From: a virus
Taxonomy: Duplodnaviria; Heunggongvirae; Uroviricota; Caudoviricetes
Length of the DNA: 64,000 nucleotides
Virus record (IMG/VR): IMGVR_UViG_2579778660_000001
Direction: 5' to 3' (one strand)
The notes under the pieces: generated by a model
What the model saw: the letters and a program-made list of their open reading frames with translations, nothing else
What the model was told of the DNA's origin: nothing
The model's database searches: none
Made by a program: the position numbers and the translations under genes
In this document: piece after piece, positions 1-64,000 of the stretch
Layout of the letters: every line of letters starts with the position of its first letter
Numbering within the stretch: position 1 is the first letter of the stretch

Positions 1-233
1 CGCAATGGCTGGCAGAGCGCCGGGCGGATGTGGCAACCATTGTTGAAGAATTGGGGTGCGGAGATTACGACCGCAATGGCGAGCGTAAAGCTGGAGAATT
101 CGAGGCCAACGACGAAGAGCTGGATATTGACCCTTCGGCAACGGCTGAAATTTACGGTGATTATGATGCATCTGATGCAGGGTATGACGCCGGAGATGAT
201 GATATCGCGATAGAACCGCCGGAGGATGATTAA
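1..233 (+). CDS. partial CDS (5' end outside window), acidic C-terminus; possible small terminase subunit
   Basis: Frame open to window edge; Asp/Glu-rich tail (DASDAGYDAGDDDIAIEPPEDD); stop overlaps terL start (TAATG at 231-235). Confidence 0.35.
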   Translation, partial: QWLAERRADVATIVEELGCGDYDRNGERKAGEFEANDEELDIDPSATAEIYGDYDASDAGYDAGDDDIAIEPPEDD

Positions 234-1741
234 TGGCTGGCAGGCGCAAGGTTAAATGCGTCACCAGAGATCCACGCTGGCGCGATATGGTAATCAAATA
301 CCGCTACAACTTTACCCAGGCTGTTGTCGATATTTTTGGGATGTTCCCCTCCCACCAGCAGCAGCAGATCATTCAGTCCGTACAGGAAACGGGGAGTAGG
401 ACTACCGTCACGTCCGGACACGGAACGGGGAAGTCGTCCCTTACCGCGATGTTGCTGTTGATTTTTATGATCCTGTTCCCCGATGCCCGTGTCATCATTG
501 TTGCTAACAAGATAGGCCAGGTAAAAACAGGCGTATTCAAATACGTTAAACAGTATTGGGCGAATGCAGTTAAGCGTCATGGGTGGTTGCAGACCTATTT
601 TGTCCTCTCTGACACCATGTTTTATGAGCGCTCCCGTAAGGGGATTTGGGAAGTTCTCTGCAAAGGTTATCGACTCGGCAACGAAGAAGCGCTGGCGGGG
701 GAACACGCGGCACATTTGCTTCTAATTCTGGATGAAGCATCTGGTATATCTGATAAGGCGATCGGCGTAATGACCGGTGCTCTTACTGAAGAAGATAACC
801 GGATGTTGATGCTATCCCAGCCAACAAGGCCAAGTGGTTATTTCTACGATTCGCACCATTCTCGAGCAAAAACCCCAGACAACCCGAAAGGGATCTGGAC
901 AGCAATTGTTCTTAACTCGGAAGAATCACCGTTCGTCACACCACAATTCATCAAGGAGAAGCTTCTGGAATATGGCGGGCGCGATTCTATTGAGTACATG
1001 GTCAAGGTGCTTGGTCAGTTCCCACGAGAAATTAACGGCTATTTGCTTGGTCGTGATGAATGCGATCGCGCTGCTCGCCGCAAGGTGTTGTTGGAGAAAA
1101 ACTGGGGATGGGTGGCAACGGCTGACGTTGGTAATGGGCGAGATAAGTCGGTCCTCAACATCTGCAAGGTATCAGGTCACAGGGATAAGCGGCGCGTTGT
1201 TAACTTTAAGGTAATGGAGATGCCTGGCACTATGGACCCATTGGCCTTTGCTGACTTCATATATAACGAATGTACGCCGGAAAAATACCCGAATATAACA
1301 ATCGCGGTTGATGCTGATGGTTTTGGTTCTGATACGTGTGCGCAGTTGGTGCGTCGTGGTGCGAACCCGGTACGTATTCGGTGGGGAAAACCCATGTTTG
1401 CGAACAAAGACAGGGAGCGATTTGTTAATCAGCGAGCCTACGCAAATATTATGGCGCGTGATGCCATAAAGTCAGGGCGTATGCGGATAGACAGTGACTC
1501 TAAAACGGCAGAGCAAGCGTCAAAAATCCCCTTTTTACTGAATGAAGAAGGGAAAATGGCGATGATGCGCAAAGAGCACATGCGGCAAAAGCTAAACATC
1601 AAATCGCCTGACCGATGGGATACCTACTGCTTCACTATGCTGGTGGACTATGTGCCTGCTAATGAAGATATTGGTGCCGAAATGGCAACTTTCCGAGATC
1701 AGGTTCTGGCGGATATCGAAATGCCGGATCTGGATATATAA
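233..1741 (+). CDS. terL: terminase large subunit (P1 PacB-like)
   Basis: 502 aa; Walker A GHGTGKSS, Walker B LLILDEASG, C-terminal nuclease-type region; coupled to upstream ORF. Confidence 0.85.
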   Translation: MAGRRKVKCVTRDPRWRDMVIKYRYNFTQAVVDIFGMFPSHQQQQIIQSVQETGSRTTVTSGHGTGKSSLTAMLLLIFMILFPDARVIIVANKIGQVKTGVFKYVKQYWANAVKRHGWLQTYFVLSDTMFYERSRKGIWEVLCKGYRLGNEEALAGEHAAHLLLILDEASGISDKAIGVMTGALTEEDNRMLMLSQPTRPSGYFYDSHHSRAKTPDNPKGIWTAIVLNSEESPFVTPQFIKEKLLEYGGRDSIEYMVKVLGQFPREINGYLLGRDECDRAARRKVLLEKNWGWVATADVGNGRDKSVLNICKVSGHRDKRRVVNFKVMEMPGTMDPLAFADFIYNECTPEKYPNITIAVDADGFGSDTCAQLVRRGANPVRIRWGKPMFANKDRERFVNQRAYANIMARDAIKSGRMRIDSDSKTAEQASKIPFLLNEEGKMAMMRKEHMRQKLNIKSPDRWDTYCFTMLVDYVPANEDIGAEMATFRDQVLADIEMPDLDI

Positions 1742-1743
1742 AA

Positions 1744-1760
1744 GCCCCGCAGTGCGGGGC
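1744..1760 (-). terminator. intrinsic terminator hairpin downstream of the 1770-2807 gene
   Basis: GCCCCGCAGTGCGGGGC stem-loop; on minus strand followed by TTTTATATAT. Confidence 0.45.
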
Positions 1761-1769
1761 CGGTGGTGA

Positions 1770-2807
1770 TTACCAGAGCTTTGCGGCGCGCTGCGTTTGG
1801 GGGAATGTGTATCCGTAACGTTCTTCGATTGCTTTGCCGTATTTTTTACGCGCTTCATTCAGTTTGATGCCGGTCAGGTCGTCTCCAGAGGCCATCATTA
1901 CGTCTAACAATTCCAGATCCATTTTATCCAGCCTTGCCATTGCTTCACGCGATGTACGAATCTTACGTTCAATGATATGGCGAATAGCCGGATCGGCATC
2001 CTCCAGCATCTTAGCTGATTTCTGCTTAAGGTTTTCGTTGCGGATATCGATGTTCCTTAAGATATACGACTTCGCAACGTAGCTTGGCTGATGTTTTTCC
2101 AGGTCACGAACACGATATAAGCTAAAGTCGCCGAGAAGGCTGCAAGGCACCGATTCGACGCCAGAATAAATTGTAATGCTACGGCGTTCACCAACATTAT
2201 TGACAACGGGGATCGTTGTCTTCGGTAGTTTTGCGAAAACGAATGCGCCATGTGCGCCAACTCTAAAGCGAGAAAGGGCATTGCTGCCTTCGATGTTTGT
2301 TGTCAGCACAACATCTGTATATGCCTCTTTACGCGCCCGGTAGACCTCGCCTTCAGGCTCAGCTTCAAAGAAGCGCTGTTCTTCTTCAAGAGCACCTACG
2401 ATTTGAGAAAAAACCCTATTTTTCAGGCTTTTCTTTATGATTTTGTCGTATTTTTTGAGCAATTGTTCACGTGTAAATGTACGTGTTGTTGTAGCGCTTT
2501 GCACAACAACATGCGTGCTTTGATTGGTGTCCTCAATGATGAATGGGATCGGAGAATATACAGACTCAACAATGTTAGACGCTTTGCCGTCAGCATTACG
2601 GCACAAGTCAACAAAGGCTTTCCATTCTGCGAGGCACTTTTCAGCTTCTTCTAGTACATTTTGGTCGTGTGTTAGTGCAACGTGGCGGAATTCCTCGCCA
2701 GCATAACTGGTATCATGGAAAACAGAGTTTGCGACCACCAGCTCTTTCCACCGTTCAGCGGTTTGCAGGAACCGTTTGTACTCTTTCTCGATCGACTTCT
2801 TACTCAT
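1770..2807 (-). CDS. hypothetical protein (345 aa), operator motif directly upstream; possible immunity/regulatory function
   Basis: Long ORF convergent with terL; TTTTCTAACAT operator copy 20 bp upstream of start; no recognisable catalytic motif. Confidence 0.6.
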   Translation of the reverse strand: MSKKSIEKEYKRFLQTAERWKELVVANSVFHDTSYAGEEFRHVALTHDQNVLEEAEKCLAEWKAFVDLCRNADGKASNIVESVYSPIPFIIEDTNQSTHVVVQSATTTRTFTREQLLKKYDKIIKKSLKNRVFSQIVGALEEEQRFFEAEPEGEVYRARKEAYTDVVLTTNIEGSNALSRFRVGAHGAFVFAKLPKTTIPVVNNVGERRSITIYSGVESVPCSLLGDFSLYRVRDLEKHQPSYVAKSYILRNIDIRNENLKQKSAKMLEDADPAIRHIIERKIRTSREAMARLDKMDLELLDVMMASGDDLTGIKLNEARKKYGKAIEERYGYTFPQTQRAAKLW

Positions 2808-2821
2808 TATTCCTACTCGAT

Positions 2822-2836
2822 TTAGTTTTCTAACAT
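2822..2836. promoter_or_regulatory. operator-like motif TTAGTTTTCTAACAT (copy 1)
   Basis: Same 15-mer recurs at 20805-20819; core TTTTCTAACAT recurs at 7 loci. Confidence 0.55.
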
Positions 2837-3204
2837 AAAATCCCTATGACAAATCTATGTCGAATAACAGAGTGAGTAAAGGATCGAACTATGATTTTTT
2901 TGTCATCAACTTTAGAAAACCAACCGTTGAAACCACACTTCGCAAATTAAAGACCATGAAGGCAACGTGTTACTGTCCATCATCAATCTATGATGGATTA
3001 CAAAAAAAATCGGCATTTTATAACTTTAAATAATGGGGATTATTTAAAGTTAGGCTATAATCATGTGTAGATGAACAGTATTGACATCACTGAAAATACG
3101 TGCCTCGAATCAAAGGCTTGTATTTTGAAAATTAACTTATAGCTACCCTGTCATTTTTATATTTTTCGCGTAGCGTCATATGTATATAGAGGCGAAATAG
3201 TTTC

Positions 3205-4233
3205 ATGGGAGAATTAATTATCTCTGGCAGTTCCGGTGGTTTTCTGCGCAACATTGGCAAAGAGTACCAGGAAGCCGCAGAAAACTTTATGCGGTTCATG
3301 AATGACCAGGGGGCTTATGCGCCGAATACTCTGCGCGACCTCCGGTTGGTGTTTCATTCCTGGGCGCGCTGGTGTCACGCTCGCCAGCTCGCCTGGTTCC
3401 CGATCTCACCAGAAATGGCCCGCGAGTATTTTCTTCAGCTGCATGATGCCGATCTGGCTTCGACCACCATTGATAAGCACTACGCCATGCTGAACATGCT
3501 GCTTTCGCATTGTGGCCTTCCGCCACTTTCGGATGATAAAAGTGTTTCTCTGGCTATGCGGCGCATCCGGCGCGAAGCGGCAACTGAAAAAGGCGAACGA
3601 ACAGGCCAGGCTATACCGCTGCGGTGGGACGATCTGAAACTGCTCGACGTCCTGTTGTCCAGGTCAGAACGGCTGGTGGACCTGCGCAACCGGGCTTTTC
3701 TCTTTGTTGCATACAATACGCTGATGCGTATGTCGGAAATCTCGCGTATTCGTGTAGGAGATCTGGACCAAACAGGTGACACTGTCACGCTACATATTTC
3801 ACACACGAAGACAATAACGACCGCCGCCGGGCTTGATAAGGTGCTTTCCCGTCGCACTACCGCTGTGCTGAATGACTGGCTGGATGTTTCCGGGCTTCGC
3901 GAACATCGTGACGCAGTGCTGTTCCCGCCGATACACCGTAGCAATAAGGCCAGGATCACGACAACGCCCCTTACTGCACCTGCAATGGAGAAAATATTCA
4001 GCGACGCCTGGGTGTTGCTGAATAAAAGAGATGCTACGCCAAACAAAGGGAGATACCGGACGTGGACCGGGCATAGTGCACGCGTCGGGGCCGCTATTGA
4101 TATGGCTGAAAAGCAGGTGTCTATGGTGGAGATCATGCAGGAAGGAACCTGGAAGAAACCGGAAACACTTATGCGGTATCTGCGCCGTGGCGGTGTGTCT
4201 GTGGGGGCTAATAGCCGCCTGATGGATTCGTAA
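3205..4233 (+). CDS. cre: Cre-type tyrosine site-specific recombinase
   Basis: 342 aa; similar along whole length to P1 Cre as recalled (e.g. LNMLLSHCGLPPLSDDKSVSLAMRRIRRE, NTLMRMSEISRIRVGDL, WTGHSARVGAAIDMA). Confidence 0.9.
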   Translation: MGELIISGSSGGFLRNIGKEYQEAAENFMRFMNDQGAYAPNTLRDLRLVFHSWARWCHARQLAWFPISPEMAREYFLQLHDADLASTTIDKHYAMLNMLLSHCGLPPLSDDKSVSLAMRRIRREAATEKGERTGQAIPLRWDDLKLLDVLLSRSERLVDLRNRAFLFVAYNTLMRMSEISRIRVGDLDQTGDTVTLHISHTKTITTAAGLDKVLSRRTTAVLNDWLDVSGLREHRDAVLFPPIHRSNKARITTTPLTAPAMEKIFSDAWVLLNKRDATPNKGRYRTWTGHSARVGAAIDMAEKQVSMVEIMQEGTWKKPETLMRYLRRGGVSVGANSRLMDS

Positions 4234-4237
4234 ATTA

Positions 4238-4250
4238 AATTTCTAACACA
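4238..4250. promoter_or_regulatory. operator-like motif variant AAATTTCTAACAC (copy 2)
   Basis: Between cre stop and the 4307 operon start; 9/11 match to core motif. Confidence 0.4.
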
Positions 4251-4306
4251 TCTTTTTAGATTAACGCCTTTGATGTAAAGTACCCTCGCCTATTTAGGAG
4301 GGTGCT

Positions 4307-4651
4307 TTGCAGAGTCAAATCACGGAATCAAGACGCTTCAAGGTGGATGGTTACACCGTAACCTTCGCTGCTGGTGTTAAGAACAGTCATGCTGTCGTTG
4401 TGTTCGGCATCATGACCGGGCTTGAGGCCGTCCCTGTGTTTACCCTCGAAAAAAACTGGCGAAATCTGGAGGAAGCAGAAAGCTACGTCCGGAAAGTAAC
4501 CATCATTGCCGCCGAAAAACTCCTGGCCCACTATCAGGAAAATTATCGCACTATGGTCGAGAAGATTAATCTCGCTTTCACTCGCCCCACTACCGGCTTT
4601 ATTGCACCGGATACTAATGCAGGTCGCTATCCTGCAAGGGGGCGTCGGTGA
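4307..4651 (+). CDS. hypothetical protein (114 aa)
   Basis: TTG start with AGGAGG RBS 5 nt upstream; first gene of operon. Confidence 0.55.
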   Translation: MQSQITESRRFKVDGYTVTFAAGVKNSHAVVVFGIMTGLEAVPVFTLEKNWRNLEEAESYVRKVTIIAAEKLLAHYQENYRTMVEKINLAFTRPTTGFIAPDTNAGRYPARGRR

Positions 4652-5124
4652 AAACTTATTACACATCTCTGAATTGTTACCCGTCTTCCTATCCAGAATT
4701 ATCCGGGAAGCTGTTAGCTCTATTAGCTAAAGCACCTACGGAATGGTTTAAGCCAGTCGTTATCAATCCACACTTCCTGGATTACGGATCTGTTCGCACT
4801 CGTAACGAACTCAAAAACCTACTGGCGCATGGATTCATTCGACACCGTGCCGCGAAAGGCTATCAGTTAGCGATTGCGCCAGAAGAGGCTGTGCGGCTAT
4901 TCGCATATCGTGACAGCCAGACAAAAGCTCGGGTAATAGCTCAAATACTTCATAACGGCAGCACCTATGCCCGCCAGTTTGGCGGCGACACGTCGCAGTT
5001 CTTGCGGGCGGTGCGATCGCTGGAGGAGCAAGGAGTTATTGAAAGTTCCTGTCTTCCTGTTCCTACCGTTCCACATATCAAACGTCGGGTTTACACCTTC
5101 ACGCAGAGAGCTAAAAAACAATGA
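4648..5124 (+). CDS. hypothetical protein (158 aa)
   Basis: GTG start after AGGGGG; 4-nt overlap with upstream gene. Confidence 0.55.
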   Translation: MKTYYTSLNCYPSSYPELSGKLLALLAKAPTEWFKPVVINPHFLDYGSVRTRNELKNLLAHGFIRHRAAKGYQLAIAPEEAVRLFAYRDSQTKARVIAQILHNGSTYARQFGGDTSQFLRAVRSLEEQGVIESSCLPVPTVPHIKRRVYTFTQRAKKQ

Positions 5125-5615
5125 TTTACGTAAAAGTGAAACGCCTACATCCGGCAGCAAAACTTCCAGCTTATGCCACCTCCGGATCGGCGGCGATGGA
5201 TTTTGAGGCTGTTGAAATAAAACCATGCGTCGATAGCAATGGTGCAATTTCCTCAAGCTGGTGGGTGTATACCGGACTGGCTATGGAGATCCCGCCCGGC
5301 TGGTGTCTGAAACTCTATCCGCGATCCGGATTGGGCTGCAAAAAACATACTCGCCTGGCTAACTGCGTAGGAATTATCGACTCCGATTATCGCGGCGAAA
5401 TCATGGCAAAACTGATTACTGATCCCGGCGGGGAAGGCGTTTGTCTCAAGCCTGGAATGGCTGTCATGCAAGGAATTTTTGAACGTGTTGAACAAGTCTC
5501 ACTAGTCGAGGTTGAGGAACTCAACGAAACGGAACGTGGTGCTGGTGGCTTTGGTAGCACATCGGAAGGCCACTTTGAAATTAAGCGTTCACCGCTTCAG
5601 TACGAAAAGTTATAA
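5121..5615 (+). CDS. dut: dUTP pyrophosphatase (dUTPase)
   Basis: Motifs YATSGSAAMD, PRSGLG, GIIDSDYRGE, RGAGGFGSTS; overlaps upstream stop (ATGA). Confidence 0.85.
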   Translation: MIYVKVKRLHPAAKLPAYATSGSAAMDFEAVEIKPCVDSNGAISSSWWVYTGLAMEIPPGWCLKLYPRSGLGCKKHTRLANCVGIIDSDYRGEIMAKLITDPGGEGVCLKPGMAVMQGIFERVEQVSLVEVEELNETERGAGGFGSTSEGHFEIKRSPLQYEKL

Positions 5616-5629
5616 GCAGAGAAAAGACT

Positions 5630-6331
5630 ATGAATAACATGGCAACGAAAGAGCTTTTTAAGTTCCTTCCCAAATACAAAGCTCACAAAAACGTTAGTGC
5701 ATCGAAAATCAAAAATGTTGTTATTTTCGGAGTAACTGATGCCCCACTTTGGGGCAGCATCGAACTCGTTGAACCAAAAGGGGCAACAGTTTGTGTTGAC
5801 GCAATGTTTTTACAAAAACACCGACCAAAAACTGGCGGGTATCTGATCGTTTATGAAAACGGTTATCTGTTCTATGCCCCGGAGAAACCATTTGAGGAAC
5901 GCTATGGCCTGGTTAACGACGTCTCCAAAAATGGAACCACGGTCATCATTACGGATGACAACGGCGAGATGATTAATCTTACCGGGAGCGTAACTATTTC
6001 TGCTGGTGGCATCACCACCCAGCAAGAAGAAATCGACCTTGAAGCAGCCGACTTTTCTGACGCGCTGATGTGGCTGAAGGATGGCAAGAAAGTTGCCCGG
6101 CGCGGGTGGAACGGCGAAAACCAATTCTGCTGGCTGGTTCCAGACAAACACGGCGCTTCAAGACTAACCCCTATAAAACATGCCATCAATGGAGAGCTTG
6201 AAATCAATTTCGACTCTCCTCTTGCTCCTTATGGTACGCATTTCGCTTTGAAAAATGCACAAGGTGTAGTTGTTCCGTGGGTGCCTTCTGTAGGCGACTT
6301 ACTGGCATGTGACTGGTTTGTAGTGGAGTGA
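5630..6331 (+). CDS. fusion protein: unknown N-terminal domain + C-terminal DUF2829 (Tad2-like) domain
   Basis: C-terminal FSDALMWLKDGKKVARRGWNG ... VVPWVPSVGDLLACDWFVVE matches DUF2829 hallmarks. Confidence 0.7.
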   Translation: MNNMATKELFKFLPKYKAHKNVSASKIKNVVIFGVTDAPLWGSIELVEPKGATVCVDAMFLQKHRPKTGGYLIVYENGYLFYAPEKPFEERYGLVNDVSKNGTTVIITDDNGEMINLTGSVTISAGGITTQQEEIDLEAADFSDALMWLKDGKKVARRGWNGENQFCWLVPDKHGASRLTPIKHAINGELEINFDSPLAPYGTHFALKNAQGVVVPWVPSVGDLLACDWFVVE

Positions 6332-6337
6332 TTTAAC

Positions 6338-7138
6338 GTGGAAAATACTAAAGCAATTCAATACCGCTTGCGTAATGGCCTGCTGGTGGCTGTTAACGCC
6401 GACATGTCACTGCCGTTTGACACGATTGAACGTACTATCATGACGTATCTCGGCTTTAATGAAGAGCTGAATGAAGAGCATGGCGTAGCTATATGGAGTG
6501 ATGCAGGAAGCGGCGTTCATCGTTACATCACCGCCAGGGGCAAAGACTACTCTCTGGAAGAACTGTTTACCCTTGCACAGTCTTTCGAATGTGTAGCATT
6601 AGACATGTTTAATGATCCTGCTATAGCGCAACGACTTATACGCGAGCTTGGGCTATCCGTTACACCAATTATCTTTAAGAATGGCAGCCTGACTGGCACA
6701 TGGCGCGTAGAACGCATCTCAAACTACCTTCCATATAACCGACAGTTAAATGGAGTAATCTCCGGCGTTAATCAGCCCGTAGCGTGTGAAAATGTAAACC
6801 TGGTTGCCGCTGTTTTGGCAACCGCATGTCGTGTTATCGGTTTGGCTAAACAGGCTTTTATTCATTTCCCAAATGGTGCAGAAGGTAGCGCAGAGATTAT
6901 CGCGTGTGATTTCGAATTTACCTGGATGCTACGCGAATATCTGGACCAAACAGTGTTCCGCGCCGAAGAACTGGATATGTATATCACGTCAACGATTCCT
7001 GATGATGTACGTGCTGAAGCAATCGCCACAGCAAGGGCCAAATGCCGTGCGGCGATTGCAGAGCAGGCCAAAGAAGAACCGTCCGATGAAGCCGTGGCTG
7101 ATGTTGAAGCAGAGGTAGCGGAGGATGCTGACGCCTAA
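6338..7138 (+). CDS. hypothetical protein (266 aa) with acidic C-terminal tail
   Basis: GTG start with GGAGTGA RBS; last gene of operon. Confidence 0.6.
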   Translation: MENTKAIQYRLRNGLLVAVNADMSLPFDTIERTIMTYLGFNEELNEEHGVAIWSDAGSGVHRYITARGKDYSLEELFTLAQSFECVALDMFNDPAIAQRLIRELGLSVTPIIFKNGSLTGTWRVERISNYLPYNRQLNGVISGVNQPVACENVNLVAAVLATACRVIGLAKQAFIHFPNGAEGSAEIIACDFEFTWMLREYLDQTVFRAEELDMYITSTIPDDVRAEAIATARAKCRAAIAEQAKEEPSDEAVADVEAEVAEDADA

Positions 7139-7189
7139 AAACATCACCGAATTAGCTGGCTGACAGCAGAAAAAATCATTGAGTGATAG

Positions 7190-7222
7190 TAGGAAGCCCG
7201 CCTGGTTGAGCGGGCTTCTTTT
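7190..7222. terminator. bidirectional intrinsic terminator
   Basis: AAGCCCGCctggttgaGCGGGCTT followed by CTTTTC; between convergent 6338-7138 (+) and doc (-). Confidence 0.55.
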
Positions 7223-7602
7223 CAAATATTGGGACCAAATAATTCACGTAGTTTTTCCGCTACTGAAGATACGGGGATTTCACCAGTTGCGGCCCCCACC
7301 GCTAGTTCCACCAGCACGGGAGAATCATATACCTGTATGCCGTTACGGCGTAGAAATAGCAGCGCACTGTTTAGCGCGGTACGCTTATTGGCATCATTGA
7401 ATATATGCCCTCTCGCCGTAGCTACCAGGTAGGTGGCGGAGACTTCGAAAAGGTCGGTGATCTCTTCGTAGGCAACTCTGGCCTGAACTCTACCGATAAT
7501 GGCCTCTGCCCTACCCGGATCTGACATTCCCGGCAGGCCGCCGTAGCGGCTTATATTCGCATCATGAAGCGCAATAAGTTCTTCCGGTGATATATGCCTC
7601 AT
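7222..7602 (-). CDS. doc: Doc toxin (Fic-family kinase), P1-type
   Basis: 126 aa; Fic motif HIFNDANKR; close to P1 Doc as recalled. Confidence 0.9.
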
Positions 7603-7823
7603 TATCGGTTAACCAGTTCCTTGTTGGTGGAGTCCAGGGTGTCAAACAGGGATGCAAATTCAGCATCCAGCGCCGCTTTTTTGTAGGCTTCAAAAGTAGC
7701 CTTGCTGACAATTACTGCTGGCTCTCGGCCTCTGCGGGTGATTTCAACCTCTTCCCCGGCTTCAACATTGTTGAGCACTTCAGAAAGGTTGCCGCGCGCG
7801 GTACGGAAGTTAATGGATTGCAT
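7602..7823 (-). CDS. phd: Phd antitoxin, P1-type
   Basis: [49 protein letters not shown]...; ATG at 7823 with GAGGTG RBS; ORF track start (7829) is an upstream GTG. Confidence 0.9.
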
Positions 7824-7830
7824 AAACACC

Positions 7831-7854
7831 TCATGTACTCGTTATGTGTACACA
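7831..7854. promoter_or_regulatory. putative Phd/Doc operator palindromes
   Basis: TGTGTACACA perfect palindrome (7845-7854) plus ATGTAC half-site in phd promoter region. Confidence 0.4.
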
Positions 7855-7895
7855 ACTATAAACTTCACAGGTATAAAGCACCAGCACTTTGCAGC

Positions 7896-8285
7896 TTAAA
7901 TCACCGGACAATCGTCAAATTCCCCACTTCGGACATCATTGATGACATGAGTGATCACACCAAAAACAGCATTACTCCCCGTGCATCCATCGTCATCCAC
8001 TGGTAACGCCTCTTTCCTCCCGGTGCTTAAATCCTCCAGGTGCTGGCGCGGATACTTCCTGTATCTCTTTATGCGATATTCACCCTCCATAGCGCACACA
8101 AGCAGAGAACCATCAACCGGAGTAAGCGAGGAATCAACCACCAGCAAAGCACCCTGCAATATTCCCTCACGGTGATGGCTATCAGCTGCCCGCATGAAGT
8201 AGGTTGCTGATGGATGCCTGATTAGTTGCTGATCAAGAGAAATTCGGCTTTCAACATAATCCGCCGCAGGAGAAGGGAAGCCCAT
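7896..8285 (-). CDS. humD: HumD (UmuD'-like S24 peptidase-fold protein)
   Basis: 129 aa; LexA/UmuD C-terminal-domain-like sequence; LexA box immediately upstream. Confidence 0.75.
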   Translation of the reverse strand: MGFPSPAADYVESRISLDQQLIRHPSATYFMRAADSHHREGILQGALLVVDSSLTPVDGSLLVCAMEGEYRIKRYRKYPRQHLEDLSTGRKEALPVDDDGCTGSNAVFGVITHVINDVRSGEFDDCPVI

Positions 8286-8303
8286 AGCGTTTTACCTCAA
8301 TGA

Positions 8304-8323
8304 TACTGTTTATTCATACAGTA
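8304..8323. promoter_or_regulatory. LexA (SOS) box
   Basis: TACTGTTTATTCATACAGTA = CTGT-N8-ACAG consensus, 19 bp upstream of humD ATG. Confidence 0.7.
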
Positions 8324-8383
8324 TACATTAAAGATGCTTGAAGTGTGCAATAGCGCGATGCTTTGCGCTCGCCTGGTGGTGCG

Positions 8384-8635
8384 TTATTTTTTGGCTATAT
8401 CTTCTTTCTGATACACCGGATCGCTCCCTTTTGGCAACTGGAGGCTTAACTGCCGGTAGTGCCGTAGCCGTTCCATGAAATAGGCGCGCAGGTTTTCCGG
8501 TTGCTCACGGGCCACCTGCTCTGCAATCACAGGTATATTCAGCCGTTCTTTGTAAGCAACGCCGCTGGCGGCAAGGTCTACGTTCACCTTGTCTCGCTCT
8601 TCCTGGCTTTTAGCTGCTATATTTCGATCTGACAC
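8384..8635 (-). CDS. hot: Hot protein, homologue of DNA Pol III theta subunit (HolE-like)
   Basis: 83 aa; [45 protein letters not shown] resembles E. coli HolE as recalled. Confidence 0.7.
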
Positions 8636-8667
8636 AAGAAACCTCCAGGAGTTAGTGGATCAGGCAC

Positions 8668-9018
8668 ATGCACAACAACGTTCTCAATGTTAGCCGTTCA
8701 ATTCAGACAATCAGAGACTGCACCAGTGTGGTGGCATCAATCCCATTGCGAAACAGCATAGACGAACTGCAAATTCGTGTATTGAATCTGAATCAGGCTA
8801 ATAAGCAATTGCGCTTTATTTTGACGCTGAAAAGTGAAACAGAGGGGATAAAGCACAGCGTAAAAGTATTTTCTGAGGCCATTCTGCTTAATGAGAAGCT
8901 CCGGCATCTGGTAAGGCCAGAACGTCAATATCCTGACGTCCTGGCGCGTGAAAAAGACCTTCTTTCTGAAGTTCAGGATAGGGTGATCGATTTCGTCAAA
9001 TGCTATCCCCTGCATTGA
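8668..9018 (+). CDS. hypothetical protein (116 aa), uncertain
   Basis: Only plus-strand ORF inside a minus-strand block; weak/distant RBS. Confidence 0.3.
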   Translation: MHNNVLNVSRSIQTIRDCTSVVASIPLRNSIDELQIRVLNLNQANKQLRFILTLKSETEGIKHSVKVFSEAILLNEKLRHLVRPERQYPDVLAREKDLLSEVQDRVIDFVKCYPLH

Positions 9019-9287
9019 GGGCAGGTGTTCCCTTCCGCAAAGTAGGGAAAACTGCTATCAAGTTCATCACACCATCTGCGATGGTCGTAGCACCAAAACG
9101 CCTCCCACGGTGCACGGAAATACTTCATCCACCAGGACACTCGATCAGGTATATCTGCTGGTGGCAGTTCTTCTGGCAATAATTTGCCTGATAATTCCCT
9201 TTCCGCCCGCGACAGCATTTTTTTGAGGCTCGCGTTCTCTTTTTCAAGCTCATCTACGCGCACCTGTAATTCAGCTTTCGTTGGCAT
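9003..9287 (-). CDS. hypothetical coiled-coil/Cys-rich protein
   Basis: ATG at 9287 (MPTKAELQ...) with GAGG RBS; C-terminal CYDHRRWC...CPQC. Confidence 0.45.
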   Translation of the reverse strand: MPTKAELQVRVDELEKENASLKKMLSRAERELSGKLLPEELPPADIPDRVSWWMKYFRAPWEAFWCYDHRRWCDELDSSFPYFAEGNTCPQCRG

Positions 9288-10209
9288 GGCCCGCCTCATG
9301 CTTTTCAGCCACCAGCGGCAATAAAGCCCTGGCCATCTTATGAACCAATAGTGCATCAATAATGCCAAGCGTATGCCCCGGCTTAATGTTTAATGCCGCC
9401 TCAAGGTGACACCTTTCCAGGCCACTTTTCTCGGCTTGTTTATGATGATCTGGTGTAATAACGTCGCCCAAAACACGGCTAATTCTTTCTCGTAATTGCT
9501 GGGTGCCAGCACACTTGATCGCTGTATCGTGGAGACGGTTAACCAGTTCGCGATAAACATGCGGCTTAATTCGGATACGTTCACCGGTGACGCCCTTTCC
9601 TGGCGCTGGCACCGAACTATCCGGAATATCCGGATAGTTGCCAGCCTCGTAAGCTACCCGCAGCCAGTGCATGAATGTTTCAGTGGACACACAACCACAG
9701 TCCACATCGATTTTCCCGCGTTGCTGTTCCAGCCATTGCCCAAAATCCAACCTGTAAGTCTTACTTTCAAGTTCATCACCATTGAACTCGACTTTCTGCG
9801 ACGCTATGAGAGCTGATTCGTATTGTTCGCGAGTGACAACTGACTGGTATTCATCGCTATCAAGGTCACCAATTGGAAGCTCAATCTCACAACAAAAATT
9901 GCGCCCAAAGAAAGTGTCTTTTTTGTGGTCTGAGCCAAAAGCAAAAGTCGCGCATGGTGCCATTAAATTGACACTGGGTAGGTAACAATAACTCATTCCA
10001 TCAGGCCACCCGCCGCACTTAGGCAGCTCCTTCACTAACAAGTCGATAAGCTTCATTTTTTTATCATCTTTGCAAGCCGCCAAAGCCATTTGGGCAAGTG
10101 CCAATACTTCATCTGCCGTATATCCAGCACCGTGACCATACATTTCGATACGGGAAATAATCTCTGATATACGCTCTTCAGTGATTCTGGTCATTTCTTT
10201 TTGCGCCAT
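9271..10209 (-). CDS. hypothetical protein (312 aa); C-terminal region shared with 19350-19959 product
   Basis: HVYRELVNRLHDTAIKCAGTQQLRERI here vs HIYRELVNALRDIAAVYHGTEQLRERL in the DUF4406 protein. Confidence 0.6.
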   Translation of the reverse strand: MAQKEMTRITEERISEIISRIEMYGHGAGYTADEVLALAQMALAACKDDKKMKLIDLLVKELPKCGGWPDGMSYCYLPSVNLMAPCATFAFGSDHKKDTFFGRNFCCEIELPIGDLDSDEYQSVVTREQYESALIASQKVEFNGDELESKTYRLDFGQWLEQQRGKIDVDCGCVSTETFMHWLRVAYEAGNYPDIPDSSVPAPGKGVTGERIRIKPHVYRELVNRLHDTAIKCAGTQQLRERISRVLGDVITPDHHKQAEKSGLERCHLEAALNIKPGHTLGIIDALLVHKMARALLPLVAEKHEAGHANES

Positions 10210-10565
10210 TTCTTTTCACATTCCTTAGTCCATTTTTCAATGTTCATTTTGGCAATATCAGTCATTCCATCACCTAAGAAATACTTTCTCCGGTATGTCT
10301 TGCACTTAAACCACACTACAACAGCCACCAGCCAGAAAATAAAAGGCCATACAGCAATACCAACGACAGCCGCGATAAAGCCCAATATCCATAAATGAAG
10401 CTCTCCAACTTCTGTTTCCGGCAATATTCTTAAAGAATTAAACAGCAGGCTGAACGAATGGTCGTATGCATTGGCAGTATAAGACATGCAATCCATATAA
10501 TTAAAGTCATAGCCTGCGGCTGCCGCCCATAATGGGCGGTCAAGAAAATGTTTTAGTGTCATCAT
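10191..10565 (-). CDS. hypothetical membrane protein
   Basis: Two hydrophobic helices (WILGFIAAVVGIAVWPFIFWLVAVVVWF), basic C-terminus. Confidence 0.5.
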   Translation of the reverse strand: MMTLKHFLDRPLWAAAAGYDFNYMDCMSYTANAYDHSFSLLFNSLRILPETEVGELHLWILGFIAAVVGIAVWPFIFWLVAVVVWFKCKTYRRKYFLGDGMTDIAKMNIEKWTKECEKKWRKKK

Positions 10566-10571
10566 ATTAAT

Positions 10572-10961
10572 TTAAGGTTCAGACCAGTTATCTTCAATAG
10601 CAATGCTTAATCTTTGTAGCCATTCTGCTAATTTCAGCATTGCTTCTCTTTCGCTTAAACCACGAGGAAAATCATCAAGCGATATTGTTGGCTTGAAGCC
10701 CCCGTAATTATCCATTTCAACGGTCAGATTTTGCTCCAGTACGGTATTCCTTACGCGGCTATTGTGGCGAAGCAAATATACTGAACGTGATTTATTGGTT
10801 TTGTGGTCGAGCTGATGTTCGGTAAGTATCATCTGGCTTTTGCCATGACTATTACCTCTCCACATACTTACCTCACTTAATAAAACAACTCCATACGTAG
10901 TTGATGATTTTTTCCCACGTAATATAAATCTGCACTCCGGCAGTAAAACCAAAGCCAACAA
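10572..10961 (-). CDS. hypothetical protein (start uncertain, possibly internal Met near 10865)
   Basis: ORF track; N-terminal 32 aa overlap a 41-aa hydrophobic ORF in another frame. Confidence 0.4.
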   Translation of the reverse strand: MLALVLLPECRFILRGKKSSTTYGVVLLSEVSMWRGNSHGKSQMILTEHQLDHKTNKSRSVYLLRHNSRVRNTVLEQNLTVEMDNYGGFKPTISLDDFPRGLSEREAMLKLAEWLQRLSIAIEDNWSEP

Positions 10962-10995
10962 TTGCTGAAAAAATCAAAACATTTACTTTTGACAT
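10872..10995 (-). CDS. small hydrophobic peptide (41 aa), candidate
   Basis: MSKVNVLIFSAIVGFGFTAGVQIYITWEKIINYVWSCFIK; below ORF-track size cut-off. Confidence 0.25.
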
Positions 10996-11043
10996 TATAA
11001 ATTTTCTCTCGGTGTCGTAGGTGATAGCACCATAATTGATAAT

Positions 11044-11295
11044 TTAGTGAGTTAGCAGTTCCATTTTTTGGATGATTTCCGCATGAGCATCATCGTTATC
11101 AACACTTAACTCGTTTAATGCCTCTCGCACCACATCAACTTCTTCTGGTTGGAAGAAATCATCTCGGTAGTCACCAAATAGAACCGAAACAAGCCTGCCA
11201 CCAGCAACATCAAGATTGGCGCTAACAGGTGGCTCTTTACCATCCTCAAATTCGACTACAAAAGTTATTTTTCCCATCGTTACCACCAGCGACAA
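11044..11295 (-). CDS. hypothetical protein (83 aa)
   Basis: ORF in co-directional early block. Confidence 0.45.
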   Translation of the reverse strand: MSLVVTMGKITFVVEFEDGKEPPVSANLDVAGGRLVSVLFGDYRDDFFQPEEVDVVREALNELSVDNDDAHAEIIQKMELLTH

Positions 11296-11359
11296 ATTGA
11301 ATACAAACCCAGTGCTGCCGCCATCACAATTCCTACCGTGGTGAATGCTTCAGGCCAGC

Positions 11360-12202
11360 TCATTGATTCACCTCCTGCGGCGGTTCTGGTAGCGGCATCC
11401 AGTGGGTTACCTCTTTGAGATGCAGGTCTTCGCCGTCGCCGTCATCCCACGTTGGATTGCCATCATCAAACCAGTCGCCATATACGCCAACCTGAGTGTT
11501 TGGTATGTTGGGCCAATAGTTATTTTTGAAATCAGCAGCTAATACATAGCGCTGCTTTTCACCCATTTCCGGCATCCGCTCGCTTACCGGAATCCATTTA
11601 CCCGGCACGGTAGCGGGTTCACTGCCGGGTAGTTGCGGCGCGGCTGCGAGCATGGCCTCGGTTTCCGCAATCAGGTTGTGAGGTAGTTGGCATCCTGCAT
11701 TTTGCATGCCGTGGCCAAATGCCAGCCAGCGCCGAAGCATGTCCGCTGAACCATCCGGAATTACCGGAGAGTTGCCAGCCAGCGCGTTCAACTTGTAAGC
11801 CTGGCTTACAGGTTCGGCACTATGAAGCATGGCAGCTCGGCAGGCGTTCCAGCCAGATGTTCGCCCAAGCGCGTAAACTTCAGATGGCTCAAGATAATCA
11901 ATGTCATGCCCGTCCTCATCGTCGTTCTCAGGTAATGCAGCAGGTACTACCGGTACTGGCGGGGCGGCATAAACAGGAATAACGTCCGATTGCTCTTTAT
12001 TGCTTTCATCCGTTAAAGCCCAGAATAATTTTCCAGCCGGATGTTTGAAAATATAAGCAACTGGTTCTGCTTCCAGCGATGCCAGAGCAATTCGTGCCAG
12101 TTCTTCCGCTTCTTCTGCTGGCAGTACAACGTTGCTACCAGGTCCGTATGTTTCGCGCCACTGCTTGATTGTCAGCAGTCGCTCTTTGGTAATAGTGGTC
12201 AT
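11360..12202 (-). CDS. hypothetical protein with DUF551-like C-terminus
   Basis: C-terminal WIPVSERMP...THWMPLPEPP pattern typical of lambdoid DUF551 proteins. Confidence 0.55.
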   Translation of the reverse strand: MTTITKERLLTIKQWRETYGPGSNVVLPAEEAEELARIALASLEAEPVAYIFKHPAGKLFWALTDESNKEQSDVIPVYAAPPVPVVPAALPENDDEDGHDIDYLEPSEVYALGRTSGWNACRAAMLHSAEPVSQAYKLNALAGNSPVIPDGSADMLRRWLAFGHGMQNAGCQLPHNLIAETEAMLAAAPQLPGSEPATVPGKWIPVSERMPEMGEKQRYVLAADFKNNYWPNIPNTQVGVYGDWFDDGNPTWDDGDGEDLHLKEVTHWMPLPEPPQEVNQ

Positions 12203-12540
12203 TTGTTAATCCTCAAAACTTTATGCCCGGGCGCAAAAGCACGCGTTTTGTCTTTGCTTATTCGCCAGCCATCCTTGCGCGCCTCTTTTGCACAGCCAGC
12301 CCATGACGTACCTATATACTCACCGAAGTCTGGCGACTTATATTTGCCATCTGTACACTGGAGGCAGTCACAATAGAGATGCATGGTGTAACTTGCGGCA
12401 ATAGCCATATCACTCTCCTTTAGTGCGCAAATGGTTTTTTCCAGCGGTTTTGCGCCGCGCTGGGCTTTTTGCAAAAACCACAATCCATCATCCCGTAATA
12501 TTTCATCAACCCCATCCGTCGGTTGCTGAGTCTCACCCAC
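12199..12540 (-). CDS. hypothetical Cys-rich protein (113 aa)
   Basis: CDCLQC motif; 4-nt overlap with downstream gene. Confidence 0.5.
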   Translation of the reverse strand: MGETQQPTDGVDEILRDDGLWFLQKAQRGAKPLEKTICALKESDMAIAASYTMHLYCDCLQCTDGKYKSPDFGEYIGTSWAGCAKEARKDGWRISKDKTRAFAPGHKVLRINK

Positions 12541-12771
12541 TGCCAGACGCCAGGAGCGTTTCTACGAACTAACAGAATCTTTGCTTTACGGTTTTTCATC
12601 GCTTTGCTCTCCTGCGTCTCTTTGCTGCTCGTCGTGCCGCTGCAATACCGGTATGGCGGCGCTTTGGTGCCGGGATGATGTTGTCAGCCATCAGGACATG
12701 TGGCTTTGCAATTAGCGCAGAAGCCCAAAAACGAGTCGGGTACGGTAACAAGCCGATACATGCCACACGCA

Positions 12772-13029
12772 TTACTCACCTCCTTTAATGCGAATGCCAG
12801 CGGCGCGGATGGCGTCAGCGCAATAATCGATAGCGCAGTTGTGTCCTTTGCCGAAATCATCCTCAGCCATCACTTTGTCATCGAGTTTTATCTCGATAGC
12901 TGCGCGAGATGCCTGCCATGCCCTCCATGCCATTTCCGTGGATGAATAAACATACCCGCAATCACCATATACAAGGCTTAAATTTTGCTTTTTCGCGAAC
13001 TCCAAAAACTGCTTTCTTGATTCGTCCAT
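12772..13029 (-). CDS. Ea22-like C-terminal-domain paralogue (85 aa)
   Basis: Ends ...AIRAAGIRIKGGE; ATG at 13029 one nt after upstream stop. Confidence 0.45.
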   Translation of the reverse strand: MDESRKQFLEFAKKQNLSLVYGDCGYVYSSTEMAWRAWQASRAAIEIKLDDKVMAEDDFGKGHNCAIDYCADAIRAAGIRIKGGE

Positions 13030-13030
13030 A

Positions 13031-13933
13031 TCACTCTCCTTTGATGCGAATACCAGCAAGCCAGTTTCTTATGCCGATATATTCAGCATTCCTGAAACCG
13101 CTTTTTACATATATAAATGGCAAGCGAAGATTGTGACCATTGGCTGCCAGGTAGTCTTTACAACCCTGTTCGGTGAAACAGCAGGTAACGAATTCATCAA
13201 TATCTTTCACAGCAACGCGCCGCCATTTTTCTGGTGGCTCTCGAAAGTTTTCGTGAAGTAGTTCGAGACGACGACTTTGGCGTTTATTGGCTTCATTGCC
13301 ATCTTCATCAACCCAGACAATCCGGTCATAGTCATAATCAGCATCAACAACGATTTCGCGCTTTTGATACACACAAAACATAGGGTCTGACGTTATTCGA
13401 TTATCCTGTGTTCGAATATTTTCACCGATGATGCCAAACGAATCTGGTGCAGATTTTGTCTGCAACTCTTCGATACGTTCAGCCATCGCAGCACACTCTT
13501 CAAAGTTGCTTAATGCTTTTCGCTCCGATTCAGCGCATTGTTTTTCCAGTTCTGCTATGCGCTTACCTCCATCCGCGATTACTCCCTCGTAATGCTCGCG
13601 CTGCTCGTTGAGTTTTGATTTTGCCGACTCCAGTTGTTTTGTTAGTTCCACAATACGGCAAACATCGTTGATACGCGTTTCCTCTAATGCGTTGATCTCA
13701 TCCAGTAGTGCCAGTGCAACTTTTGGTGGGATAGCCGCGATATAACGGGCATTGGCACTAGCGTTCCTCTGTCCATCAATGCCAGGCCAGTCAATAAAGT
13801 ATCCGCAATGCCTACCCTCAGACGTGCGCGCAGGATAAATGCCGTTATGTCCCGGCAAAATATATGCTACCCATTCATCTTGCGTTGCCTGCTCCGCTGC
13901 CTCGCGCAACTCCTGATAGTTAGTTTCACTCAC
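13031..13933 (-). CDS. Ead/Ea22-like protein (300 aa)
   Basis: Coiled-coil centre; C-terminus ...NWLAGIRIKGE. Confidence 0.6.
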   Translation of the reverse strand: MSETNYQELREAAEQATQDEWVAYILPGHNGIYPARTSEGRHCGYFIDWPGIDGQRNASANARYIAAIPPKVALALLDEINALEETRINDVCRIVELTKQLESAKSKLNEQREHYEGVIADGGKRIAELEKQCAESERKALSNFEECAAMAERIEELQTKSAPDSFGIIGENIRTQDNRITSDPMFCVYQKREIVVDADYDYDRIVWVDEDGNEANKRQSRRLELLHENFREPPEKWRRVAVKDIDEFVTCCFTEQGCKDYLAANGHNLRLPFIYVKSGFRNAEYIGIRNWLAGIRIKGE

Positions 13934-14120
13934 TATCTGCTCCTTCCGCTTTCTCTGCTTTATCCGCCATGATTTCCAGCTTTTGTGCTGCTGATGCCGC
14001 TAACATTTGAAATTCTTCATCTGTTTCAACTGGAATTGGTACAAACCTGACTCCAATTTGAGCAAGGCTATGCGCCATCTCTAGACTTGCTCTTAACTCT
14101 GCTGGTGAGGCTTTATTCAT
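13926..14120 (-). CDS. hypothetical protein (64 aa)
   Basis: GAAGGAGGAAG RBS upstream of ATG at 14120. Confidence 0.5.
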   Translation of the reverse strand: MNKASPAELRASLEMAHSLAQIGVRFVPIPVETDEEFQMLAASAAQKLEIMADKAEKAEGADSE

Positions 14121-14216
14121 TTGGCTTCCTCCTTCCGATACATCATGATTGCCAGACCTCCCTTTGTAGTAATGCGGATGGTGCTGCCTGGCTCCATGCT
14201 CATGCCTTTATCCCAA

Positions 14217-15212
14217 TCAGTTATTAAACGTGATTACTCCGCGCTCGATGGCGAAGTCAAAAAGCTGGTTAGCGGCTACGTAAAGGCGTATGCCATGTGC
14301 TTTTTCCCATGCCCGGACATCGTTTTCTGCGCTTCTGGCGCAGTCATCGCAAAGAGGAACAGCCCAGCGGTCGTGTTCGTTTAACGAGCGGGCGCGGTAC
14401 ATGAACGGGTGGTTAACTTTGCCACCGCATCCGATGCACGGACGAGAAACCACAAACCGGAGATAAGCCGGGCTTTTACCGAGGACCGCTTTTGGTCGGC
14501 GCATATAAAGCAGGCCGGAATCCTCATCTACAGACAGGTTGACGATCTGCTCTGCGGTTATGTCCACCAGCTCGCGGGTACTGTGCTCCCAGGTGATATC
14601 TGATTCTTTCAGCGTACCGGTAGGGATTTCAGTTTTTGGCTGACAAAATGCAATGCGACCGGCTTCATCTGGCAGCTCATCTTTCAGATTCCGGCGAATG
14701 GCCCAAAAAGTGAGTTCAACCATACTCAGATCGCGTTCTGGCGGTAGTTTTAACTCGCTCGCAGCCCAGTTCATAACCCAGTTGGCACGATTCAGGGATA
14801 ACTGGTCGTCCAGCTTGCTGTACCCCTTCATCATGTATTCCGCATCATGCTTCCAGCACAGGCGAACGGCAGAGCCGTTATAGAAATGAGTGGTTAGCTG
14901 GTGGCTGCAATCGCGCTTATCGTGCGCCTGGCAATCGTGGATATTGGAACTTACCCAATGAACAAGCGAATCTTCACCGCCCAACGCGTTAAATACGCGC
15001 TCGCTTTGAAAAAACGGTTTCAGAGACTGGTTGGCAACCAGCGAATAATTCAGATCCACTACGCCATCTGGAGTGTTTTCAGCCTGTTCACGCGGAAGTG
15101 GGGAGATAATGAAACGGCGACCTGCGCCAATGTAGTTACTGGTGGGCTTGTCTACCGGAAAGACAGCCACACCAGCTCCGTTTACGAAATGAGGTGTGAT
15201 TATTGCACTCAT
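14217..15212 (-). CDS. hypothetical protein (331 aa), DUF968-like Cys-rich C-terminus
   Basis: C-terminal CIGCGG...CDDCARS cluster. Confidence 0.55.
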   Translation of the reverse strand: MSAIITPHFVNGAGVAVFPVDKPTSNYIGAGRRFIISPLPREQAENTPDGVVDLNYSLVANQSLKPFFQSERVFNALGGEDSLVHWVSSNIHDCQAHDKRDCSHQLTTHFYNGSAVRLCWKHDAEYMMKGYSKLDDQLSLNRANWVMNWAASELKLPPERDLSMVELTFWAIRRNLKDELPDEAGRIAFCQPKTEIPTGTLKESDITWEHSTRELVDITAEQIVNLSVDEDSGLLYMRRPKAVLGKSPAYLRFVVSRPCIGCGGKVNHPFMYRARSLNEHDRWAVPLCDDCARSAENDVRAWEKAHGIRLYVAANQLFDFAIERGVITFNN

Positions 15213-15253
15213 AATGTATACCGACTCTGTTTTGTTCCGAGCGGTAAAATAAT

Positions 15254-15285
15254 ATGTTAGAAAACTAAAATCAACGTTCTAACGT
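15254..15285. promoter_or_regulatory. operator-like motifs (copy 3: ATGTTAGAAAA plus variant CGTTCTAACGT)
   Basis: Perfect reverse-complement of core motif at 15254-15264; second half-site 15275-15285. Confidence 0.5.
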
Positions 15286-15310
15286 AATTTTGAGTGCGTA
15301 AATGATTTGA

Positions 15311-16003
15311 TCAGACTTTAAGCTGCCCTCCCTTCACCTGCATTAGCGTCAGATTTCCGCAAAAAACCGCGCCCGTGTCTATGTAGTGCTGATTCCAGTA
15401 TGCTTTTGGTCTTCGTACCGGTGTGTGCCCAAAGATAAAGCGATCTGCGCCTGTGATTTCTCCACCAATGCCATCTATCGAATCACCGACGCGACTGCGC
15501 GACCAGACAACATCAAAAAGCGACACATCCTTACCGAACTGGTACTCTCCACCTGGATAGTCGGCATGGGCTATAACGATAGTTTCATGCCCGGTGTTCA
15601 GCTCAATGATATAGGGCAGACGCTTTACCAGCTCCACCAGCGCCCAGGCTAATATTTCCTGATCAGTGTCCAGCATGAAGAACCATTGTCCGCCATTCAT
15701 TAGCCAGTTATTCACGTTGCCATCAGGACTTAACGCATCAAGCATCAACCGCTCATGGTTCCCCATTACTGCCCTGAACCAGGGCATCTGCAATAGTTCC
15801 AGACATTCGACATTTTCAGTACCGCGATCGATAAGGTCGCCAACCGATATCAGTAAATCCTGCGCCGGGTCAAAATCCACACGATGGAGTTCGGACATCA
15901 GTCTGGTGTAGCAACCATGCAGATCACCAACAACCCATATGTTTCTATAGCCAGAACCATCAATACGGCTATATAAATTCACTTCATGCAGAGCCTGGGT
16001 CAT
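15311..16003 (-). CDS. Ser/Thr protein phosphatase (lambda-type calcineurin-like)
   Basis: GDLHGC, GDLIDRG, GNHE metallophosphoesterase motifs. Confidence 0.85.
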
Positions 16004-16311
16004 GCGGCAACCTTCTCACGCAGCCAGATACAAACCGGACCATCTTCAGTGTCATGAATAGAGCCAACAAACCAGCCTTCACCCTCTGGTCGCTCCGGTT
16101 CCCAGGCGGCAATATCGGGACCAGCTGCGTCCAGATCAAAATCATCTTCATCCATACTGCGAATAGTCCACTGAAGATTATTTTCCTTCATCCAGGCGTC
16201 AAATTCCTCAGTGGAAATATATTCACGGCCTGCGCAAAACTTTTCATACTCCGGATGTGTCCAGCAGCCATATTCATCACGTTCTACCGGCATTTCTTTA
16301 ATTGTGCTCAC
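16000..16311 (-). CDS. hypothetical protein (103 aa)
   Basis: 4-nt overlap coupling with neighbours. Confidence 0.5.
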
Positions 16312-16532
16312 TCTTCATCCTCCAAGTCGGCAACGGCCTCCATCACATCAGAACCGCGAATAAACTCAAAAGCACGGCAAGCCATTTCAAACACCTGTTG
16401 TTCTTGCGGATGCGGTGACTCCCAATACTTAAAACCAGGTCGATGCTCGTAACCCATCATGGAATAAAAATCGCCAGCAAGTTCAATCGCGGCATCAACA
16501 AGTTCGCGATTTGTCATCGTTTGTTCTGTCAT
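16308..16532 (-). CDS. hypothetical protein (74 aa)
   Basis: ORF in operon. Confidence 0.5.
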   Translation of the reverse strand: MTEQTMTNRELVDAAIELAGDFYSMMGYEHRPGFKYWESPHPQEQQVFEMACRAFEFIRGSDVMEAVADLEDEE

Positions 16533-16837
16533 TTTGTTTTCTCCTGTCTGAACATCACTATCATCAGGTCGCCTTTTGTCGCTATCCTCGCTGTTGTGCC
16601 TGGTTCAATGCTGCCAAGTTCAAATGCGTCATAGAACGCTTCTAATGCCTTCTGGCGTAGTTCCTGTTTGCGCCGTTTTTTCCACTGTTTCAGGAAAATG
16701 GAACCCAGCCATCGCCATGTACGGGACATGATGAAAAACCAACCGAGAAGTGCCAGACCGGTATTCAGGAGCGTATCGATCGTTATTGTCGTGTCGATAT
16801 TCACTGGCTGCTTCCGTTGCGAATCTGTTCCGCCCAT
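16529..16837 (-). CDS. hypothetical membrane protein (102 aa)
   Basis: One TM segment (LLNTGLALLGWFFIM) then basic stretch. Confidence 0.45.
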   Translation of the reverse strand: MGGTDSQRKQPVNIDTTITIDTLLNTGLALLGWFFIMSRTWRWLGSIFLKQWKKRRKQELRQKALEAFYDAFELGSIEPGTTARIATKGDLMIVMFRQEKTK

Positions 16838-17733
16838 TCTTCAAGGGATTTCTCCGCATATTCACCGGACAGGCCATCAAGCGGATGCGGTTCATTAGCC
16901 AACTCTTCTTTCGCTGACAAAATCATGCGTGTAACGTCGAAAACTTCACGCAAAGACTTATTGATAAATCCGTGATTGAACGCAGCAGCAAGACGGCTTG
17001 CGGTGTAGTTAATCCCCTCGTTGCGTGCCTCCGCACGTACTTCAGCCAGGAAAGCGTCGGTTGCTGGGGTGTCGATATTAGGCAGAAGCGCATAATCGCA
17101 AATCGTATCGATCGCAGGATCACAACAGTCATCCTCGTTGCGTGGTCGTTCGCCAACCTTCGTTGACGATTGCATGATGATTCCCCAGCAAATACTATCG
17201 ACCTCTTCGCTCCATCCATCGCAAGCATCACCGCGATAGTCGTCGATTGCAGCCTCAGCCGATTCGATAGCTTCCTCAGCAGTTTTGTGCCATTCGAAAT
17301 TATGCTCAGAGCCATATGAGAAATATGAATGTCCCGCCTTCAGCCCCGCATTCTCCGCCGCCAGCGCCGCGCAATTACCCTCCAGCTCTGCAATGCGCTG
17401 TTTTGCGGCATCAAGTTCAATCGATAATTTTTCCAACTGCTCTTTATGCTTCTTGTATTCCTGATATGCGTGCCAGGACTGACCTTTGCGCACACTATCA
17501 GTAATATCAGTAATCTGTTCTGGTGTTAGCGTGGTCAGTGGCTGTGCTGGGAAAATCAGCACTTTCCCGGAATCCCAATCAAAACCAGCGTGAATTGACT
17601 GAACCTCAACTGAAGGTGTTGAACCAATGCTGCCAGGCGAATGAACAACGATCGTTACATCCATATCGCGACGATGGCTGTGGTTGTTGGACAAAATACG
17701 ATTCACCAACTCAGAAAATTTGGAAAATTTCAT
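16801..17733 (-). CDS. hypothetical protein (310 aa); C-terminal domain paralogous to 18537-19046 product
   Basis: ATG at 17733 overlaps upstream stop (ATGA); shared [11 protein letters not shown]...[10 protein letters not shown] domain. Confidence 0.55.
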
Positions 17734-18053
17734 GCTGATTCCCTTTGATCTTCCTGGATAATGTTGTTGCAATCTTTCACGCACTCGTTGCAGATGAAAG
17801 CGTTGTCCCCAGCAATTAACTTTTTAACGGTGTGCTGGGATTTGTTGCAGAAGCTGCAATAAAGCGTTGGACTGGCTGATACGGATGGTGCGCCAGATGT
17901 CAGCCGCGCGATGTCGTTCTTGCGACGCAATATCACACGGCTGCACTCAACCAGCATCTCCGGGGATATACCCTCCTCCGTGGCGAGCGCCTCCAGACGT
18001 TCGAGCAAGCGAAATACTTTTTCCTGGGTGATTGCATAATGCGATGTGGTCAT
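17730..18053 (-). CDS. ClpX N-terminal zinc-binding-domain-like protein (no AAA+ module)
   Basis: [39 protein letters not shown] vs ClpX ZBD (LYCSFCGKSQHEVRKLIAG...ICDECV, as recalled); ATG at 18053. Confidence 0.65.
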
Positions 18054-18054
18054 C

Positions 18055-18540
18055 TCACTCTCCTTTGATGCGAATGCCTGTTGCAATGCTGTTTATGATG
18101 CTGTCAGTGCATGGGGTAGAAAGCTGGGCATCTCCAGCAATTTTCATGACATCAACATCTGCATATCGAATACCGAGGTGTATCAGACCGGCTATACCTG
18201 ACTTAAGCCGAGCATTTTCCATAAACAGATCCTTTGCCCGCTGTTTTTCTGCCTCAAGCTCAACGCGCAACTTCCCTACCGTTAGCGCAATATCCTCGTT
18301 CTCCTGGTCGCGGCGTTTGATGTACTGCTGGTTTCTTTCCCGTTCATCCAGTAGTGCCAGCACGGTTTCTGGTCCGGCCAGAAATTTGAAGGCGTTGAGC
18401 GCATCAATATCCACACCGTAATCTTTAAGTTCCTGTTCACTTAACAAATCATCATCAGCTGGCAACATTAACAGGCGTTCCATTGCTGGAATTGCACGTT
18501 CCGCCGCCTCACGCAGTGCCTGATAATCAATCTTGCTCAT
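18055..18540 (-). CDS. Ea22-like protein (161 aa)
   Basis: Ends ...[10 protein letters not shown]; conserved 24-bp junction sequence at 3' end. Confidence 0.6.
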
Positions 18541-19046
18541 TGGATGACTCCTTTACGAAGCTGTTCGGCGATATCTTCGAGAACGCCATCAGAGAATGAG
18601 CGGTCAAAATCGCCTTCCGGCGCATTAGCCATAAACTCAGTAGAGGTAAGAATCATCCGGGCAATATCCGCGGCGTTCTTCGCAGTATCATCAATAAAAC
18701 CAGCTACCCAGGCAGCCAGCATTCTGTTCGCCACAAAGTAAGCGCCCTCCTTGCGTGCTTCAGTCTTCACTTCATCCAGGAAAGTGTCGGTCGCAGGAGT
18801 AGTTTTTTGTGGTGATAGGGCGATACGAATTGTTTCAAGAGCTGGATCTATTTCCACTGTTGGCACCTTGATAAAACCAAGCTGCACGCCATTCATAATG
18901 AACGTGCGGCGATCCTCACATATCGCCTTCAGTCTCGCATTCTCCGCAGCCAGCGCCGCGCGCTCTTTCTCAAGTCGGGAAATTTCCGTTACATACTCAG
19001 CGTTACGCTCTGCCAGTTGTGCGGGCGTTAAACCTTCAGACTTCAT
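18537..19046 (-). CDS. hypothetical protein (169 aa), paralogue of 16801-17733 C-terminal domain
   Basis: Shared C-terminal domain; N-terminal coiled coil. Confidence 0.55.
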   Translation of the reverse strand: MKSEGLTPAQLAERNAEYVTEISRLEKERAALAAENARLKAICEDRRTFIMNGVQLGFIKVPTVEIDPALETIRIALSPQKTTPATDTFLDEVKTEARKEGAYFVANRMLAAWVAGFIDDTAKNAADIARMILTSTEFMANAPEGDFDRSFSDGVLEDIAEQLRKGVIQ

Positions 19047-19353
19047 ACACTCTCCTTTCGAAATAAACGTACTGATTAATCATGCCCAGGGGCATTTCGA
19101 GTTTTTCTGCGATCTCACGGCGGGGAACACCACACCGATGAAGCTGCCGTGCCAGTTCTATATCGCCCTGCCGGTATTTGGCTGACGGGTGAAAGTCTCC
19201 TTTCAGAATCATGCAGATCCGCAGTTGCCGCGCTTTGGTTCTGACAGCACTACCGGTACGCCCGATCAGCCTCCCAATACTCTCGACTGTCATAGTCCCG
19301 GCGCACTGGCGGAGTATCATGATTTCTGCCCTTCCCCATCCCCGCCAGCTCAC
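19036..19353 (-). CDS. putative HTH DNA-binding protein (105 aa)
   Basis: Helix-turn-helix-like ARQLHRCGVPRREIAEKLEMPLGMINQYV. Confidence 0.5.
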   Translation of the reverse strand: MSWRGWGRAEIMILRQCAGTMTVESIGRLIGRTGSAVRTKARQLRICMILKGDFHPSAKYRQGDIELARQLHRCGVPRREIAEKLEMPLGMINQYVYFERRVYEV

Positions 19354-19959
19354 ACAGAACTCCTTCTAACCAAAAGAACGCCATCTTCAGAAACAACGTT
19401 GCAGGACTTCAGGTAATTCATTGCCTCTTTCGGTAATGGATTCTTTGGATCGGCGTTTGCCAGGGATTTCGATAACCTCATGATAAATTTGATCATTACC
19501 TTCTGGCGGAGCTTGTGCTCATGAGATAAAGACAGGTAATAGGAAATGGTATGGGCTAAACGCTCACGAAGCTGTTCTGTGCCGTGATATACAGCAGCGA
19601 TATCACGCAGTGCATTGACCAGTTCCCGGTAAATATGCGGAGCAACCTGGCATTCAATGTTGGTTGGTGACTCATAAATTACATTCAGCCCCAGCTTTTT
19701 AGCCAGCTCGTGCTCTGCACGAGCGCCAACTGATTCCTCCCACCCCTTGAGCAAATAGACCGCATTAGCCGAACGCACCATTGCAAGGCAAATATCCATG
19801 TATTCGCTCTGGCAGAGGCCAGCAGGTAACAGCGCCGGATTCATAACAATATGCCCTACCTCCATCAGCTCTTTTGCTTTCGAAAAAAACGCTGTGCGGT
19901 TGTAGTCGGGATAACCAGTCATCGGACCCGCGATGTAAATTTTCATAATGCGTTTTGAC
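19350..19959 (-). CDS. DUF4406 (nucleoside 2-deoxyribosyltransferase-like) protein
   Basis: N-terminal IYIAGPMTGYPDYNRTAF; ATG at 19959 overlapping upstream stop (TGATG); track start 19988 is upstream. Confidence 0.6.
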
Positions 19960-19960
19960 A

Positions 19961-20116
19961 TCAAAGTTTCCCCAGGAACGTTACGCAAAAGTTGATGAGA
20001 GCAAAGAGTTCAATGCCCAGCTCAAACAACGCCAGGACAGTGAAAAACAGGACATATAGCAACCCAATTTCTGTATCGGATTGCTGGTGGATTGCACTAA
20101 TTGCGACAAGCATCAT
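19961..20116 (-). CDS. small hydrophobic membrane peptide (51 aa), first gene of leftward operon
   Basis: MMLVAISAIHQQSDTEIGLLYVLFFTVLALFELGIELFALINFCVTFLGKL; stop overlaps next ATG. Confidence 0.4.
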   Translation of the reverse strand: MMLVAISAIHQQSDTEIGLLYVLFFTVLALFELGIELFALINFCVTFLGKL

Positions 20117-20157
20117 GACCTCCTGATATAGCGTCTGAAAAAAGTATCTTCATTTTG

Positions 20158-20187
20158 TGTTAGAAAATCAATTTTGATTTTCTAACA
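20158..20187. promoter_or_regulatory. 30-bp perfect palindromic operator between divergent operons
   Basis: TGTTAGAAAATCAATTTTGATTTTCTAACA, two inverted copies of core motif. Confidence 0.65.
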
Positions 20188-20190
20188 TGT

Positions 20191-20808
20191 TTGATCAACC
20201 ATAGCGGCTATGTAGACAAACCGGGTATTTCTATGAAGCAAAGCTATTGGGAGAAACAGACACAAAAAGCCCTGCAAAAACTGGCTGATCCGAAATGGCG
20301 GGAGGAACAAAGGGCAAAGCGTCTTCAGCAAGCTCAACGCCAGCAGCAGCGTGCGCGAGAAAAAGCCGCATCGCCTGAATATCGGCAAAAGAAAATTGAA
20401 AAAGCGAAGCAATATGAACAGCGAAGAAAAGAGAAGGCCGCTTCTGCTCCTGTCAAAAAAACTCGCGCGTCACGCGGCCTGAAAGGCAGAACACTCACAG
20501 CAGATGAGCGCCGGATACAAACTGCCATCGGTGCTCTCCCCTGCATTGCCTGCCATATGCACGGACAGCATAGCCCTGTGGTATCCCTGCACCACATCTT
20601 CGGAAGAACAGCAGAGAACGCGCATAAATACGTCCTCCCTTTGTGTAAATGGCACCATCAACACGCAGCGCCAGCAGAGATCCGCGAGCAATACCCCTGG
20701 TTGGTTCCTGTTCATGCTGATGGAAAAATAGGCGGTAAAGCAGATTTCAGGCGGCACAATGCTGATGAAATGACGTTGTATCAGATGGCGATTGAATTGA
20801 CGAATTAG
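20191..20808 (+). CDS. ref: Ref-like HNH endonuclease (recombination enhancement function)
   Basis: Basic low-complexity N-terminus then Cys/His HNH core (CIACHMHGQHSP...LCKWHHQH); likely ATG at 20233. Confidence 0.65.
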   Translation: MINHSGYVDKPGISMKQSYWEKQTQKALQKLADPKWREEQRAKRLQQAQRQQQRAREKAASPEYRQKKIEKAKQYEQRRKEKAASAPVKKTRASRGLKGRTLTADERRIQTAIGALPCIACHMHGQHSPVVSLHHIFGRTAENAHKYVLPLCKWHHQHAAPAEIREQYPWLVPVHADGKIGGKADFRRHNADEMTLYQMAIELTN

Positions 20809-20819
20809 TTTTCTAACAT
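20805..20819. promoter_or_regulatory. operator-like motif TTAGTTTTCTAACAT (copy 5)
   Basis: Identical 15-mer to copy 1; overlaps ref stop codon. Confidence 0.55.
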
Positions 20820-20822
20820 TTT

Positions 20823-21139
20823 AAGTTGAATTATAAATTTCTCCGATGTACATTCACTACCGATTGGCACACCGGTCAACTTTTTGAGACAAACTGTATA
20901 GTTTTTCGTATTATTGCCGCCGCCATACCTATGGCGGTGCAATATAGGTGGCTGAAAAGCCCCCGTTGACTCACGGTGTTCCAGCCTTTATTGCGCCGCC
21001 ACCAGACCGTGGAACAGTCGATGGCGGCTCCGAAAGCAAGGAGTCACTACACTATGAACAGCTACTGTCTTTTCCCGTCACTCGTTGTCCGCCACTCACG
21101 CGATAATCTGCATTCTTTACTCGCGCTGGGGGTGTCAAA
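20823..21139 (+). ncRNA. candidate structured regulatory RNA region (antisense-type), speculative
   Basis: No ORF; paired hairpins CCGCCATacctATGGCGG and GCCGCCA-N19-TGGCGGC with shared 7-nt words; follows an operator. Confidence 0.2.
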
Positions 21140-21307
21140 ATGACCGTTCGCTACCTCAACTTTCAAATCCAGAACATCACTGGCGGTTGCTATGACTGGT
21201 TTGTCACTCTCGGAAAAGAAGTGATCACCGGGAAGCTGGATGAAGTGAAAGCTAAAGCAATGGCCTACGCCTGCAAGCAAGCCCGGAAGAAATCCGCCAA
21301 AGCATAA
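21140..21307 (+). CDS. small protein (55 aa), candidate
   Basis: ATG after GGGGG; MTVRYLNFQIQNITGGCYDWFVTLGKEVITGKLDEVKAKAMAYACKQARKKSAKA. Confidence 0.3.
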   Translation: MTVRYLNFQIQNITGGCYDWFVTLGKEVITGKLDEVKAKAMAYACKQARKKSAKA

Positions 21308-21694
21308 AATACTGACTTTTGCGCCCTGGCATTATCGTGGGGTATATTTCTACGGCACCTTAGAAAAACGGGTGCCGGGATTGGAACCTCACGCGGTAGC
21401 TCCTTAACTTAGTCAAAGGAGGCTGCCAATATCGCTACTATCCCCACCCCAACTCATTCTGAATTTATCTGGCGTTTCTATTCCTGCCAAAAACACCTGT
21501 ATATCTGCGTCATGGCTGCAACCGAAGCAGAAGCTCGTTCATACCTTCCCCTGGCGGAACGGGGCGTAATTGGTGATAAACAGATACTGGGAAACAGTGG
21601 AACTACATGAGGCGGGAGTAATTCGTGACCTGATGGAGAATTCCGTTCCCCGCCGCTATCGTGCAGGGAACGGCATCTCCGTGGTTAAAGGTGT

Positions 21695-22087
21695 TTAAAG
21701 CTCACCTGCGCGCTGTTTTTCAAGCACAGATTTAACATTTGGCGCTTTCCCTTTAAAAGAATGGAAAGTGCCACATTTTTCTGTTTTAACCTCGCGCAGA
21801 GCTTCGCCGTCGGCGTTCTGCCATTGATGGGATAATGTCATATCACCGCGAGAAGGAACATCCAGCGAGTACAGCGTGTAAGTTCCCCCCATCTCCGCAT
21901 ACTCCTGGAACACATAGCTCATTACGTCAGATTCAGTTTTTCGGTGTGCGTTATCAACCTTATTCCCATTCAGAAATATGGCATCTGGATAGATTTTTAT
22001 ATCAAACCGACCGCACTTAACTTGTAAATCTCCGGCGCTCGCGATCAAAGGGAAAGACGCCAGTAAAGCAATAGCCAATCTTTTCAA
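21695..22087 (-). CDS. exported protein with signal peptide (130 aa)
   Basis: N-terminal MKRLAIALLASFPLIASA signal sequence. Confidence 0.6.
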   Translation of the reverse strand: MKRLAIALLASFPLIASAGDLQVKCGRFDIKIYPDAIFLNGNKVDNAHRKTESDVMSYVFQEYAEMGGTYTLYSLDVPSRGDMTLSHQWQNADGEALREVKTEKCGTFHSFKGKAPNVKSVLEKQRAGEL

Positions 22088-22107
22088 TTCTGCCTCCGCT
22101 GCGTAAC

Positions 22108-22731
22108 TTATTGCCCGTATTTTTTACACCATTGCTCTGCCATTTGTTTGGCTAAAGGCCCGGCTACTGCACTGTATTCTGCTGTTTTACTTTGCACACA
22201 TGAAGCAGATGGTTTTTTATTTCGCTGCTCGGTTAGTTTGCGCTCATAAGCCATCATGCTATCGAACCCGGCAATATCACTTTGGCGAAGCATTCCCTTT
22301 TTAACCAAAAATTGCTGCCCCTCTGGCACCAACGCAAGCATAAAAAGAGGTTGCAATAACTCACCTAATCCTTGCTGGCGATACACTTCGAATTGCTGCC
22401 ATCCCTGACTTAATCTGGAAAGAGTATCTTTGGTTGAATAACCTGTTTTTGTTATAGCTTTGTCCGTCAGATATGCTGTATATGCAAAAACGCAAAAGTC
22501 AGTTTTACCAATAAACTGAGTTCCAACAGGCCGTAATGGAATGCCCTCCCTCTTGCAAAAGTCCATAATGGCCGCTTGTGAATGAACTCCACCAGCGTTA
22601 TTCATAACCTGCTGCCCTGCCCTGAATTGTGCAGGTAACGCAGTTGCATTGGCAGTATTAGCAGATACGCATCCCAACATAGCCGCGAGCGCGGCCCCTA
22701 AAGCCCTTAACTTCACTACACCATCCTTCAT
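22108..22731 (-). CDS. putative lipoprotein (207 aa)
   Basis: Signal peptide with lipobox-like AAMLGC. Confidence 0.6.
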   Translation of the reverse strand: MKDGVVKLRALGAALAAMLGCVSANTANATALPAQFRAGQQVMNNAGGVHSQAAIMDFCKREGIPLRPVGTQFIGKTDFCVFAYTAYLTDKAITKTGYSTKDTLSRLSQGWQQFEVYRQQGLGELLQPLFMLALVPEGQQFLVKKGMLRQSDIAGFDSMMAYERKLTEQRNKKPSASCVQSKTAEYSAVAGPLAKQMAEQWCKKYGQ

Positions 22732-22935
22732 GCAAACAAAATGAAGTTTTATGTTATAAAAACAATTAACTACATAAACATGATTTAGGCCAAATTTCGG
22801 TTAAAAAATAAAATCCACCAAAAGTGGTTGACACTATTTTGGAAATCACAAACTGCACATAATCCATCGCGCTAACGGCTCCCGTTGAAGGTTCTTTTGA
22901 CGATTAACTTTCAGCCGAAGCGCGGTAGGGAGTCA

Positions 22936-22962
22936 TAACGCCAAAGCAGGCCGCCATGTGCG
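22936..22962 (+). terminator. intrinsic terminator in divergent intergenic region
   Basis: AGGCCGCcatgtGCGGCCT followed by TTTTTTT. Confidence 0.5.
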
Positions 22963-22996
22963 GCCTTTTTTTGTATCCGTCATCCGTGGAGGAAGG

Positions 22997-23653
22997 ACAA
23001 TGGAAAAGATCGCAATATTCAGCCTGACCACCAGCAAGCCTCAAATGCTCACTGCAATACTGAAAGACGGTGCTCTCATTATTAACGAAGTAAAACCCCT
23101 TCCCGCGTCAGCATTGGAGCAAAAGCAAAAAATTCCTCCAGCTATAGCAGCCCTGCGGAAAAGCAAATTTAAGGTACTGGTAGACGAAATTACGCCAACG
23201 ATCTCCGCTGGCACCGGAGCAAGCCAGGTGACTCTCAAGACCCGTCATGCCGATGGCAGAGCAGCAATCATCGTCGGGATGGAAAGATACAGAGAGTTAA
23301 AACTCCAGAAGCTATTATCCCTGCCGCAAAATAACAAAGGTGCTTTCGAAATCCCTGACTCCATCGTTGACACCGAATACAACGGTAACGGAGAAGAAGT
23401 CTACCGGGTGAACTGGCAGGATATCAGGCCGGAGCATATTTTGATGATCCTGTGTTGCTACGCGACCGTATACCACAATGTAGCCAGTGCGGATTACGTA
23501 GAGCAGATGACCGGTACAGTCGAGAAAGAGCAAAAAACAGGCATACTCGCTTCGTTCCTGTCCATTATTGGGCATGAAAAAGTTAAAGCAGGCACCTCCC
23601 AGCCAAAGGCACTGACTGGGAAAGAAGTTGATGAAGATACCGTGATACTTTGA
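22997..23653 (+). CDS. hypothetical protein (218 aa)
   Basis: ATG at 22997 with GGAGGAAGG RBS; track start 22958 is a GTG inside the terminator. Confidence 0.6.
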   Translation, partial: TMEKIAIFSLTTSKPQMLTAILKDGALIINEVKPLPASALEQKQKIPPAIAALRKSKFKVLVDEITPTISAGTGASQVTLKTRHADGRAAIIVGMERYRELKLQKLLSLPQNNKGAFEIPDSIVDTEYNGNGEEVYRVNWQDIRPEHILMILCCYATVYHNVASADYVEQMTGTVEKEQKTGILASFLSIIGHEKVKAGTSQPKALTGKEVDEDTVIL

Positions 23654-23788
23654 TCACATTAGTAGCTTTGTTAACTCCCTCAATACCAGGTAGAAGAGTA
23701 ACAAAAATATTGACGCCAGTATTTGCGTGGTCAATGAAGCGTTCATAAACAGATCAATTAGCATTAATAATTCGAAGATAACATCCAT
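23654..23788 (-). CDS. small hydrophobic peptide (44 aa), candidate
   Basis: MDVIFELLMLIDLFMNASLTTQILASIFLLLFYLVLRELTKLLM; GGAGTG RBS. Confidence 0.3.
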   Translation of the reverse strand: MDVIFELLMLIDLFMNASLTTQILASIFLLLFYLVLRELTKLLM

Positions 23789-23886
23789 GTCATTCACTCC
23801 GTTTAATTTTTAATCTAATGCCAGCAAATGAAGCTGGCCCCCGCATAAAGATTAATGAAAGTCACTTGTCACCAGTGAGGGGATTT

Positions 23887-23970
23887 ATGAACCACATCCC
23901 CCTGAACTGGTGTCCTGTCTGTTTCTCGCATTTCACACCCTGCATACAGTTTCCCCCAGGTTATGACTGA
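23887..23970 (+). CDS. small Cys-containing peptide (27 aa), candidate
   Basis: MNHIPLNWCPVCFSHFTPCIQFPPGYD; GAGGGG RBS 5 nt upstream; sits inside a long imperfect hairpin. Confidence 0.25.
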   Translation: MNHIPLNWCPVCFSHFTPCIQFPPGYD

Positions 23971-23981
23971 GAGGCTTTGTT

Positions 23982-24311
23982 ATGGGCTATAGCAGACTCG
24001 ACGATAGGTACATTGAAGACGATATTTTTCGTGCGCTGTTTCACCAGGAAATGATTAAGCGGGTATCGGAGTATCACTCTGATAATTTCCAGTACACGAT
24101 AAAGATTGATGAAGTATATCGTTCAGACCTTGCAGCCTACAGGGCGTATGGCAATGCAGATTTGCGCTGGGTATTCCGGGTGCTGGTGGGCCATGAGTCA
24201 GAAATGGAAGAAATGCCCGCCGGGACCACGTTAACTCTTCCTGATGTGGCATGGCTGAGGAACAAGATCCGTGATTACGCGAGCGCGGAACCGGAGATAG
24301 AAAATGCCTGA
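23982..24311 (+). CDS. hypothetical protein (109 aa)
   Basis: GAGG RBS; 8-nt overlap with downstream gene. Confidence 0.55.
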   Translation: MGYSRLDDRYIEDDIFRALFHQEMIKRVSEYHSDNFQYTIKIDEVYRSDLAAYRAYGNADLRWVFRVLVGHESEMEEMPAGTTLTLPDVAWLRNKIRDYASAEPEIENA

Positions 24312-25497
24312 TTTCCTGAAAAAACAGGACGGGCGCTATATCACTGACGGCCTGTCCTCTAAGGACTTCACGCGTTTATTCGAGATTATCAGGAAAGAAC
24401 AAACCCGTAAGCGCCGACAAGCTCACCGGACGCTGACGCCAGGTAGACTGAGGAACAAATCCGCCGAAGATATTCTCAAGTTAGGGAAGAAAAAAGGCGG
24501 CACGTTCTTCACGCGAGACGACCTGAAAGGTTTCGAAAAGCTACGGAGTAAAACGCGCGAAAAATATGACAGCAAGACGGCTGGCATCACATACGCCCAG
24601 CTGGTGGCATCCAGCCAGGCAATCGATATTAAGCGTGCAAATAACGCCGTGGATGACGGATCTGGTATCAAAAGAGCTACCCCCGTATCTCTTCGCCACA
24701 ATGTGATTAATATCCGCGTAGAAGCATCGGATATATCCGTCCACCAGCACCATATCGTCCGGATACGCTTTGAAGAATGGGATCAGATGGTTGATGACAT
24801 CGCAGAAGACGATAAATCAGCTCTCAAAATCACTAAATCACTGTGCGCCGGGCGAGTGTCTTTCGATTGTGACTGTGGTCGTCATCAATACTGGTATCGT
24901 TACATCGCCACTGCGGGTAACTTTGCCCTGGCACCGCCAAAAGAATACGCCTATCCAAAAGTTCGCAACCCGAACCTGCAAGGCGTCGCCTGTAAACACG
25001 TGATCCACTCAATGACGCGGTTACAGTCCGCCAGTTGGCAAATGAGTATTGCTCGTGCGCTACAAAAGGCTGCAACGCAAATTGCATTTGGTGACGATCG
25101 CCGCCGTACAACCAAACACTTCTCAAAAGAAGACGAGAAGGAGTTTAATCGCAATCGTAGCAGTAAAACGAACGTTGAAGCCGCCAAACGCGAATGGAGA
25201 CTCTATCAGAAGCGCCAGGCAGCTTTAAGTTCAAAACTGGCAAAGGACAACGGCAAGATCGACAAGCTACGTGACCAATTGACCAGGGCCAGAAAGTTGT
25301 CAGACGCACAGAAAAAACGGGCGGCTGCAAAAGAAGCGGCCTTGCAACGAGAGAAGCAGAAAAACAAGGAGCTTCAGCAACGCCTTGCCGATCAGTTCGC
25401 ACTGAAGAAGCAGGCGTTCATTGATGCGCTTGTCATGGCAGGAACGTCACCTGAGCAAGCTGAAAAAATGTTTATAGAGTACGTGAAAAAAGCATAA
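24304..25497 (+). CDS. hypothetical protein with SWIM-like zinc-finger motif and basic coiled-coil C-terminus
   Basis: FDCDCGRH...VACKHVIH (CxC...CxH); Lys/Arg/Glu-rich C-terminal third. Confidence 0.55.
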   Translation: MPDFLKKQDGRYITDGLSSKDFTRLFEIIRKEQTRKRRQAHRTLTPGRLRNKSAEDILKLGKKKGGTFFTRDDLKGFEKLRSKTREKYDSKTAGITYAQLVASSQAIDIKRANNAVDDGSGIKRATPVSLRHNVINIRVEASDISVHQHHIVRIRFEEWDQMVDDIAEDDKSALKITKSLCAGRVSFDCDCGRHQYWYRYIATAGNFALAPPKEYAYPKVRNPNLQGVACKHVIHSMTRLQSASWQMSIARALQKAATQIAFGDDRRRTTKHFSKEDEKEFNRNRSSKTNVEAAKREWRLYQKRQAALSSKLAKDNGKIDKLRDQLTRARKLSDAQKKRAAAKEAALQREKQKNKELQQRLADQFALKKQAFIDALVMAGTSPEQAEKMFIEYVKKA

Positions 25498-25530
25498 ACC
25501 ACACATAGCCTAGTAGTTTATGCTGGGCTT

Positions 25531-26259
25531 TCATTTTTTTGAAAGATCAATTCCAGTATTATCAAATAAACTGGAAATATCAGACACCAATTTATTAAAA
25601 TGCTTGTCATCATTATAGAATGATGTGCTTTTTATAGCGACTATAAAATCACATAAATCTTGCGGAGATTCAATGCTAACACCCTTATTTTTATATAGTT
25701 CAATAATACTGCCAACATCAGTATGCAATAGTTTTATCGCACCACAAATTTCTCGCTGTTTCGTAGCTAGGTCATTAAGTTTATTTTCATTTTCATCTAA
25801 TATTTGTTTTGAATATTTAGCGTCATTGGTTGCTTGATTTAACTTTGTTTTCTTTCTTTGCAATTCTATTCTTTTATCATAATCAGCAACTTCATCTAAA
25901 TATCTTATTTCAGTGTATAATTTACTTGTTAGCTTAGATATCGTCAGTGTGAGAATAGGAGCTAATACAGATGCAAATACTCCATAAATAAATGGGATTA
26001 CAACGTGACAAACCCACGGGGGTACAATCCAATTATCAAAGAACGGTACATTACCACCAACAAAAACAATAGATAATGTATATAGGATGTCGTCCTTTGA
26101 CTTTAATATAATTAAAATATCCTTCCAGTTAAGGATTAGAAAAGAAATGACAACATATGCAAAAACCTTGTTAAATATTTTATCTTTTATTATTTCAGAA
26201 AATGATTTTAGTTCTGTTTCATTTATAGACGGATTATCTTTAACTTTTTCTGACATCAT
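25531..26259 (-). CDS. AT-rich hypothetical membrane protein (242 aa); candidate exclusion/abortive-infection-type cargo
   Basis: Visibly lower GC than flanks; 2-3 N-terminal TM helices, helical C-terminus; AGGAT RBS. Confidence 0.65.
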   Translation of the reverse strand: MMSEKVKDNPSINETELKSFSEIIKDKIFNKVFAYVVISFLILNWKDILIILKSKDDILYTLSIVFVGGNVPFFDNWIVPPWVCHVVIPFIYGVFASVLAPILTLTISKLTSKLYTEIRYLDEVADYDKRIELQRKKTKLNQATNDAKYSKQILDENENKLNDLATKQREICGAIKLLHTDVGSIIELYKNKGVSIESPQDLCDFIVAIKSTSFYNDDKHFNKLVSDISSLFDNTGIDLSKK

Positions 26260-26280
26260 AGCTTATCCTGATTACTTTTA

Positions 26281-26481
26281 TTATGGATAGTTAAAAGATT
26301 CAACAGGTGATGGTGGCTGAATTGGGTAATGTTTCTTCTCGTACTCCTCAATGAGAAGACTCATAACCTCAAAGAAATCACCTTCCGGAGTATTCATTTC
26401 CGGTTCGTTATCGAACATCGGTTCGACCGCACGCAGTGCGGCCTCATAATCTTGTTCTGTACGGATAGGTTTAATGTTCAT
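26281..26481 (-). CDS. antitoxin-like N-terminal domain ORF lacking HTH (possible truncated HigA-type antitoxin)
   Basis: IRTEQDYEAALRAVEPMFDNEPEMNTPEGDFFEVMSLLIEEYEKKH resembles antitoxin N-domain; ends where an HTH would start; 21 nt upstream of AT-rich gene. Confidence 0.45.
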   Translation of the reverse strand: MNIKPIRTEQDYEAALRAVEPMFDNEPEMNTPEGDFFEVMSLLIEEYEKKHYPIQPPSPVESFNYP

Positions 26482-26491
26482 TAATTACAAA

Positions 26492-26518
26492 GGAAAGCCC
26501 ACTTGCTAAGTGGGCTTT
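26492..26518. terminator. stem-loop between higA and downstream ORF
   Basis: AAAGCCCACTtgctAAGTGGGCTTT; T-run on plus side. Confidence 0.4.
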
Positions 26519-26537
26519 TTGTATGTGTTTTACTATA

Positions 26538-26876
26538 TCAGGCTGCTTTTTTATTCATGTTCCGCTGAGAAATAAATTTTTCAGCAGTATTGATACGACT
26601 TAACTCTTCCTGAACGCGCATATCATTTTCGACTTCCCACAGATCTACTGCGGTCTGAAGATTAATCCAAAAATCTACAGAAGTATCGAATGCTTTTGCC
26701 AGGCGATATGCCATATCCATCGTTAGCTTACGATTATTATTAACAAGAGCACTTACGGTGTTACGATGAACATGAAGTATTTCTGCTAACTCGTTGATCT
26801 TCAGCTCTAACGGCTCCAGGTATTCGTACAGCAGGATATCACCTACGGTCGTCGGTTTTCTGGTTGCCTGTTTCAT
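26538..26876 (-). CDS. higA: HigA-family antitoxin (XRE HTH)
   Basis: VGDILLYEYLEPLELKINELAEILHVHRNTVSALVNNNRKLTMDMAYRLAKAFDTSVDFWINLQ. Confidence 0.8.
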   Translation of the reverse strand: MKQATRKPTTVGDILLYEYLEPLELKINELAEILHVHRNTVSALVNNNRKLTMDMAYRLAKAFDTSVDFWINLQTAVDLWEVENDMRVQEELSRINTAEKFISQRNMNKKAA

Positions 26877-26947
26877 TTTTTTGCCCTTACTAGCGTGCGT
26901 ATTAAGTGGACTCTGGTCAGAACCCGGTCCGTAACCGGGTATCTGTT

Positions 26948-27250
26948 TTAGTATTTGTGAGGGTCGAGATACAAGTCCTCGGCCTTTCCGTTAACCCACT
27001 TAAAAATTAACCTATATTGCTTATTCACCCTTACTGATGAATAGCCATTTAGCTTCCCTGACAGTTCCTCATACCGATTACCTGGTGGTGATCTTAAATC
27101 CTTACAGGTAGTTGCGGCATTGATAATGTCCAACTTCCGTGACAATGTCATATGAATATCAGGAGGTATCTTTCTATGTGGTGTTGAAAATTCAAAAAAA
27201 TCATCAAGCCACGCATCCCTGAAATCCTTTATGTTAATTTTTTTGGTCAT
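26948..27250 (-). CDS. higB: HigB-family toxin (RelE/ParE superfamily)
   Basis: 100 aa; ...LRSPPGNRYEELSGKLNGYSSVRVNKQYRLIFKWVNG...; toxin-first order. Confidence 0.8.
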   Translation of the reverse strand: MTKKINIKDFRDAWLDDFFEFSTPHRKIPPDIHMTLSRKLDIINAATTCKDLRSPPGNRYEELSGKLNGYSSVRVNKQYRLIFKWVNGKAEDLYLDPHKY

Positions 27251-27296
27251 TAGTCATTTGATCCTCCGTGATGATTACCGAATGCCATAACTATAG

Positions 27297-27324
27297 CGCA
27301 CCGTTGCACTGTGCGCAAGTGCAT
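27297..27324. promoter_or_regulatory. putative higBA operator (overlapping inverted repeats)
   Basis: GCGCAC-N9-GTGCGC and TGCACT-N7-AGTGCA, 45-75 bp upstream of higB. Confidence 0.4.
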
Positions 27325-27412
27325 TTTATGAATTCCCCCTCCTTCATCCAAAATCACAATCTCCCGAAAATCTTCCTTTCGATACCTGACAGATCGACCT
27401 TTGAGGATGCTT

Positions 27413-28204
27413 ATGGGCCGTTTTGACGAATGGTTTGCTGACGATGCAAACCTGGCAAGTAAGGAGTCAGAACATGACAGCACGCAGAGAGAAACGCCAG
27501 CGCCGATTGAAGCGAATGCAGGAGGCGCGCCGGAACATGGCAATACCGGTTCGGATTCATTCAGCATTCTGGAAGAGCAACCCGCCGCCAAAGCTGATAG
27601 CCATGATAATTTTGCTGATAGCAACGGTGGCCTTACTCCGGATGCTGGCGAATCAGATATAGCCATACTTCCACCTTCCCTGGCTGGCAGAGAACCAACT
27701 CCACAGCTAAAAGCACGCTATAACGGGCATAAAGCCTTTAACGACCAAATCCGCGCAGACTGGATGCTGATTATTGAATCCAGCCCAGACGCGTTTCAGG
27801 CTCTCTTATATCGACCAGATGTTGGCACATATGGGGTAGTCAGCGACGAAACAGGAGAAGAGTCATTCACTGAACTGGATAACAACCAACGCGAACTGAC
27901 TTACCAGGAACCTGAAATCGTTTATGTGCTGGATAACCCTGACGGACGTGACTCTTTCCATGCGATTGACGCAGACGGTGAGCAGGATGGCTTAACCGAT
28001 GATGTTCTGATTCTGCGTATTGCAGCAAATAACGTCCCCGTCGGCTCAATTCTTGAATGGAATGAAGAGATGGTAAACGGCGTAGCCCGCCGCTGGTGGT
28101 ACGTGCACCGTATTTTTAGCTACGGCACACAGCATGTTGGTTCGCTTTACTACTGCATACCTGCCAGGAATTTTGATACGACTCAAAACGGAGTGATCGA
28201 ATGA
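27413..28204 (+). CDS. virion/baseplate-module protein (about 263 aa)
   Basis: First gene of a 4-gene coupled block ending in a spike-like protein; ATG at 27413 after GAGG. Confidence 0.5.
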   Translation: MGRFDEWFADDANLASKESEHDSTQRETPAPIEANAGGAPEHGNTGSDSFSILEEQPAAKADSHDNFADSNGGLTPDAGESDIAILPPSLAGREPTPQLKARYNGHKAFNDQIRADWMLIIESSPDAFQALLYRPDVGTYGVVSDETGEESFTELDNNQRELTYQEPEIVYVLDNPDGRDSFHAIDADGEQDGLTDDVLILRIAANNVPVGSILEWNEEMVNGVARRWWYVHRIFSYGTQHVGSLYYCIPARNFDTTQNGVIE

Positions 28205-28968
28205 CTTCAAATAAAACCCTCCTGGCGCGAACAGGTGAATGGCAAACCTCACGCACAGGAAAATTCCAGACCACGGGCTTTGAAAACGTGGATAACGCGT
28301 TTGCGACGCTAATCAGCAACATTTTTTCTGATATCTTACTGGTGGCCCCCGCGCCGGAAGAAAAACGCTTTGCGTCATTCCTGAATCGTCCACCAGCAGA
28401 GCGTGTCTATGTGGCCCGTTTCGACAATGCGATCGAGTTTCTTAAAGCAGTTCGTCGCGCAAATGCCGGGCAAGGGAGAAAACCTGAAAACCAGAACATT
28501 AACCGGGATGCTCTCCCCCTGGTCAATATCTCACGCACTATGGATATCAATTATATCAACGATGATCAGCAGATTGACCGCAAAAAAGTAGCCAGTTTTT
28601 GCGAACCAGATACCGGAATGCCTTTAGCAGAACTGGAATACACCCAGGCCATTCTGACGTATGACGTTACGTTAATGGCAACTGATAAAGCGACCATGAG
28701 TCTGATGTGTAATTCGCTGGGCGCACGGCTTCGCCTGATGACAGGTACACAATTTGAAGCAACCACTCACCTTGTTCGTGTCCCGGTCCCGCTGATTTGC
28801 TCGATACAGGATGCCAAAGAAGTCGGCTTTACGGATGTTTCAGCACCAATTGGAGAAGAGCGTATTTATGCCACACAAGCGCCGATAAGTGTGATTGCAG
28901 ACGTGATCACAGCATGGGAGTTGGACGCAAAACGTATTATTACCGAAACCTCGATATCTATGGGGTGA
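28201..28968 (+). CDS. virion/baseplate-module protein (255 aa)
   Basis: ATGA overlap with upstream gene. Confidence 0.5.
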   Translation: MTSNKTLLARTGEWQTSRTGKFQTTGFENVDNAFATLISNIFSDILLVAPAPEEKRFASFLNRPPAERVYVARFDNAIEFLKAVRRANAGQGRKPENQNINRDALPLVNISRTMDINYINDDQQIDRKKVASFCEPDTGMPLAELEYTQAILTYDVTLMATDKATMSLMCNSLGARLRLMTGTQFEATTHLVRVPVPLICSIQDAKEVGFTDVSAPIGEERIYATQAPISVIADVITAWELDAKRIITETSISMG

Positions 28969-28971
28969 TAA

Positions 28972-29952
28972 GTGGCCCAGGAGTTACAACAATATTTTCT
29001 ACAGTCAGTGCTCATTAACGATAACAAAGTGCCACGAGACTGGATTTTTACCGCAGTATATGTAGAAAAAACCAGCCTCAAAGCCCCTTTGCTAAAACTG
29101 GAAATTCATGACGCTACCGGCACCGTAATTGATGACTGGAAAGCCAAATACGGTGCATCGCTGGTGGCTGAAATGGGCGATCCAAACGGTAATGCAGGCA
29201 CTTTTAAAACAGATTTCTTTGTTACGTCTGCAATGCTGGCTGGTGATGTTGTTACCGTTATTGCTGTCAGTGAAGACGTGCGCAGGTTTAAGATCCCCTC
29301 CCCGCGCACAAATTTACATACCAACAAAACACCAGACGCTATATTCAAGGCATATTCCGGCAAACTTAAAATTACCAGCAGCGTGCTAAAACGCGCAGTT
29401 ACATATCATCTGAATGCTGGTGACAAACCGTCAAAAATGCTTTCGGAGATAGCGCGAGACAAAGGTGCATTGTGTTGGGTATGTCGGGGGGAATTTAACT
29501 TTTACACCCTGGCTGATCTGATGAAGCAAACGCCATCATTTACCTACGAGGGGAATAACCCTAAAGCAGAATACACTTTGTCCAAAATGCGCCTACTCCA
29601 ACAGGAACATGCGACAACAGCAAAGAATCAATATCGTTTTGTTGGGTATTCCATGACCGATGGCTACGTCGAATATGGCGATAGCTCACTCCCAGTGCGT
29701 TATATATCCGACTCTGATATGGAAACTCTTCGCAATATGCAGCTGTCTCTCGTCCCCAAAATGGATATAGAAGTCGCAGGCAATCCTGATATAAAACCGG
29801 GGATGGTAATAGAGATTATCGTATACCGCTATGACCAGGAAAACCGCATTGATGAATCAATGCCCCGTAAGCTGATAGTAAAAAATGTTGCGCACTTTGA
29901 GGACCGCGTAGGCTACACAACACGAATGATATTGGGAGTGCCTAACAAATGA
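28972..29952 (+). CDS. virion/baseplate-module protein (326 aa)
   Basis: GTG start after GGGGTGA. Confidence 0.5.
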   Translation: MAQELQQYFLQSVLINDNKVPRDWIFTAVYVEKTSLKAPLLKLEIHDATGTVIDDWKAKYGASLVAEMGDPNGNAGTFKTDFFVTSAMLAGDVVTVIAVSEDVRRFKIPSPRTNLHTNKTPDAIFKAYSGKLKITSSVLKRAVTYHLNAGDKPSKMLSEIARDKGALCWVCRGEFNFYTLADLMKQTPSFTYEGNNPKAEYTLSKMRLLQQEHATTAKNQYRFVGYSMTDGYVEYGDSSLPVRYISDSDMETLRNMQLSLVPKMDIEVAGNPDIKPGMVIEIIVYRYDQENRIDESMPRKLIVKNVAHFEDRVGYTTRMILGVPNK

Positions 29953-30602
29953 AGCGTAGAGCGCAAATTGTTGGAACTGTGCACCCGGCAGGGCTTATGC
30001 GTGCTCAAGTCCGTGTTTTACCTGACTGGAATGGCGTTCCTGATGACGATCTACCCTGGGCGGAATACCAGTTACCCATCGGGAACGCTTTTGTACCTAC
30101 AGTCAAAGGTGACCTGGTCTGGGTAGAGTTTCCTTATTTAGATGTTAACGGTCGAATAGACACCAGACGCCCAATGATAGTTGGTGCCGCTCAGGATGCG
30201 CCAGGCGGAGTTCCAAACGTCGCGCCGGAGGCGTCAGGCAATGGTAGCGGCTGGACGCCGCCTGAAGTAGACGGAGCGCCTCCCCGCCCGCAATTTTCGG
30301 CGACAAAAGATTTCGTTATTCACCGCAATAATGTGCTAGAAGTGCGAACGGCTGGCGGTGGATATGAAATAGCCAATACGGCAGCAGGTTCAAGGATTGG
30401 CATGAATGAGTCCGGGCAGATATATATCATTGGTCCGGCTGATGTAATCGTGAATGCAGGAGGGAGTGTTAACGTCAAATCAGCCAACAACATCAATGTT
30501 AATGGGGAAAATATTGCTGTCACCGCTAACGGGGACATAGCTTTCAAGGCAGGGGGAACCTTTCAGGCCACTGCTGGCAACTTCGATTTCAAGAAAGGAT
30601 AG
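29949..30602 (+). CDS. baseplate central spike protein (gpV-like)
   Basis: 217 aa; Gly/Asn-rich beta-repeat C-terminus (VIVNAGGSVNVKSANNINVNGENIAVTANGDIAFKAGG). Confidence 0.6.
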   Translation: MKRRAQIVGTVHPAGLMRAQVRVLPDWNGVPDDDLPWAEYQLPIGNAFVPTVKGDLVWVEFPYLDVNGRIDTRRPMIVGAAQDAPGGVPNVAPEASGNGSGWTPPEVDGAPPRPQFSATKDFVIHRNNVLEVRTAGGGYEIANTAAGSRIGMNESGQIYIIGPADVIVNAGGSVNVKSANNINVNGENIAVTANGDIAFKAGGTFQATAGNFDFKKG

Positions 30603-30616
30603 AAAATGCACCCATT

Positions 30617-30649
30617 TGTGTTAGATAATTAACGCGTATTTTCTAACAT
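30617..30649. promoter_or_regulatory. operator-like motif pair (copy 6)
   Basis: TGTGTTAGATAA (variant, inverted) and TATTTTCTAACAT directly upstream of rdgC. Confidence 0.5.
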
Positions 30650-30661
30650 AAATGGTGAGAA

Positions 30662-31567
30662 ATGAGATCAGTCGCTTTCAAAAATATCTTCATCTATCGT
30701 CTTTCACGCGAAGTTAACTGGGATACCGCAGAAGTAAATGCAGCCCTTAGCAAGTTTGTGTTTACCCCATGCGGTTCTCAGGATATGGCTAAAGCTGGTT
30801 GGACCCCAATTCTTGGCGACAACCTCACCCATGAATACCAGGGTTTTCTTCTGATGCAGCATAAACGAGAGGAAAAAATCCTGCCTTCTCAAGTACTCAA
30901 AGAAGAGTTACAGAAAAAAATCCTGAAACTTGAAGAAGAGCAAGACAGAAAGCTGAAGAAGACCGAAAAAGATTCGCTGAAGGATGAAGTGCTTCACTCT
31001 CTTCTTCCTCGCGCTTTCACGAGAAAATCAGTCGCTAAAATCCTGATAGACCGAAGCAATCATCTGGTTTTTGTCGAGGCCAGCAGTGCTAAAAAAGCAG
31101 AGGATCAGCTGGCTTTGTTACGGAAATCGCTTGGCAGCTTGCCCGTTGTCCCCTTCTCTCCGAAAGACCCATTAGAACTGACCATCACTGGCTGGATTAA
31201 AGATGGCTTCCCGAACGGTTTCCGTGCTGGTGAGGAAGCGACTTTAAAAGCATTGCTTGATGATGGCGGCGCGGTCCGCTGCAAAAAAGTGGACCTGCTA
31301 TCCGACGAGATCATGAGTCATATAGAAGCTGGTAAGGTTGCAACCACAGTTGCGGTTAACTGGCAAGACCGTGCATTTTTCAGACTGAATGACGATATGA
31401 GTATCAAGGCTTTGTCGTTCAGCGACGAATTGTACGACCAAAACGACGATATTGATCGAGAGGATGTAGCGCAACGATTTGACGCTGACTTTATCCTGTT
31501 TACTGCTGAATTATCAGCCATGTTCACTTCGCTAGTGGAGGCCGTTGGTGGTGAAGCAGAACGTTAA
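30662..31567 (+). CDS. rdgC: RdgC-family recombination-associated protein (divergent from host copy)
   Basis: 301 aa; [66 protein letters not shown]. Confidence 0.75.
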
Positions 31568-33839
31568 CCTTAGATATGGTTCTGTTTGCAGTGGAATTGA
31601 AGCAGCGAGCATTGCCTGGGAACCGTTGGGTATGCGTCCGGCGTGGTTTGCTGAAATCGAGCCTTTTCCATCTGCCGTTCTTGCGCACCGCTGGCCCCAT
31701 GTCGCCAACCTTGGCGATATGACAAAACTTGCCAAAAAAGTCCTGGCTGGGGAAATCGAATCCCCTGATGTGCTCGTCGGGGGAACACCTTGTCAGGCAT
31801 TCAGTATCGCGGGATTACGTGGTGGGCTTGATGATGAGCGTGGCGCGCTAACTTTAAAGTATGTGGAGCTTGCAAATGCAATTGACGACAAACGGGCTGA
31901 GTCATTTCTCAAACCAGCCGTTATCGTCTGGGAAAATGTCCCAGGAGTCTTGTCATCGGCAGATAACGCCTTCGGATGTTTCCTTGCCGGATTGGCTGGA
32001 GAAGATGCGCCATTCGAACCAGGTGCTCGACCTGAATCACGAAAAAGTAACGCGTTCTGGCGGTGGGATGTCAAAACCAGTTGCCATGCTCCAAAGTGGC
32101 CGCAGTGTGGTTGTATTTATGGACCGCAGCGAAAAGTGGCCTGGAGAATCCTTGATGCCCAATACTTCGGAGTGGCACAACGACGCCGACGCGTGTTTGT
32201 TGTCGCAAGTGCTCGAACAGACCTCGATCCCGCAACGATACTTTTTGAGTTCGAAGGCGTGCGCCGGAATATTGCGCCGAGCCGAAAAAAGAAGGAAATC
32301 GCTTCCGCCATTATTGCAAATGGCGCTGCAATCAGTGGCGAAAGTCTAAATCCATGCCTACACGCTGACATGCCCCCCGGTATGAAATCGACGAAAGCCG
32401 TAAACGCTTTCAGGATGGCGGCATTTGGGGAATATATTGACGATGAAACCGCATCGACAGTAAAGGCAAGAGACTTTAAAGATGCCACTGACCTTGCCGT
32501 TTTTAGCAGCACAGGAGCAGGTTTTTGGTCAGAGGGGCATGGTACATTGCGGGCGCGTGAGCAAGAAAGCCATGAGCATCTTGTTACATTAGCTTTTCCT
32601 GAGCATATGAGCGGTACACAACATGCTGCAACTAAGAATACTTCACCATCTCTAATGGCTCAAAATCCAACAGCCGTTTGCTATGAAGCAAGAAACGCAA
32701 AAGTAGCTGTTCGCCGTCTTACCCCTGTCGAATGTGAAAGGCTGCAAGGTTTTCCTGATGGGCATACGTTGATCCCTACGGAAAAGCGTAAAACAATTTC
32801 CTCAGATGAACTGGCATACCTTCGCAATCACTATCCAGATTTAAGCGAAGAAGAGGCCGCGATGCTCGCTGCTGACGGGCCGCGTTACAAAGCGATTGGC
32901 AACAGCATGGCAGTTCCTGTTATGCAATGGATTGGGTGTTGCATTCTTGCGACTGTGGAAGCTAAACAGCCAAAAACAATAAATACCATTACCTACACAA
33001 GAATACTCCGGACTCCGGATGAATATGAGCGTCCGATCTTCAAATGGGTAGGAGGTAAATTCTCAGAGTTACCTACAGTGCTTGAGCATCTACCACACGG
33101 CAAGCGGTTAATAGAACCATTCGTTGGTGGCGGTTCCGTATTTACGAATGCAGGATTTCGCCACAACCTGCTTAATGATATTAACGGTGACCTGATTAAC
33201 TTCTATCAGACATTGCAGCGAGAAGGACATTCGCTCGTCACGCTGTCATATAGTTTTTTCCAAAATTACAACAACGCTGACGCTTACCTCGAAGTGCGTG
33301 AGGCATTTAACAGAGGAAAGTATGACCAGCTACATCATGCTGCCGCCTTTTTGTACCTTAATCGGCACTGTTTTAATGGCGTAACGCGGTACAACCAAAA
33401 TGGCGAGTTCAACGTGGGGTATGGCAAATACAAAGCGCCCTACTTCCCACATGCAGAGATGGAGGCATTTTTGGCTGATGACGTACTCAAAAACACGTCC
33501 TTTGTATCAGGTGACTTTGCTGGCGTCATCGAGGCGGCTGGTGAAGGCGATGTGATTTTTTGCGATCCGCCGTATGAACCGCTGCCGGATACAGAAGGGT
33601 TTACCAGTTATTCAGGAAATAGCTTCCGTTTCGACGAACAGAAACGGCTGGTATCTCTATTGGTGGAAGCCCACCAGCGCGGCGCTAAGGTAGTGATTAC
33701 AAATAGTGGTGCGCCAAACATCCGTGAACTATATGAAGGAAACGGGTTTAAAGTACATCATATGGCAGCCAGACGGTCGGTTTCCTGCAAGGCGTCAACA
33801 CGTGTAGTTGCTAACGATATAATTGCAATAATGAAGTAA
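31548..33839 (+). CDS. dmt: bifunctional DNA methyltransferase (N-terminal C5-cytosine MTase + C-terminal Dam-like N6-adenine MTase), P1 Dmt-like
   Basis: [12 protein letters not shown] and ENV in N-half; Dam-like [14 protein letters not shown] and DPPY in C-half; GTG start after GGAGG. Confidence 0.85.
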
Positions 33840-33842
33840 AAA

Positions 33843-33872
33843 ACGCCGCAGTAGCGGCGTTTACTTTTTTAT
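33843..33872. terminator. bidirectional intrinsic terminator (dmt / glnS)
   Basis: ACGCCGCagtaGCGGCGT flanked by A-run and T-run. Confidence 0.6.
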
Positions 33873-33887
33873 GTGGCGAAATACCTA

Positions 33888-35549
33888 TTAACCTAACTTC
33901 GCCCAGGTATCACGCAGCCCAACGGTGCGGTTAAATACCGGTTTTTCCGCCGTAGAATGGCGGCTGTCGAGGCAGAAATAACCTTCACGCTCAAACTGGA
34001 ATGCTTTACCAGCTACCGCTTCTTTCAGCGACGGTTCAGCAAAGCCCTGTTTGATCACCAGCGATTCCGGGTTAATCACCGACAGAAAATCATCCGCAGC
34101 ACCTGGGTTCGGTACACTGAACAGACGGTCGTACAGGCGAATTTCAACCGGCAGCGCATGGGCCGCGCTTACCCAGTGGATAACGCCTTTCACTTTACGA
34201 CCATCTGCCGGATCTTTGCTTAAAGTATCGGCATCGTAGGTACAGAAGATGGTGGTGATATTGCCTTCGGCATCTTTCTCCACGCGTTCAGCCTTAATGA
34301 CGTAAGCATTACGCAGACGCACTTCTTTACCCAGCACCAGACGTTTGTACTGCTTGTTAGCTTCTTCGCGGAAATCGGCGCGGTCGATCCAAATCTCACC
34401 GCTAAACGGCACCTGACGGCTACCCATTTCCGGTTTGTTCGGATGGTTCGGCATGGTGACCATTTCGCCTTCGCCCTGGTAGTTTTCGATAACCAGTTTC
34501 ACCGGATCGATAACCGCCATTGCGCGCGGCGCATTTTCGTTGAGATCTTCACGGATGCAGGATTCCAGCGACGCCATCTCAATGGTGTTGTCCTGCTTGG
34601 TCACGCCGATGCGTTTGCAGAACTCACGAATAGAAGCCGCAGTGTAACCACGACGACGCAGACCGGAAATGGTCGGCATACGCGGGTCATCCCAGCCTTC
34701 AACGTGCTTGTCGGTCACCAGCAGGTTCAGCTTACGCTTGGACATCACAGTGTATTCCAGATTCAGGCGCGAGAATTCGTACTGGCGCGGGTGAACAGGA
34801 ATGGTGATGTTGTCCAGCACCCAGTCGTACAGGCGACGGTTGTCCTGGAACTCAAGCGTACACAGAGAGTGCGTAATACCTTCCAGCGCATCGCTGATGC
34901 AGTGGGTGAAGTCGTACATCGGGTAGATGCACCACTTGTTGCCAGTCTGGTGGTGTTCAGCAAACTTAATGCGGTACAGCACCGGATCGCGCATCACGAT
35001 AAACGGCGACGCCATGTCGATTTTCGCACGCAGGCAGGCTTTACCTTCTTCAAAACCACCGGCACGCATTTTTTCGAACAGCGCCAGGTTCTCTTCAACG
35101 CTGCGATCGCGGTACGGGCTGTTTTTACCCGGCTGCGTCAGGGTGCCGCGGTATTCGCGGATCTGTTCCGGCGTCAGTTCGTCAACATACGCCAGGCCTT
35201 TGTTGATCAGTTCAACAGCATAGGCGTGGAGCTGATCAAAATAATCGGAGGAGTAACGGACGTTACCAGACCAGTGAAAACCTAACCATTCAACGTCGTT
35301 TTTAATCGACTCGACGTACTCGATATCTTCTTTTACCGGGTTAGTGTCGTCGAAACGCAGGTTGCACTGGCCTTTATAGTCCTGGGCGATCCCGAAGTTC
35401 AGGCAGATAGATTTCGCATGACCAATATGCAGATAGCCATTCGGTTCCGGCGGGAAACGGGTATGTACTGTGGTGTGCTTACCACTTGCCAGATCTTCAT
35501 CGATGATCTGACGAATAAAGTTAGTCGGGCGGGCTTCTGCCTCACTCAT
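33888..35549 (-). CDS. glnS: glutaminyl-tRNA synthetase, host-type
   Basis: 553 aa; essentially E. coli GlnS as recalled ([20 protein letters not shown]..., HIGH, VMSKR); higher GC than flanks. Confidence 0.9.
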
Positions 35550-35708
35550 TGTGGATTCCTCAAAGCGTAAAAAACGTATAACAGCGTATGATCTTATAAG
35601 CCGAATAGGCTGACAACCACTAGTTGATTAGAAATTGCTTTCTATCGTTATTTCAATAATGAGCTTTTTCATGAAGCCCACTTTTGCGCATAAGTAAATT
35701 AATGACAA

Positions 35709-35784
35709 ATGGTACACAATTGGAACCAAAAAGGATGTAAAGGTGCACCAAATTAGTGGTGTATTGGTGCATCTTTGGTTCAAG
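35709..35784. repeat. cluster of short GGTGCACC/TGGAACCA-type repeats downstream of parG
   Basis: TGGTACAC, TTGGAACCA, GGTGCACCA, TGGTGTATTGGTGCATC, TGGTTCAAG within 76 bp. Confidence 0.4.
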
Positions 35785-35817
35785 ATTTTTTAAGTTCTAA
35801 AACCACCCTGAAAGACT

Positions 35818-36105
35818 TTATTTTGCTTCCTCAGACTCCGCTAACATGAGGATAGCATGGCGGATCATATTCAATTTGCTGCGATTATGCTTTTTACTTA
35901 ACGCATCAAGTACCTGGTACTCGTATTCATTGAAACCAACACGAATAGATTTAAAATCACGTGGAGCGTCCTTATCGAGCACTTTGTTGTCTTCTGGTTG
36001 CTCACCCGGCACCAAATCAGCCTTACTTGCAAAATCCTCAATTCGGCGTTCAAGATCGGGGTCTTTTACTTCGGGGGCTTTTACCGATTTACGAGGTTTA
36101 ATCAC
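35818..36105 (-). CDS. ParG-like partition DNA-binding protein
   Basis: 95 aa; directly downstream of and overlapping parA; C-terminal ribbon-helix-helix assumed from size and position. Confidence 0.55.
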   Translation of the reverse strand: MIKPRKSVKAPEVKDPDLERRIEDFASKADLVPGEQPEDNKVLDKDAPRDFKSIRVGFNEYEYQVLDALSKKHNRSKLNMIRHAILMLAESEEAK

Positions 36106-36739
36106 TTAATAACTCCTTAACCAACATCTGGATTTCACCTTTAGCTTTCCCGTTGTCCATCTCAACAACGCCCTTCCCTTCAGCCATGCAATCGCGGTAA
36201 ACCTTACGATCACGAATGATGGTTTTCAGCAACTTCAGTTGCGGATATTCAGCCAGGTACTCTTTGGCCTCATTGGTTTCATTCACAACCGGATTGGATG
36301 GGGCCATTGTTAAGACTGCGAACGCCTTAATGCTAGGATTAGGCATCAGGTCCAAAGCCTCTTCAAACACTTCAACAAAGTGTGCCAGCGTGTCTAAATC
36401 TGGTTGAGATGGTCTGAATGGGACCAACACAATATCTGCAGCGGTTATGCCTGTACGCATCTCTTTGCTATCGCGCCCGGCTGTATCAACAACTACAAAT
36501 TCATAACGCTTATCCAGATCGAGAAGTGTTTCTCGAATATTACCAAACTTCTGGACACAATGAATTACAGGAGAAACCTCTGCCGTGTTACGGTCAGCGG
36601 CCCAGCGGGCAGCTGTTCCTTGCTTGTCTGCATCTAGTAACACTACATCCTTATTTTCGCGGGCAAGCTCCGCACAGATGTTTACGCTTGTGGTTGATTT
36701 TCCACAGCCACCTTTTTGGCTGACTACCAATATAATCAT
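36098..36739 (-). CDS. parA: ParA/ParF-type small partition ATPase
   Basis: 213 aa; deviant Walker A KGGCGKS. Confidence 0.85.
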   Translation of the reverse strand: MIILVVSQKGGCGKSTTSVNICAELARENKDVVLLDADKQGTAARWAADRNTAEVSPVIHCVQKFGNIRETLLDLDKRYEFVVVDTAGRDSKEMRTGITAADIVLVPFRPSQPDLDTLAHFVEVFEEALDLMPNPSIKAFAVLTMAPSNPVVNETNEAKEYLAEYPQLKLLKTIIRDRKVYRDCMAEGKGVVEMDNGKAKGEIQMLVKELLSD

Positions 36740-36760
36740 ATCCGTTCCTCGGTGTTATTT

Positions 36761-36976
36761 TGGTATCAAACTGGTTCCAAACAGAAGCCTTATTGATGCA
36801 GTTTTGGCTCTATAGTGGAGTCATTATGCTTTGCAAAAGTATAACACTAATCATTCTAAATTTGCCCTCTGTTGCATCCTGTTTAACACGAAATCAGCCC
36901 TAAATTGGAACCAGATACAAAACTGCACCATAACAGCACCTAACCGGTGCCAGATTAACACCAATTAGGCACCATT
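36761..36976. repeat. repeated (G/A)CACCA / GGAACCA motifs upstream of parA (putative centromere/operator)
   Basis: TGGTTCCA, TTGGAACCAG, CTGCACCAT, CGGTGCCAG, ACACCAATT, GGCACCATT. Confidence 0.4.
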
Positions 36977-37026
36977 AAGGCATAAAAAAGGCTGCAATTT
37001 GCAGCCTTAAACCAGCACATCTTCTG

Positions 37027-37371
37027 TCAATCAGGTAGAGAGTCAGCCAGATTGCGCGCCGACGCGCTTTTGGCAACAACTTGCTCCTTCACTGGCTCAA
37101 TGGAGGCAGGGCGCTCCTCAACCGCAGCTGGTAGTTCCAGGAAGGATGCCAGCATTTTTCGGATCAGCTCCGGATTATTATCTTCGGTCAGCAGGGAAGC
37201 CAGTAATCCTGGAAGCCTGCTATCGACTTCTCCCAGCGCAAGCCCTGCCAACAATGCGGTTCTTGCCATATCGCTATGTTTTTTTATCTTCTCGCTCGCC
37301 GCCTTTTCATTGGCATAAGCCTCTGGGCGAAGATAAATCATCACTTTCTTACGTTCCTGAGACATGGACAT
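37027..37371 (-). CDS. parR: ParR-like partition adaptor
   Basis: 114 aa, immediately downstream of parM. Confidence 0.55.
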   Translation of the reverse strand: MSMSQERKKVMIYLRPEAYANEKAASEKIKKHSDMARTALLAGLALGEVDSRLPGLLASLLTEDNNPELIRKMLASFLELPAAVEERPASIEPVKEQVVAKSASARNLADSLPD

Positions 37372-37378
37372 TACCTCG

Positions 37379-38359
37379 TTAACCGATTGCTTTCAGGCCA
37401 TGAACAAGAGCAAGTTGCGGGTCATCCGCCACGAAGAAACGGTCATCACGAATATTAACTTGCTCGCGAATTGCATCTGCCACCAGCGGTGCGCCACCAC
37501 CGATCACCATGACATGCGTATATCCTTTAAAGTCGCCAATCACATCAAGAACGCGGGTACGCAGACGGTCAATGCTTGCGGCAATGGCCTTTTTCACATC
37601 ACCAATCGCTGATGGGTCATTGATATTGTCGTTCAGATAATCTTCATCGTGGCGGTTAATAATGAGCTGATCGACATTGTAATTTGACGTTTCGGTATTG
37701 GCCCTTGCAAGTGCTTGCCTTACTTCCCTGGTGACCAGTGATACACCAAGATTCGAATCGCCAAAAACACGGGAAACTGCCGTCATTTGCCCGGCGACCA
37801 TTGAAACATCAAGGGTAGTTCCACCCAAATCGACGATAAGAACAGAATGGGCAGGGTTCAGATTGTCGCACAGGCCAATTCCTGCCGGAATAGACTCCGG
37901 TCGTACCGTAACTTTCTTAATCGTGAACACATTGCCTTTATTCAGCGTGACGGGGCGCATAAGACTGGCTTTCTTGCGCTCGATGTTATCGAGATTGTAT
38001 TGCGCGTCGTCGTCGTAAAACTCCGCCAGAGGCAGCGTGACCACAATTTCTACTTCCTGCGGCTCAATGCCACTTGTCAGCAGGGCATGGTGAACAGCCA
38101 GGACGTTAAGCGGGCTGTATTGCCATTCCACGTTATTCGTCGGCAGAACATCTGGCGAGATCAAATCATACGAATACTTTTCGTCGTCAATGACATAGTT
38201 AAACGGCTTGCCCGCACCAAATGTTGCTGACCATCCGCGCTTAAAGCTGTTAGGGCTGATGTGAGTGCGAGTTTCCCCGTCGTGCTCCCACAGCATTTTG
38301 ATATTGGTTGAACCATCATCGATAAAAATGCGCATCTTCTTGCTCCACTTCTGAGACAC
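37379..38359 (-). CDS. parM: ParM/StbA actin-like partition ATPase
   Basis: MRIFIDDGSTNIKMLWEHDGETRTHISPNSFKRGW... close to R1 ParM/StbA N-terminus as recalled. Confidence 0.8.
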   Translation of the reverse strand: MSQKWSKKMRIFIDDGSTNIKMLWEHDGETRTHISPNSFKRGWSATFGAGKPFNYVIDDEKYSYDLISPDVLPTNNVEWQYSPLNVLAVHHALLTSGIEPQEVEIVVTLPLAEFYDDDAQYNLDNIERKKASLMRPVTLNKGNVFTIKKVTVRPESIPAGIGLCDNLNPAHSVLIVDLGGTTLDVSMVAGQMTAVSRVFGDSNLGVSLVTREVRQALARANTETSNYNVDQLIINRHDEDYLNDNINDPSAIGDVKKAIAASIDRLRTRVLDVIGDFKGYTHVMVIGGGAPLVADAIREQVNIRDDRFFVADDPQLALVHGLKAIG

Positions 38360-38360
38360 A

Positions 38361-38520
38361 TTTGAGAATCATAATGCAATTTTAAAAGAGAAGCCCCCAA
38401 AAATCCACACCAAAAGAGATAAAAAAAGAGTGATTATTGAGTTCATTTTGAGAATACCTTAATCACCCAATGAATTATGGTCTGACAGTGAGATTTATTT
38501 GAGAATGAAGTGAGAATACA
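38361..38520. repeat. parC-like centromere repeats (TGAGAAT units)
   Basis: TTTGAGAAT at 38371, 38447, 38498 and GTGAGAATA at 38510, upstream of parM. Confidence 0.5.
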
Positions 38521-38602
38521 GAAATATTCCGAAATTTAACTCTCAGTTTGAATGATGAAATAACAAAGTGATGACAATAGGAGGATAACCCGGAGGTGAA
38601 GA

Positions 38603-38887
38603 ATGAGCGCAATAGCCACCAGCGACACCCTTTGTTCTGGTCACGGAGGATTTCCGCCGCGACTGGTAGCTGAAACTGTTCCCTGGTTCACCGTTAACGG
38701 TAAGCCAATTGTTGTAGATGGTGCCATGTTTCCCAGTCACACTGACGGTAACAGTGCACATCCAGGGGCAGCTGTATCGACGCGAGTATGGTTTTCGATA
38801 GGTGGAAAGGGAGTTGTCTGTGTAGGCGATCCGCTTTCTTGTGGTTCTGTTATCGCCAACGGCGAGGATATTTTTCAGGTTGCATAA
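38603..38887 (+). CDS. PAAR-like spike-tip protein
   Basis: 94 aa; Gly/Cys pattern (CSGHGG, VNGKPIVVDGAM, GGKGVVCVGDPLSCG). Confidence 0.55.
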   Translation: MSAIATSDTLCSGHGGFPPRLVAETVPWFTVNGKPIVVDGAMFPSHTDGNSAHPGAAVSTRVWFSIGGKGVVCVGDPLSCGSVIANGEDIFQVA

Positions 38888-39690
38888 TGCTTGATTCAAT
38901 AGGTGAAGTTAAAGCCTTCAAAATTCTGTCAGATGCCGGTATCTCTACACCAGAATCTATAACCATAAGCCGGGCAGCGTCTGTAAAAGCCTCATCACTC
39001 GCCAGCGCCATACAGGGAATAGTTCACGCCGATAAAACCTATCCTGATTCTGTTTCGGCCTGGACTACTCAATTGCTTGGCTTTTCTGAACAGCTCAATG
39101 AGGCCAGCAAAGCGTCTTCATTACTGGCTGATTCTCTTTCCCCATACACCAAGCCATCAGAGCTGTTACAGATGAAGATTGGCTGGGAATGCTACGTAAA
39201 AGGTAACGAGCTGACCCCCATACCTGCTTTCGCCCTTGTTGAGGGGATGGGGAATGTTTCCATTCCGCAATCTCTAACGGACGCATTGACGGCGCTAAAA
39301 CTTGATGCTCTGAAAACCGCCATGAACGCCATTAACGCAAAAATAGAAGCTGCTGGAAGTGCTGGTGGTGATAGCAATGGTGGACAGGGTGGTGCTGGGG
39401 GCGCTCAGGCTCCAGTCATTACTCAGGATGAAATTGATGCTCTACGGGAAGCAGTGACAGCCGCCGAAGTTTTACTCTCCGAAATTAACTCAGCAAGTGA
39501 GAGTGTCGTAGCCCTTACAGGTCGCATTAAAACGTCAACCACTCAGGCAACCAAAGGTTTAGAGAACGCTGTCGCCATCACGTTAACTGGTTCTCTACTG
39601 GATGATGCAGTAATGAGTCCGGCAATCAGTTTAATCATGCCACAAGGCGTTATCGATGCGCTCCAAAAGAACACCAAAAAGGAACAATAG
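38887..39690 (+). CDS. hypothetical protein (268 aa), coupled to PAAR-like gene
   Basis: TAATG overlap; helical with Gly-rich linker GSAGGDSNGGQGGAGGAQ. Confidence 0.55.
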   Translation: MLDSIGEVKAFKILSDAGISTPESITISRAASVKASSLASAIQGIVHADKTYPDSVSAWTTQLLGFSEQLNEASKASSLLADSLSPYTKPSELLQMKIGWECYVKGNELTPIPAFALVEGMGNVSIPQSLTDALTALKLDALKTAMNAINAKIEAAGSAGGDSNGGQGGAGGAQAPVITQDEIDALREAVTAAEVLLSEINSASESVVALTGRIKTSTTQATKGLENAVAITLTGSLLDDAVMSPAISLIMPQGVIDALQKNTKKEQ

Positions 39691-39760
39691 CAACACCACT
39701 TAGGAACACAAAAGGATGTAAATTGGTACATGTTTAACACCAATAGTAAACCTGAAGAGG

Positions 39761-40219
39761 ATGGTTTTGAAAAAGATAATTTTGATTGTAATTGCTCTTT
39801 TAGCCATTTCTGGAATTTACCGAACAACGACGGCAGTTATCGAACACATCAGGTATGTCCGATCGCTTGAAGACTCAAAATCACAACTGGAAAGCACGAA
39901 CAACACGCTTTCTACCGCATTACAGTTAAGTGAGAACGCTCGCTCAGCCATGCTGACCGAAAACGAAAGAATTAAAGCACTGGAAAAGGAGTACCAACGC
40001 AAAACAGCAGAACTGAATGCCAACCTAATCAAACAACGGGAGGAAAGCCAGAATGAAATCACTCGTCTTGAAAATGCGTTACGCCGTGCTGGGATTAACG
40101 ATGTACGTGTGCCTGATGACGTTATCAGGATGCAGCGGGAACGGGCAAAAGCCATCAACCAGCGTGCCAGTGAAAATTACCGTAGAAGCCACCAGCAGGC
40201 CGCAGGCAAATCTGATTGA
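39761..40219 (+). CDS. i-spanin (Rz-like)
   Basis: N-terminal TM anchor then coiled coil; contains start of o-spanin in +1 frame. Confidence 0.65.
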   Translation: MVLKKIILIVIALLAISGIYRTTTAVIEHIRYVRSLEDSKSQLESTNNTLSTALQLSENARSAMLTENERIKALEKEYQRKTAELNANLIKQREESQNEITRLENALRRAGINDVRVPDDVIRMQRERAKAINQRASENYRRSHQQAAGKSD

Positions 40220-40385
40220 CTACTCCCCTTGTTTAGTGCCAGAAGACACGCCAGTGCTGTTAAACAAGTATCCGACATACGCTGAACAGTTATTCAGCAC
40301 GATCGACGAATGCAACCAACGAAACGCACTGAATAACCAAAAAAACAGGGAGATTTGGGAAGGGAAGGGGGATCAAGGCTCCTGA
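40053..40385 (+). CDS. o-spanin (Rz1-like lipoprotein)
   Basis: Lipobox LSGC after signal peptide; starts inside i-spanin and extends beyond it. Confidence 0.65.
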   Translation: MKSLVLKMRYAVLGLTMYVCLMTLSGCSGNGQKPSTSVPVKITVEATSRPQANLIDYSPCLVPEDTPVLLNKYPTYAEQLFSTIDECNQRNALNNQKNREIWEGKGDQGS

Positions 40386-40831
40386 AGCCAGATGTCCTGG
40401 CTGTCAGCTTCTTCGAAACCGTGACAGACGTTAAAGTCACTCAAACGATACTGACGCTGACGGCCCCTATTTCGCTCATGCCAATGCATATATCCACCAG
40501 CAAATGCCAGCGGACAATCGCTATAGTCTATGTAACCAATACCATTCCCCAAACGTGCTTCGCGCGCACCAGCTTTCCAGGACAGTAGAAAAGAGTCACG
40601 ATCCGCCAGCATAACAACAAAATCGTCCGGTTCTCCGATACAGTGAAGAATACCTGCCTTACATAACTGCTTGAGCGCTTTTGACTGGCTCAGGATGTCT
40701 TCTCCGTAATACTGAAAACAATCATCAACAACAGCGGGATAGCCTGTCGGGGGATTCAGGCTGGTTGGTATAGCTGACGCGATCGCCAGCATTAAGCGAT
40801 ATTGTGTTTTTGAGGGGTTAACGTGACTCAT
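40373..40831 (-). CDS. hypothetical protein (152 aa)
   Basis: Second gene of operator-controlled leftward pair. Confidence 0.5.
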   Translation of the reverse strand: MSHVNPSKTQYRLMLAIASAIPTSLNPPTGYPAVVDDCFQYYGEDILSQSKALKQLCKAGILHCIGEPDDFVVMLADRDSFLLSWKAGAREARLGNGIGYIDYSDCPLAFAGGYMHWHERNRGRQRQYRLSDFNVCHGFEEADSQDIWLQEP

Positions 40832-40847
40832 TTTGTCCCTTGTTTAC

Positions 40848-41240
40848 TCATTGTCGCCATGCATTTTTTAACTCAGGAATATCTGCCATTTCAATTAACT
40901 TGCGAAGTCCAGCACTGACTTTCCCATTGCCAACCATAGCAAGCCAATCTCTTACAGCTTTCGGCATGTAGAGCGTTGCAGTTACCGGCTCTTCAACCCT
41001 GGCAGGACATCCGCATACAGGCCATTTAATTGATTCCATAACTTCGGATGCCGGGGTGAGGGTGGGGACATTGAGTATATCTCTACCAGAAAACTGGATA
41101 ACGATCCGTTCAGCGAGCGAGAGTATCTCACTTTCGGCAAGAATTGATGCCAACTGCGCCTCAACAAGAAAGCGACTTGTTGTGTTCAGAGAGTGGCTCT
41201 TAGCGCCATTTTTATATGAAACAAAGATTCGATACGCCAT
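40848..41240 (-). CDS. hypothetical protein (about 130 aa)
   Basis: ATG at 41240 (MAYRIF...); operator copy overlaps 5' region. Confidence 0.5.
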   Translation of the reverse strand: MAYRIFVSYKNGAKSHSLNTTSRFLVEAQLASILAESEILSLAERIVIQFSGRDILNVPTLTPASEVMESIKWPVCGCPARVEEPVTATLYMPKAVRDWLAMVGNGKVSAGLRKLIEMADIPELKNAWRQ

Positions 41241-41253
41241 AACTCTAATGTTT

Positions 41254-41266
41254 TGTGTTAGAAAAT
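41254..41266. promoter_or_regulatory. operator-like motif TGTGTTAGAAAAT (copy 7)
   Basis: Shares TTTTGTGTTAGAAAAT with left arm of the 20158 palindrome. Confidence 0.5.
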
Positions 41267-41398
41267 TAAAATTAAAACACATAACAACATGACTGTTAAT
41301 AGATTTTATTTTACTAAAACTATTGACTAAATCACAAAGTAGGTATTGTTAGCCCGTCAAAAGAACCTTCACGCCGCGCCCGAATTTAGGGCTTAACC

Positions 41399-43096
41399 GT
41401 GAATAAAAACATTCAGCCAGCTCGTGATCGCGAGCGCGAGATTATGAATCGGGCGGCAAGCGTCATGGCTATGACCGTCGATCCGACCACCGATGCAGCA
41501 GGCAACATGATTGCTGACCAGGCAGTAATGATGGAAAACCTGGATAAAGCAATCCAGAAAGTGCCTATGTTTGAAGGCGTAAATCCAGAGGTCGCTCGTC
41601 AGATCACTGGTGGGTGGGCTATGTCTCTGCATGAGTATAAACGTCAACATGGTCATTACCCGGCAAGTGACATCCTGGCGAACGCACACATGGCTCTTGA
41701 ACGCCTGATGACTGAATGTGCCAGTGATACCCATGAAGGCACGGGTAAGGCAATGTTTGAGTCTGTCGCGCAATCAATGCGTAGCTCTGACGGCGTAATG
41801 AAAGTTGCTCAATATGCTGCTCTAATTCTGCCTGCTTCTCTGGGCGCTGCTACCAGTGATGCCTGTACTTTTGTTCCTTGTGATCGTGACGAGTCAAATA
41901 TTTATGAACTGGTCAACGTAGCAGGCACAAAATTCGGCACCTTCAACCAAGGTGACGAACTGAATATGCAGTCAGCTGGTGTTTATTCTCAAATGAAGCG
42001 CCTGTATACCCTTACCACTAAAGGGGATGGCAGCACCAAAACCTTCCAGTTCAACATCCAAAATTTTGAGGGGCAATCCTGCCCGCTTCGCGCTGGTTAT
42101 AACAAACTGCTGATCAACCGCAAACCGTCCAAAGTTGACGACGGCGATGGCAACCTTTATTTCAATGCTAAAGACAGCAAAGGTAATGCTTTCTCAGCGA
42201 CTGCCAAAGTTGCTTATGACACTGGTGTCATTGACATTACATTTACCCAGGCTCCGCCAGAAGGTACTGAAATTGCTGTTCAGGTCGAAATTAACATCGA
42301 GCGCAATCCAAGCCTGATTCCGGTGATCAACCAGGCTATGCGTAAGTACGAAGTTCGTCCGTCCCAGTACGTACTTGCTTCCGAACACACGGTAATGTCC
42401 GCATCCGATTTAAGCCGTGAGCACGGCCTTGAATTAGCGGCACTTCAGTTCTCCGCGATGCGTAACTGGATCTCCCATGAAACCGACATCATGCGTCTGC
42501 GCACCCTGGTATTCCATACCGTTTATGGTCGTGAATTTGATGTGGCTCTGCCGGAAGCTCAAAACTATGAGTCCTGGGTCGGCCTCCTGCGTCACGTAGT
42601 AAACGCTCTGTCTCAAGAAATGGCAAATCGTACCCTGACAACGGGTATTCGTGGCGGCTTTGCTGGTAGTGACGCCGCGAACTTCCTGCGCTCTTTGCCT
42701 CCACAGCACTTCCAGATCGCACCAGGTTACGTTCAGTCGCCGTATGTACAGTACATCGGCACCCTGTTTGGCACGATTCGTATTTACGAAGTGCCGCAAC
42801 CTGTCTGTGAGCAATTCAAGGCACAGGGATATGACTTCGGGCTGGATGACATCTTCTTCTATGGGCGTGGCGAAGGCATCGGTAAAGCCGGGCTGATTGC
42901 TGGTGATGCAGTCCCAGCAATCCCTTACGTTCACGAAACCAATCCGTCTCTCGTTAACCGTACCACTCTCTGGGGCAGTGCCATCAACGAAGTACATCCT
43001 CGCAACGGTGAAAACTACTTCACCCGCCTGCGTCTGACTCGTGCCAAAGAAGGTGCTATCGACATGCTGACAGGCAAGGTTAACGAAAAAAAGTGA
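41399..43096 (+). CDS. major virion structural protein, putatively major capsid protein
   Basis: 565 aa at head of late structural block; assignment by size/position only. Confidence 0.45.
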   Translation: MNKNIQPARDREREIMNRAASVMAMTVDPTTDAAGNMIADQAVMMENLDKAIQKVPMFEGVNPEVARQITGGWAMSLHEYKRQHGHYPASDILANAHMALERLMTECASDTHEGTGKAMFESVAQSMRSSDGVMKVAQYAALILPASLGAATSDACTFVPCDRDESNIYELVNVAGTKFGTFNQGDELNMQSAGVYSQMKRLYTLTTKGDGSTKTFQFNIQNFEGQSCPLRAGYNKLLINRKPSKVDDGDGNLYFNAKDSKGNAFSATAKVAYDTGVIDITFTQAPPEGTEIAVQVEINIERNPSLIPVINQAMRKYEVRPSQYVLASEHTVMSASDLSREHGLELAALQFSAMRNWISHETDIMRLRTLVFHTVYGREFDVALPEAQNYESWVGLLRHVVNALSQEMANRTLTTGIRGGFAGSDAANFLRSLPPQHFQIAPGYVQSPYVQYIGTLFGTIRIYEVPQPVCEQFKAQGYDFGLDDIFFYGRGEGIGKAGLIAGDAVPAIPYVHETNPSLVNRTTLWGSAINEVHPRNGENYFTRLRLTRAKEGAIDMLTGKVNEKK

Positions 43097-43243
43097 TGGT
43101 GGCGAACGTGTCGGTATCACCAACATCACTTGACGTAGATGAAGGTGAAACTATCGCCGCGAACACTTCAAAGGCACAGAAAAAAACAAAGCAGAAGTAA
43201 GGCAAAAACACGCCCCTGATTAAGGGGCGTTCAGGAGAAAAAA

Positions 43244-43522
43244 ATGGCAAACATTCAAGTAACTATCACGCCATCTGACGCAACAGACAAATCTTTCACT
43301 GTTGAGTCAGATCACCCTGATATTGTCCAGGTTGATGGCACTACATGTACCGCTCTTAAGGCCGGGCAGGCAGTGCTGACAATCAAAACAAATGACGGCA
43401 ATAAAACCGCACAGTGCACAGTCACTGTTAGGGAGGCACATAAAAGCGTAAGCGCCGTCAGTGTTGAACCAACTACGAAAGAAGTAACCGTAGGCGATAA
43501 CTTCACGGTAAGCGAATCCTGA
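43244..43522 (+). CDS. Ig-like (Big_2-type) domain protein, possible decoration protein
   Basis: 92 aa beta-rich (VTITPSDATDKSFTVESDHPDIVQVDG...ALKAGQAVLTIKT). Confidence 0.5.
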   Translation: MANIQVTITPSDATDKSFTVESDHPDIVQVDGTTCTALKAGQAVLTIKTNDGNKTAQCTVTVREAHKSVSAVSVEPTTKEVTVGDNFTVSES

Positions 43523-43589
43523 TCAGAGGCTGCCCATTAACCGTGGGTAGCCTTGCCTCGTTCTCTCGCTTTAGAGGATAAGAACCAGC

Positions 43590-45248
43590 ATGAATAAGAT
43601 TAGTTTTTCGGTAGGGCAGGCAGCTGGCGTTGCTGTAATGTCAGTAAATGCTGACGCTAACCTCACCAATACCAGCGGTGGCGCATCCGTCTTTGCTGGG
43701 CTTGTAATATCGCGTCGTGGCGCACCGGGTAAGGTACTGAAAGTTGACGATACGACTTATCAAAGCGTATTAGGTTCACCGATTCACCCTCGCCTGGGCG
43801 CGGCTTTTGAACCATATCGCCACGTGGAGCGTGCAGTAAAAGGCGGCTCTGGATATGTCGTTCGAGTTTGCGCTAAAGACATGAAGGTGCCGGGTATTTC
43901 TGTTTCCGTTGTGGGCAAAGTAAAAGCGGCAAAGGCGAGTAAAGAACTTTCCGTTGAACCAACTGAAACCACAGTAAATCCAGGTGTCACATTAAGCGTT
44001 GGTGTTGCTTCAACTGCAACGACTCAATCAGTGACCTTCACACCCAAAGAGACGCCCCAGATTAAAGGTGAAGAGAAGGCATTATTCTTCATCAAAGATG
44101 GTGATGCATCTCAAAATCGCACGTTATCACTAACTCGCGATGATGAAGAAAGCGAACTCTTTACGCTGACGCTGAAAGAAAAACAAACCGATGGGTCCAT
44201 TGAGGTGCTGGAAAGCCACCAGGTGTCTTTCAATCCAGAAGGCACTAACGACATGGGCCAACCAGCATGGATTCCGACACTGCTTGAAAGCCAGTCCACT
44301 CGCATTGGTGCCGTACTGGCAGATAATGCAGAAGCATCCGCTGCTCAACTCATTTTTGAGGATGTAGCTTTTGAAGGTGGTACTGATGGAAATCTGTCCG
44401 AAATTGGCGCTGCAGACTATCTGGAAGCATTAAAGGTTCTCGAAGCTTCAGAGGTTAATTACACCGCATTGCTGTCATTGGGTTGTTATGACGCATCCGC
44501 CTTAGCCGCAATCAAAAAGCTGGCTGAAGATGTTCGCGTAGACATGTTCTATGACCTGAAGGGCAACCAGACACCTGAAAACGCTATTTCAGAAGCGAAA
44601 AGCCATAATTTTGGCGGCTCACATCAACCAAGCCGTTACTACTTCCCGCTCTCCTGCCGAGATACTTTCACTGGAATGAATGTCGTCTATGGCATTAGCT
44701 GCGACGCATTCGTAGCGAAGGCAAAAGGAGTGGCGCTGGTACCGGATGTTGGTGGTTGGCATTACGCACCGGCAGGTATATCACGCGCGATTATTGATCG
44801 ACAGAACATTGCCCGAATTCCAAATATCGGTGCAGTTGATCGTGAAGCGTTCGTTCTTGCGCGCATTAATCCAGTTTCAGTTGCTGCTGACGGGTCCGTT
44901 TACATTGACGACTCTTTAACAACTTACAGCAAAAACAACTATCTGCGATTCCAGCATGTGTCTTCCTTGATGAACGCCATCGCCAGAGATTTCTATGAAG
45001 TAGCTCAGGCGATTAAGCACGAACCGGATGGCATTACCAAAGAAGCGCTAATGAAAGCAATGACTGAATTGCTTGACCGTTACGTTGCAGCCGGTGCGCT
45101 GGTTACTCCACGTGACAAGTCCCAGGGTGAAGATCCATATGTTGTTCAGGTTGCCCAAAAGGACATCGATCTGTGGGAAGTGGCCTGGTCTGTTTGTCCG
45201 ACCGGTACAGCTCGCCGAATCGTCGGTAAGCCAATTCTGATGCGCTGA
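43590..45248 (+). CDS. putative tail sheath protein
   Basis: 552 aa, upstream of tube-like genes; by size/position. Confidence 0.45.
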   Translation: MNKISFSVGQAAGVAVMSVNADANLTNTSGGASVFAGLVISRRGAPGKVLKVDDTTYQSVLGSPIHPRLGAAFEPYRHVERAVKGGSGYVVRVCAKDMKVPGISVSVVGKVKAAKASKELSVEPTETTVNPGVTLSVGVASTATTQSVTFTPKETPQIKGEEKALFFIKDGDASQNRTLSLTRDDEESELFTLTLKEKQTDGSIEVLESHQVSFNPEGTNDMGQPAWIPTLLESQSTRIGAVLADNAEASAAQLIFEDVAFEGGTDGNLSEIGAADYLEALKVLEASEVNYTALLSLGCYDASALAAIKKLAEDVRVDMFYDLKGNQTPENAISEAKSHNFGGSHQPSRYYFPLSCRDTFTGMNVVYGISCDAFVAKAKGVALVPDVGGWHYAPAGISRAIIDRQNIARIPNIGAVDREAFVLARINPVSVAADGSVYIDDSLTTYSKNNYLRFQHVSSLMNAIARDFYEVAQAIKHEPDGITKEALMKAMTELLDRYVAAGALVTPRDKSQGEDPYVVQVAQKDIDLWEVAWSVCPTGTARRIVGKPILMR

Positions 45249-45291
45249 TTTATAACCCCCGCTAAATGATGCGGGGGAGAGAGGTTTGAAT

Positions 45292-46026
45292 ATGAAAAAT
45301 TATACTGCTGATCCTTTTATGCGTGCGATTTTCGGTTCTGGCTGCTTTGAAAGCGGTGATAAATCCACTCAGGACAATAATGATAACGCCATGCTGGAAA
45401 GCGCAGGACAGAAAGGAAAGGACACTCAACCAAAGCCCAAAGACGACATTGAAACCGCGATGATGGAAGCGGTTGAATCCCGTGCACAAGGTGATATGCG
45501 CAGCCTGGCAGCGTCCATGCTTGCTGGTTGGGTTGAAGATGGTGATCCGGAGGCTGACTCATTTGATGCATTAGCAATCACTATGGCTGGCCTGGCTGAT
45601 ATCGATGAAGGCACCGATTTCACCGATGAACAAATCGATGCTTATAACGATGCTCTCGCAGCTCTTGCTGATGCAGCTGTTGCGCTTGGCGCTGATCAGG
45701 ACGATGTAACCGAAATGATCGACGATGAAGATGACTCAGCTGCCGAACGTGTTTTTGACGCTCTTTCCGAAAGCGACACCGACATGATGGAAACAGCTAT
45801 TGCCATTTACACCGTTGCTGGTGGTGATAGCGCAATGCTGGAAGCGGTACGTAAAAAAGTGGTTCGTGATGGCAAGGTTACCATCATCCGTAAACGCCCG
45901 CGTCCTCGCCGCATGACGTCATTGCAAAAACAGGCGCTGAAAAAAGCACGCCGCAAAGCGCATACATCCGTAGCGAATATCAACCGCAAAAAATCAATGC
46001 GCATTCGCAAAAAACGCGGTTTGTAA
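45292..46026 (+). CDS. acidic protein with strongly basic C-terminal tail
   Basis: Asp/Glu-rich body then RKRPRPRRMTSLQKQALKKARRKAH...RKKRGL; ATG at 45292 after GAGAGG. Confidence 0.5.
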   Translation: MKNYTADPFMRAIFGSGCFESGDKSTQDNNDNAMLESAGQKGKDTQPKPKDDIETAMMEAVESRAQGDMRSLAASMLAGWVEDGDPEADSFDALAITMAGLADIDEGTDFTDEQIDAYNDALAALADAAVALGADQDDVTEMIDDEDDSAAERVFDALSESDTDMMETAIAIYTVAGGDSAMLEAVRKKVVRDGKVTIIRKRPRPRRMTSLQKQALKKARRKAHTSVANINRKKSMRIRKKRGL

Positions 46027-46075
46027 GTGACATAGGCCGCCTGCAAAGGTGGCCTCTACCTGGGAGAAATAGCGT

Positions 46076-46666
46076 TTGATTTGCGGCGCGATAATGCCTG
46101 ACGGAATAAGTCCGTTAATGAAGGTTTATATCCTCTCTTCAGAGGATATGGTCGTCGGTTATATCGGTGAAGGATCTACCGCAGAGCTATCATCAATGTG
46201 GCAATCACCATTTGAAAACCAGTCAGTAGGAGGTTTGCTTGGTGGTATTAGCGCTGCGGCTGGCTCTCTTGCAGATACGCTTCAGACCGCAACCGGCGTA
46301 ACAACAAAAACCCTCTTCAACTCAATGCTTGTTTGGGAAGGTCAGCAACCGCCTGAATTTAATCTGGTAATTGATTTCATGGCGACAACGAACGCGCAAC
46401 TTGAAGTGAACGCAGCCATTACAGCATTGCTGAAGATGGAATCGCCGGAACTGAACAATGTAGCGCCATTCGGTCGTCGCCCGGAGACAGTAACGTTAAA
46501 CATAGGTAGGAACATAGCCCTTACCGACGTTGTTATCAAAAGCGTGAGTTACCAACTGGACGCCCCGCGCACACCAGAAGGCTATTTCACTCATAACACG
46601 GTAACCCTGCAATGCAGCGGTAATACATCGATCAACCGTAGCAATATCTCATCTGTTTTTGTGTAG
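46076..46666 (+). CDS. virion structural protein (196 aa), start uncertain
   Basis: TTG start in track; alternative internal ATGs. Confidence 0.45.
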   Translation: MICGAIMPDGISPLMKVYILSSEDMVVGYIGEGSTAELSSMWQSPFENQSVGGLLGGISAAAGSLADTLQTATGVTTKTLFNSMLVWEGQQPPEFNLVIDFMATTNAQLEVNAAITALLKMESPELNNVAPFGRRPETVTLNIGRNIALTDVVIKSVSYQLDAPRTPEGYFTHNTVTLQCSGNTSINRSNISSVFV

Positions 46667-46674
46667 GAGTATTT

Positions 46675-47166
46675 ATGTCCGGTTTTGCAAATACAAAAGC
46701 CGATATGGCCTTTCTAAAATCCCGGTTTAATAAAAACCTGGCTGCAGGCGAAAAACTTATTGGTTCTGAATATTGGATGACCATTAAGGGTTACGAACAT
46801 CTGTCTGTACTTGTTCGTTCCACTCAGTTACCAGAAATGACACGCGAAGATGTGGAGGATTACGCCCCTGGCGGCATGAAATTCAACCAGCACGGACCAT
46901 TACGCAACTCTGGTGAATTTCAGGTCACATGCGCGGAAACTATCGAAGGCGCAGTTCTCGCCGCTGTAAAACAGATGGTATACGGAAAAGAATATCTGGA
47001 AATTACCTTACAGGCGGCGGCGGAATCGAATAGCGGTAACCATAAAGGTCTGATCCGCACATATTCTCATTGCAAAGTGTATTCCGACGCCGTGGACTTC
47101 TCATCCGAAGACGTAACAGCGGTCGTTAAGCCTTCCCTGCGTATTGTTTACAACTGGGTAGAGTGA
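46675..47166 (+). CDS. putative tail tube protein
   Basis: 163 aa; size and C-terminus resemble myovirus tube proteins. Confidence 0.45.
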   Translation: MSGFANTKADMAFLKSRFNKNLAAGEKLIGSEYWMTIKGYEHLSVLVRSTQLPEMTREDVEDYAPGGMKFNQHGPLRNSGEFQVTCAETIEGAVLAAVKQMVYGKEYLEITLQAAAESNSGNHKGLIRTYSHCKVYSDAVDFSSEDVTAVVKPSLRIVYNWVE

Positions 47167-47218
47167 TCTTTTTCCCGCCCTTGTGGCGGGAATTCCTTGT
47201 ATTTGAGTTGTAGGTACG

Positions 47219-47770
47219 ATGACACCAACCGAATTATTAGAAAGCGTTAAAGCACGATTTAATCCACTGCTTGTGCGTGAAGAAGAAACGCTGAAAGCCT
47301 TCCTGATCAAAGCTCTGACCACGTATCAGGACAGGGCAGGGGTAGTGAAAACGTTAAAACTTGAAAAAGCTGGTGGTACTGCAATCCCGTTGCCAGAAGA
47401 TTATCTCTCTCTGGTTCATGTTACCGACAACAATGGCTTGTTGGTCTATTCGGATGAATTATCCGGATTTATTGAATTAGAGCTAACAGGTTCAGAACGC
47501 TGGCCTTTTCGAATGCTGTATCTGGTTAATCTACGCGACAGAAAGCTGGATGAATGGCAAGTGCCTCCTGCAATCATTGGAATGCTGGAGGAATATCTGG
47601 AGGCGCTTATCAATGTAAGAAATGTCGCCCGGCAGCGTAGAGCGTCCATCGACGGGAAATTTGACTACTCCGATCTGCCCGATGAAGCCACGCTATATGC
47701 CCGCGTGCAGGAGATTGAGGAAAAAATGTCCTCAAACCGGGCCATTATTCCGGGGGCTACCATTTTTTAA
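47219..47770 (+). CDS. virion structural/assembly protein (183 aa)
   Basis: ORF in late block. Confidence 0.5.
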   Translation: MTPTELLESVKARFNPLLVREEETLKAFLIKALTTYQDRAGVVKTLKLEKAGGTAIPLPEDYLSLVHVTDNNGLLVYSDELSGFIELELTGSERWPFRMLYLVNLRDRKLDEWQVPPAIIGMLEEYLEALINVRNVARQRRASIDGKFDYSDLPDEATLYARVQEIEEKMSSNRAIIPGATIF

Positions 47771-47785
47771 CGCTGGAGGCGCAGA

Positions 47786-48493
47786 GTGAGTATTTTCAGC
47801 AGCGTTGGTAGAACGTTGACCACCGCATTGTCATTTAACACGAAATCATTCACCAGCAACCTCATTAGCGACATTCTTGATAAAGCCATATCAGGCGGCG
47901 GGGTAAGCGGGAATTACAGTAGCGATATTGCCTACGGGAAAAATATTGTTGCTGCCGCTATGCGTATCCGTTACGCCCAGGGGTGGCAGTGGACCGTTGA
48001 AGTGGATGGTCTGAACGGCTTCGATATGTTCGTGAAGGATATCACCTACAGCAGTGGGAACATCGAGACAGAAAGCAAGGTGATCGGCAGCGTAGAATTC
48101 AGCAAGCCAACCTATGTTAGCGCCGGACCGGTCACTATGACCGTGAGGGATACCGAAGATGGCAAGATCATGGACTGGTTCAAAGAGCGTCGTTCTCGTG
48201 TAACAAATCCTGATGGAACAATAAACCTTCCTCCGGAATATCTGATGAAAATCCGTGTCTACCGGGTAACTCAGGACGGCGGAAAAGAACTGGAAGAAGA
48301 AATGCGCGTATTTCCTACTCAACTTGGGGAAATCACTCGCTCACGTGATCAGGTGTCAGAGTTCTTGTCATACCCAATCACTTTCCAGAAATACACATCC
48401 GCAGGCTCAGGTGTTTCTGCTTTGGTCAACGGTGCCGCTGGCATGGCTACAAGTGCGTTAAAGGGGGCTGTGAGTGGAGTGATCAAATTCTGA
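47786..48493 (+). CDS. virion structural protein (235 aa)
   Basis: GTG start after GGAGG. Confidence 0.5.
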   Translation: MSIFSSVGRTLTTALSFNTKSFTSNLISDILDKAISGGGVSGNYSSDIAYGKNIVAAAMRIRYAQGWQWTVEVDGLNGFDMFVKDITYSSGNIETESKVIGSVEFSKPTYVSAGPVTMTVRDTEDGKIMDWFKERRSRVTNPDGTINLPPEYLMKIRVYRVTQDGGKELEEEMRVFPTQLGEITRSRDQVSEFLSYPITFQKYTSAGSGVSALVNGAAGMATSALKGAVSGVIKF

Positions 48494-48583
48494 ATAGCTT
48501 TAATTATGTGTGCTGGAGGGTTGCTCATTTCCCGTCAGCACCCACGACCTCAACGATAGCGGGTAGGGAAGGTAGCGCAATGT

Positions 48584-48878
48584 TGAGGGCATTTTTTACA
48601 TCATCAATCCATCAGCAATGAAGGCATTCTTTACATATTTCAATAATATCAATCAGTTAACACAGTGAATGATAATAAAAAAGCGCAATAAGAATGCACG
48701 ATACGCACGATATTGGTTGAGGGCGATTTTTACATAATCCTTACATATCAATATGTTATATAAAAACACAACTTGCTAATAACGAGATACATGCAATTAA
48801 GATGTAAAAATTGCCCTCAATTGCCGATCGTTAAGGGCAAATTCTACACCTTGAGAGGGGTGTAAAAATTGCCCTTAA
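48584..48878. repeat. iteron cluster downstream of repA (incA-like), both orientations
   Basis: TGAGGGC-N-TTTTTACA copies at 48584, 48717, inverted 48801; near-perfect 20+20 bp inverted pair 48832-48878 overlapping repA stop. Confidence 0.6.
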
Positions 48879-49630
48879 GACTGCTGATAGGTAAATTTTA
48901 TCCTGGTAACTTTGCCGCCTTCCGTCACCTCTGAGAAGACTATTTTCATTTTTGTATTTTTTTCAATCTCTGCTACAGCCTTCGTTAAAAAACTTCTCTT
49001 AAATTCGGCATACCGCTGATAACTTTTTGGTAACCCATAACGCTCCCGCATCCATTCGACGCCAAGTATGGCAAAGCCGCTTCCATCATCCTTCCTGTAC
49101 TGGCATAAGGACTCATAAAGCCGCATAGAATAAGGATTTGTAAGGCGAGATACTTCGGTAAAATTCAGCCTTGTGAATCTCTTATCAAGCAGAGTAAAAA
49201 ACGGCATGAGATATGGATTAAGATGAATAATGTAAGTCCCGCGCCGTGGTGAATAGGCATCCTTAATCATCCAGGGATAAGACTCATAACTGTCTTCTGA
49301 TTCGGTCGATTCATCAGGGTTATATATCGTAACTTTCTTCTCGCTAAGACCTGAAATGGCCTTACGAATATCCTTGCTGGCTTCAGCAGAGGGCAAATTA
49401 TACATCTCTGCATATTCGTTGACCGTCAACTCACAGGCACCTGAACCAAGAACGCCATCCTTAGAAGCATAGCGAAGTCTTCCCACCACAATAAACAACA
49501 GTCGCTTTTGGTCGCGAGTCAGGTGATAAGCAGCCTCCGTGATCTCATTGGCTTGTGCCAGACTACGACTAATAGGTGTCGCTGACTCAATCAGGCTGAC
49601 GGCTTTTGCTGTTAATTCCGCTCTGTTCAT
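48875..49630 (-). CDS. repA: RepA iteron-binding replication initiator
   Basis: Iterons on both sides; ATG at 49630 (MNRAELTAK...); track start 49663 is a TTG inside iteron 1. Confidence 0.8.
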   Translation of the reverse strand: MNRAELTAKAVSLIESATPISRSLAQANEITEAAYHLTRDQKRLLFIVVGRLRYASKDGVLGSGACELTVNEYAEMYNLPSAEASKDIRKAISGLSEKKVTIYNPDESTESEDSYESYPWMIKDAYSPRRGTYIIHLNPYLMPFFTLLDKRFTRLNFTEVSRLTNPYSMRLYESLCQYRKDDGSGFAILGVEWMRERYGLPKSYQRYAEFKRSFLTKAVAEIEKNTKMKIVFSEVTEGGKVTRIKFTYQQS

Positions 49631-49654
49631 AACCCTGTGTGATCCTTCAAATGG

Positions 49655-49772
49655 TGAGGGCAATTTTTACACCACTTTGAGGGCAATTACTACACCTTTT
49701 GAGGGCAAATCTTACACCTTCTGAGGGCAAATCTTACACCGATCGTATTTAATTGAGGGCAAATCTTACACC
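49655..49772. repeat. origin iterons, 5 direct repeats TGAGGGCAA(A/T)TNTTACACC
   Basis: Copies at 49655, 49678, 49700, 49722, 49754 (22-23 bp phasing); inverted degenerate copy at 49895-49914. Confidence 0.75.
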
Positions 49773-49865
49773 AGCCTCCTCTACAGCCCGCGCCACTACT
49801 GGCCCCAGCGACGCCTAAAAAGGATCTAAAAAGGATTAAAAATGGAAAAAGGTTTATAAAAATAC

Positions 49866-49874
49866 TCTGTGGAT
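49866..49874. promoter_or_regulatory. DnaA-box-like site in origin region
   Basis: TGTGGATAT = reverse complement ATATCCACA, 8/9 match to TTATCCACA; adjacent A-tract repeats 49815-49860. Confidence 0.35.
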
Positions 49875-50018
49875 ATGTGAGTAGCGTCACTTAAGGTGTA
49901 AAAATCACCCTCAATAATCGCTTCTCGACCGGCAAAGATCTTCATTCAATCCCCATCGCAAATCACACACTCCCTATCCTCTGGAAAATGAACAGATACC
50001 TGCTTTTCGGAGGAATAA

Positions 50019-50840
50019 TTGAACATTCCAAAATTCCCATTGCCTTCCCGTCCTGAGACAGAAATTCAGTTCCACGCCCCTACCGTGAAGGATGCGCTGA
50101 AATATTCTGACCTGAACCCGGCAGAAGATGAGGCAACGACTACAGAGTACCTTAACTCTATGCAGGATGGTGAAATTAACGACAGTGCTAACTGGACAGT
50201 TCAGGATCGCAGAACTGCTCTTTGGTGGATATTTGTTAATTCGCGCCCCGATGCTGTAATGACCTACTCCTATGAGTGCAGTCACTGCGGTAATACGCAT
50301 CATGCCGATATTAACCTGAGCGACCTGGCCCAAACAGTAGAAATACTCACTGTACCTCCTTACGTGAAAACCAACGTACCAGTAAATGGAGTACCAACTG
50401 ACTGGATACTTAAACCATTAACCGGGAAAGGCGCGGAACTCCTTGAACGAATGCGAGCGTCACTTCCTGATATGAAAAGTCCCGAATACAGTGCTGGCGT
50501 AGCACGGATGCGAATTGCTGAACTCGCTTTATGCACGGCGCTTAAAGACGATCCGGAGGACTTCACGCAGGCCGCTAACCGACGCTTTGACATCATTGAA
50601 AGCATGGCGCTTGAAACCGAATTTACCCCGCTTGTGGCTCGCATACAGCTTATGCAAAAAGACCTACGCCACGGCCTGAAAATGTCTATTGAGAGAGGCT
50701 CAAGCCGACTGATCCTGCCTCCGCAACATTGCAAAAACGCTAAGGAGGGTGCAGATGTGACAACCACACTGTACGTCCCCTTTCTCAATAGAGAGTTTAT
50801 CCCATCAATTAGATCTGAATGGATGGCTAACCATTATTAA
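50019..50840 (+). CDS. hypothetical protein (273 aa)
   Basis: TTG start 5 nt after GGAGGA; Cys/His cluster YSYECSHCGNTHH. Confidence 0.55.
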   Translation: MNIPKFPLPSRPETEIQFHAPTVKDALKYSDLNPAEDEATTTEYLNSMQDGEINDSANWTVQDRRTALWWIFVNSRPDAVMTYSYECSHCGNTHHADINLSDLAQTVEILTVPPYVKTNVPVNGVPTDWILKPLTGKGAELLERMRASLPDMKSPEYSAGVARMRIAELALCTALKDDPEDFTQAANRRFDIIESMALETEFTPLVARIQLMQKDLRHGLKMSIERGSSRLILPPQHCKNAKEGADVTTTLYVPFLNREFIPSIRSEWMANHY

Positions 50841-50894
50841 CAACCTGACTCTGTATGGATATCAGCCCGTTAGTGACGTTGAACAATTGCCACA

Positions 50895-53800
50895 ATGGCG
50901 AGCACTCCATATGTCAAAAGCCCTGGAAGAAAAATACAAAGCTCAAGCCGGGAAACGTTGATCGCCGCTGGCAAAAGAGAGGTTATTTTGAAAGAGAATA
51001 AAGACCGTATCGCAATAATTGACGCTATTCAGGGGGCGAGCACAAACGAACTTAACGCTCTTGCTGAGATCAAAGACGCCATTCTCTCTGGTAGAGGGTC
51101 TATAACTCAACTTGGTGAAAATCAAGGTAAAGTAAGTCAAAGACTATCCCGTAGACTCATAGCAAGCGAACCCTATGTCTCTGATGATGCCAAGAATACC
51201 CAAGCTAACCCATATATAAAACGCCTTCCGATGAAAAAAGGGAGGACGCAGATCAACAACGGAGAAGAACGTCTCATTGTTGCAACCAACACATCAGAGC
51301 GCGTTCATTTTTCGTCATCACGCCAATCCGCCCAAAAGTTGAAAGGTTCTGTGCCAGTAGCCGCTAATTCTGCTCCTCTTGAACCACAATCCCCCCAAAG
51401 CCAAAAAGGACCGCTTCGGGATAGTAACGGACGCTTTGTATCCCAGAAAAACAACGAAGATATAGCCAGAAAAAAAGAATGGCAGAAAGCACGTAAGGCT
51501 GACGCCAAACTACAAGAAGGCTTCCTCCGAAAATTAGGCTCCATTATAGGGGTAGATGGCAATCAGTCTTCCAGTGAAGAGTCTTTAACAGATGCCGCAG
51601 GTGTTGGCGCTGGTGGTCCGTTGTGGATGGCTGCTCGCGGCATGTACGACATTACTAAAGAGATCACAGGTAAAGCAGTATCTCTTAAAGAATGGGTAGA
51701 AAAGGGGAAAGGTGAGGCTTCACCTTCGAAAGCGACATCTCCAGCTATCGCTTATCCGGCGGTGGTGAACACTCAAAAAGCAACCTCTGCAACAGCATTT
51801 AATAATGCTGTTGAGACAAAATCAGCACAAGCAGTAGAAGAGCAAACAAAAATTCTTCAGACCAATGACAACAAAATCATTGATGGTCTGGAAAATGTCT
51901 CCGACGAAGTAGTTAAGCTACGCAAATCAGTATCTTCTGGGAATAAGTTCGGCTTAAGTGATCTCTGGAAAAATCGAGCAAGCAGAAGAAATAAAATCAA
52001 TATTGGCGATCAGGCTGGTAAAAATAAACGGAACAAACCGAAAAGGAAAGGTCGCAATCTGGGGAAAAAAGCCCTTTCTGTTGGTGAAAAAGCCGCTGCC
52101 GGAACCGCTGCTGCTGGAGCTGGTGCCGTAGCTGCAAAGACTGTTAAAACAAAGGTTAGTAAAGCCAAAGACATCAGCACCACAAGCGACGCATCTAAGG
52201 GTATTGCTAAAGAAACAAAAAACACAACAAAGGCAGTTAAGTCAGCAGGTGTTGTTGCCGAAGAGGCCACAATTAAAACAGGTGAAACTGTTGCAAAGAA
52301 AAAAACCGAATCCTTAGCACTCAAAAGTGCTGCAAAAATAGGTGTTAAATCAGCTGCTTCTACAGCTGCAAGAGCTATCCCGATCATCGGCTCAGTGGCT
52401 ATGGCGGGATATGACGCTATAGATGGTTACACTGATACAGATGCGCAAAAGGCAGCCTTTGGATTAAGTGACGATGATGCTGTATCCGAACAGCAAAAAA
52501 CGGCTTACGCAACAGCTAATGTGCTCGATATGGGGGGCTTGGTGTCGGGCGCAACTAACTTGATAGGGAAAGGAATTTCTGCGCTAGGATTTGAAAGAGC
52601 AGGTGAAAAACTTCAGGATTTTGATACCGGAGATATTGCTCGTGGTGTTAACGGCGCGGTAGATATCACCAAATCTGTTTTTGGTAGCCTTAAGGATACA
52701 TTTTTATCCACTGACGAAAACACGAAACAAGTAAAAAAAGCTGTTGAAGACGGCACCAAAAAAACTGTCGATGCGATTCATTCTCTAGGTGAACAATTAC
52801 AAGGTGGGCGTAATGGCGAGGATGGAGTTGGTGAGCACGGGTATACTTCTCCAACTGAATTTAGTGCACCTGCCAACAACACCATTGCAGCGGATCTGAA
52901 TATTGGCGGCAGCAACGCTAAAAACCGCAATTACCGAAATAATAATCTCGGCAATCTTGTTTTTGCCAACCAGGAAGGGGCGACACTGGAATCGCCAAAT
53001 GCAAAAGGTGAACAACGTTTTGCGCGATTTAACACACCTGAAGAAGGGATCAGGGCACTGGCAAACCAGGTTTCCAGCTATTACAACGGCACCAGTGCCG
53101 CAGCGGGATATCAGAAGTTGCAGACGGTATCCAGCATCATTTCAAAATGGGCACCGCCAAATGAAAACAATACTAACCAATATATTGATAACGTCAGTAA
53201 ATATCTTGGTGTATCGCCTAATGAAAAAATAGATGTCAGCAAACCAGAGGTTATGACGCAATTAGTTCGTGCAATTGCGACGAAAGAAGGCGGAAATCCG
53301 GCAGTTAATAATGAGTTCATTAAGAACGCACTTGGAGCATTTAACACAAACACTGGTCGATGGGAGGGACAATTCTCTGACGAAACATTGGCGCGGATTA
53401 ATAAAATTCAGAAAGAAAATGGTGGTCAGCTAATTGCCCGCGATTCGCAATATAGTGTTGGTCGCAAGGTAAAATATGCTAATGGAAAATCTCCAGCTCA
53501 ACCAGTTTTGAATGCCGTTCCGACAGCAACACAACAGCCAATTGAGGTTGCACAACATGCCCAGGCAGTCAAAAAGCCACAAAAAACAGGTAACCAACCA
53601 CAACCGATTAATCCAGAGAACGCTGATGTTAATACCGGCTCTCCATCGAGTTTGCTTGAGCGGTTAATCGCAATAAATGAAAGCGGAATCAGTGGTGCAA
53701 GTAATTTATTTGGCGGCGCGGCTACCAGCCTTGCTGGAACAAGTCTGGATCTGGTAAAGGATTTTGCGTTGGCTACTTCGTTTGGTTCTATATCTTCGCT

Positions 53801-55100
53801 TTCCGAAAAAGCGAAAGGAATGGATCAGGCTCTTACTGAAAAGATATCCGGCTTAACCGGTAAATCTTTTGGATTTAAAAAAGCTTCTCAAGTGGCTGAT
53901 ATCGCAACAGCCATACAACAAAAACGCACTGTTAATCACGATACAGAAATCATTGATCTACTTCCGGGAGATCAAGTATCCCCTTTTACTCCGAAAACCC
54001 CACAGCAGGAGCAGGCTATAGCAATCAGCCAGGCTATGGCGGGCTTTTCGTCTGCAGCGCCAGCACCGAAAACCCCACAGCAGGAGCAGGCTATAGCAAT
54101 CAGCCAGGCTATGGAGGGCTTTTCGTCTGTAGCGCCAGCACCGAAAACCCCACAGCAGGAGCTGGCTCTAGCAATCAACCAGGCTATGGCGGGCTTTTCG
54201 TCTGCAGCGCCAGCACCGAAAACCCCACAGCAGGAGCAGGCTATAGCAATCAGCCAGGCTATGGAGGGCTTTTCGTCTGCAGCACCAGCACCGAAAACCC
54301 CACAGCAGGAGCAGGCTCTAGCAATCAACCAGGCTATGGCGGGCTTTTCATCTGCAGCACCAGCACCGAAAACCCCACAGCAGGAGCAGGCTCTAGCAAT
54401 CAACCAGGCTATGGCGGGAGCTGCGCCAGTAGTTACCTCTGGAAAACGAACTGTCACGGCACCAAGTGATGTGCAGATTTATGACAACGGCTACAAGGTG
54501 GTTACAGGTGAGGATAAGAGCTTCTTTGGTTCGCTATTTGATTCCACGGTGTCAGGGCTTAAACAGGCAGCAACCGCAGTAATTCCTGCCGTTGGCGATA
54601 ACCTTTCACGACTTGTTGGGGGGATTGATAGTACAGGGATATTGAACGATCTTGTAATGCAGTCTACTGGGCAGAATAGTGCGATTGCGCGAGCTATTAG
54701 CCCATTAACAAGAAATGTTGGAGACTGGCTGAATGGGGGGATTCAACAAACCGCTAATAGCATTAGGGGAATAGCAACTGGTGCCAATAACGCCATATTT
54801 GGCTCTGCTTCAGCTGTGCAAGAACCTTTTCTTGCTATGCCGCCACAACTCCCTACTGTAACCGATCTCGCACGAAGCGGAATAAGACAACCATTAACTA
54901 CTGACACTATAAATAACGATCCTGCTATGTTGAAGGCGCTGGATAACATCTGCTCTATCCTGAACGATCTGCTGAATGTGAACAAGAACAATACAAAAGG
55001 CGATCCGGATAATGTTGTCAAAACATCGCAGCCGCAGCCGCGACCACGTGCGAGCGCAACTATTAATGACCAGTCGCTGGATGCTCTGCTTGAGGATTAA
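50895..55100 (+). CDS. giant Sit/tape-measure-like protein with internal tandem repeats
   Basis: 1401 aa; Ala/Gly/Lys-rich helical N-part; central conserved region (NRNYRNNNLGNL...ATKEGGNP); six 25-aa repeats. Confidence 0.7.
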   Translation: MASTPYVKSPGRKIQSSSRETLIAAGKREVILKENKDRIAIIDAIQGASTNELNALAEIKDAILSGRGSITQLGENQGKVSQRLSRRLIASEPYVSDDAKNTQANPYIKRLPMKKGRTQINNGEERLIVATNTSERVHFSSSRQSAQKLKGSVPVAANSAPLEPQSPQSQKGPLRDSNGRFVSQKNNEDIARKKEWQKARKADAKLQEGFLRKLGSIIGVDGNQSSSEESLTDAAGVGAGGPLWMAARGMYDITKEITGKAVSLKEWVEKGKGEASPSKATSPAIAYPAVVNTQKATSATAFNNAVETKSAQAVEEQTKILQTNDNKIIDGLENVSDEVVKLRKSVSSGNKFGLSDLWKNRASRRNKINIGDQAGKNKRNKPKRKGRNLGKKALSVGEKAAAGTAAAGAGAVAAKTVKTKVSKAKDISTTSDASKGIAKETKNTTKAVKSAGVVAEEATIKTGETVAKKKTESLALKSAAKIGVKSAASTAARAIPIIGSVAMAGYDAIDGYTDTDAQKAAFGLSDDDAVSEQQKTAYATANVLDMGGLVSGATNLIGKGISALGFERAGEKLQDFDTGDIARGVNGAVDITKSVFGSLKDTFLSTDENTKQVKKAVEDGTKKTVDAIHSLGEQLQGGRNGEDGVGEHGYTSPTEFSAPANNTIAADLNIGGSNAKNRNYRNNNLGNLVFANQEGATLESPNAKGEQRFARFNTPEEGIRALANQVSSYYNGTSAAAGYQKLQTVSSIISKWAPPNENNTNQYIDNVSKYLGVSPNEKIDVSKPEVMTQLVRAIATKEGGNPAVNNEFIKNALGAFNTNTGRWEGQFSDETLARINKIQKENGGQLIARDSQYSVGRKVKYANGKSPAQPVLNAVPTATQQPIEVAQHAQAVKKPQKTGNQPQPINPENADVNTGSPSSLLERLIAINESGISGASNLFGGAATSLAGTSLDLVKDFALATSFGSISSLSEKAKGMDQALTEKISGLTGKSFGFKKASQVADIATAIQQKRTVNHDTEIIDLLPGDQVSPFTPKTPQQEQAIAISQAMAGFSSAAPAPKTPQQEQAIAISQAMEGFSSVAPAPKTPQQELALAINQAMAGFSSAAPAPKTPQQEQAIAISQAMEGFSSAAPAPKTPQQEQALAINQAMAGFSSAAPAPKTPQQEQALAINQAMAGAAPVVTSGKRTVTAPSDVQIYDNGYKVVTGEDKSFFGSLFDSTVSGLKQAATAVIPAVGDNLSRLVGGIDSTGILNDLVMQSTGQNSAIARAISPLTRNVGDWLNGGIQQTANSIRGIATGANNAIFGSASAVQEPFLAMPPQLPTVTDLARSGIRQPLTTDTINNDPAMLKALDNICSILNDLLNVNKNNTKGDPDNVVKTSQPQPRPRASATINDQSLDALLED
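53991..54425 (+). repeat. 75-bp tandem repeat, about 5.8 copies, in frame
   Basis: Unit CCGAAAACCCCACAGCAGGAGCAGGCT...; encodes PKTPQQEQAIAISQAMAGFSSAAPA. Confidence 0.85.
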
Positions 55101-55105
55101 TACTG

Positions 55106-55480
55106 ATGCTTTACGAAATAGACGCAAGACTTCAAACGAATGAGAGCGGTGTCATTATTGCAGAAGGAAGTACCGCAGCATGGATGGCCCGACTTGACGA
55201 GTGGCTACGAACCCCTGAAGGGAGTGTTTATGGTTTACCCTCCTGGGGGAGTCCAATGGAAGAATTTAAGCACGAACCATTCGGTTCTGAAACTTCGCAT
55301 ATAGTTGAAGTGGCTATCGAAGGGAGAATGATGACAAAACTACGACAAGACCTACCCGGTTTAGATGTTCAGGGGATTCGCTGTACATCCATTTCTGAAG
55401 ATTCTTTATTAATCAGTTTTTATGCGAAAGGTGGGAGCATGGATATTGTTATGCAGAAATCAAGCGAGGTGGGTGCGTGA
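55106..55480 (+). CDS. putative baseplate wedge protein (gp25/W-like)
   Basis: 124 aa directly after tape-measure-like gene. Confidence 0.45.
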   Translation: MLYEIDARLQTNESGVIIAEGSTAAWMARLDEWLRTPEGSVYGLPSWGSPMEEFKHEPFGSETSHIVEVAIEGRMMTKLRQDLPGLDVQGIRCTSISEDSLLISFYAKGGSMDIVMQKSSEVGA

Positions 55481-56907
55481 CGATTACCGAATTACTCGAC
55501 AAATTTAATACCAAGCTGAATGAAAATTCCTGGTGGTCACGGTTTGTAAACAGTCAGTTTGTACAGATGCAGGCGGTGTTCGGTGCGCAGGTGATTTATA
55601 TTGCACGTACATTTGCAAGTCGTGCTCTGACCGAGGGATTTATTTCAACTGCCACACGGAGAGCAAGCATTTTAGCGGGAGCTGAAGACCGCAGTTACGT
55701 CGGGAGATTTGTGAGTGCTTCATACGGAACAACTTCGATAACGAATAAAACAGATCGGGATGTAACGCTGCCTGCAGGAGCTGAGTTGCTTGCCAGCGAC
55801 CAAACGCCACTTGCAATTATTAACAGTGTTGTTGTTCCAGCCGGGGGGACTGTACACGGTGTCGAAACCAAACAGCATGAAGCTGTGAGCGTGGCATTTG
55901 ATATTGAAAAAGAAACCCCCTTTCTTACGCTGTTGCTTTCCAGGGAACTGACAAAAGAAGTGTCCAGCCTCGATGTTACTGTGATTATTAATGGTGCAGA
56001 AGAGAAATGGACCTACAACCCATTATTTCGAATGTCAAGGGACAAGAGCAAACACTATGTATTGGCATATAAGCCAACGGAACAACTTGGCGTTAAATTT
56101 GGCGATGGTTCTATGGGGATGATGCCGCCAGCTGGGTGCCAGGTGCGAATTGATGTAATGGCAAGCCTCGGTGACTACACTTTGGCTGAAGGTCAAAAGT
56201 TAGAACCTGCTGGAAATATTGCGCAATATGTGGAGTCACTGGAATTTAAAACCGATTCGATTATTACCGGAGGCGGTGGAATGGAAACCACAGAAGAAAC
56301 CCGAAACCGTGCACAGTATTATGTTGCCTACGATGAACAAGTCGTATGGGGAGGTGATTATCGTCAATTCATTCAGAACGCGGTACACGGTACGTCATGG
56401 CTTAACGTTTGGGGTGAAGCGTTACAAGAAAAAATAACCGGATTTGATGTGCGCAACATCAATAAGATTTTCTTTTGTGGGCATAAGCCGGGCGTAAGCC
56501 AGGAACAATTAAAGTCAGAAATACTTAAAGCCCTGGAGAATGTGCCCAATGAATTGAACAAGCGGTTCGAATATGTGGACACAAATGAACAGCCATTTAC
56601 TATAAATTTCACAGGTATTGCACGTAAAAACGTTCTGATAGATGACGCCAAAAACACCATTAGAAAGGCGTTAGAGGATAATTTTGGTCGTGATTCATCT
56701 TCATTTAGTTTGTTGTTACAGAGTGATGATGATTCCCAGCAATGCTATGCGCAGGTAAAAGTTAAAGATATTTGGCGTGTTATAGAGTCACTGGATATGT
56801 TTCTCTCTTACGATATTACAACACAGAATATGAAGGATGCTGTTTACTTCAATGACTTTATTTATCTTGACGTAAATTCATCTGTATTCAATATTTCCTA
56901 TCCGTAA
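55477..56907 (+). CDS. putative baseplate J-like protein
   Basis: 476 aa; GTGA overlap with upstream gene. Confidence 0.5.
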   Translation: MTITELLDKFNTKLNENSWWSRFVNSQFVQMQAVFGAQVIYIARTFASRALTEGFISTATRRASILAGAEDRSYVGRFVSASYGTTSITNKTDRDVTLPAGAELLASDQTPLAIINSVVVPAGGTVHGVETKQHEAVSVAFDIEKETPFLTLLLSRELTKEVSSLDVTVIINGAEEKWTYNPLFRMSRDKSKHYVLAYKPTEQLGVKFGDGSMGMMPPAGCQVRIDVMASLGDYTLAEGQKLEPAGNIAQYVESLEFKTDSIITGGGGMETTEETRNRAQYYVAYDEQVVWGGDYRQFIQNAVHGTSWLNVWGEALQEKITGFDVRNINKIFFCGHKPGVSQEQLKSEILKALENVPNELNKRFEYVDTNEQPFTINFTGIARKNVLIDDAKNTIRKALEDNFGRDSSSFSLLLQSDDDSQQCYAQVKVKDIWRVIESLDMFLSYDITTQNMKDAVYFNDFIYLDVNSSVFNISYP

Positions 56908-56917
56908 TGAGGCTGAA

Positions 56918-57763
56918 ATGAAAGAGAATTGGTTTAAGGAGCGGTTAACTAAAGCAAAACAGGATTCTAAGCTCTGGAGCGCCTTTATAGGCGCTTTACA
57001 TGACGTCTGGGATGAAGCTGTAGAACCAATATTAACAAGAATAAGTAACAGAAAATCCTTCTTCACTATGGACAGTGAGGATATGGATGCCCGCATTGCT
57101 GAATACGGGCGTTTTTTCGTTATCACTGAAAAAGATAAGGCCCGTAGGCCAATGCTTCTGGCACAACGTTTAGATGAAGTGCACTTTAAAGGCACTATCC
57201 TGCCTATTGAGCAGACATTCTGGCGTGAATTCGGTTGTATTCCTGTAAGTTGGGAACCGCTGTATGCTCCTGTAAATTTAGAAAAACACCCCTATGGTTC
57301 ATATTTTGCGACCGAAATAGAGATACCTACAGCACAGTCTCAATTCGGTGAGTTCTTCCTGACATCAAGGGGGCTGGTCGTTGTTGATCAGAACAAGCTA
57401 TATCGCTCATATGGAGAGCAGGATCGAGAAGCTGCTGTGCAGAAATTGTTATCTGACTTCGAAACAGTAATAGCCCCATTGTTGCCATTGCATATTGTTT
57501 TTGATGGCGCCTCGTTTCGGCTTAGTGCAGTATTCCCTGAAGTGGCAGAAATACTAAATTGCTTGTCTACGGATATTTCGGTAATTGAAGGTGTTTATGT
57601 TACTGAGAGTATGGCTGATATGCTATCCCATAGTGATACCTCCAGCCAGGTAGACAATATTCCTCTTAACGCCATACCGAACCGAACGGCAGAAAAGCAA
57701 TTACATCTTGATGTAACCCCACTCGATGCGTGGCCTTTGGATTACCACCTTCAACCTGTTTAA
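56918..57763 (+). CDS. putative baseplate/tail-fibre attachment protein
   Basis: 281 aa between baseplate and fibre genes. Confidence 0.4.
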   Translation: MKENWFKERLTKAKQDSKLWSAFIGALHDVWDEAVEPILTRISNRKSFFTMDSEDMDARIAEYGRFFVITEKDKARRPMLLAQRLDEVHFKGTILPIEQTFWREFGCIPVSWEPLYAPVNLEKHPYGSYFATEIEIPTAQSQFGEFFLTSRGLVVVDQNKLYRSYGEQDREAAVQKLLSDFETVIAPLLPLHIVFDGASFRLSAVFPEVAEILNCLSTDISVIEGVYVTESMADMLSHSDTSSQVDNIPLNAIPNRTAEKQLHLDVTPLDAWPLDYHLQPV

Positions 57764-57857
57764 TAATTCTTCCCCCGCATTTGGGGGAAGAACAACGGAA
57801 ATCACAAACTGAGCATACTCTCCTTTGGTTCATTGCTTATGAAGGGGCTATGTTCGT

Positions 57858-58304
57858 ATGGCTGAAAATTTAAAGGTAAGAGATGGTAACCGCCTGTATA
57901 AGGCGCAATTGCTTTCCTACTATTATTCACGCCGCGCTGAGTCGGCGATCGGCAAAGGTGCGCGTTTTGTTATCTCTAAGGCGTATTGGTGCAAATCTAG
58001 TCTGGTAACTGCTAATGGTGCAGGAGGCTGGAATATAGCGGACATTCCACTCAATTTTAAATTGAGTAACGCTCAACAGTTTGCTGTGTCCGATCTGATA
58101 TTGTCCAGTGTGGATGGGATTATCACTATCAATGCAGCCTTCCCTCAAGAAAGAATGCCGGAGAACACGCCTTACGCCTTTAACACGCTTGTGCTTGTTG
58201 ATGCTGAGGAACAGGCTTTTGCTGTGCTTTGCACCCAGCAAGACACCCTCTATAAAGGTAAACGTTACAGTATTCTCATGACAATCGAGCAAGTTGAGGG
58301 TTGA
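57858..58304 (+). CDS. hypothetical virion protein (148 aa)
   Basis: Precedes fibre gene; GGGG RBS. Confidence 0.45.
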   Translation: MAENLKVRDGNRLYKAQLLSYYYSRRAESAIGKGARFVISKAYWCKSSLVTANGAGGWNIADIPLNFKLSNAQQFAVSDLILSSVDGIITINAAFPQERMPENTPYAFNTLVLVDAEEQAFAVLCTQQDTLYKGKRYSILMTIEQVEG

Positions 58305-58306
58305 TT

Positions 58307-61300
58307 ATGGGTGCTGATAAAACGAACAACATAATGACACTATCCTCTGGTGTCTCACAGCCGTTGCTTGCTGATGTTCAATATTTCGAACTCTATAGTA
58401 GTTCTGCTCTTAACAGAAAACTTAAAAATATTGTTTTGCCGGGCTTTTACTGTGGATTTGAACCAGTTCCCGGCACAGGGTTGAGCGTCCGTATAACTTC
58501 TGAAAACTCAGAAGGTAAAGGGGCTGCTTCAGTAGATGTAAATAATGTTCAGATATCCATTCAGCAAATAGAAGATGTGACTGTCTCGGTAAAGGCTGGG
58601 GCTACCAACATTATTGTGCTGGAAGCCAATTTTGAACATGGTGTAAAAACGACACAGGTAGAGAGCGCATCTTCTGTCAGTGCTGCAAGAATTTACGCGC
58701 GTAGGGACAATACTATTGGGCAGAATCAAATTGAATTATGTCGAGTTATCGTGCCTAGCGGCGCAACGGCTGTGACTAAAGAAATGATTGTGCTTAAATA
58801 CCGAGTTAACCGTGCTGTTGGTGTCGAATTCTCTAATGAAATAAGCAGTACAGAAGAAAGAAAAGCGGCTACACCTCTGGCTGTCAAAACTCTTCATGAT
58901 TTGGTTGATACAAAAGCTCCGCTCAATAGTCCGCATCTGTCAGGTACGCCGACAGTGCCTACGGCCTCACAAGGCACAAATAGCACGCAGATCGCAAATA
59001 CAGCCTTTGTTAAGGCAGCTATAACGGCACTTATCAACGGTGCACCTGGCACACTGGATACGCTTAAAGAAATAGCGGCTGCGATCAATAACGACCCGAA
59101 TTTCAGCACAACTATCAACAATGCTCTGGCTCTTAAAGCTCCTTTGGCAAGCCCGGCGTTCACCGGTACGCCGACAGTGCCTACGGCCTCACAAGGCACA
59201 AATAGCACGCAGATTGCAAATACAGCCTTTGTTAAGGCAGCTATAACGGCACTTATCAACGGTGCACCTGGCACACTGGATACGCTTAAAGAAATAGCGG
59301 CTGCGATCAATAACGACCCGAATTTCAGCACAACTATCAACAATGCTCTGGCTCTTAAAGCTCCTTTGGCAAGCCCGGCGTTCACCGGTACGCCGACAGT
59401 GCCTACGGCCTCACAAGGCACAAATAGCACGCAGATTGCAAATACAGCCTTTGTTAAGGCAGCTATAACGGCACTTATCAACGGTGCACCTGGCACACTG
59501 GATACGCTTAAAGAAATAGCGGCTGCGATCAATAACGACCCGAATTTCAGCAAAACTATCAACAATGCTCTGGCTCTTAAAGCTCCTTTAGCAAGTCCTG
59601 CATTAACGGGAATACCTACTGCGCCTACCGCTGCACAGGGTACGAATAACACGCAGATTGCTACGACCGCTTATGTAAGAGCTGCTATCTCTGCATTGGT
59701 CGGCTCATCACCTGAAGCTCTTGATACCCTGAATGAGCTTGCAGCAGCACTGGGCAATGACCCGAACTTTGCGACAACAATGACAAATGCGCTGGCAGGC
59801 AAACAGCCACTTGATGCAACTTTAACCGCGCTTGCTGGGCTTGCGACAGGCGCAAATAAATTGCCGTACTTTACCGGTACAGACACTGTTTCCCAGACTG
59901 ATTTAACGTCAGTCGGTCGCGATATCCTGGCTAAAACAAGCACACTGGCTGTTATCCAATACCTTGGTTTAAGAGAAATCGGAACCAGCGGCGAAAAGAT
60001 CCCCCTGTTGAGCACAGCTAATACCTGGAGTTCTCAACAGACTTTCAAAGGTAAGACAGCGTTTTCAGCCGCTGCTACATTCAGTGCCGGGATAGCAGGA
60101 GCCATCGATCCGGAAGACATTGGCGGCCAGACGGTTGATCTTAACAACCTGACCATCATCTCAGATGTCGGGGCAATTAAATATTATTGTTGTCCAACCT
60201 TTGGAGGTGGTGCAAATATCACCAACAAGCCTGACGGTGTAACCGGTAACTTTTTGCTCCGTGTAGAGTCGACTCGCAAAGTTTCTGCTTCGGATTATGC
60301 GAACATGCAAACGCTGATCAGCAACGACACAAAACGTATATACGTTCGCTTTGTTGTTAATGGAAGCTGGGCAGCGTGGAGTCAGGTTGTTGTTTCCGGA
60401 TGGGGTCAGGATGTAAGTGTTAAGTCTCTTCGTGCCGTGGCTCTTAGTGGATCTTTGACAGGTAATGCATCCACCGCCACAAAACTGCAAACAGCACGCA
60501 CAATCGGCGGAGTGTCGTTCGATGGTAGTGCCAATATCGACCTGCCGGGCGTGAATAAAGCAGGTAATCAGAGCACTACCGGCAATGCTGCAACCGCTAC
60601 GAAACTGCAAACAGCACGCACAATAGGTGGAGTGTCATTCGATGGTAGTGCCAATATCGACCTGCCGGGCGTGAATAAAGCAGGTAATCAGAGCACTACC
60701 GGTAATGCTGCAACCGCTACAAAACTGCAAACAGCCCGCACAATCAACGGTGTTAAGTTTGATGGTTCTGCGAACATTTCGATACCAACAATCACGTCCA
60801 GAGGGCGTGTTACTGCGCTCACCGATACAACACAAGGTGCTGCTACTGGATTGCAGATGTATGAGGCGTACAACAATAGCTACCCGACCGCGTATGGCAA
60901 CGTATTGCACATGAAAGGTGCGAGTGCTGCTGGTGAGGGCGAGTTGCTTATTGGCTGGAGTGGTACGAGCGGTGCACATGCGCCGGTTTTCATTCGCTCC
61001 CGAAGAGATTACGCTGATGCGGCATGGTCAGCGTGGGCGCAGGTATATACATCAAGGGACTCCATTCCTGGTGTGAATGCCACTGGCAATCAGAATACAA
61101 CTGGCAATGCAGCAACTGCTACAAAACTACAGACGGCAAGAACTATCGGCGGAGTTAGCTTTGATGGTACTGCGAATATTAATTTACCTGGTGTTAACGT
61201 TGCGGGTAATCAGAATACATCCGGTAACGCGGCTACAGCGACCAAGTTACAAACCGCGAGAACTATAAATGGGGTGTCGTTTGACGGTTCTAAAAACATT

Positions 61301-64000
61301 GAGCTAACTCCAAGGTCTATAGGCACGATCAACTCAACAACAATGTCTTTTAGTGGTGGTGCTGGATGGTTCAAGCTGGCAACTGTAACCATGCCACAGG
61401 CCAGTTCTATGGTTTACATAAGCCTGATTGGTGGTGCTGGATATAATGTTAACTCCCCTATGCAGGCTGGTATATCTGAACTTGTTCTTCGTGCGGGAAA
61501 TGGGAATCCAAAAGGTCTTACCGGTGCGTTATGGCGACGGACATCGGTTGGATTTACTAATTTTGCATGGGTGAATACATCCGGTGATACCTATGATGTT
61601 TATGTTGAAATAGGTAATTACGCCACGGGTGTAAATATCCAGTGGGATTATACCAGGAACGCCAGCGTAACGATTCATACATCACCATCTTATACAGCGG
61701 ATAAACCAACAGGCCTGACAGATGGAACTGTATATGTCATTTACAGTTCGCACATTAAACCGACCGCCACGGATGTCGGCGCATTCCCAATAACCGGAGG
61801 AAATCTCAAAGGCGGTTTAACGGCTACTGGTGAGATCATTTCAAAATCGGCGAATGGTCAGCGCATTGCCTACGGAAACTACGGATTCTTTATCCGAAAC
61901 GATGGTTCACACACATTTTTCATGTTGACCGATTCGGGTAACAGCCTGGGAACCTATAATAATTTAAGGCCGCTTATTATTAACAACGCCAATGGTACTG
62001 TTACGATCGGTAATGGACTCAATGTTACTGGCGGCATCAATGGTAGTTTGAACGGTAATGCTGCAACTGCAACAAAACTGCAAACAGCACGCACAATCGG
62101 CGGAGTGTCATTCGATGGTAGTGCCAATATCGACCTGCCGGGCGTGAATAAAGCAGGTAATCAGAGCACTACCGGCAATGCTGCAACCGCTACGAAACTG
62201 CAAACAGCACGCACAATAGGTGGAGTGTCATTCGATGGTAGTGCCAATATCGACCTGCCGGGCGTGAATAAAGCAGGTAATCAGAGCACTACCGGTAATG
62301 CCGCAACCGCAACGAAACTACAGACTGCACGCACAATCGGCGGCGTGTCGTTCGATGGTAGTGCCAATATCGACCTGCCGGGCGTGAATAAAGCAGGTAA
62401 TCAGAGCACTACCGGCAATGCTGCAACCGCAACAAAACTGCAAACAGCACGCACAATAGGCGGAGTGTCATTCGATGGTAGTGCCAATATCGACCTGCCG
62501 GGCGTGAATAAAGCAGGTAATCAGAGCACTACCGGTAATGCTGCAACCGCTACAAAACTGCAAACAGCCCGCACAATCAACGGTGTTAAGTTTGATGGTT
62601 CTGCGAACATTTCGATACCAACAATCACGTCCAGAGGGCGTGTTACTGCGCTCACCGATACAACACAAGGTGCTGCTACTGGATTGCAGATGTATGAGGC
62701 GTACAACAATAGCTACCCGACCGCGTATGGCAACGTATTGCACATGAAAGGTGCGAGTGCTGCTGGTGAGGGCGAGTTGCTTATTGGCTGGAGTGGTACG
62801 AGCGGTGCACATGCGCCGGTTTTCATTCGCTCCCGAAGAGATTACGCTGATGCGGCATGGTCAGCGTGGGCGCAGGTATATACATCAAGGGACTCCATTC
62901 CTGGTGTGAATGCCACTGGCAATCAGAATACAACTGGCAATGCAGCAACTGCTACAAAACTACAGACGGCAAGAACTATCGGCGGAGTTAGCTTTGATGG
63001 TACTGCGAATATTAATTTACCTGGTGTTAACGTTGCGGGTAATCAGAATACATCCGGTAACGCGGCTACAGCGACCAAGTTACAAACCGCGAGAACTATA
63101 AATGGGGTGTCGTTTGACGGTTCTAAAAACATTGAGCTAACTCCAAGGTCTATAGGCACGATCAACTCAACAACAATGTCTTTTAGTGGTGGTGCTGGAT
63201 GGTTCAAGCTGGCAACTGTAACCATGCCACAGGCCAGTTCTATGGTTTACATAAGCCTGATTGGTGGTGCTGGATATAATGTTAACTCCCCTATGCAGGC
63301 TGGTATATCTGAACTTGTTCTTCGTGCGGGAAATGGGAATCCAAAAGGTCTTACCGGTGCGTTATGGCGACGGACATCGGTTGGATTTACTAATTTTGCA
63401 TGGGTGAATACATCCGGTGATACCTATGATGTTTATGTTGAAATAGGTAATTACGCCACGGGTGTAAATATCCAGTGGGATTATACCAGGAACGCCAGCG
63501 TAACGATTCATACATCACCATCTTATACAGCGGATAAACCAACAGGCCTGACAGATGGAACTGTATATGTCATTTACAGTTCGCACATTAAACCGACCGC
63601 CACGGATGTCGGCGCATTCCCAATAACCGGAGGAAATCTCAAAGGCGGTTTAACGGCTACTGGTGAGATCATTTCAAAATCGGCGAATGGTCAGCGCATT
63701 GCCTACGGAAACTACGGATTCTTTATCCGAAACGATGGTTCACACACATTTTTCATGTTGACCGATTCGGGTAACAGCCTGGGAACCTATAATAATTTAA
63801 GGCCGCTTATTATTAACAACGCCAATGGTACTGTTACGATCGGTAATGGACTCAATGTTACTGGCGGCATCAATGGTAGTTTGAACGGTAATGCTGCAAC
63901 TGCAACAAAACTGCAAACAGCACGCACAATCGGCGGAGTGTCATTCGATGGTAGTGCCAATATCGACCTGCCGGGCGTGAATAAAGCAGGTAATCAGAGC
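58307..64000 (+). CDS. tail fibre protein, 3'-truncated by window edge (at least 1898 codons)
   Basis: ATG at 58307 after GAGGG; first ~600 codons checked stop-free by hand, rest inferred from in-frame repeat translation; phage tail fibre repeat motifs; absent from ORF track because no stop in window. Confidence 0.8.
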   Translation, partial: MGADKTNNIMTLSSGVSQPLLADVQYFELYSSSALNRKLKNIVLPGFYCGFEPVPGTGLSVRITSENSEGKGAASVDVNNVQISIQQIEDVTVSVKAGATNIIVLEANFEHGVKTTQVESASSVSAARIYARRDNTIGQNQIELCRVIVPSGATAVTKEMIVLKYRVNRAVGVEFSNEISSTEERKAATPLAVKTLHDLVDTKAPLNSPHLSGTPTVPTASQGTNSTQIANTAFVKAAITALINGAPGTLDTLKEIAAAINNDPNFSTTINNALALKAPLASPAFTGTPTVPTASQGTNSTQIANTAFVKAAITALINGAPGTLDTLKEIAAAINNDPNFSTTINNALALKAPLASPAFTGTPTVPTASQGTNSTQIANTAFVKAAITALINGAPGTLDTLKEIAAAINNDPNFSKTINNALALKAPLASPALTGIPTAPTAAQGTNNTQIATTAYVRAAISALVGSSPEALDTLNELAAALGNDPNFATTMTNALAGKQPLDATLTALAGLATGANKLPYFTGTDTVSQTDLTSVGRDILAKTSTLAVIQYLGLREIGTSGEKIPLLSTANTWSSQQTFKGKTAFSAAATFSAGIAGAIDPEDIGGQTVDLNNLTIISDVGAIKYYCCPTFGGGANITNKPDGVTGNFLLRVESTRKVSASDYANMQTLISNDTKRIYVRFVVNGSWAAWSQVVVSGWGQDVSVKSLRAVALSGSLTGNASTATKLQTARTIGGVSFDGSANIDLPGVNKAGNQSTTGNAATATKLQTARTIGGVSFDGSANIDLPGVNKAGNQSTTGNAATATKLQTARTINGVKFDGSANISIPTITSRGRVTALTDTTQGAATGLQMYEAYNNSYPTAYGNVLHMKGASAAGEGELLIGWSGTSGAHAPVFIRSRRDYADAAWSAWAQVYTSRDSIPGVNATGNQNTTGNAATATKLQTARTIGGVSFDGTANINLPGVNVAGNQNTSGNAATATKLQTARTINGVSFDGSKNIELTPRSIGTINSTTMSFSGGAGWFKLATVTMPQASSMVYISLIGGAGYNVNSPMQAGISELVLRAGNGNPKGLTGALWRRTSVGFTNFAWVNTSGDTYDVYVEIGNYATGVNIQWDYTRNASVTIHTSPSYTADKPTGLTDGTVYVIYSSHIKPTATDVGAFPITGGNLKGGLTATGEIISKSANGQRIAYGNYGFFIRNDGSHTFFMLTDSGNSLGTYNNLRPLIINNANGTVTIGNGLNVTGGINGSLNGNAATATKLQTARTIGGVSFDGSANIDLPGVNKAGNQSTTGNAATATKLQTARTIGGVSFDGSANIDLPGVNKAGNQSTTGNAATATKLQTARTIGGVSFDGSANIDLPGVNKAGNQSTTGNAATATKLQTARTIGGVSFDGSANIDLPGVNKAGNQSTTGNAATATKLQTARTINGVKFDGSANISIPTITSRGRVTALTDTTQGAATGLQMYEAYNNSYPTAYGNVLHMKGASAAGEGELLIGWSGTSGAHAPVFIRSRRDYADAAWSAWAQVYTSRDSIPGVNATGNQNTTGNAATATKLQTARTIGGVSFDGTANINLPGVNVAGNQNTSGNAATATKLQTARTINGVSFDGSKNIELTPRSIGTINSTTMSFSGGAGWFKLATVTMPQASSMVYISLIGGAGYNVNSPMQAGISELVLRAGNGNPKGLTGALWRRTSVGFTNFAWVNTSGDTYDVYVEIGNYATGVNIQWDYTRNASVTIHTSPSYTADKPTGLTDGTVYVIYSSHIKPTATDVGAFPITGGNLKGGLTATGEIISKSANGQRIAYGNYGFFIRNDGSHTFFMLTDSGNSLGTYNNLRPLIINNANGTVTIGNGLNVTGGINGSLNGNAATATKLQTARTIGGVSFDGSANIDLPGVNKAGNQS
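58943..59608 (+). repeat. 3 near-identical tandem copies of a 222-bp (74-aa) unit inside tail fibre gene
   Basis: Unit starts GGTACGCCGACAGTGCCTACGGCC at 58943, 59165, 59387; a diverged 4th copy follows. Confidence 0.85.
60461..64000 (+). repeat. 1833-bp tandem duplication containing 120-bp sub-repeats, inside tail fibre gene
   Basis: 60635-60979 = 62468-62812 and 62054-62167 = 63887-64000 (offset 1833); 120-bp units at 60461, 60581, 62054, 62174, 62294, 62414. Confidence 0.85.

What the first reader, a model, noticed from the sequence alone, without database searches (positions are those of the whole stretch)
4238..7138. Operator-controlled early operon with a DUF2829 (Tad2-like) fusion protein and a dUTPase
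The 233-aa protein carries a C-terminal domain with DUF2829 hallmarks (the family of the Thoeris anti-defence sponge Tad2) fused to an unassigned ~140-aa N-terminal domain. It sits in a five-gene coupled operon with a dUTPase and three unknown proteins, downstream of cre where P1 carries its variable res/mod region. This is a plausible anti-defence cassette with an unusual domain architecture.
Basis: partly seen in the sequence, partly recalled or inferred. Interest (0 to 1): 0.6.

Follow-up and report, generated by a model that had tools for sequence, protein, structure and literature searches.

The report
Tad2 sponge fused to OB-like domain
A D6-type phage-plasmid of E. coli carries, in a five-gene early operon after its Dre recombinase gene, a protein whose C-terminal half is a clear Tad2-family immune-signal sponge domain. 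This was already known from annotation. Its N-terminal half is a widespread, unnamed small domain that elsewhere is mostly found fused to the known sponge families, so it is a testable candidate for a new anti-defence module.

Summary
The window is about 97.5% identical to phage D6. After dre lie five tightly packed genes: orf117-like, orf116-like, dUTPase, a 233-aa DUF2829 protein and an IsaA-like protein. They are preceded by a copy of a repeated intergenic motif, probably the D6-type C1 operator, and followed by a terminator.

This is not new at the annotation level. RefSeq calls the protein DUF2829, and a 2025 survey found Tad2 in 93% of D6-like phage-plasmids. The architecture is common: 243 plasmid records hold the cassette.

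Three things are new.
- The "140-aa N-terminal domain" is really an ~85-aa module plus a linker. The module is remotely related to the OB fold of phage L Dec and has no Pfam family. It occurs in about 1,745 cluster representatives. Its commonest fusion partners are Tad2, Sequestin, Acb4 and Acb2/Tad1.
- The Tad2 insertion loop is swapped as a cassette between otherwise identical genes.
- The Tad2 fusion and IsaA travel as a pair, and the fusion is absent from P1.

Nothing shows that the other four genes act in anti-defence. All functions are inferred.

The parts
4233..4249 (+). Candidate D6-type C1 operator (AATTAAATTTCTAACAC), starting at the last base of the dre stop codon and 58 nt before the first gene
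   Evidence: The motif family is over-represented. The other copies lie between genes, upstream of c1, ref/orf88, pdcB-like, orf52 and hrdC/gene 5. The site is conserved in D6 and p92_MLI108-1. P1 offers a precedent in Omat, which sits at the 3' end of ref. Binding has not been tested.
4269..4319 (+). RNA hairpin whose 3' arm contains the Shine-Dalgarno (4296-4301) and the TTG start (4307-4309) of the first gene
   Evidence: strand folding gives -25 kcal/mol, z -4.6, with 0 of 200 shuffles folding as well. The same stem is present in D6 and p92_MLI108-1.
4307..4651 (+). orf117-like gene, 114 aa, function unknown
   Evidence: phrog_1968 4.1e-48, full length. No Pfam, NCBIfam, PADLOC or PDB hit. 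Equals D6 orf117.
4648..5124 (+). orf116-like gene, 158 aa, function unknown
   Evidence: phrog_6669 2.2e-97. A narrow family of 9 clusters in Enterobacteriaceae. A profile search against PDB found nothing significant.
5121..5615 (+). dUTPase (trimeric type)
   Evidence: PF00692 1.7e-14. NCBIfam NF001862 121.5 bits against a cut-off of 103. The motifs GIIDSDYRGE and RGAGGFGSTS are visible in the translation.
5630..6331 (+). 233-aa fusion protein: OB-like N-domain, beta-rich linker, Tad2 domain
   Evidence: It is 100% identical to cluster P0001, 'DUF2829 domain-containing protein [E. coli]'.
5663..5917 (+). N-terminal ~85-aa module (aa 12-96), a small beta-barrel remotely related to the OB fold of phage L Dec; no Pfam family
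5918..6037 (+). Beta-rich linker (aa 97-136), including INLTGSVTISAG, which resembles the start of Dec's beta-helix stalk
   Evidence: phmmer aligns aa 54-126 to Dec 51-122 at E 0.008. pLDDT is only 58-67. The segment is replaced by unrelated linkers in distant homologues.
6038..6328 (+). Tad2 (DUF2829) domain, aa 137-233
6140..6249 (+). Swappable insertion cassette inside the Tad2 domain (beta2-beta5 loop; allele A, 33 aa)
   Evidence: The gene is at least 99% identical to NZ_CP116989 except for this stretch, which cannot be aligned. Three alleles occur among phage-plasmids. The equivalent insertion binds cyclic dinucleotides in HgmTad2 (10.1101/2023.11.15.567273).
6338..7138 (+). IsaA-like gene, 266 aa, constant downstream partner of the Tad2 fusion; function unknown
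7192..7223 (+). Intrinsic terminator hairpin between the operon and the convergent doc/phd genes
   Evidence: GGAAGCCCGC-CTGGTTGA-GCGGGCTTC followed by TTTTC.

Best explanation
The region is the early, repressor-controlled operon that follows dre in D6-type phage-plasmids.

Its fourth gene encodes a modular counter-defence protein. The C-terminal Tad2 domain is expected to tetramerise like SPO1, Hgm and Mo Tad2. It would then sequester TIR-made signals (cADPR isomers or His-ADPR) and possibly cyclic nucleotides. That would blunt Thoeris-type, and perhaps CBASS- or Pycsar-type, abortive infection when the element infects a new cell or is induced.

Which ligands it binds is probably set by the beta2-beta5 insertion, which is exchanged as a cassette among otherwise identical plasmids. 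The N-terminal OB-like module is an accessory part. It is most likely a second ligand-binding or target-binding unit of the same counter-defence function, because its relatives are fused to four different sponge families.

The dUTPase is read as an ordinary nucleotide-sanitising enzyme, co-expressed early. The orf117-like, orf116-like and IsaA-like proteins are unassigned. IsaA is a constant neighbour of the fusion and may work with it.

Shown here: gene structure, domain identities, fold, motif conservation, distribution, cassette mosaicism and fusion statistics. Inferred: oligomeric state, ligand binding, anti-defence activity, operator function and timing of expression.
For: Tad2 domain identity:
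- Pfam and PDB sequence matches.
- W160, W217, S220, D223, D228 and W229 are invariant across 91 homologues.
- The HgmTad2 gcADPR contacts W21/N22/G23 and W87/L88/S90/T92/D93 correspond to W160/N161/G162 and W217/V218/S220/G222/D223. This mapping goes through the MoTad2, SptTad2 and SPO1 Tad2 alignments, because the HgmTad2 alignment itself was not printed.

Family function is established in papers 10.1101/2023.05.01.538930, 10.1101/2023.11.15.567273 and 10.1101/2025.08.24.671296.

Selection acts on the Tad2 part. Deletion variants (D6 orf114; the dUTPase-Tad2 fusion P0059) always keep it.

Early, repressed expression is plausible:
- The operator-type motif sits in front of the operon.
- In Punavirus relatives the same gene pair follows ssb. 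In P1, ssb carries the C1 operator Ossb.

The cassette swap is shown.

N-domain association with sponges is shown. Tal et al. (10.1101/2025.07.12.664507) proved the same fusion logic for Sequestin.

Survey data: Tad2 was detected in 93% of D6-like and 56% of P1-like elements.
Against: No experiment exists for this protein or any close relative.

One gcADPR-contact position differs: HgmTad2 T92 corresponds to G222 here.

The insertion is modelled at pLDDT below 50, so nothing can be said about its pocket.

The window's N-domain departs from 5 of 17 near-invariant family positions. It is deleted in the D6 reference and in P0059, so it may be dispensable or decaying here.

No promoter was found between the operator and the first gene. 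A strong hairpin buries the first start site, so the regulation may be more complex than operator control.

The Dec similarity would allow a structural role for the N-domain.

No link to defence was found for the other four genes.
Confidence: 0.65

Rival explanations
1. The N-terminal half makes this a Dec-like capsid decoration or other virion-associated protein. An OB domain plus a short beta-helix stalk would anchor a Tad2 domain on or in the particle, so that the sponge is present from the moment of infection.
Confidence: 0.07
2. The N-terminal module is inert here: a decaying passenger or a mere solubility or oligomerisation tag. The protein acts simply as an ordinary Tad2, and the fusion statistics reflect shared genomic neighbourhoods and frequent in-frame gene fusions in accessory regions.
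For: An in-frame deletion removes aa 21-99 in the D6 reference. The dUTPase-Tad2 fusion P0059 arose by deletion at an AGG microhomology. The window's copy deviates at 5 of 17 near-invariant positions. Such fusions clearly arise easily in this locus, as P0010 and P0059 show.
Against: The module is kept intact in most of the plasmid alleles aligned, and also in SJ46 and Ro157c2YLVW at about 64% identity, so there is purifying selection over that distance. The family has a strongly conserved motif set across about 1,745 representatives and often stands alone at 85-95 aa. Its partners include four unrelated sponge families in different orders.
Confidence: 0.25
3. The DUF2829 domain acts as an anti-CRISPR (AcrIIA7-like) or has some function unrelated to signal sequestration.
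For: AcrIIA7 entries are among the PDB matches: 8kbi, deposited as 'Inhibitor of Type II CRISPR-Cas system', and 9kzr, AcrIIA7.
Against: Li et al. could not reproduce Cas9 inhibition by HgmTad2/AcrIIA7 and showed that it is a sponge (10.1101/2023.11.15.567273). From general knowledge, not tested here: type II CRISPR-Cas is not a feature of E. coli or Salmonella.
Confidence: 0.03

Closest known systems
Tad2 sponges with solved structures: MoTad2 (9eib), SPO1 Tad2 (8sme/8wje), HgmTad2/AcrIIA7 (8kbi), SptTad2 (8wjd)
   Different: Those proteins are stand-alone, at 86-104 aa. This one carries about 136 extra N-terminal residues. The position equivalent to HgmTad2 T92 is Gly here. The ligand and oligomeric state are untested. 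The 33-aa insertion has no detectable similarity to the characterised ones.
Multi-sponge fusion proteins (Acb4-Tad2 of Pasteurella phage Pm86; Tad2-Sequestin; Sequestin-Acb4) described by Tal et al. 2025 (10.1101/2025.07.12.664507)
   Same: A Tad2 domain is joined to another small phage domain in one polypeptide. More distant relatives of the window protein have N-domain + Tad2 + Sequestin (P0088, P0100, P0162).
   Different: The partner here is not a known sponge and has no Pfam family, so it was invisible to that paper's Pfam-based fusion screen. Its activity is unknown.
Phage L decoration protein Dec (6e3c)
   Same: There is remote sequence and fold similarity of the OB-like domain and of the first strands that follow it.
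ssb-(DUF2829)-isaA locus of Punavirus phages SJ46, Ro157c2YLVW and RCS47; P1 isaA
   Same: The same two-gene pair occurs there: the fusion at about 64% identity and IsaA at about 47%, with the same 6-nt spacing. In P1 the ssb gene that heads this locus has a C1 operator.
   Different: The location differs (after ssb rather than after dre-orf117-orf116-dut). P1 itself lacks the fusion gene. In RCS47 it is cut by IS26.
P1 C1 operators such as Omat and Ossb
   Same: An asymmetric ~17-bp site is repeated at early promoters around the genome. It is sometimes paired, and sometimes placed at the 3' end of the preceding gene.
   Different: The sequence is unrelated to the P1 consensus ATTGCTCTAATAAATTT, as expected for a heteroimmune phage. 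No binding data exist.

Membership tests
Tad2 / DUF2829 (PF11195) sponge family | Sequence match to the family model above the curated threshold | tested here: met
   77.4 bits against a cut-off of 25, E 1.3e-21, aa 141-232 covering model positions 2-73 of 73.
Tad2 / DUF2829 (PF11195) sponge family | Fold: N-terminal helix followed by an antiparallel sheet with a variable insertion | tested here: met
Tad2 / DUF2829 (PF11195) sponge family | Conserved gcADPR-contact residues (HgmTad2 W21/N22/G23; W87/L88/S90/T92/D93) | tested here: met
   The corresponding residues are W160/N161/G162 and W217/V218/S220/D223. Only T92 differs, becoming G222 (Ser in MoTad2). The mapping goes through the MoTad2, SptTad2 and SPO1 Tad2 alignments; HgmTad2 matched but its alignment was not printed.
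Tad2 / DUF2829 (PF11195) sponge family | Homotetramer with pockets at protomer interfaces | not testable with these tools
   Only monomer prediction was available.
Tad2 / DUF2829 (PF11195) sponge family | Binds and sequesters an immune signal; rescues phage from Thoeris, CBASS or Pycsar | not testable with these tools
   This needs biochemistry and plaque assays.
Trimeric dUTPase | Match to the curated equivalog model, and catalytic motifs | tested here: met
   NF001862 121.5 bits against 103; TIGR00576 119.2 against 102.55. Motifs GIIDSDYRGE and RGAGGFGSTS are present.
Dec-type capsid decoration protein | OB-fold domain homologous to Dec | tested here: inconclusive
Dec-type capsid decoration protein | Encoded and expressed with head genes; binds capsids as a trimer | tested here: not met
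   The gene lies in the dre-dut early operon behind a repressor motif. Capsid binding was not testable.
C1-repressor-controlled operon (P1-type immunity) | Copy of the repressor's operator at the operon's start | tested here: inconclusive
   The P1 consensus is absent. A D6-specific repeated intergenic motif is present at 4233-4249 and upstream of c1. Binding is untested and no promoter was found.
Immune-signal sponge (generic), for the N-terminal module | Short phage protein, often stand-alone, found fused to known sponges | tested here: met
   Many of the representatives listed are 85-96 aa. Partners are Tad2 9, Sequestin 5, Acb4 4 and Acb2/Tad1 1, of 142.
Immune-signal sponge (generic), for the N-terminal module | Homo-oligomer with positively charged ligand pockets; binds a signal | not testable with these tools
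   No multimer or ligand modelling was available. There is no solved relative other than Dec.

The most novel reading that the evidence does not exclude
The ~85-aa N-terminal module is the founding example of an as-yet unnamed family of phage counter-defence domains. Its motif is PxYxCHKxVxAxKI...KHxPxxGGYxVxYEDGYxSxSPAxAFExGY, and it has a Dec-like OB fold. It would be either a new sponge for an immune signal or a binder of an immune protein. It is spread through about 1,700 protein clusters and was missed by earlier 'fused-to-a-sponge' screens because it has no Pfam entry. The window protein would then be a two-headed inhibitor. The cassette-swapped Tad2 insertion would be a second, recombination-driven way of retuning its ligand range.
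Probability: 0.3. Interest if true: 0.8.

Novelty: new variant of a known kind. Interest (0 to 1): 0.5.

Why it matters
Phage-plasmids of the P1/D6 type are common in pathogenic E. coli, Shigella and Salmonella. How they get past signalling-based immunity affects their spread.

The Tad2 part adds little, because it is already scored by annotation pipelines.

The value lies in two concrete, cheap-to-test leads.
- The first is a widespread unnamed domain whose main known partners are four different sponge families. The same reasoning recently yielded the Sequestin family.
- The second is a natural set of near-isogenic Tad2 alleles that differ only in the insertion loop. This is an ideal series for mapping what sets ligand specificity.

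Tried and rejected
Searches that found nothing:
- The P1 C1 operator consensus gave 0 hits. The 'operator' had to be redefined from repeats within the window.
- The sigma-70 promoter scan of 2800-7900 gave 0 sites.
- PADLOC, NCBIfam and Pfam on the three unknown proteins gave nothing above noise.
- PDB sequence searches with orf117-like, orf116-like and IsaA-like proteins, and with an orf116 profile, gave nothing significant.

Hypotheses rejected:
- The N-domain is not one of the recently described sponge families. It had no sequence hit to any solved chain other than Dec. Its Pfam partners Tad2, Sequestin, Acb4 and Acb2/Tad1 occupy separate regions of the fusion proteins. Lockin is described as absent from INPHARED phages, whereas this domain is present in 42 of them. 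TadIV-1 is a helical dimer.
- The anti-CRISPR reading of DUF2829 was rejected on published evidence.

Resources not available:
- Sauer & McDermott 2004.
- The supplements of the two Sorek-lab preprints.
- The afdb50 fold library.
Full report
**What the window is.** Bases 3000-8000 match Escherichia phage D6 at 97.5% identity. The gene order is that of D6: pacB, c1, rox, dre, orf117, orf116, dut, orf114 (DUF2829), an IsaA-like gene, then the convergent doc/phd and humD. The recombinase upstream is therefore Dre of a D6-type phage-plasmid, not P1 Cre. The 233-aa protein is 100% identical to an E. coli protein cluster seen on a 91.5-kb contig (P0001).

**Checking the observation.**
- The five ORFs are at 4307-4651, 4648-5124, 5121-5615, 5630-6331 and 6338-7138.
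- They are joined by GTGA and ATGA overlaps and by gaps of 14 and 6 nt.
- They are closed by a GC-rich hairpin with a T tract at 7192-7223, just before the convergent doc gene.
- The dUTPase call is solid: PF00692 1.7e-14, and the NCBIfam equivalog at 121.5 bits against a cut-off of 103.
- The DUF2829 call is solid: PF11195 'Tad2-like' 1.3e-21 over aa 141-232, and phmmer E 3.6e-13 to 2e-7 against MoTad2, SptTad2 and SPO1 Tad2, with HgmTad2/AcrIIA7 at 9e-7 and a second AcrIIA7 entry at 1.8e-6.

**The operator.** The P1 C1 operator consensus is absent from the whole window. This is expected for a heteroimmune phage.

The sequence that begins at the last base of the dre stop codon, AATTAAATTTCTAACAC (4233-4249), belongs to a repeated family.
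- Five matches to the 17-mer at up to 3 mismatches were found, against 0.24 expected.
- The core TT[TA]TCTAACA occurs eight times, against 0.27 expected in second-order Markov simulations, with a maximum of 2 in 200. The 4239 copy is a one-mismatch variant of that core.
- In the window, copies lie 19 nt upstream of c1 (2826) and at 15255, 20158/20178 (an inverted pair), 20809, 30619/30639 (an inverted pair) and 41256.
- In the D6 annotation, every copy that could be placed lies between genes. They sit between ref and orf88, just past the ref stop, upstream of the pdcB-like gene, upstream of orf52, and between hrdC and gene 5.

This is the pattern of P1's scattered C1 operators. P1 also has a precedent for an operator at the 3' end of the preceding gene: Omat overlaps the end of ref and controls mat. 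The site is conserved in D6 and in plasmid p92_MLI108-1. I therefore accept 'operator-controlled' as likely but unproven.

Two caveats apply. No sigma-70-like promoter passed the scan anywhere in 2800-7900. In addition, a strong RNA hairpin buries both the Shine-Dalgarno and the TTG start of the first gene. Its inner stem is 4274-4287 paired with 4298-4311, at -25 kcal/mol and z -4.6. Translation of that gene may therefore be gated separately.

**The Tad2 domain in detail.** Across 91 homologues, A140, F142, S143, A145, W148, K150, G152, R157, W160, W217, S220, D223, D228 and W229 are invariant. Li et al. list the HgmTad2 residues that hold gcADPR: W21/N22/G23 on the diphosphate, and W87, L88, S90, T92 and D93 around the riboses. 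Mutating them abolishes binding (10.1101/2023.11.15.567273). Going by the printed alignments to MoTad2, SptTad2 and SPO1 Tad2, these correspond here to W160/N161/G162 and W217/V218/S220/G222/D223. HgmTad2 matched as well, but its alignment was not printed. Only the Thr position differs, and it is Ser in MoTad2.

The family is experimentally established as a sponge.
- SPO1 Tad2 binds gcADPR as a tetramer (10.1101/2023.05.01.538930).
- HgmTad2 also binds cyclic dinucleotides through its beta2-beta5 insertion.
- MoTad2 binds His-ADPR and cUMP, and other homologues block type IV Thoeris and Pycsar (10.1101/2025.08.24.671296).

Function here is inferred from this homology.

**Is the architecture unusual?** Not within its group.
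- The cassette occurs in 243 PLSDB plasmids, 111 of them with at least 80% coverage. Nearly all are ~90-kb non-mobilizable plasmids of E. coli, Salmonella and Shigella.
- Full-length relatives at about 64% identity are in the Punavirus phages SJ46 and Ro157c2YLVW. A copy truncated by IS26 is in RCS47.
- RefSeq labels the protein DUF2829.
- A 2025 survey of clinical phage-plasmids reports 'Tad2 AcrIIA7 (anti-Thoeris)' in 93% of D6-like and 56% of P1-like elements (10.1101/2025.09.12.675607).

The core of the finding is thus already known at the annotation level.

**What the N-terminal part is.** It is not one 140-aa domain.
- The model shows a compact beta-rich domain over roughly aa 10-95, with pLDDT 84-92 for the blocks spanning aa 11-90. 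A less confident beta-rich linker follows (aa 97-136, pLDDT 58-67).
- A search of 1.84 billion cluster representatives with aa 1-143 found 1,745 proteins at E<=1e-3. Almost all matched aa ~12-96 only.
- Many of the 149 representatives listed are stand-alone proteins of 85-96 aa. Others carry the module at either end or in tandem.
- The module has a sharp signature: PxYxCHKxVxAxKI ... KHxPxxGGYxVxYEDGYxSxSPAxAFExGY.
- No Pfam family covers it: 0 of 42 members gave a meaningful hit.
- A profile of 42 members hits a single solved protein, the OB-fold domain of the phage L decoration protein Dec (6e3c), at E 2.1e-4.
- The window protein alone aligns aa 54-126 to Dec 51-122 (E 0.008). That alignment includes INLTGSVTISAG against Dec's ITLTGAVTGSAS at the start of its stalk.

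The domain is therefore a remote relative of the Dec OB fold.

**The lead that matters.** Scanning 142 representatives that carry this module against Pfam gave these partner domains: Tad2-like (9), crAss001_48 PF21825 (5), Phage_gp49_66 PF13876 (4), Acb2/Tad1 hairpin (1), and then single cases of eight other families (DUF4406, DUF2158, RyR, AlpA, DUF551, HA1, P68HR, DUF7130) (examples).

Tal et al. 2025 (10.1101/2025.07.12.664507) showed three relevant things.
- PF13876 is the sponge Acb4.
- Tad2 and Acb4 are often fused.
- PF21825, picked only because it was the Pfam family most often fused to Tad2 and Acb4, is a new sponge, which they named Sequestin.

Their screen used Pfam families, so a domain without a Pfam entry could not surface. 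By the same logic the N-terminal module is a candidate counter-defence domain.

It does not correspond to any of the seven sponge families listed up to April 2026: Tad1, Tad2, Acb2, Acb4, Sequestin, Lockin and TadIV-1 (PMC13243611).
- It matches no solved chain except Dec.
- Lockin is reported absent from INPHARED phages, whereas this module is in 42 INPHARED records.
- TadIV-1 is a helical dimer.

In Klebsiella phage SopranoGao and Pseudomonas phage Dolphis the gene lies in runs of small early-type ORFs next to regulators, not among head genes. This is so even though Dolphis annotates it as 'capsid decoration protein'.

There is evidence against over-reading this for the window itself.
- Its copy departs from 5 of 17 near-invariant positions: V73I, D77N, S81F, S83A and G91R.
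- The D6 reference carries an in-frame deletion of aa 21-99.
- One lineage has fused dut directly to the Tad2 part, losing the module (P0059).

**Cassette swapping in the Tad2 insertion.** Among phage-plasmid homologues the stretch between 'FCWLV' and 'ALKNAQ' comes in three forms.
- Allele A, the window: 33 aa, PDKHGASRLTPIKHAINGELEINFDSPLAPYGT.
- Allele B, D6 and, going by cluster sizes, most others: EGQYPARMEAIKGYFPGDLVPYGAY.
- Allele C: a short LAGSVNLHGIHVPYGDH form in which GWNG has become EWKG.

At the DNA level the window and plasmid NZ_CP116989 are at least 99% identical through the whole gene, except for gene positions 511 to about 620 (window 6140-6249), which cannot be aligned. That is a clean recombination mosaic. 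It lies exactly on the segment that forms the cyclic-dinucleotide pocket in HgmTad2 and that Li et al. describe as the variable part of the family. The model is unreliable there (pLDDT below 50), so ligand predictions are not possible.

**The neighbours.** The IsaA-like gene follows the fusion gene at 6 nt in the window and in SJ46 and Ro157c2YLVW, where the pair sits after ssb. In P1, ssb is under the C1 operator Ossb. In P1 itself isaA follows ssb directly and the fusion gene is missing. P1 IsaA aa 60-320 is 47% identical to the window's protein.

The IsaA family is narrow: 14 clusters, all on Enterobacterales contigs, mostly of phage-plasmid size. It folds confidently (pLDDT 82) but has no recognisable relatives. 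The orf116-like and orf117-like proteins match only PHROGs of unknown function and nothing else. There is therefore no evidence that the operon as a whole is an anti-defence cassette. Only one of its five genes has such a link.

The best explanation (confidence 0.65) is an early, probably C1-repressed operon whose fourth gene encodes a Tad2-type signal sponge with an added OB-like module.

The rivals are as follows.
- The module is an inert or decaying passenger (0.25). This is compatible with the main explanation for the Tad2 part.
- The protein is a Dec-like virion protein (0.07).
- The protein is an anti-CRISPR (0.03).

The most novel reading not excluded is that the N-terminal module founds a new family of counter-defence domains (probability about 0.3).

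Noticed in passing
window 4269-4319: A stable RNA hairpin (-25 kcal/mol, z -4.6) pairs the Shine-Dalgarno and TTG start codon of the first operon gene with upstream sequence. The same stem is present in D6 and p92_MLI108-1. It may be a translational gate or a processing site.
   Followed up: partly
window 2826, 15255, 20158/20178, 20809, 30619/30639, 41256: These are further copies of the putative D6-type C1 operator (core TT[TA]TCTAACA, 8 copies against 0.27 expected). Two occur as inverted pairs 20 nt apart. In D6 the corresponding sites lie upstream of c1, ref/orf88, pdcB-like, orf52 and between hrdC and gene 5.
   Followed up: partly
window 6140-6249 versus L007 (NZ_CP116989) 3402-3490: A ~110-nt cassette inside the Tad2 domain is completely replaced between genes that are otherwise at least 99% identical. 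Three alleles circulate. One of them (allele C) also changes GWNG to EWKG.
   Followed up: yes
L001 (phage D6) 2594-3034; proteins P0059 and P0010: Several rearranged forms of the gene exist. The D6 reference has an in-frame deletion of aa 21-99. P0059 is a dUTPase-Tad2 fusion made by a deletion at an AGG microhomology. P0010 has a tail-fibre repeat (PF03406) in front of the N-domain.
   Followed up: partly
L008 (phage P1) 21051-24132: P1 has ssb-isaA-IS1-isaB and no OB-Tad2 gene. The first 56 codons annotated for P1 isaA are the same as the annotated N-terminus of SJ46 gp048. These upstream extensions are therefore probably annotation artefacts of a shared leader region.
   Followed up: partly
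window 6338-7138: The IsaA-like protein is predicted confidently (pLDDT 82, two alpha/beta domains plus an acidic tail) but has no fold relatives in PDB or BFVD. The family is restricted to P1/D6-type phage-plasmids and is always next to the Tad2 fusion when the fusion is present.
   Followed up: partly
L009 (Pseudomonas phage Dolphis) 3986-4480: A gene carrying the N-domain is annotated 'capsid decoration protein' although it lies at the end of a run of small early-type ORFs. The label is probably transferred from the remote Dec similarity.
   Followed up: no
window ~7139-7221 versus L001 3818-4051: From coordinate offsets, the window appears to lack most of the small pdcA-like ORF that D6 has between the IsaA-like gene and doc; the window is about 150 nt shorter there. 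This was not checked by alignment.
   Followed up: no

Follow-up and report, generated by a model that had tools for sequence, protein, structure and literature searches.

At positions 17730–18053 of the window, the 64,000-nt stretch of viral DNA analyzed in this work, the minus strand encodes a 107-aa protein of ~12 kDa (pI ~6.1). These limits follow from the ORF list and the sequence itself and include the TGA stop codon at 17730–17732. Upstream of the ORF, the sequence contains a Shine-Dalgarno element, AAGGAG, at 18060–18065 on the same strand, 6 nt 5′ of an ATG at 18053 and within the end of the upstream gene. The presence of this element favors initiation at the ATG over a TTG at 18086. 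For the longer, TTG-initiated version of the ORF (118 aa), no ribosome-binding site was found; RefSeq annotates a different form.

The gene is tightly packed between two neighbors on the same strand. The upstream gene (18055–18540, minus strand) is Ead/Ea22-like by Pfam (PF13935, E = 6.4e-33), and its TGA is separated by 1 nt from the ATG at 18053. On the other side, the 107-aa ORF and the next gene share an ATGA (17730–17733), in which the TGA of the former overlaps the ATG of the latter. This downstream gene (16801–17733, minus strand, with its ATG at 17731–17733) is Ead/Ea22-related, matching phrog_368 and phrog_614, and its RefSeq equivalent is annotated as ead/Ea22-like. The ATGA overlap, together with the 1-nt gap to the upstream stop codon, indicates that the gene is an operon member translationally coupled to both neighbors. 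The operon is dense and extends on the minus strand from ~20116 to beyond 14217, with a ref-like nuclease gene diverging from it at 20191. A 26-bp palindrome, which occurs only once in the window, lies upstream of it. We found no P1 C1 operator consensus within the window, and a scan for sigma-70 promoters was uninformative, with fewer sites than in shuffled controls. Because the gene is co-oriented with the early/replication operon and separated by short gaps in lambdoid and P2-family elements, early lytic expression appears to be the likeliest timing, as judged from gene order alone.

The window corresponds to a D6-like, P1-type phage-plasmid. Its closest records are 90–97 kb E. coli plasmids, and its gene content includes phd/doc, an HumD-like S24 peptidase, ParM, a Cre-like recombinase, ref, and icd-type genes. 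A copy of the 107-aa protein on the AR_0119 plasmid, WP_087758025.1, differs from the window protein by one residue (its gene is 99.4% identical at the DNA level), and one IMG/VR contig encodes a protein that is 100% identical. RefSeq already names this protein “ClpX C4-type zinc finger protein”. The initial annotation had presented the gene as a discovery, but the domain is named in public annotation and the sequence observation is therefore not new. A full-text literature search found no study of this protein, nor of any stand-alone phage zinc-binding domain (ZBD); an E. coli ST131 motility paper that surfaced in the search is unrelated.

The RefSeq entry was formerly called “carboxylate--amine ligase”, a name still attached to two family members, phage D6 orf93 and phage P88 gp19 (D6 and P88 show 79% and 47% identity to the window protein by tblastn, respectively). 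We reject this name, since the protein is just 107 aa long and its sole Pfam match is PF06689. No ATP-grasp or glutamate-cysteine-ligase-type catalytic domain was found in it by Pfam, and the name is apparently a misannotation that has been propagated. In PHROGs, the family of the window protein is phrog_6797, which is listed there as function unknown. The match to this profile is end to end (E = 2.5e-54, residues 1–106 against profile positions 1–106 of 107).

The C-terminal 45 residues of this ORF are a bona fide ClpX ZBD, homologous to that of ClpX. The domain (residues 63–106; 17736–17867, minus strand) is matched by PF06689 (zf-C4_ClpX) across residues 65–101 and profile positions 2–39 of 39, with a score of 63.4 bits (E = 1.8e-17) against a gathering cut-off of 27 bits. 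A phmmer search of the PDB returned ClpX chains only, the best being 1OVX and 2DS5 (E ~1e-14). When aligned to the host protein, using E. coli K-12 ClpX from NC_000913 as the reference, residues 64–107 pair with ClpX residues 13–56 without gaps and with the four cysteines in register. Identity is 28/44 over this alignment and 26/39 within the Cys-Cys core.

The cysteine spacing, C-x2-C-x18-C-x2-C, is identical in the phage ZBD and ClpX. Cys66, Cys69, Cys88, and Cys91 (codons 17856–17858, 17847–17849, 17790–17792, and 17781–17783, spanning 17781–17858 on the minus strand) are equivalent to ClpX Cys15, Cys18, Cys37, and Cys40, numbered with Met1. These predicted zinc ligands, assigned from the ClpX alignment, are invariant in 21/21 distinct ZBD sequences, obtained from 22 family members. 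We infer from the sequence that the four cysteines would bind zinc and that the phage ZBD would dimerize.

Structure prediction is consistent with this assignment. An AlphaFold2 model of the 107-aa protein has a mean pLDDT of 81, reaching 87–90 in the ZBD region, where the predicted fold is a treble clef with beta-hairpins followed by a C-terminal helix. Using Foldseek, we found that the predicted ZBD superposes on the ClpX structures 2DS5, 2DS6, and 2DS8 at 0.5–0.6 Å over 38 columns (0.6 Å for 2DS5). Among PDB structures, the best non-ClpX match, to a LIM domain, has an E value of 0.66. As all significant sequence and structure matches are ClpX ZBDs, a generic C4 zinc ribbon can be ruled out. 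The initial annotation had placed a ClpX ZBD homolog at exactly this position and had named similarity limited to such a ribbon as the result that would count against it; our searches bear the homology out. Its description of a copy that is “almost residue for residue” over ~40 aa is right as to homology but too strong as worded, the identity being 64–68%.

The same annotation had noted the lack of a motor, and we likewise found no AAA+ module in the 107-aa protein. The NCBIfam ClpX models (TIGR00382 and NF003745) score 41–46 bits, against cut-offs of 359–371 bits, and are matched only at profile positions ~5–50. A motor is not supplied by the adjacent genes either: a Pfam search of these Ead/Ea22-like neighbors found no ClpX-like AAA+ module. 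The window as a whole contains only two Walker-A-like matches, ~4.4 kb and 16 kb away, and no further ORF with a C-x2-C...C-x2-C pattern. The ZBD protein itself has no match to PF13935 (Ead_Ea22). Searching the protein and four neighbors with the PADLOC-DB 2.0 defense models gave no match at E up to 0.01, on which basis we rejected membership of a known anti-phage defense system.

Lacking a motor does not make this a ZBD-only protein, however, as had been proposed. Residues 8–52 form a second conserved domain, a two-helix hairpin at the N-terminus (17898–18032, minus strand; helices at residues 10–26 and 31–52). The ZBD is C-terminal, placed behind the hairpin and a flexible 10-residue linker (residues 53–62; 17868–17897, minus strand) with a pLDDT of ~57 and without secondary structure. 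The linker is the most variable segment of the protein and serves as a recombination joint in mosaic relatives. The helical hairpin is conserved and accompanies the ZBD throughout the hairpin-ZBD family, which argues for a more specific role than that of a bare decoy. We did not find a recognizable partner-binding fold in the hairpin domain.

Of 5426 complete E. coli genomes searched with blastn, 195 carry the gene, approximately half of the occurrences being on plasmids and half on chromosomes. Carriage of a motor-less copy of the ClpX ZBD amounts to ~3–4% of sequenced E. coli genomes. The family falls into two subfamilies, the first of which includes the window protein. In D6-like plasmids, genes of this subfamily lie 3′ of an Ead/Ea22 gene. 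In lambdoid prophages, they are also 3′ of an Ead/Ea22 gene, between replication and nin/Q-type genes, and in P88-like P2-family prophages the order is gene A, ParM, StbB, ZBD, Ead/Ea22, portal. The second subfamily, whose hairpin is ~50% identical, is found immediately 3′ of gene A in P88 itself and in other P2-like elements; its ZBD is closer still to ClpX (AGPSVYIC.ECVDLCN).

Across three lineages (D6/P1-like plasmids, lambdoid prophages, and P2-family phages), the hairpin-ZBD architecture is fixed. The gene follows replication genes in the early operons of lambdoid and P2-family phages, and an Ead/Ea22 gene adjoins it in D6, a lambdoid prophage, and P88-like phages. The surrounding region is strongly mosaic. 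In some relatives, the first 20 codons of the neighboring gene are fused in frame, and in other mosaics (P0022 and P0024), which are natural fusions, the same linker and ZBD directly follow an Ead-like coiled coil. Pseudogenes are present in the matching accessory region of related plasmids.

Motor-less ZBDs have also arisen in unrelated phages. These include a mis-annotated ORF of 72–79 aa in Caulobacter phage Cr30, a 65-aa “Clp protease” in Pseudomonas phage PP9W2, and two further motor-less phage ZBD families, phrog_12435 and phrog_5259. Separately, we observed metagenomic proteins built of 2–4 tandem ZBDs.

A small gene within a highly mosaic accessory region, with pseudogenes in related plasmids, could in principle be a drifting, non-functional remnant of a captured clpX 5′ end. 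Several lines of evidence make this explanation highly improbable. The gene and host clpX share just 59% identity at the DNA level and 41% at third codon positions, which are near saturation, and a blastn search with the gene against the 5426 E. coli genomes did not match clpX. These values rule out recent capture from host clpX and point to an old lineage. The ratio of nonsynonymous to synonymous rates per site is ~0.42 in the hairpin and ~0.41 in the ZBD (parsimony count, 13 alleles). The two subfamilies retain one architecture even though they have diverged to saturation at synonymous sites, and the reading frame is intact with a strong ribosome-binding site at all loci examined. Together, ratios of ~0.4 and an architecture that has lasted despite saturated synonymous sites show that both domains are under purifying selection. 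A decaying remnant is effectively refuted by these selection and conservation data.

A crude parsimony count also identified outlier positions at residues 28, 74, 84, 94, and 97, each with 6–10 nonsynonymous and 0–2 synonymous changes. Residue 28 is the turn of the hairpin, and residue 74 is the equivalent of ClpX His23. The window and D6 alleles are near-identical except at codons 83–102, where we counted ~10 nonsynonymous and 2 synonymous changes; the resulting pairwise omega is above 1, with counts too small for significance. Positive selection on the whole ZBD is not upheld, as the domain average is ~0.4 across the 13 alleles. The outlier sites are suggestive of surface diversification, in numbers too small for a claim.

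We compared the phage ZBD with ClpX at the level of individual residues, based on two studies of the ClpX N-domain (PMC7804408; PMC8808172). By mutagenesis and NMR, the ClpX ligand site for the MqsA degron and the SspB tail comprises L12, L13, H23, K27, I29, and A30 (numbered with Met1); the L12S substitution makes ClpX defective for the MqsA degron, and the N-terminal tail (D3, K4) also shifts on ligand binding (PMC8808172). Trigger factor, lambda O, SspB, and RssB all use a hydrophobic pocket formed by F16 and I46 (Met-less numbering; PMC7804408). The phage protein keeps L13, H23, K27, I29, and A30 (with Met1), as well as F16 and I46 (Met-less). All 21 distinct family ZBDs carry F16, and in 19 of them the I46 position is occupied by Ile or Val.

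Other parts of the site are altered. ClpX L12 is replaced by Thr in the window protein, the position equivalent to His23 is H, Y, or T among alleles, and the N-terminal tail (D3, K4) is missing from the phage protein. Given the L12-to-Thr replacement and the hypervariable His23 position, the range of ligands probably differs from that of ClpX. Furthermore, G18, H22, E23, P31, S32, L42, and D45 (Met-less), which are near-invariant in a small sample of ClpX (9 distinct N-terminal sequences), are unconstrained in the phage family; the window allele has Asp-Asn in place of P31-S32 and, in common with its sub-lineage, Asp in place of L42. With positions that are nearly invariant in ClpX varying in this way, just part of the ClpX partner set can be shared. 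Our reading of these comparisons is that the phage ZBD would retain the fold and the core of the peptide groove, probably as a dimer, and would be adapted to fewer or different partners.

ClpXP sets the stability of phage replication initiators, transposases, antitoxins, sigma-S, and SOS and division proteins. The phage protein copies the small N-terminal domain through which much of this selectivity is exercised. This N-domain docks SspB, RssB, UmuD, and trigger factor, as well as substrates that include lambda O, MuA, FtsZ, UmuD′, and zinc-free MqsA (PMC7226468; PMC7804408; PMC8808172). When supplied in trans, purified free ClpX ZBD inhibits RssB-dependent degradation of sigma-S by ClpXP in vitro (PMC7226468). 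Competition in trans by the free ZBD has also been attributed to earlier work from the Houry laboratory, in the form in which PMC7804408 cites it. Because a free ZBD inhibits N-domain-dependent degradation in vitro, it is plausible, and biochemically reasonable, that the phage protein and host ClpX compete for adaptors or substrates. By analogy with these results, our main reading, to which we assign a probability of roughly 45%, is that the protein would mimic the ClpX N-domain in trans and so change the choice of N-domain-dependent ClpXP substrates.

As we envisage it, temperate enterobacterial phages would produce this small accessory protein, devoid of an ATPase motor, from a tight early operon. 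Its ZBD would bind the peptides that dock on the ClpX N-domain, such as adaptor tails of the SspB, RssB, or UmuD type, or would bind lambda-O-, MuA-, or MqsA-type substrates, and/or would pair with the N-domain of ClpX itself. The result would be an altered set of ClpXP-degraded proteins during phage development. The hairpin may add oligomerization or avidity, or a phage-specific partner. The replicon encodes proteins of ClpXP-client classes, namely Phd and a UmuD′-like S24 peptidase, and Phd of P1 is a ClpXP substrate (PMC4963847). As a guess, these two proteins could be candidate clients, as could the upstream replication initiators in lambdoid and P2-type elements.

The protein might instead act independently of ClpX, as a zinc-stabilized dimerization or protein-binding module that works with Ead/Ea22 or another partner, for example in the lysis-lysogeny balance attributed to Ea22. 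We regard this possibility as somewhat unlikely. It would fit with the presence of neighboring Ead/Ea22 genes in three types of phage, with the natural coiled coil-linker-ZBD fusions of P0022 and P0024, and with the variation in the phage family of many surface positions that are invariant in ClpX, though the adjacency may merely reflect a shared mosaic accessory region. Lambda Ea22 has been linked to lysogeny. Domains of this type do occur in non-ClpX proteins: the anti-sigma factor CsfB is structurally similar to the ClpX ZBD (PMC5890618), and cyanobacterial sigma factors carry the ClpX-ZBD-type fold as an accessory domain (PMC11119718). However, the phage ZBD is 64–68% identical to ClpX, compared with ~20% for CsfB. 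The groove residues H23, K27, A30, F16, and I46 are kept, which would be needless for a pure dimerization module, and the P2-type subfamily keeps AGPSVYIC.ECVDLCN as in ClpX.

Another explanation, which we consider decidedly unlikely, is that the protein is a recruiter, acting as a phage-specified adaptor, or a dominant-negative subunit of ClpX. Through a mixed dimer with a ClpX N-domain, or by occupying an adaptor site, it would tether the hairpin and its cargo to the ring, so that a selected protein of the host or of a competing phage is handed over for degradation, or it would block the pore. ClpX N-domains are obligate dimers, formed via the helix and hairpins (PMC7226468; PMC5890618), and the hydrophobic residues in these elements (V24, I28, V33, I35, V40, C43, and I47, Met-less) are conserved in the phage family. 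Tethering adaptors, too, are typically built with a second domain on a flexible linker, and the hypervariable surface sites could mean target switching. On the other hand, the hairpin is without a recognizable partner-binding fold, and the high stability of the ClpX ZBD dimer would stand in the way of exchange.

Similarly improbable, in our estimation, is that the protein is a specificity subunit of ClpXP. Here the ZBD would pair with or replace the docking domain, while the hairpin and the hypervariable groove sites, equivalent to ClpX His23, Ser32, Leu42, and Asp45, would pick allele-specific targets. If this were true, temperate phages would be re-aiming or blinding the protease with respect to antitoxins, replication initiators, or factors of rival phages, in an arms race. 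Domain mimicry of the recognition module of an unfoldase would then represent a new viral route for taking over bacterial proteolysis.

Returning to the N-domain mimic, the occurrence of a motor-less copy in three unrelated temperate-phage backbones may offer a natural case for rewiring the substrate choice of an AAA+ protease in trans. If the protein is such a mimic, it would add unfoldase domain mimicry to the short list of phage anti-protease strategies and could provide a selective tool that blocks only N-domain-dependent ClpXP substrates. If its function is instead independent of ClpXP, the ClpX ZBD fold would have a second life as a free-standing phage interaction module.

How does this protein compare with known systems? 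Among its own relatives, the two-domain architecture is common to phage D6 orf93, P88 gp19, the RefSeq members, and phrog_6797. The window allele carries a KDCNNIIQE helix variant and otherwise shows no substantive difference from these family members. Modulators of AAA+ proteases include T4 PinA and T7 Gp4.5, which act on Lon, lambda RexB and cIII, SPO1 Gp53, which acts on ClpCP, and the anti-adaptors IraM and IraP. The anti-adaptor IraD is likewise a small modulator of host proteolysis (PMC7226468). The proposed outcome is the same in each case, in that a small non-enzyme redirects or blocks an ATP-dependent protease. These modulators are related to the phage protein neither in sequence nor in fold, however, and bind the protease or an adaptor through unrelated folds, whereas the phage ZBD would copy the docking domain of the protease itself.

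The ZBD of E. coli ClpX (1OVX, 2DS5–2DS8) shares with the phage domain the same Cys4 spacing, 64–68% identity, and a predicted fold within 0.6 Å. In ClpX, this domain is joined to the AAA+ ring, whereas in the phage protein it is C-terminal, after a hairpin, and without a ring. Unlike the phage ZBD, which is clearly homologous to ClpX, Bacillus subtilis CsfB (Gin; 5N7Y) has only ~20% identity to ClpX, makes other dimer contacts, and is of doubtful relatedness (PMC5890618). The recombinant free ClpX ZBD (PMC7226468) resembles the phage protein in being a motor-less ZBD supplied in trans. It is, however, a laboratory fragment of ClpX used at 5–20 micromolar, whereas the phage protein is the product of a diverged natural gene and carries an extra domain.

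The ZBD gene (17730-18053, minus strand), which encodes a two-helix hairpin, a linker and a C-terminal ClpX-type zinc-binding domain (ZBD), lies among Ead/Ea22-type paralogues. Two are beside it, at 16801-17733 and 18055-18540, and another is nearby at 18537-19046, all on the minus strand. The motif AAENA(G/R)LK is common to these mosaic paralogues. In other phages, the opening ~20 codons of the 18537-19046 gene run in frame into the ZBD gene, and some ZBD relatives consist of an Ead-like coiled coil, followed by a linker and then the ZBD. Together, these in-frame fusions and composite relatives show that recombination joints lie within reading frames (examples: related proteins P0001, P0004, P0022 and P0024; loci L020, L022 and L023).

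An Ead_Ea22 gene also accompanies the ZBD gene in three different phage backbones: the D6/P1-like plasmid, a lambdoid prophage and the P88-like P2 family (loci L003, L005, L011 and L027-L031). Within the P88-like family, the pair is flanked by gene A/ParM/StbB on one side and by the portal gene on the other.

Comparison of ZBD-gene alleles revealed variable codons on the minus strand at positions 28 (about 17970-17972), 74 (about 17832-17834), 84 (about 17802-17804), 94 (about 17772-17774) and 97 (about 17763-17765). Across 13 alleles, these codons display 6-10 nonsynonymous versus 0-2 synonymous changes, small counts from which we suggest that they may be under diversifying selection. Codon 74 is equivalent to His23 of ClpX, on which binding of the SspB tail and the MqsA degron depends (PMC8808172). 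Read in antisense (17846-17923, plus strand), the ZBD region likewise gives C-x2-C...C-x2-C. We rejected a second zinc finger here, as this pattern is a mirror artefact: TGC is the reverse complement of GCA.

Upstream of the operon containing the ZBD gene, the intergenic region separating it from the divergent ref-like nuclease gene carries a perfect 26-bp palindrome, TTAGAAAATCAATTTTGATTTTCTAA (20160-20185), which resembles an operator. The operator consensus of P1 C1 was not found anywhere in the 64-kb window.

The same replicon encodes a phd/doc toxin-antitoxin pair (7222-7823, minus strand) and a HumD/UmuD′-like S24 peptidase (7896-8285, minus strand), both from protein classes that are known ClpXP clients. 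It also encodes a full-length, 553-aa glutamine--tRNA ligase (33888-35549, minus strand), complete with a catalytic domain and the two anticodon-binding domains; the related plasmid NZ_CP021537 likewise has such a gene, annotated glnS. A 764-aa fusion protein (31545-33839, plus strand) joins a C-5 cytosine methylase domain to a Dam-type N6-adenine methylase domain, and its gene neighbours an rdgC homologue (30662-31567).

ZBDs that lack a motor domain occur elsewhere. Caulobacter phage Cr30 has a ZBD-only ORF of 72-79 aa (locus L006, 2486-2725), which its record covers only in part, as a 41-aa gene. Some metagenomic proteins are made up solely of ClpX-type ZBDs, two to four in tandem.

What the first reader, a model, noticed from the sequence alone, without database searches (positions are those of the whole stretch)
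20158..20187. Dispersed operator regulon: TTTTCTAACAT at seven operon boundaries, including a 30-bp perfect palindrome
The same 11-15-bp motif occurs at 2822-2836, 4238-4250, 15254-15285, 20158-20187, 20805-20819, 30617-30649 and 41254-41266, always intergenic and at operon starts (hypothetical 345-aa gene, post-cre operon, ref, rdgC-dmt, leftward early operon). This mirrors the scattered C1 operators of P1 but with a different sequence, implying a master repressor of different specificity; the repressor gene itself is not identified.
Basis: seen in the sequence. Interest (0 to 1): 0.6.

Follow-up and report, generated by a model that had tools for sequence, protein, structure and literature searches.

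The report
Operator set of D6-type C1 repressor
The repeated TTTTCTAACAT motif is real and is most likely the set of binding sites through which this D6-like plasmid prophage's own master repressor (a distant relative of phage P1's C1, encoded by the 345-aa gene in the window) keeps its lytic genes off: the same design as in P1, with a different recognition sequence.

Summary
TTTTCTAACAT (up to 1 mismatch) occurs 10 times against 1.8 expected. A 25-bp matrix finds 8 strong hits against 0.005 in shuffles. All credible copies lie between genes, at seven loci. The "30-bp perfect palindrome" is really two 14-bp arms around a 2-nt centre.

The window is a relative of phage D6, a P1-like plasmid prophage. 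The unidentified repressor is in the window. The 345-aa ORF at 1770-2807(-) is 97% identical to the annotated D6 c1 gene and is a remote homologue of P1 C1 (hhalign 97.5%).

The sites sit where P1 has curated C1 operators:
- upstream of c1
- upstream of ref
- at the ref stop, upstream of a c4-like RNA
- upstream of hrdC-dmt

In D6 itself, sites also lie upstream of lpa and at pmgR/pmgS.

The motif shares the TCTAA core with the P1 operator, but the P1 consensus is absent from the window. Plasmids whose C1 is about 70% identical keep the motif. Plasmids whose C1 is about 30% identical have a different TCTAA-containing motif at the same places.

The differences from P1 are a different paired-site geometry (cores 21 bp apart, facing outward) and no detectable Lxc or Coi.

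C1 binding and promoter overlap are inferred, not shown. This is an ordinary but unannotated member of a known kind of system. One side lead: the predicted C1 fold resembles the replication terminator protein Tus.

The parts
1770..2807 (-). c1: D6-type C1 prophage repressor (345 aa), the proposed binder of the motif
   Evidence: 97.4% identical to the annotated c1 / 'prophage repressor' of phage D6. Remote homologue of P1 C1: BLASTP 20% identity over 242 aa, E = 5e-8; NCBIfam phage_rep_C1 25 bits, E = 1e-5, far below the 500-bit equivalog cut-off; hhalign probability 97.5%, E = 8.6e-12.
2818..2842 (+). Operator upstream of c1 (core TTTTCTAACAT at 2826-2836), 18 nt before the c1 ATG at 2807. 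Proposed autoregulatory site and counterpart of P1 Oc1.
   Evidence: Matrix score 32.5. It is a conserved island in the alignment with D6, pK91 and pEF-4, whose C1 proteins are only 68-71% identical. A conserved candidate promoter, TTTACT (2880-2875) - 17 nt - TAGATT (2857-2852), would place it at about +3 to +20 (inferred).
2912..2919 (-). Conserved TTTTCTAA half-motif further upstream of c1, pointing the same way as c1. Possible weak second site.
   Evidence: Invariant block in the four-genome alignment. D6 matrix score is only 8.8. Not counted as an operator.
4231..4255 (+). Single operator at the dre stop codon (core ATTTCTAACAC at 4239-4249), upstream of the rightward operon that starts at about 4307
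   Evidence: Matrix score 15. ATTAAATTTCTAACAC is invariant in the window, D6, pEF-4 and pK91 while the flanks diverge. P1 has no counterpart.
15248..15291 (.). Paired operator between ppp (15311-16003, -) and the DUF968/pdcB-like gene (14217-15212, -). Cores at 15254-15264(-) and 15275-15285(+).
   Evidence: Matrix scores 32.0 and 8.9. Conserved in D6 (80702-80745). pEF-4 has a single hit (score 25.8) at the same junction; a second copy there did not reach the score threshold of 12. TTAGA and TCTAA cores are 21 bp apart.
20151..20194 (.). It lies between the leftward DUF4406 operon and rightward ref, and is the counterpart of P1 Oref.
   Evidence: Matrix scores 33.0 and 30.4. 28 of 30 positions are symmetric. 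The inverted repeat is conserved in D6 (left arm degenerate there) and in pEF-4. P1 Oref lies between the -35 and -10 of P2ref.
20801..20825 (+). Single operator across the ref stop codon (core at 20809-20819), upstream of the c4-like RNA. Counterpart of P1 Omat (same position at the ref stop) and of P1 Oc4 (same downstream target).
   Evidence: Matrix score 28.7. Conserved in D6 at 75973-75997. P1 Omat also straddles the ref stop, and P1 Oc4 precedes c4.
20927..21006 (+). c4-like antisense RNA gene (remnant of an immI region), the likely target of the operator at 20801-20825
   Evidence: Rfam RF01695 C4, 40.2 bits (gathering score 45), E = 1.3e-5, full-length match. Fragment of an icd homologue at 21452-21550.
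30612..30655 (.). Paired operator directly upstream of rdgC/hrdC (ATG at 30662) and dmt. Cores at 30618-30628(-) and 30639-30649(+). Counterpart of P1 Odmt.
   Evidence: Matrix scores 22.5 and 24.9. Conserved with the same geometry in D6 at 64109-64152. P1 Odmt precedes uhr-hrdC-dmt. Candidate -10 GATAAT at 30624-30629 lies inside the left copy (inferred).
41249..41273 (-). Single operator (core at 41255-41265) between the leftward orf52-like gene and the rightward major capsid gene (41399-)
   Evidence: Matrix score 32.7. Conserved in D6 at 54200-54224. P1 has no annotated operator here.
22745..22816 (-). Two weak motif-like sequences lacking the TCTAAC core (22745-22769 and 22792-22816), in the gap between the simB-like gene and mat. 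Doubtful.
   Evidence: Matrix scores 10.2 and 11.8. Similar weak hits at the same place in D6. Not counted.
41302..41326 (+). Weak motif-like sequence facing the capsid gene. Doubtful.
   Evidence: Matrix score 11.8. Not counted.

Best explanation
The motif is the operator of this prophage's own C1-type master repressor, the 345-aa product of c1 at 1770-2807(-).

Proposed mechanism, by analogy with P1: C1 recognises an asymmetric site of about 17 bp, 5'-(A/T)(A/G)TTTTCTAACA(T/C)AAA-3'. The window carries 10 credible copies at seven loci: four single sites and three pairs. Bound C1 blocks RNA polymerase at early promoters. The proposed targets are:
- c1 itself (autoregulation)
- the operon after dre
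- the pdcB-like operon
- ref and the divergent DUF4406 operon
- the c4 / immI region
- hrdC-dmt
- orf52
- outside the window, in D6: lpa, pmgR/pmgS and the icd-ant / repL region

This would keep the plasmid prophage quiescent and give immunity to superinfection that is distinct from P1 immunity.

Shown here: the sites, their enrichment, their placement between genes, their conservation, the homology of the repressor to P1 C1, and the parallel with the P1 regulon.

Inferred: that C1 is the protein that binds, that it binds as a monomer per copy, and that each site overlaps a promoter.
For: 1. Enrichment and strictly intergenic placement.

2. The repressor gene is present and is homologous to P1 C1. 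The strongest site lies 18 nt upstream of its start codon.

3. Positions correspond to operators curated in the P1 record: Oc1, Oref, Omat (which also straddles the ref stop), Oc4, Odmt, Olpa and OpmgRa/b. A c4-like RNA lies about 100 bp downstream of the ref-stop site.

4. The motif aligns without gaps to the P1 consensus in the same orientation: 9 of 17 positions match, including the TCTAA core, and matrix comparison gives p of about 0.04. As in P1, the site usually points the same way as the gene downstream. The P1 consensus itself is absent from the window.

5. The motif changes when C1 changes:
- Plasmids with C1 68-71% identical (pK91, pEF-4) keep the motif. pK91 has it upstream of c1 and at the dre stop. 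pEF-4 has it upstream of c1 and ref, at the ppp/DUF968 junction and near pmgS/R, and at the dre stop.
- Plasmids with C1 29-31% identical have no matrix hit. Instead they carry their own repeated intergenic motif with a TCTAA core: TAGATTCTAAGG in Leclercia and AATCTAAGG in Pantoea. Both have it upstream of c1; in Pantoea it is also upstream of lpa.

6. Conservation: the operators stand out as conserved islands in otherwise diverged intergenic alignments.

7. All three pairs in the window have identical spacing, with TTAGA and TCTAA cores 21 bp apart. So do the two D6 pairs (hrdC and ppp/pdcB) and the pEF-4 pair upstream of ref, whose matrix hits show the same 19-bp offset.

8. The AlphaFold model of C1 matches only Tus, a monomer that binds an asymmetric site. 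This fits the asymmetric operator, but it is a lead only.
Against: - No binding data exist for any D6-type C1.
- Sigma-70 promoter scans found no convincing promoter overlapping most sites. The tool's scan found none in 2700-4400 and one non-overlapping match in 19950-21100. My relaxed scan gave only 8-9 of 12 matches. Promoter occlusion is therefore an assumption.
- Homology to P1 C1 is remote: 20% identity, and 25 bits against a 500-bit family cut-off.
- Similarity between the two operator matrices is only marginally significant (p of about 0.04).
- The change of motif with C1 rests on a few lineages in which many other genes also differ, so another lineage-specific protein is not formally excluded.
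- The site upstream of c1 points away from c1, unlike most other sites.
Confidence: 0.85

Rival explanations
1. The motif is bound by a different regulator, not C1. Candidates are another phage-encoded DNA-binding protein (an HTH 'transcriptional regulator' like D6 orf72, or an Ant/Rha-type protein) or a host nucleoid protein that prefers AT-rich DNA.
For: No binding data tie C1 to the sites. D6-like genomes encode other predicted regulators. The lineages with a different motif differ in many genes, not only c1.
Against: The motif shares its core, orientation and genomic positions with experimentally defined P1 C1 operators. The best site abuts c1 itself, and it is still there in pK91, a hybrid plasmid in which the D6-like genes listed around c1 form only a short segment (hot, humD, phd/doc, dut, dre, c1) among conjugation and resistance genes. 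Host-factor sites would not change with the phage lineage.
Confidence: 0.06
2. The motif is mainly a promoter element. TAACAT would act as a -10 hexamer and, in the pairs, TTAGAA as a -35 hexamer 17 nt away. The repeat would then reflect a shared early-promoter consensus rather than a repressor site.
For: In all three pairs, TTAGA(A/T) - 17 nt - TAAC(A/G)T has sigma-70 spacing in both directions. Relaxed scans pick TAGAAA-16-TAACAT at ref and TTGAAT-16-TAACAT before c4. The sites point toward the gene downstream.
Against: The hexamers are poor (3/6 and 4/6). At rdgC the TAACAT ends only 12 nt before the ATG, too close for a -10 followed by a leader with a ribosome-binding site. The conserved block is about 15 bp of contiguous sequence, not two hexamers. 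Lineages with a different C1 carry TCTAAGG, which is not -10-like. The two readings are not exclusive: P1 operators also overlap promoter hexamers.
Confidence: 0.05
3. Chance recurrence of an AT-rich word in AT-rich intergenic DNA, or a remnant of a small dispersed repeat with no function.
For: Intergenic DNA here is AT-rich, and two of the ten 1-mismatch hits are indeed chance hits in coding DNA.
Against: Shuffles that preserve local composition give 0.005 strong hits against 8 observed. The sites are conserved as islands across diverged genomes. The spacing within pairs is identical at three loci.
Confidence: 0.01

Closest known systems
Phage P1/P7 ImmC system: C1 repressor with its dispersed 17-bp asymmetric operators (consensus ATTGCTCTAATAAATTT; 22 sites according to PMC8546580; about 20 are annotated in NC_005856)
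   Same: - Homologous repressor, encoded next to the terminase genes and the lox/rox recombinase.
- Many single and paired asymmetric operators scattered over a plasmid prophage of about 90 kb, between genes.
- Same target genes: c1, ref, c4/immI and hrdC-dmt, plus lpa and pmgR/S in D6.
- Shared TCTAA core, and sites pointing the same way as the regulated gene.
   Different: - The recognition sequence differs in both flanks (TTTTCTAACAT against TTGCTCTAATAAA). There is no P1-type site in the window.
- C1 is 345 aa against 283 aa and only about 20% identical, with a helical extension of about 100 aa at the C terminus.
- P1 pairs are two 17-mers that converge and overlap by 6 bp, with cores 13 bp apart. 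Here the copies face outward with cores 21 bp apart.
- No detectable Lxc corepressor, Coi or ImcA/B in the window or in D6 (absence of Lxc is also stated in PMC6799933).
- Extra sites with no P1 counterpart at the dre stop and between orf52 and the capsid gene.
Phage D6 (NC_050154 / MF356679; immC region AY753669) and D6-like plasmid prophages such as pYU39_89
   Same: The window is 92-98% identical to D6 over the shared parts. c1, dre and all operator loci are conserved.
   Different: - The D6 GenBank records annotate c1 but no operators.
- In D6 the left arm of the pair upstream of ref is degenerate.
- The window lacks the icd-ant genes that follow c4 in D6.
- The spacer of its rox-like site differs from D6.
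- Whether the D6 genome paper (Gilcrease & Casjens 2018) lists the operators could not be checked.
C1-family repressors of more distant P1/D6-like plasmids (Leclercia pE1_003, Pantoea pPA-MXU-90)
   Same: Same family (29-31% identical C1), same position of the gene next to the recombinase, and repeated intergenic sites with a TCTAA core. Both have a site upstream of c1, and Pantoea also has one upstream of lpa.
   Different: The flanks differ (TAGATTCTAAGG and AATCTAAGG). The Pantoea pairs use the P1-like converging geometry with cores 13 bp apart, not the D6-type 21 bp.
Tus-Ter (E. coli replication terminator protein bound to its asymmetric 23-bp site). Structural analogy only.
   Different: There is no sequence similarity (hhalign probability 0.2%). 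TM-scores are low (0.33-0.38). The functions differ: fork arrest against transcriptional repression. The model rests on an alignment of 10 sequences.

Membership tests
P1-type C1 repressor / operator immunity system (ImmC) | Repressor homologous to P1 C1 | tested here: met
   BLASTP E = 5e-8, 20% identity. hhalign probability 97.5%, E = 8.6e-12 over residues 7-243. NCBIfam phage_rep_C1 E = 1e-5. The homology is remote: 25 bits against the 500-bit equivalog cut-off, so it is not an equivalog of P1 C1.
P1-type C1 repressor / operator immunity system (ImmC) | Many asymmetric operators of about 17 bp dispersed over the genome, between genes and at operon starts | tested here: met
   10 credible copies at 7 loci in the window, and at least 13 strong sites in the whole D6 genome, all intergenic.
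P1-type C1 repressor / operator immunity system (ImmC) | Operator sequence matches the P1/P7 consensus ATTGCTCTAATAAATTT (same immunity specificity) | tested here: not met
   0 matches at up to 3 mismatches in the window. Only 9 of 17 positions are shared with the new consensus. This indicates a different specificity class.
P1-type C1 repressor / operator immunity system (ImmC) | Operator(s) at the repressor's own gene (autoregulation) | tested here: met
   A site at 2818-2842 lies 18 nt upstream of the c1 ATG and is conserved in four genomes. The regulation itself is not tested.
P1-type C1 repressor / operator immunity system (ImmC) | Operators control the same early functions (ref, c4-icd-ant, kilA-repL, dmt, lpa, pmgR/S ...) | tested here: met
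   Positional counterparts exist for Oref, Omat/Oc4 and Odmt in the window, and for Olpa, OpmgR and Oc4 in D6. The repL counterpart is only weak.
P1-type C1 repressor / operator immunity system (ImmC) | Paired operators are 28-bp overlapping inverted 17-mers | tested here: not met
   In all three pairs in the window the copies face outward, with TCTAA cores 21 bp apart and no overlap. P1 Oc1ab and Obanab are 28-bp overlapping pairs.
P1-type C1 repressor / operator immunity system (ImmC) | Accessory proteins Lxc (corepressor) and Coi (antirepressor) | tested here: not met
   tblastn with P1 Lxc, Coi, ImcA and ImcB finds nothing at E < 0.5 in the window or in D6. Analogues too diverged to detect cannot be excluded.
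P1-type C1 repressor / operator immunity system (ImmC) | C1 protein physically binds the sites and represses transcription | not testable with these tools
   Needs EMSA or footprinting, ChIP, or reporter assays.
Tus-like DNA-binding fold (for the C1 protein) | Two-domain alpha/beta architecture with interdomain beta-strands in a DNA-binding cleft, detectable by structure comparison | tested here: inconclusive
   [not shown]

The most novel reading that the evidence does not exclude
C1-family prophage repressors (P1, D6-type, and the Pantoea/Leclercia type) are Tus-fold proteins that clamp an asymmetric operator as monomers. On this reading they all read a common TCTAA core, while lineage-specific flanks set the immunity specificity. 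This gives at least three natural, mutually exclusive repressor/operator sets. The D6-type lineage has in addition evolved a distinct paired-site geometry two helical turns apart. Its helical C-terminal extension of about 100 aa might mediate this, and it works without Lxc or Coi.
Probability: 0.3. Interest if true: 0.6.

Novelty: new member of a known kind. Interest (0 to 1): 0.35.

Why it matters
It completes the immunity circuit of D6-like plasmid prophages, which are common in E. coli and Salmonella: 149 PLSDB plasmids encode this C1 family. It names the repressor, its operator sequence and its likely regulon, none of which is annotated in the public D6 records.

Together with P1 and the Pantoea/Leclercia type, it provides natural repressor/operator specificity variants built on a shared TCTAA core. 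These are useful for three things:
- working out how C1 reads DNA
- predicting which P1-like elements are immune to one another, including those that carry resistance genes
- building repressor/operator pairs that do not cross-react

The concept itself, a dispersed C1 regulon, has been known from P1 for decades, so the finding is confirmatory rather than surprising.

Tried and rejected
- Literature. The D6 genome paper (PMC5800970, PubMed id and DOI), Sauer & McDermott 2004 (PMC534624 and DOI) and Lobocka 2004 (PMC523184) are not held. Full-text searches for the motif, for 'phage D6' with 'C1 repressor', and for 'D6-like' with operator found nothing relevant. I therefore cannot exclude that the sites have been described in print.
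- Pfam (local copy) gives no family for C1, and PHROGs gives only an unnamed family.
- tblastn of the window's C1 against all phage records finds only D6 at E <= 1e-3. Pairwise and profile methods were needed to see P1 C1.
- Promoter scans with the consensus tool and with a relaxed script did not give convincing promoters at most sites. Promoter overlap stays inferred.
- Rfam at gathering thresholds found nothing in the window. C4 RNA appears only in the E-value search, below its gathering score.
- P1-type late-promoter boxes (AAGTKACTW) are not enriched: 1 hit against 1.4 expected. The motif is therefore not the late-promoter element, and D6-type late promoters remain undefined.
- An IHF-site reading of the palindrome centre was checked by eye and rejected, because it does not fit WATCAANNNNTTR.
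- PDB sequence search with the C1 profile gave no hit. The afdb50 library was unavailable. The viral structure library gave no significant match. hhalign of the C1 profile against E. coli Tus was negative.
- Weak matrix hits at 22745-22816 and 41302-41326 were considered and not counted, because they lack the TCTAAC core.

Full report
**The observation**

The sequence at 20158-20187 is TGTTAGAAAATCAATTTTGATTTTCTAACA. It consists of two perfect 14-bp inverted arms (20158-20171 and 20174-20187) around a non-symmetric TT. That makes 28 of 30 positions symmetric, so it is not a perfect palindrome.

The motif is enriched:
- TTTTCTAACAT with up to one mismatch occurs 10 times in the window. Dinucleotide shuffles give 1.78, and none of 100 shuffles reaches 10.
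- A 25-bp matrix built from the seven best copies recovers them plus the weaker partners at 4231-4255, 15267-15291 and 30612-30636. It gives 8 hits at score >=20 against 0.005 in block shuffles. The matrix was built from 7 of these sites, so this test is partly circular.
- Two of the ten 1-mismatch hits (12041, 26246) lie in coding DNA. They are the chance hits that the shuffles predict.

The credible copies are all between genes:
- With a deliberately generous ORF map (10.8% non-ORF), 7 of 8 TTCTAACA lie outside ORFs (p = 1.3e-6). The eighth lies in a 5' ORF extension that is not part of the gene annotated in D6.
- In the annotated D6 genome, 11 of 12 copies centre in the 10.2% of DNA that is intergenic (p = 1.4e-10).

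**What the window is, and where the repressor is**

The window is a relative of Escherichia phage D6, a P1-like plasmid prophage, and of many E. coli and Salmonella plasmids of about 90 kb.

- The 345-aa ORF at 1770-2807(-) is 97.4% identical to the gene annotated 'c1, phage repressor protein, similar to the C1 repressor of phage P1' in AY753669, and 'prophage repressor' in MF356679/NC_050154.
- The neighbouring 'cre' is the D6-type recombinase Dre.
- Homology to P1 C1 is remote but real: BLASTP 20% identity over 242 residues, E = 5e-8; NCBIfam phage_rep_C1 at 25 bits, E = 1e-5, far below the 500-bit equivalog cut-off; and profile comparison at 97.5% probability, E = 8.6e-12, over residues 7-243.

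**Parallel with the P1 regulon**

The P1 reference record carries curated C1 operators: Oref, Omat, Ossb, Oc4, OrepL, Orlf, Odmt, Obanab, O26, Oppp, OpmgRa/b, OpmgT, Olpa and Oc1a-e. PMC8546580 states that C1 binds 22 dispersed operators with the asymmetric 17-bp consensus ATTGCTCTAATAAATTT, helped by the corepressor Lxc and opposed by Coi and Ant.

| Window site | Position | P1 counterpart |
|---|---|---|
| 2818-2842 | 18 nt upstream of c1 | Oc1 |
| 20151-20194 | upstream of ref | Oref |
| 20801-20825 | straddles the ref stop codon, as P1 Omat does | Omat / Oc4 |
| 30612-30655 | directly upstream of rdgC/hrdC-dmt | Odmt |

The site at the ref stop lies about 100 bp upstream of a full-length match to the C4 antisense RNA family. 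That match scores 40.2 bits against a gathering score of 45, E = 1.3e-5, so this site is also the counterpart of Oc4.

Scanning the whole D6 genome adds sites in the part of the genome outside the window:
- upstream of lpa (counterpart of Olpa)
- between and after pmgR/pmgS (counterparts of OpmgR and OpmgT)
- upstream of the other icd-ant operon
- a weak site upstream of repL

Two window sites have no P1 counterpart: the one at the dre stop (4231-4255) and the one between orf52 and the capsid gene (41249-41273).

**The motif compared with the P1 operator**

The P1 consensus is absent from the window (0 hits at up to 3 mismatches). The new consensus, AATTTTCTAACACAATA by majority rule, aligns to ATTGCTCTAATAAATTT without gaps and in the same orientation. 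Nine of 17 positions match for the best site, including the core TCTAA. A matrix comparison finds this same alignment as the best one, with a column-permutation p of about 0.04, which is suggestive only. As in P1, the sites mostly point the same way as the gene downstream.

**The motif changes when C1 changes**

Among the 149 PLSDB plasmids that encode this C1 family:

| Plasmid | C1 identity to window | Result |
|---|---|---|
| S. Typhi pK91 | 68% | Same motif upstream of c1 and at the dre stop |
| E. fergusonii pEF-4 | 70.6% | Same motif upstream of c1 and ref, at the dre stop, at the ppp/DUF968 junction and near pmgS/R |
| Leclercia pE1_003 | 31% | No matrix hit; own motif TAGATTCTAAGG, five intergenic copies, one upstream of c1 |
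| Pantoea pPA-MXU-90 | 29% | No matrix hit; own motif AATCTAAGG upstream of c1 and of lpa, plus two pairs |

All specificity classes keep TCTAA. In four-genome alignments, the operators upstream of c1 and at the dre stop stand out as conserved islands in diverged intergenic DNA. So does the inverted repeat upstream of ref in the three-genome alignment.

**Architecture, and differences from P1**

- The window has four single sites and three pairs.
- In all three pairs the copies face outward, with TTAGA and TCTAA cores exactly 21 bp apart, about two helical turns. The D6 pairs at hrdC and ppp/pdcB and the pEF-4 pair upstream of ref show the same offset.
- P1 pairs (Oc1ab, Obanab) and the Pantoea pairs are converging 17-mers that overlap by 6 bp, with cores 13 bp apart.
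- D6-type C1 is about 60 residues longer than P1 C1. The AlphaFold model places a long helical hairpin (residues 241-307) in the extra C-terminal part. This could mediate pairing, but that is speculation.
- No homologue of Lxc, Coi, ImcA/B, Ant1 or KilA is detectable in the window or in D6. PMC6799933 also notes that Lxc is absent.

**Mechanism: what is shown and what is inferred**

Shown: the sites, their statistics, their conservation, the homology of the repressor, and the correspondence with the P1 regulon.

Inferred: that C1 binds one copy per monomer and blocks RNA polymerase.

Promoter evidence is weak. The consensus scan found nothing convincing. Three candidates emerged:
- A conserved TTTACT - 17 nt - TA(G/A)ATT upstream of c1, which would place the operator at about +3 to +20.
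- GATAAT inside the left copy of the hrdC pair.
- Before c4, a weak promoter overlapping the operator plus a stronger one at 20884-20914, which recalls P1's P51a/P51b pair.

In the pairs, TTAGAA - 17 nt - TAACAT also has promoter-like spacing. Operator and promoter elements may therefore be the same sequences. This does not conflict with repression.

**Rivals**

- A different regulator binding the sites (about 0.06). The parallel with P1 and the site at c1 itself argue against it.
- A pure promoter element (about 0.05). The contiguous conserved block of about 15 bp, the position 12 nt before the rdgC ATG, and the TCTAAGG variants that are not -10-like argue against it.
- Chance (about 0.01). 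Shuffles, conservation and the fixed spacing argue against it.

**Side lead on the protein**

Tus binds an asymmetric site as a monomer, which fits the asymmetric C1 operators. However, TM-scores are low (0.33-0.38), there is no sequence signal, and the viral structure library gave nothing. I found no paper linking C1 and Tus. This is a lead, not a result.

**Novelty and verdict**

The kind of system is classical: the P1 ImmC regulon. D6 c1 is already annotated. The operators are not annotated in the D6 records, and I found no searchable paper that describes them. The two primary D6 papers could not be read, so prior description cannot be excluded.

I file this as a new member of a known kind, with variant features: a different specificity, a different pair geometry, and no Lxc or Coi. 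Confidence that these are C1 operators is 0.85. Interest is 0.35.

Noticed in passing
[not shown]
   Followed up: partly
window 3021-3052: The rox-like site has the same 14-bp arms as the D6 rox site but a different 4-bp spacer: TAACTTTAAATAAT-GGGG-ATTATTTAAAGTTA, against TGGC in D6. By analogy with lox spacer variants, it may not recombine with canonical rox.
   Followed up: no
window 20927-21006 (+) and 21452-21550 (+): A c4-like antisense RNA (Rfam C4, 40 bits, just below the gathering score) is followed only by a 33-aa fragment of icd, with no ant gene. This immI-like copy looks truncated compared with D6, which has icd-ant here.
   Followed up: partly
whole window, e.g. 352, 1639, 2735 ... 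51609: The Chi sequence GCTGGTGG occurs 36 times against 1.8 expected, on both strands. P1 is also reported to be Chi-rich (from memory).
   Followed up: no
window 49655-49740: A 22-bp tandem repeat of 3.9 copies (TGAGGGCAAATCTTACACCTTT), iteron-like. It is probably the plasmid replication origin or copy-control region.
   Followed up: no
window 53991-54418; 58943-59749; 60461-60766; 62053-62578: Long in-frame-looking tandem repeats (75-bp, 222-bp and 120-bp units), probably inside tape-measure/injection and tail-fibre genes. They account for the most frequent 10- and 11-mers in the window.
   Followed up: no
L010 (Pantoea pPA-MXU-90) 30378/30391 and 31778/31791; L008 (Leclercia pE1_003) 8085, 9144, 9477, 19211, 24324: Distant relatives of C1 (29-31% identity) have their own intergenic TCTAAG(G) motif sets. 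The Pantoea pairs use the P1-like 13-bp converging geometry, so the 21-bp outward-facing geometry seems specific to the D6-type lineage.
   Followed up: partly
window, whole (one hit at 23859-23867): The P1 late-promoter '-22 box' (AAGTKACTW) is not enriched: 1 hit against 1.4 expected. The late promoters recognised by the D6-type Lpa must have a different, still undefined, sequence.
   Followed up: no
L007 (S. Typhi plasmid pK91, NZ_CP029871) 14036-21893: A conjugative IncFIB multidrug-resistance plasmid carries a remnant of a D6-like prophage (hot, humD, phd/doc, dut, dre, c1 and a truncated terminase cut by IS26). Its c1 is intact and the operator upstream of c1 is present, so it might still confer D6-type immunity.
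   Followed up: no

Follow-up and report, generated by a model that had tools for sequence, protein, structure and literature searches.

The window analysed here, a stretch of DNA of 64,000 nucleotides, comes from a D6-like phage-plasmid of Escherichia coli, a cousin of P1. The region of interest is 99.4% identical to the E. coli plasmid p1_035148 (NZ_CP029365, 89 kb) and 92.5% identical to Escherichia phage D6, and its relatives are non-mobilizable plasmids of about 77-97 kb from Escherichia, Salmonella, and Shigella. D6-like phage-plasmids form a common group in the plasmidomes of E. coli, Salmonella, and Shigella. We compared the sequence that follows the gene ref with its counterparts in these elements (designated L001 and so on), among which L005 is from E. 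fergusonii, L006 is from S. dysenteriae, and L007 has a window-like arrangement at 79% identity. Between ref and an open reading frame of 55 aa, here called orf55, lies a set of predicted regulatory elements, and behind orf55 lies the remnant of a canonical immI module:

20191/20233-20808, ref, the ORF upstream of the region of interest
20809-20819 (+), operator word TTTTCTAACAT of the D6-type (C1-like) repressor, directly 3' of the ref stop codon and adjoining the -35 box
20826-20854 (+), candidate operator-controlled promoter P-op: -35 TTGAAT (20826-31), 17-nt spacer, -10 TACATT (20849-54), predicted start about 20861
20862-20880 (+), upstream complementary site a1''/b1'' (GATTGGCACACC and GGTCAAC), complementary to the b''-a'' part of the RNA
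20886-20914 (+), candidate promoter P2 from the promoter scan: -35 GAGACA, 17-nt spacer, -10 TATTAT (-10 at 20909)
about 20912-20944 (+), hairpin A, formed by the C4 5' arm and a near-copy of the C4 3' arm (TTATTGCCGCCGCCAT)
20927-21006 (+), candidate C4-like antisense RNA gene, matching Rfam RF01695 over the full model
20932-20948 with 20985-21001 (+), outer stem of the C4-like RNA
G20933-A21004 (+), predicted mature C4-like RNA, 72 nt
20949-20960 (+), hairpin 1 of the C4-like RNA
20963-20976 (+), hairpin 2 of the C4-like RNA, with loop UGACUC (b'')
20975-86 (+), single strand a'' (GGUGUUCCAGCC) of the C4-like RNA
20995-21028 (+), hairpin B, in which the C4 3' arm GCCGCCA pairs with downstream TGGCGGC, its loop holding a2'' TGGAACA (21010-16)
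21028-21046 (+), Shine-Dalgarno hairpin CUCC(N8)GGAG with b2'' GAGUCA (21041-46), which overlaps the AAGGAG ribosome site (21038-46)
21054-21143 (+), leader ORF of 29 codons (MNSYCLFPSLVVRHSRDNLHSLLALGVSK), from ATG 21054 to TGA 21143, its stop overlapping the orf55 start (ATGA)
21140-21307 (+), orf55, 55 aa, in the payload position, where P1 has ant
21319-21433 (+), canonical immI remnant, with a promoter-like TTGCGC/18/TATATT and the first isrK-like hairpin
21379-88 (+), hybrid a1/a2 site GATTGGAACC of the remnant
within 21319-21433 (+), b2/SD AGTCAAAGGAGG of the remnant
21431-33 (+), icd start of the remnant, with ATG mutated to ATC

An earlier note, made from the letters of this DNA, had placed an operator copy behind ref, and it is there: the word TTTTCTAACAT stands right behind the ref stop, and the window holds ten copies of it with at most one mismatch where 1.8 are expected, a number that none of the shuffles reached. 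The sites have flanks in common, which speaks for the word being real, and no relative, not even the diverged L005-L007 and L043, departs from the copy at 20809-20819. C1 probably binds this predicted operator. P-op was identified by reading the sequence, the consensus promoter scan not having reported it; its hexamers and their spacing recur despite a diverged spacer (TTGATA/17/TACATT in L043, TTGATC/17/TAAATT in L005). The predicted start of P2, at about 20921, lies some 12 nt before the 5' end of the predicted mature RNA. In L005-L007 the P2 element GAGACAAA is invariant, the -10 box stays TAnnAT (TATGAT, TATCAT, TAATAT), and the spacing remains 17 with a diverged spacer. Judging from these sequence patterns, both P-op (20826-20854) and P2 may act as promoters.

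The sequence at 20927-21006 (+) matches the C4 family (RF01695) with 40.2 bits, below the gathering score of 45, and an Rfam scan of the window at the gathering threshold returned no match. The E-value of the match depends on the search space, being 3.5e-6 for 651 nt, 6.4e-5 for 12 kb, and 3.4e-4 for the whole 64-kb window. C4 is the sole Rfam family in the region, and also in the whole window. Other RNA families were sought in a whole-window Rfam search at E up to 5, which gave C4 and chance-level matches only. Homologous copies in the relatives score 37.7-40.2 bits with the same model. The curated threshold overlooks what is probably a diverged C4 paralogue. Folded alone, the 80 nucleotides reach a minimum free energy (MFE) of -36.2 kcal/mol (z -4.6), with the same architecture as the C4 family consensus, and the stem ends at C21000, followed by A-CCA; the ending is G-CCA in L003, as it is in the canonical L004 copy. 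The leader (20800-20926) gives no c4-a1b1 (RF03163) or isrK (RF01394) match even at E 10, and the sole match to either model in the window, of 14.5 bits, falls in the truncated remnant at 21355-21405. The D6 record, the RefSeq records compared, and the gene table of pYU39_89 are without annotation of the C4-like RNA; the published pYU39_89 annotation lists isrK, a canonical c4, and c4-icd_2-kilA after repL, and nothing between ref and the 55-aa ORF.

Across D6-like plasmids, this RNA is the best-conserved non-coding piece of the locus. Identity to L005, L006, and L007 is 54-63% in the leader, 89-94% in the C4-like RNA, and 78-82% in the target region behind it, and a per-position map shows conserved islands at the operator and -35 box, GAGACAAA, the TAnnAT box, the entire RNA, CCGTGGAACAG, GCAAGGAGTCAC, and the ATG. 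Folding and covariance across related elements had been put forward as a check, and the folding half came out well (z -4.6, with 99% of the cells of the C4 fold paired across eight sequence variants). Four pairs vary on one side only and keep their pairing (UG/CG, AU/GU, UA/UG), and no pair of the C4 fold is changed on both sides among the eight variants, so that the covariance half found no double compensatory change. By our reading of the alignment, the lone outer-stem position that is unpaired in the MFE structure reads T.T in the window and T.G in L005, with C-G at this place in L007. One C4 stem pair is lost in L007 through a G-to-A change, whose compensation is found in the alternative hairpin A. 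Because only eight close variants exist, shuffle controls on the pairing of the C4 fold are uninformative. Wider searches for diverged RNA copies among phages, plasmids, and viral contigs, and by a pattern in genome contigs, found D6-like plasmids only; those of viral contigs used orf55 and the Icd-like protein of L005. The same outcome was reached with an orf55-profile scan of metagenomes and a search of 5.8 billion proteins. Since the D6-like plasmids found carry about eight distinct variants of the C4-like RNA, rigorous covariation statistics are impossible.

Around the RNA, two further hairpins can form, each made of one arm of the C4 outer stem and an external near-copy of the other arm. 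Hairpin A (-19.5 kcal/mol, z -4.2) has 91% of its cells paired in the eight variants and shows one CG-to-UA double change, in L007. Hairpin B (-17.5 kcal/mol, with a z of only -1.5 in a 71-nt context) has 95-100% of its cells paired. They are linked by the direct repeats GCCGCCGCCATACC at 20916 and GCCGCCACCAGACC at 20995, ATGGCGG occurs in both (at 20931 and 21021), and TTATTGC is also found twice. The two related GC-rich hairpins of the earlier note thus exist and share direct repeats, but the dominant structure is the 80-nt C4-type fold at 20927-21006. Its remark that short words are reused between a loop and an upstream segment is borne out in the form of complementary pairs, TGGCACACCG (20865-74) with CGGTGTTCCA (20974-83) and TGTTCCA (20977-83) with TGGAACA (21010-16), each of which taken alone is only about a 1% tail event.

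These pairs point to candidate target sites on both sides of the RNA. Upstream, the site at 20862-80 forms an inverted repeat of 10 nt at 90%, with duplexes of -12.3 and -9.1 kcal/mol for its two parts and a joint -21.1 kcal/mol (0.5% tail); in L005-L007, as read from the alignment, the a1'' part keeps its complementarity and the b1'' part does not. Downstream, a'' (UGUUCCA) complements a2'' (UGGAACA, 21010-16) in the loop of hairpin B with -10.0 kcal/mol, and b2'' (GAGUCA) complements the hairpin-2 loop UGACUC in a 6-bp duplex of -9.0 kcal/mol (about 1% tail). The segment AAGGAGTCAC is invariant in all variants by our reading of the alignments. Per element, the loop-target matches of the window span 6-10 bp at -9 to -12 kcal/mol, each at about the 1% tail, and the corresponding duplexes of canonical L004 are stronger (-13 to -15 kcal/mol). 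Order and spacing of the sites are as expected for a C4 unit. The chance of finding an a-then-b site on both sides of the RNA is roughly 5e-4 in one test and 7e-3 in another. With a 26-nt query, RNAduplex gives -21 kcal/mol for both flanking sites, a 0.5% tail with 0.84 such sites per kb, which makes the complementarity suggestive, not decisive. Among the variants compared, a'', b'', a2'', and b2'' are without co-variation: the b'' loop and a2''/b2'' do not vary, the one G/A change in a'' is not mirrored in any target, and all four are identical between the window type and L005. Towards the canonical or hybrid a site GATTGGAACC, a'' reaches -10.5 kcal/mol, about equal to its own a2'' (-10.0), and b'' finds only a weak partner in the canonical b2 site (-5.9 kcal/mol). 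The strongest argument for the targets, above duplex energy, is a design common to other C4 units. In RCS47 (L002), L004, L043, and L049, the C4 3' arm is also paired with a downstream complement that leaves a2 in the loop, with different stem sequences, and a CUCC..GGAG hairpin on the Shine-Dalgarno sequence follows in RCS47 and L004. One further complementarity, between the leader word TTTTGAGAC and the ribosome region of orf55, is not conserved in L005 and L007 by our reading of the alignment, and we therefore treat it as chance.

The roughly 320 bp behind the operator had been described as free of ORFs, which is true of the upstream part; the last 90 bp hold the 29-codon leader ORF (21054-21143). 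Its frame is kept in the 79%-identical L007, where the indels are in frame, 31 aa are encoded, and both the GVSK* end and the ATGA overlap are unchanged. In L005 and L006 an icd-like gene occupies its position, with the ATG and the Shine-Dalgarno sequence aligned to the Icd-like start. D6 annotates a longer, 40-aa version (orf86) from an ATG at 21021. We rejected this as the coding start, since the ATG is absent in L005 and L006. The 40-aa version, which contains the 29-aa ORF, has no match in NCBIfam, Pfam, or PHROG, including the Icd-like family NF033153. A coding reading of 20823-21053 was also discarded: the mechanical ORFs of 47, 52, and 55 aa there have TTG or GTG starts and are not annotated in RefSeq.

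The 55-aa ORF that had been listed behind this region proves to be a real gene. It matches PHROG 7786 (E 2e-43), a family without assigned function, and it shows 10 synonymous versus 2 non-synonymous codon differences, both against L005 and against L007, by which count orf55 is under purifying selection. Its relatives fall into 16 protein clusters, and the large assembled contigs carrying them are about 80-94 kb long. The AF2 model (pLDDT 82) has four strands plus a helix, and neither PDB nor BFVD contains a significant match to it. Searching PDB with a profile also gave nothing, orf55 falls into no Pfam or NCBIfam family, and it shows no similarity to P1-type Coi.

Gene order in the relatives gives the RNA a context. 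In L005 and L006 the order is ref, C4-like RNA, an intact 61-aa Icd-like gene (AAGGAGTCAC...ATGAA), and orf55, the ORF after the RNA being Icd-like by RefSeq annotation. The locus in these two holds no canonical unit and no other C4, which leaves the C4-like RNA as the sole candidate nearby for regulating a cell-division inhibitor. In L043 the orf55 product is 61% identical and an operator and promoter stand directly before the gene, with no C4-like RNA there, so orf55 does not strictly need C4-like control. L008 carries a degraded copy of the RNA.

In D6 and most relatives, a canonical unit follows about 450 bp further downstream, composed of an a1b1/isrK-like element with a terminator, a C4 of 76-77 bits, icd, and a Rha-type ant (L001, 5196-6630; L004, 3744-4947). 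Because this a1b1/isrK-C4-icd-ant module is immediately downstream, the locus can be regarded as the phage's immI neighbourhood. In all relatives carrying that unit, a weak C4-like copy lies upstream of it. The c4-a1b1 model scores 21.7-53 bits on the canonical modules, with only L049 (53) above the cutoff of 46.7, and the isrK model scores 59-69.4 bits in D6, L004, RCS47, and L043 (cutoff 50) and 46.5, just below, in L049. The nearest relative has another unit, on the repL side and beyond the stretch covered by the window, with a C4 of 69.6 bits. Counting the ref-side C4-like unit, the canonical unit, and the repL-side unit, a D6-like element can thus hold three C4-type units, each with a loop sequence of its own.

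Of the canonical unit, the window has only a remnant. Alignment with L004 and D6 shows that exactly 189 bp, including the terminator and the canonical C4, were lost between two GATTGGAACC repeats (a1 and a2). The canonical icd 3' end and ant have been replaced, and RefSeq marks icd there as a pseudogene; its remnant matches the Icd-like family NF033153 (E 1e-8). The same deletion junction is found in L003, L012, L050, and L051, and since it occurs in plasmids from China and Thailand, the deletion is an inherited state. The C4-like unit is retained where the canonical C4 module is lost, namely in the window, L003, L007, L044-46, L050, and L051.

We consider it likely that 20927-21006 (+) is a diverged paralogue of the P1/P7 C4 antisense RNA and forms, with its flanks, a complete immI-type control unit. 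The suggestion of the earlier note that the locus encodes an antisense RNA with cis and trans targets in the manner of P1 immI thereby finds support at the sequence level in the RF01695 match, the C4 fold, the Icd-like synteny, and the canonical module downstream. In P1 the c4-icd-ant operon is under repression by C1, and ant is fully repressed only if C4 is present as well (PMC8198154). In the D6-like unit, transcription would start from the operator-linked promoter (-35 at 20826, -10 at 20849) and probably also from the second promoter (-35 at 20886, -10 at 20909), with read-through from ref as a further possible source. The RNA is predicted to fold into a long acceptor-like stem around two small hairpins and a single strand, ending in A-CCA. 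C4 of P1 is a processed, trans-acting RNA; it reportedly acts through its a'/b' sites, with processing by RNase P and with Rho polarity, and RNase P is said to use its tRNA-like NCCA tail.

By analogy with P1 C4, this process might involve 1) cleavage by RNase P 5' of G20933, releasing an RNA of about 72 nt; 2) pairing of b'' (UGACUC) with GAGUCA on the AAGGAG site and of a'' (UGUUCCA) with UGGAACA in the loop of hairpin B; 3) a block of translation of the 29-codon leader ORF, which would silence orf55 through the lost ATGA coupling and Rho polarity, as for icd and ant in P1; and 4) antagonism in cis, if the upstream site at 20862-80 pairs with the same loops in long transcripts. In the MFE structure of a transcript from about 20861, the upstream site pairs with b''a'' and the C4 fold is absent (-72.3 versus -68.1 kcal/mol); for a start at about 20921 the C4 fold is predicted, leader and trailer pairing with each other. 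These start-dependent folds, which come from energy models alone, are consistent with the upstream site being a cis antagonist.

Other explanations have to be weighed. The locus might be an inert relic, a decaying immI duplicate between ref and orf55 whose fold survives from recent divergence and which has no regulatory role in D6-type plasmids. This would fit the score under the Rfam threshold, the replacement of the icd-like gene behind the RNA by a 29-codon ORF in D6-type plasmids, the lack of the RNA in L043, its degradation in L008, and the weakness of the loop-target complementarities. However, decay does not account well for an RNA conserved at 89-94% next to a leader conserved at 54-63%, for changes in the C4 fold that keep pairing, or for promoter hexamers that are conserved before the RNA across a diverged spacer. 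Lineages without a canonical C4 (the window, L003, L007, L044-46, L050, and L051) have kept the RNA, and in L005 and L006 it is the only C4 ahead of an intact Icd-like gene. We regard an inert relic as very unlikely, and the same low probability attaches to a leader switch acting purely in cis, in which the words GCCGCCA(T/C) and ATGGCGG would toggle the structure between hairpins A and B and the long stem and so gate termination or ribosome access, with no processed RNA acting in trans. The four mutually complementary words are present, the conformations differ little in energy (long transcript, -72.3, -71.1, and -68.1 kcal/mol; short transcript, -53.6 versus -48.0), 91-100% of the hairpin cells are paired, and hairpin A has the only double compensatory change. 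Yet the C4 model fits the central part down to the NCCA tail, no intrinsic terminator follows hairpin A or B, the same hairpin-B design recurs in canonical C4 modules, and C4 of P1 acts in trans as a processed RNA.

The RNA could also serve mainly in trans-immunity, silencing incoming or co-resident phages of the L005/L006 type, which have identical a2''/b2'', and perhaps the canonical a/b site, with its own ORFs as secondary targets. That the window type and L005 agree fully in a'', b'', a2'', and b2'' is what one would expect in that case, as is the near-equal pairing of a'' with GATTGGAACC and with its own a2'', and the heteroimmunity of P1 and P7 has been attributed to differences in immI (PMC6906374). 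The poor pairing of b'' with canonical b2 argues against it, and so does the conservation in cis of the local target, the leader ORF, and the coupling to orf55; we give such a primary role little credence. A bolder version of the control-unit reading, which we mention tentatively and hold to be rather doubtful, is that of a third, independent C4-type switch in D6-like phage-plasmids with a new 55-aa effector as payload, not Icd or Ant, in which the arm words GCCGCCA and ATGGCGG form a promoter-dependent conformational switch. Long transcripts from the operator promoter would then sequester their own antisense loops with the upstream site, and the payload would be expressed; short transcripts from a constitutive promoter would take the active C4 form and the payload would be off. 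As effector one could imagine a minimal antirepressor or an early protein directed at the host, confined to D6-like phage-plasmid contigs.

The reading as an immI-type control unit with a diverged C4 RNA adds a third C4-type RNA unit to the D6-like phage-plasmids, one absent from the D6 and RefSeq records compared and from the pYU39_89 table. This unit is retained more widely than the neighbouring c4-icd-ant, which it outlasts in the window and in several D6-like plasmids, and such wide retention points to a conserved role for the 55-aa protein. The locus also offers a natural c4 deletion between a1/a2 target repeats that is useful for the study of immI decay. The known principle of C4 control is unchanged by the finding.

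The closest known system is C4 and immI of P1 and P7 (RF01695). The likeness covers the full-length model match, the outer stem, the two inner hairpins, the single-stranded a', and the NCCA tail, as well as the setting, in which the RNA lies in the leader of the operon predicted as its target, a repressor operator stands at the operon promoter, candidate complementary sites flank the RNA, the downstream b site falling on the ribosome site that serves the first ORF, and this first ORF overlaps the payload gene. The differences are a score of 40.2 bits, under the threshold of 45, a hairpin-2 loop of 6 nt instead of 12 nt, and shorter and weaker loop-target duplexes. In addition, the window has a 29-codon peptide as its first ORF where L005 and L006 have an Icd-like protein of 61 aa; a protein of 55 aa takes the place of the Ant antirepressor as payload, and the unit adjoins ref, not pacB or repL. 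With the canonical D6-like module it has in common the strand, the hairpin-B and SD-hairpin design, and the a-site core UGGAAC; its loop sequences differ, which implies another specificity. The a1b1/isrK part of the canonical unit includes an intrinsic terminator, which the C4-like unit lacks; in the window the canonical unit is deleted and the C4-like unit is retained. As for IsrK of Salmonella Gifsy-1 (RF01394), its model recognises the same part of the canonical unit as c4-a1b1, whereas the leader of the C4-like RNA (20855-20926) gives no match to isrK or c4-a1b1 even at E 10. The CI RNA of the satellite phage P4 is processed from the leader of the operon under its control and has complementary targets on both sides of its own gene; it works by premature transcription termination and has a different family model and different targets. 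The D6-like locus resembles it in having a predicted small RNA within the leader of the operon that it would control and candidate complementary sequences on both sides. Taken together, sequence comparison supports the view that the C4-like element belongs to the C4/immI kind as a diverged and previously unannotated member whose small payload is unusual.

The palindrome just upstream of ref (window 20157-20188) consists of two inverted operator words, and such words, ten in number, are spread over the window:

20157-20167, minus strand: operator word, one half of the palindrome upstream of ref
20178-20188, plus strand: operator word, the other half of this palindrome
2826, 12041, 15254, 20157, 20178, 20809, 22751, 26246, 30639, 41255: window positions of the ten operator words

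In L043, a metagenomic contig of a more distant D6-like element, the operator and the promoter directly precede the homologue of orf55, which shares 61% identity and starts with GTG; neither a C4-like RNA nor a leader ORF is present there (2880-3180), and a canonical isrK/C4 unit (80 bits) comes after the homologue. In two other relatives (L044 and L045, 3001-4861), the 3' end of orf55 holds an inserted IS200/IS605 element, encoding TnpB and a Y1 transposase, which results in a 62-aa orf55 variant with an altered C-terminus. Among contigs of species-representative genomes, the exact C4-like core was found only in L048 (CAZPIR010000724.1, 1621 bp), which had been assigned to the MAG of an uncultured Anaerolineaceae, in what looks like a binning artefact involving an enterobacterial plasmid fragment. 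Within the leader ORF of the window, CCGCCACTCACG (21089-21100) combines two C4-like words, each copied in the same sense, an arrangement that may be due to chance:

CCGCCAC, from the 3' arm
ACTCACG, from hairpin 2

The neighbour of the C4-like unit is a decayed canonical immI unit (window 21357-21610). Between its 10-bp a1 and a2 repeats, GATTGGAACC, an exact 189-bp deletion took out both the canonical C4 and the isrK-like terminator. The start codon of icd (21431-21433) has changed from ATG to ATC, and from around 21551 other sequence replaces the C-terminal part of icd together with the Rha-type ant. Four relatives (L003, L012, L050, L051) have the same deletion junction.

The nearest relative encodes, outside the region covered by the window, a further complete C4 unit after repL (L049 5625-9627, i.e., NZ_CP029365 31524-35526), comprising a1b1 (53 bits), C4 (69.6 bits), icd_2, and a Rha-family gene. 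This unit has a third loop specificity and is separated from repL by an inserted TnpB gene of the IS200/IS605 type.

All the C4 units that we examined for pairing of the outer-stem 3' arm (L002 2971-3045; L004 3940-4012; L043 3370-3445; L049 8425-8500; window 20990-21060) share one precursor design: the arm pairs with a complement just downstream, and the a2 target lies in the loop of the resulting hairpin. The sequence of the stem varies from one unit to another. In L002, L004, and the window, this pairing segment is followed by a second hairpin, CUCC..GGAG, located on the ribosome site.
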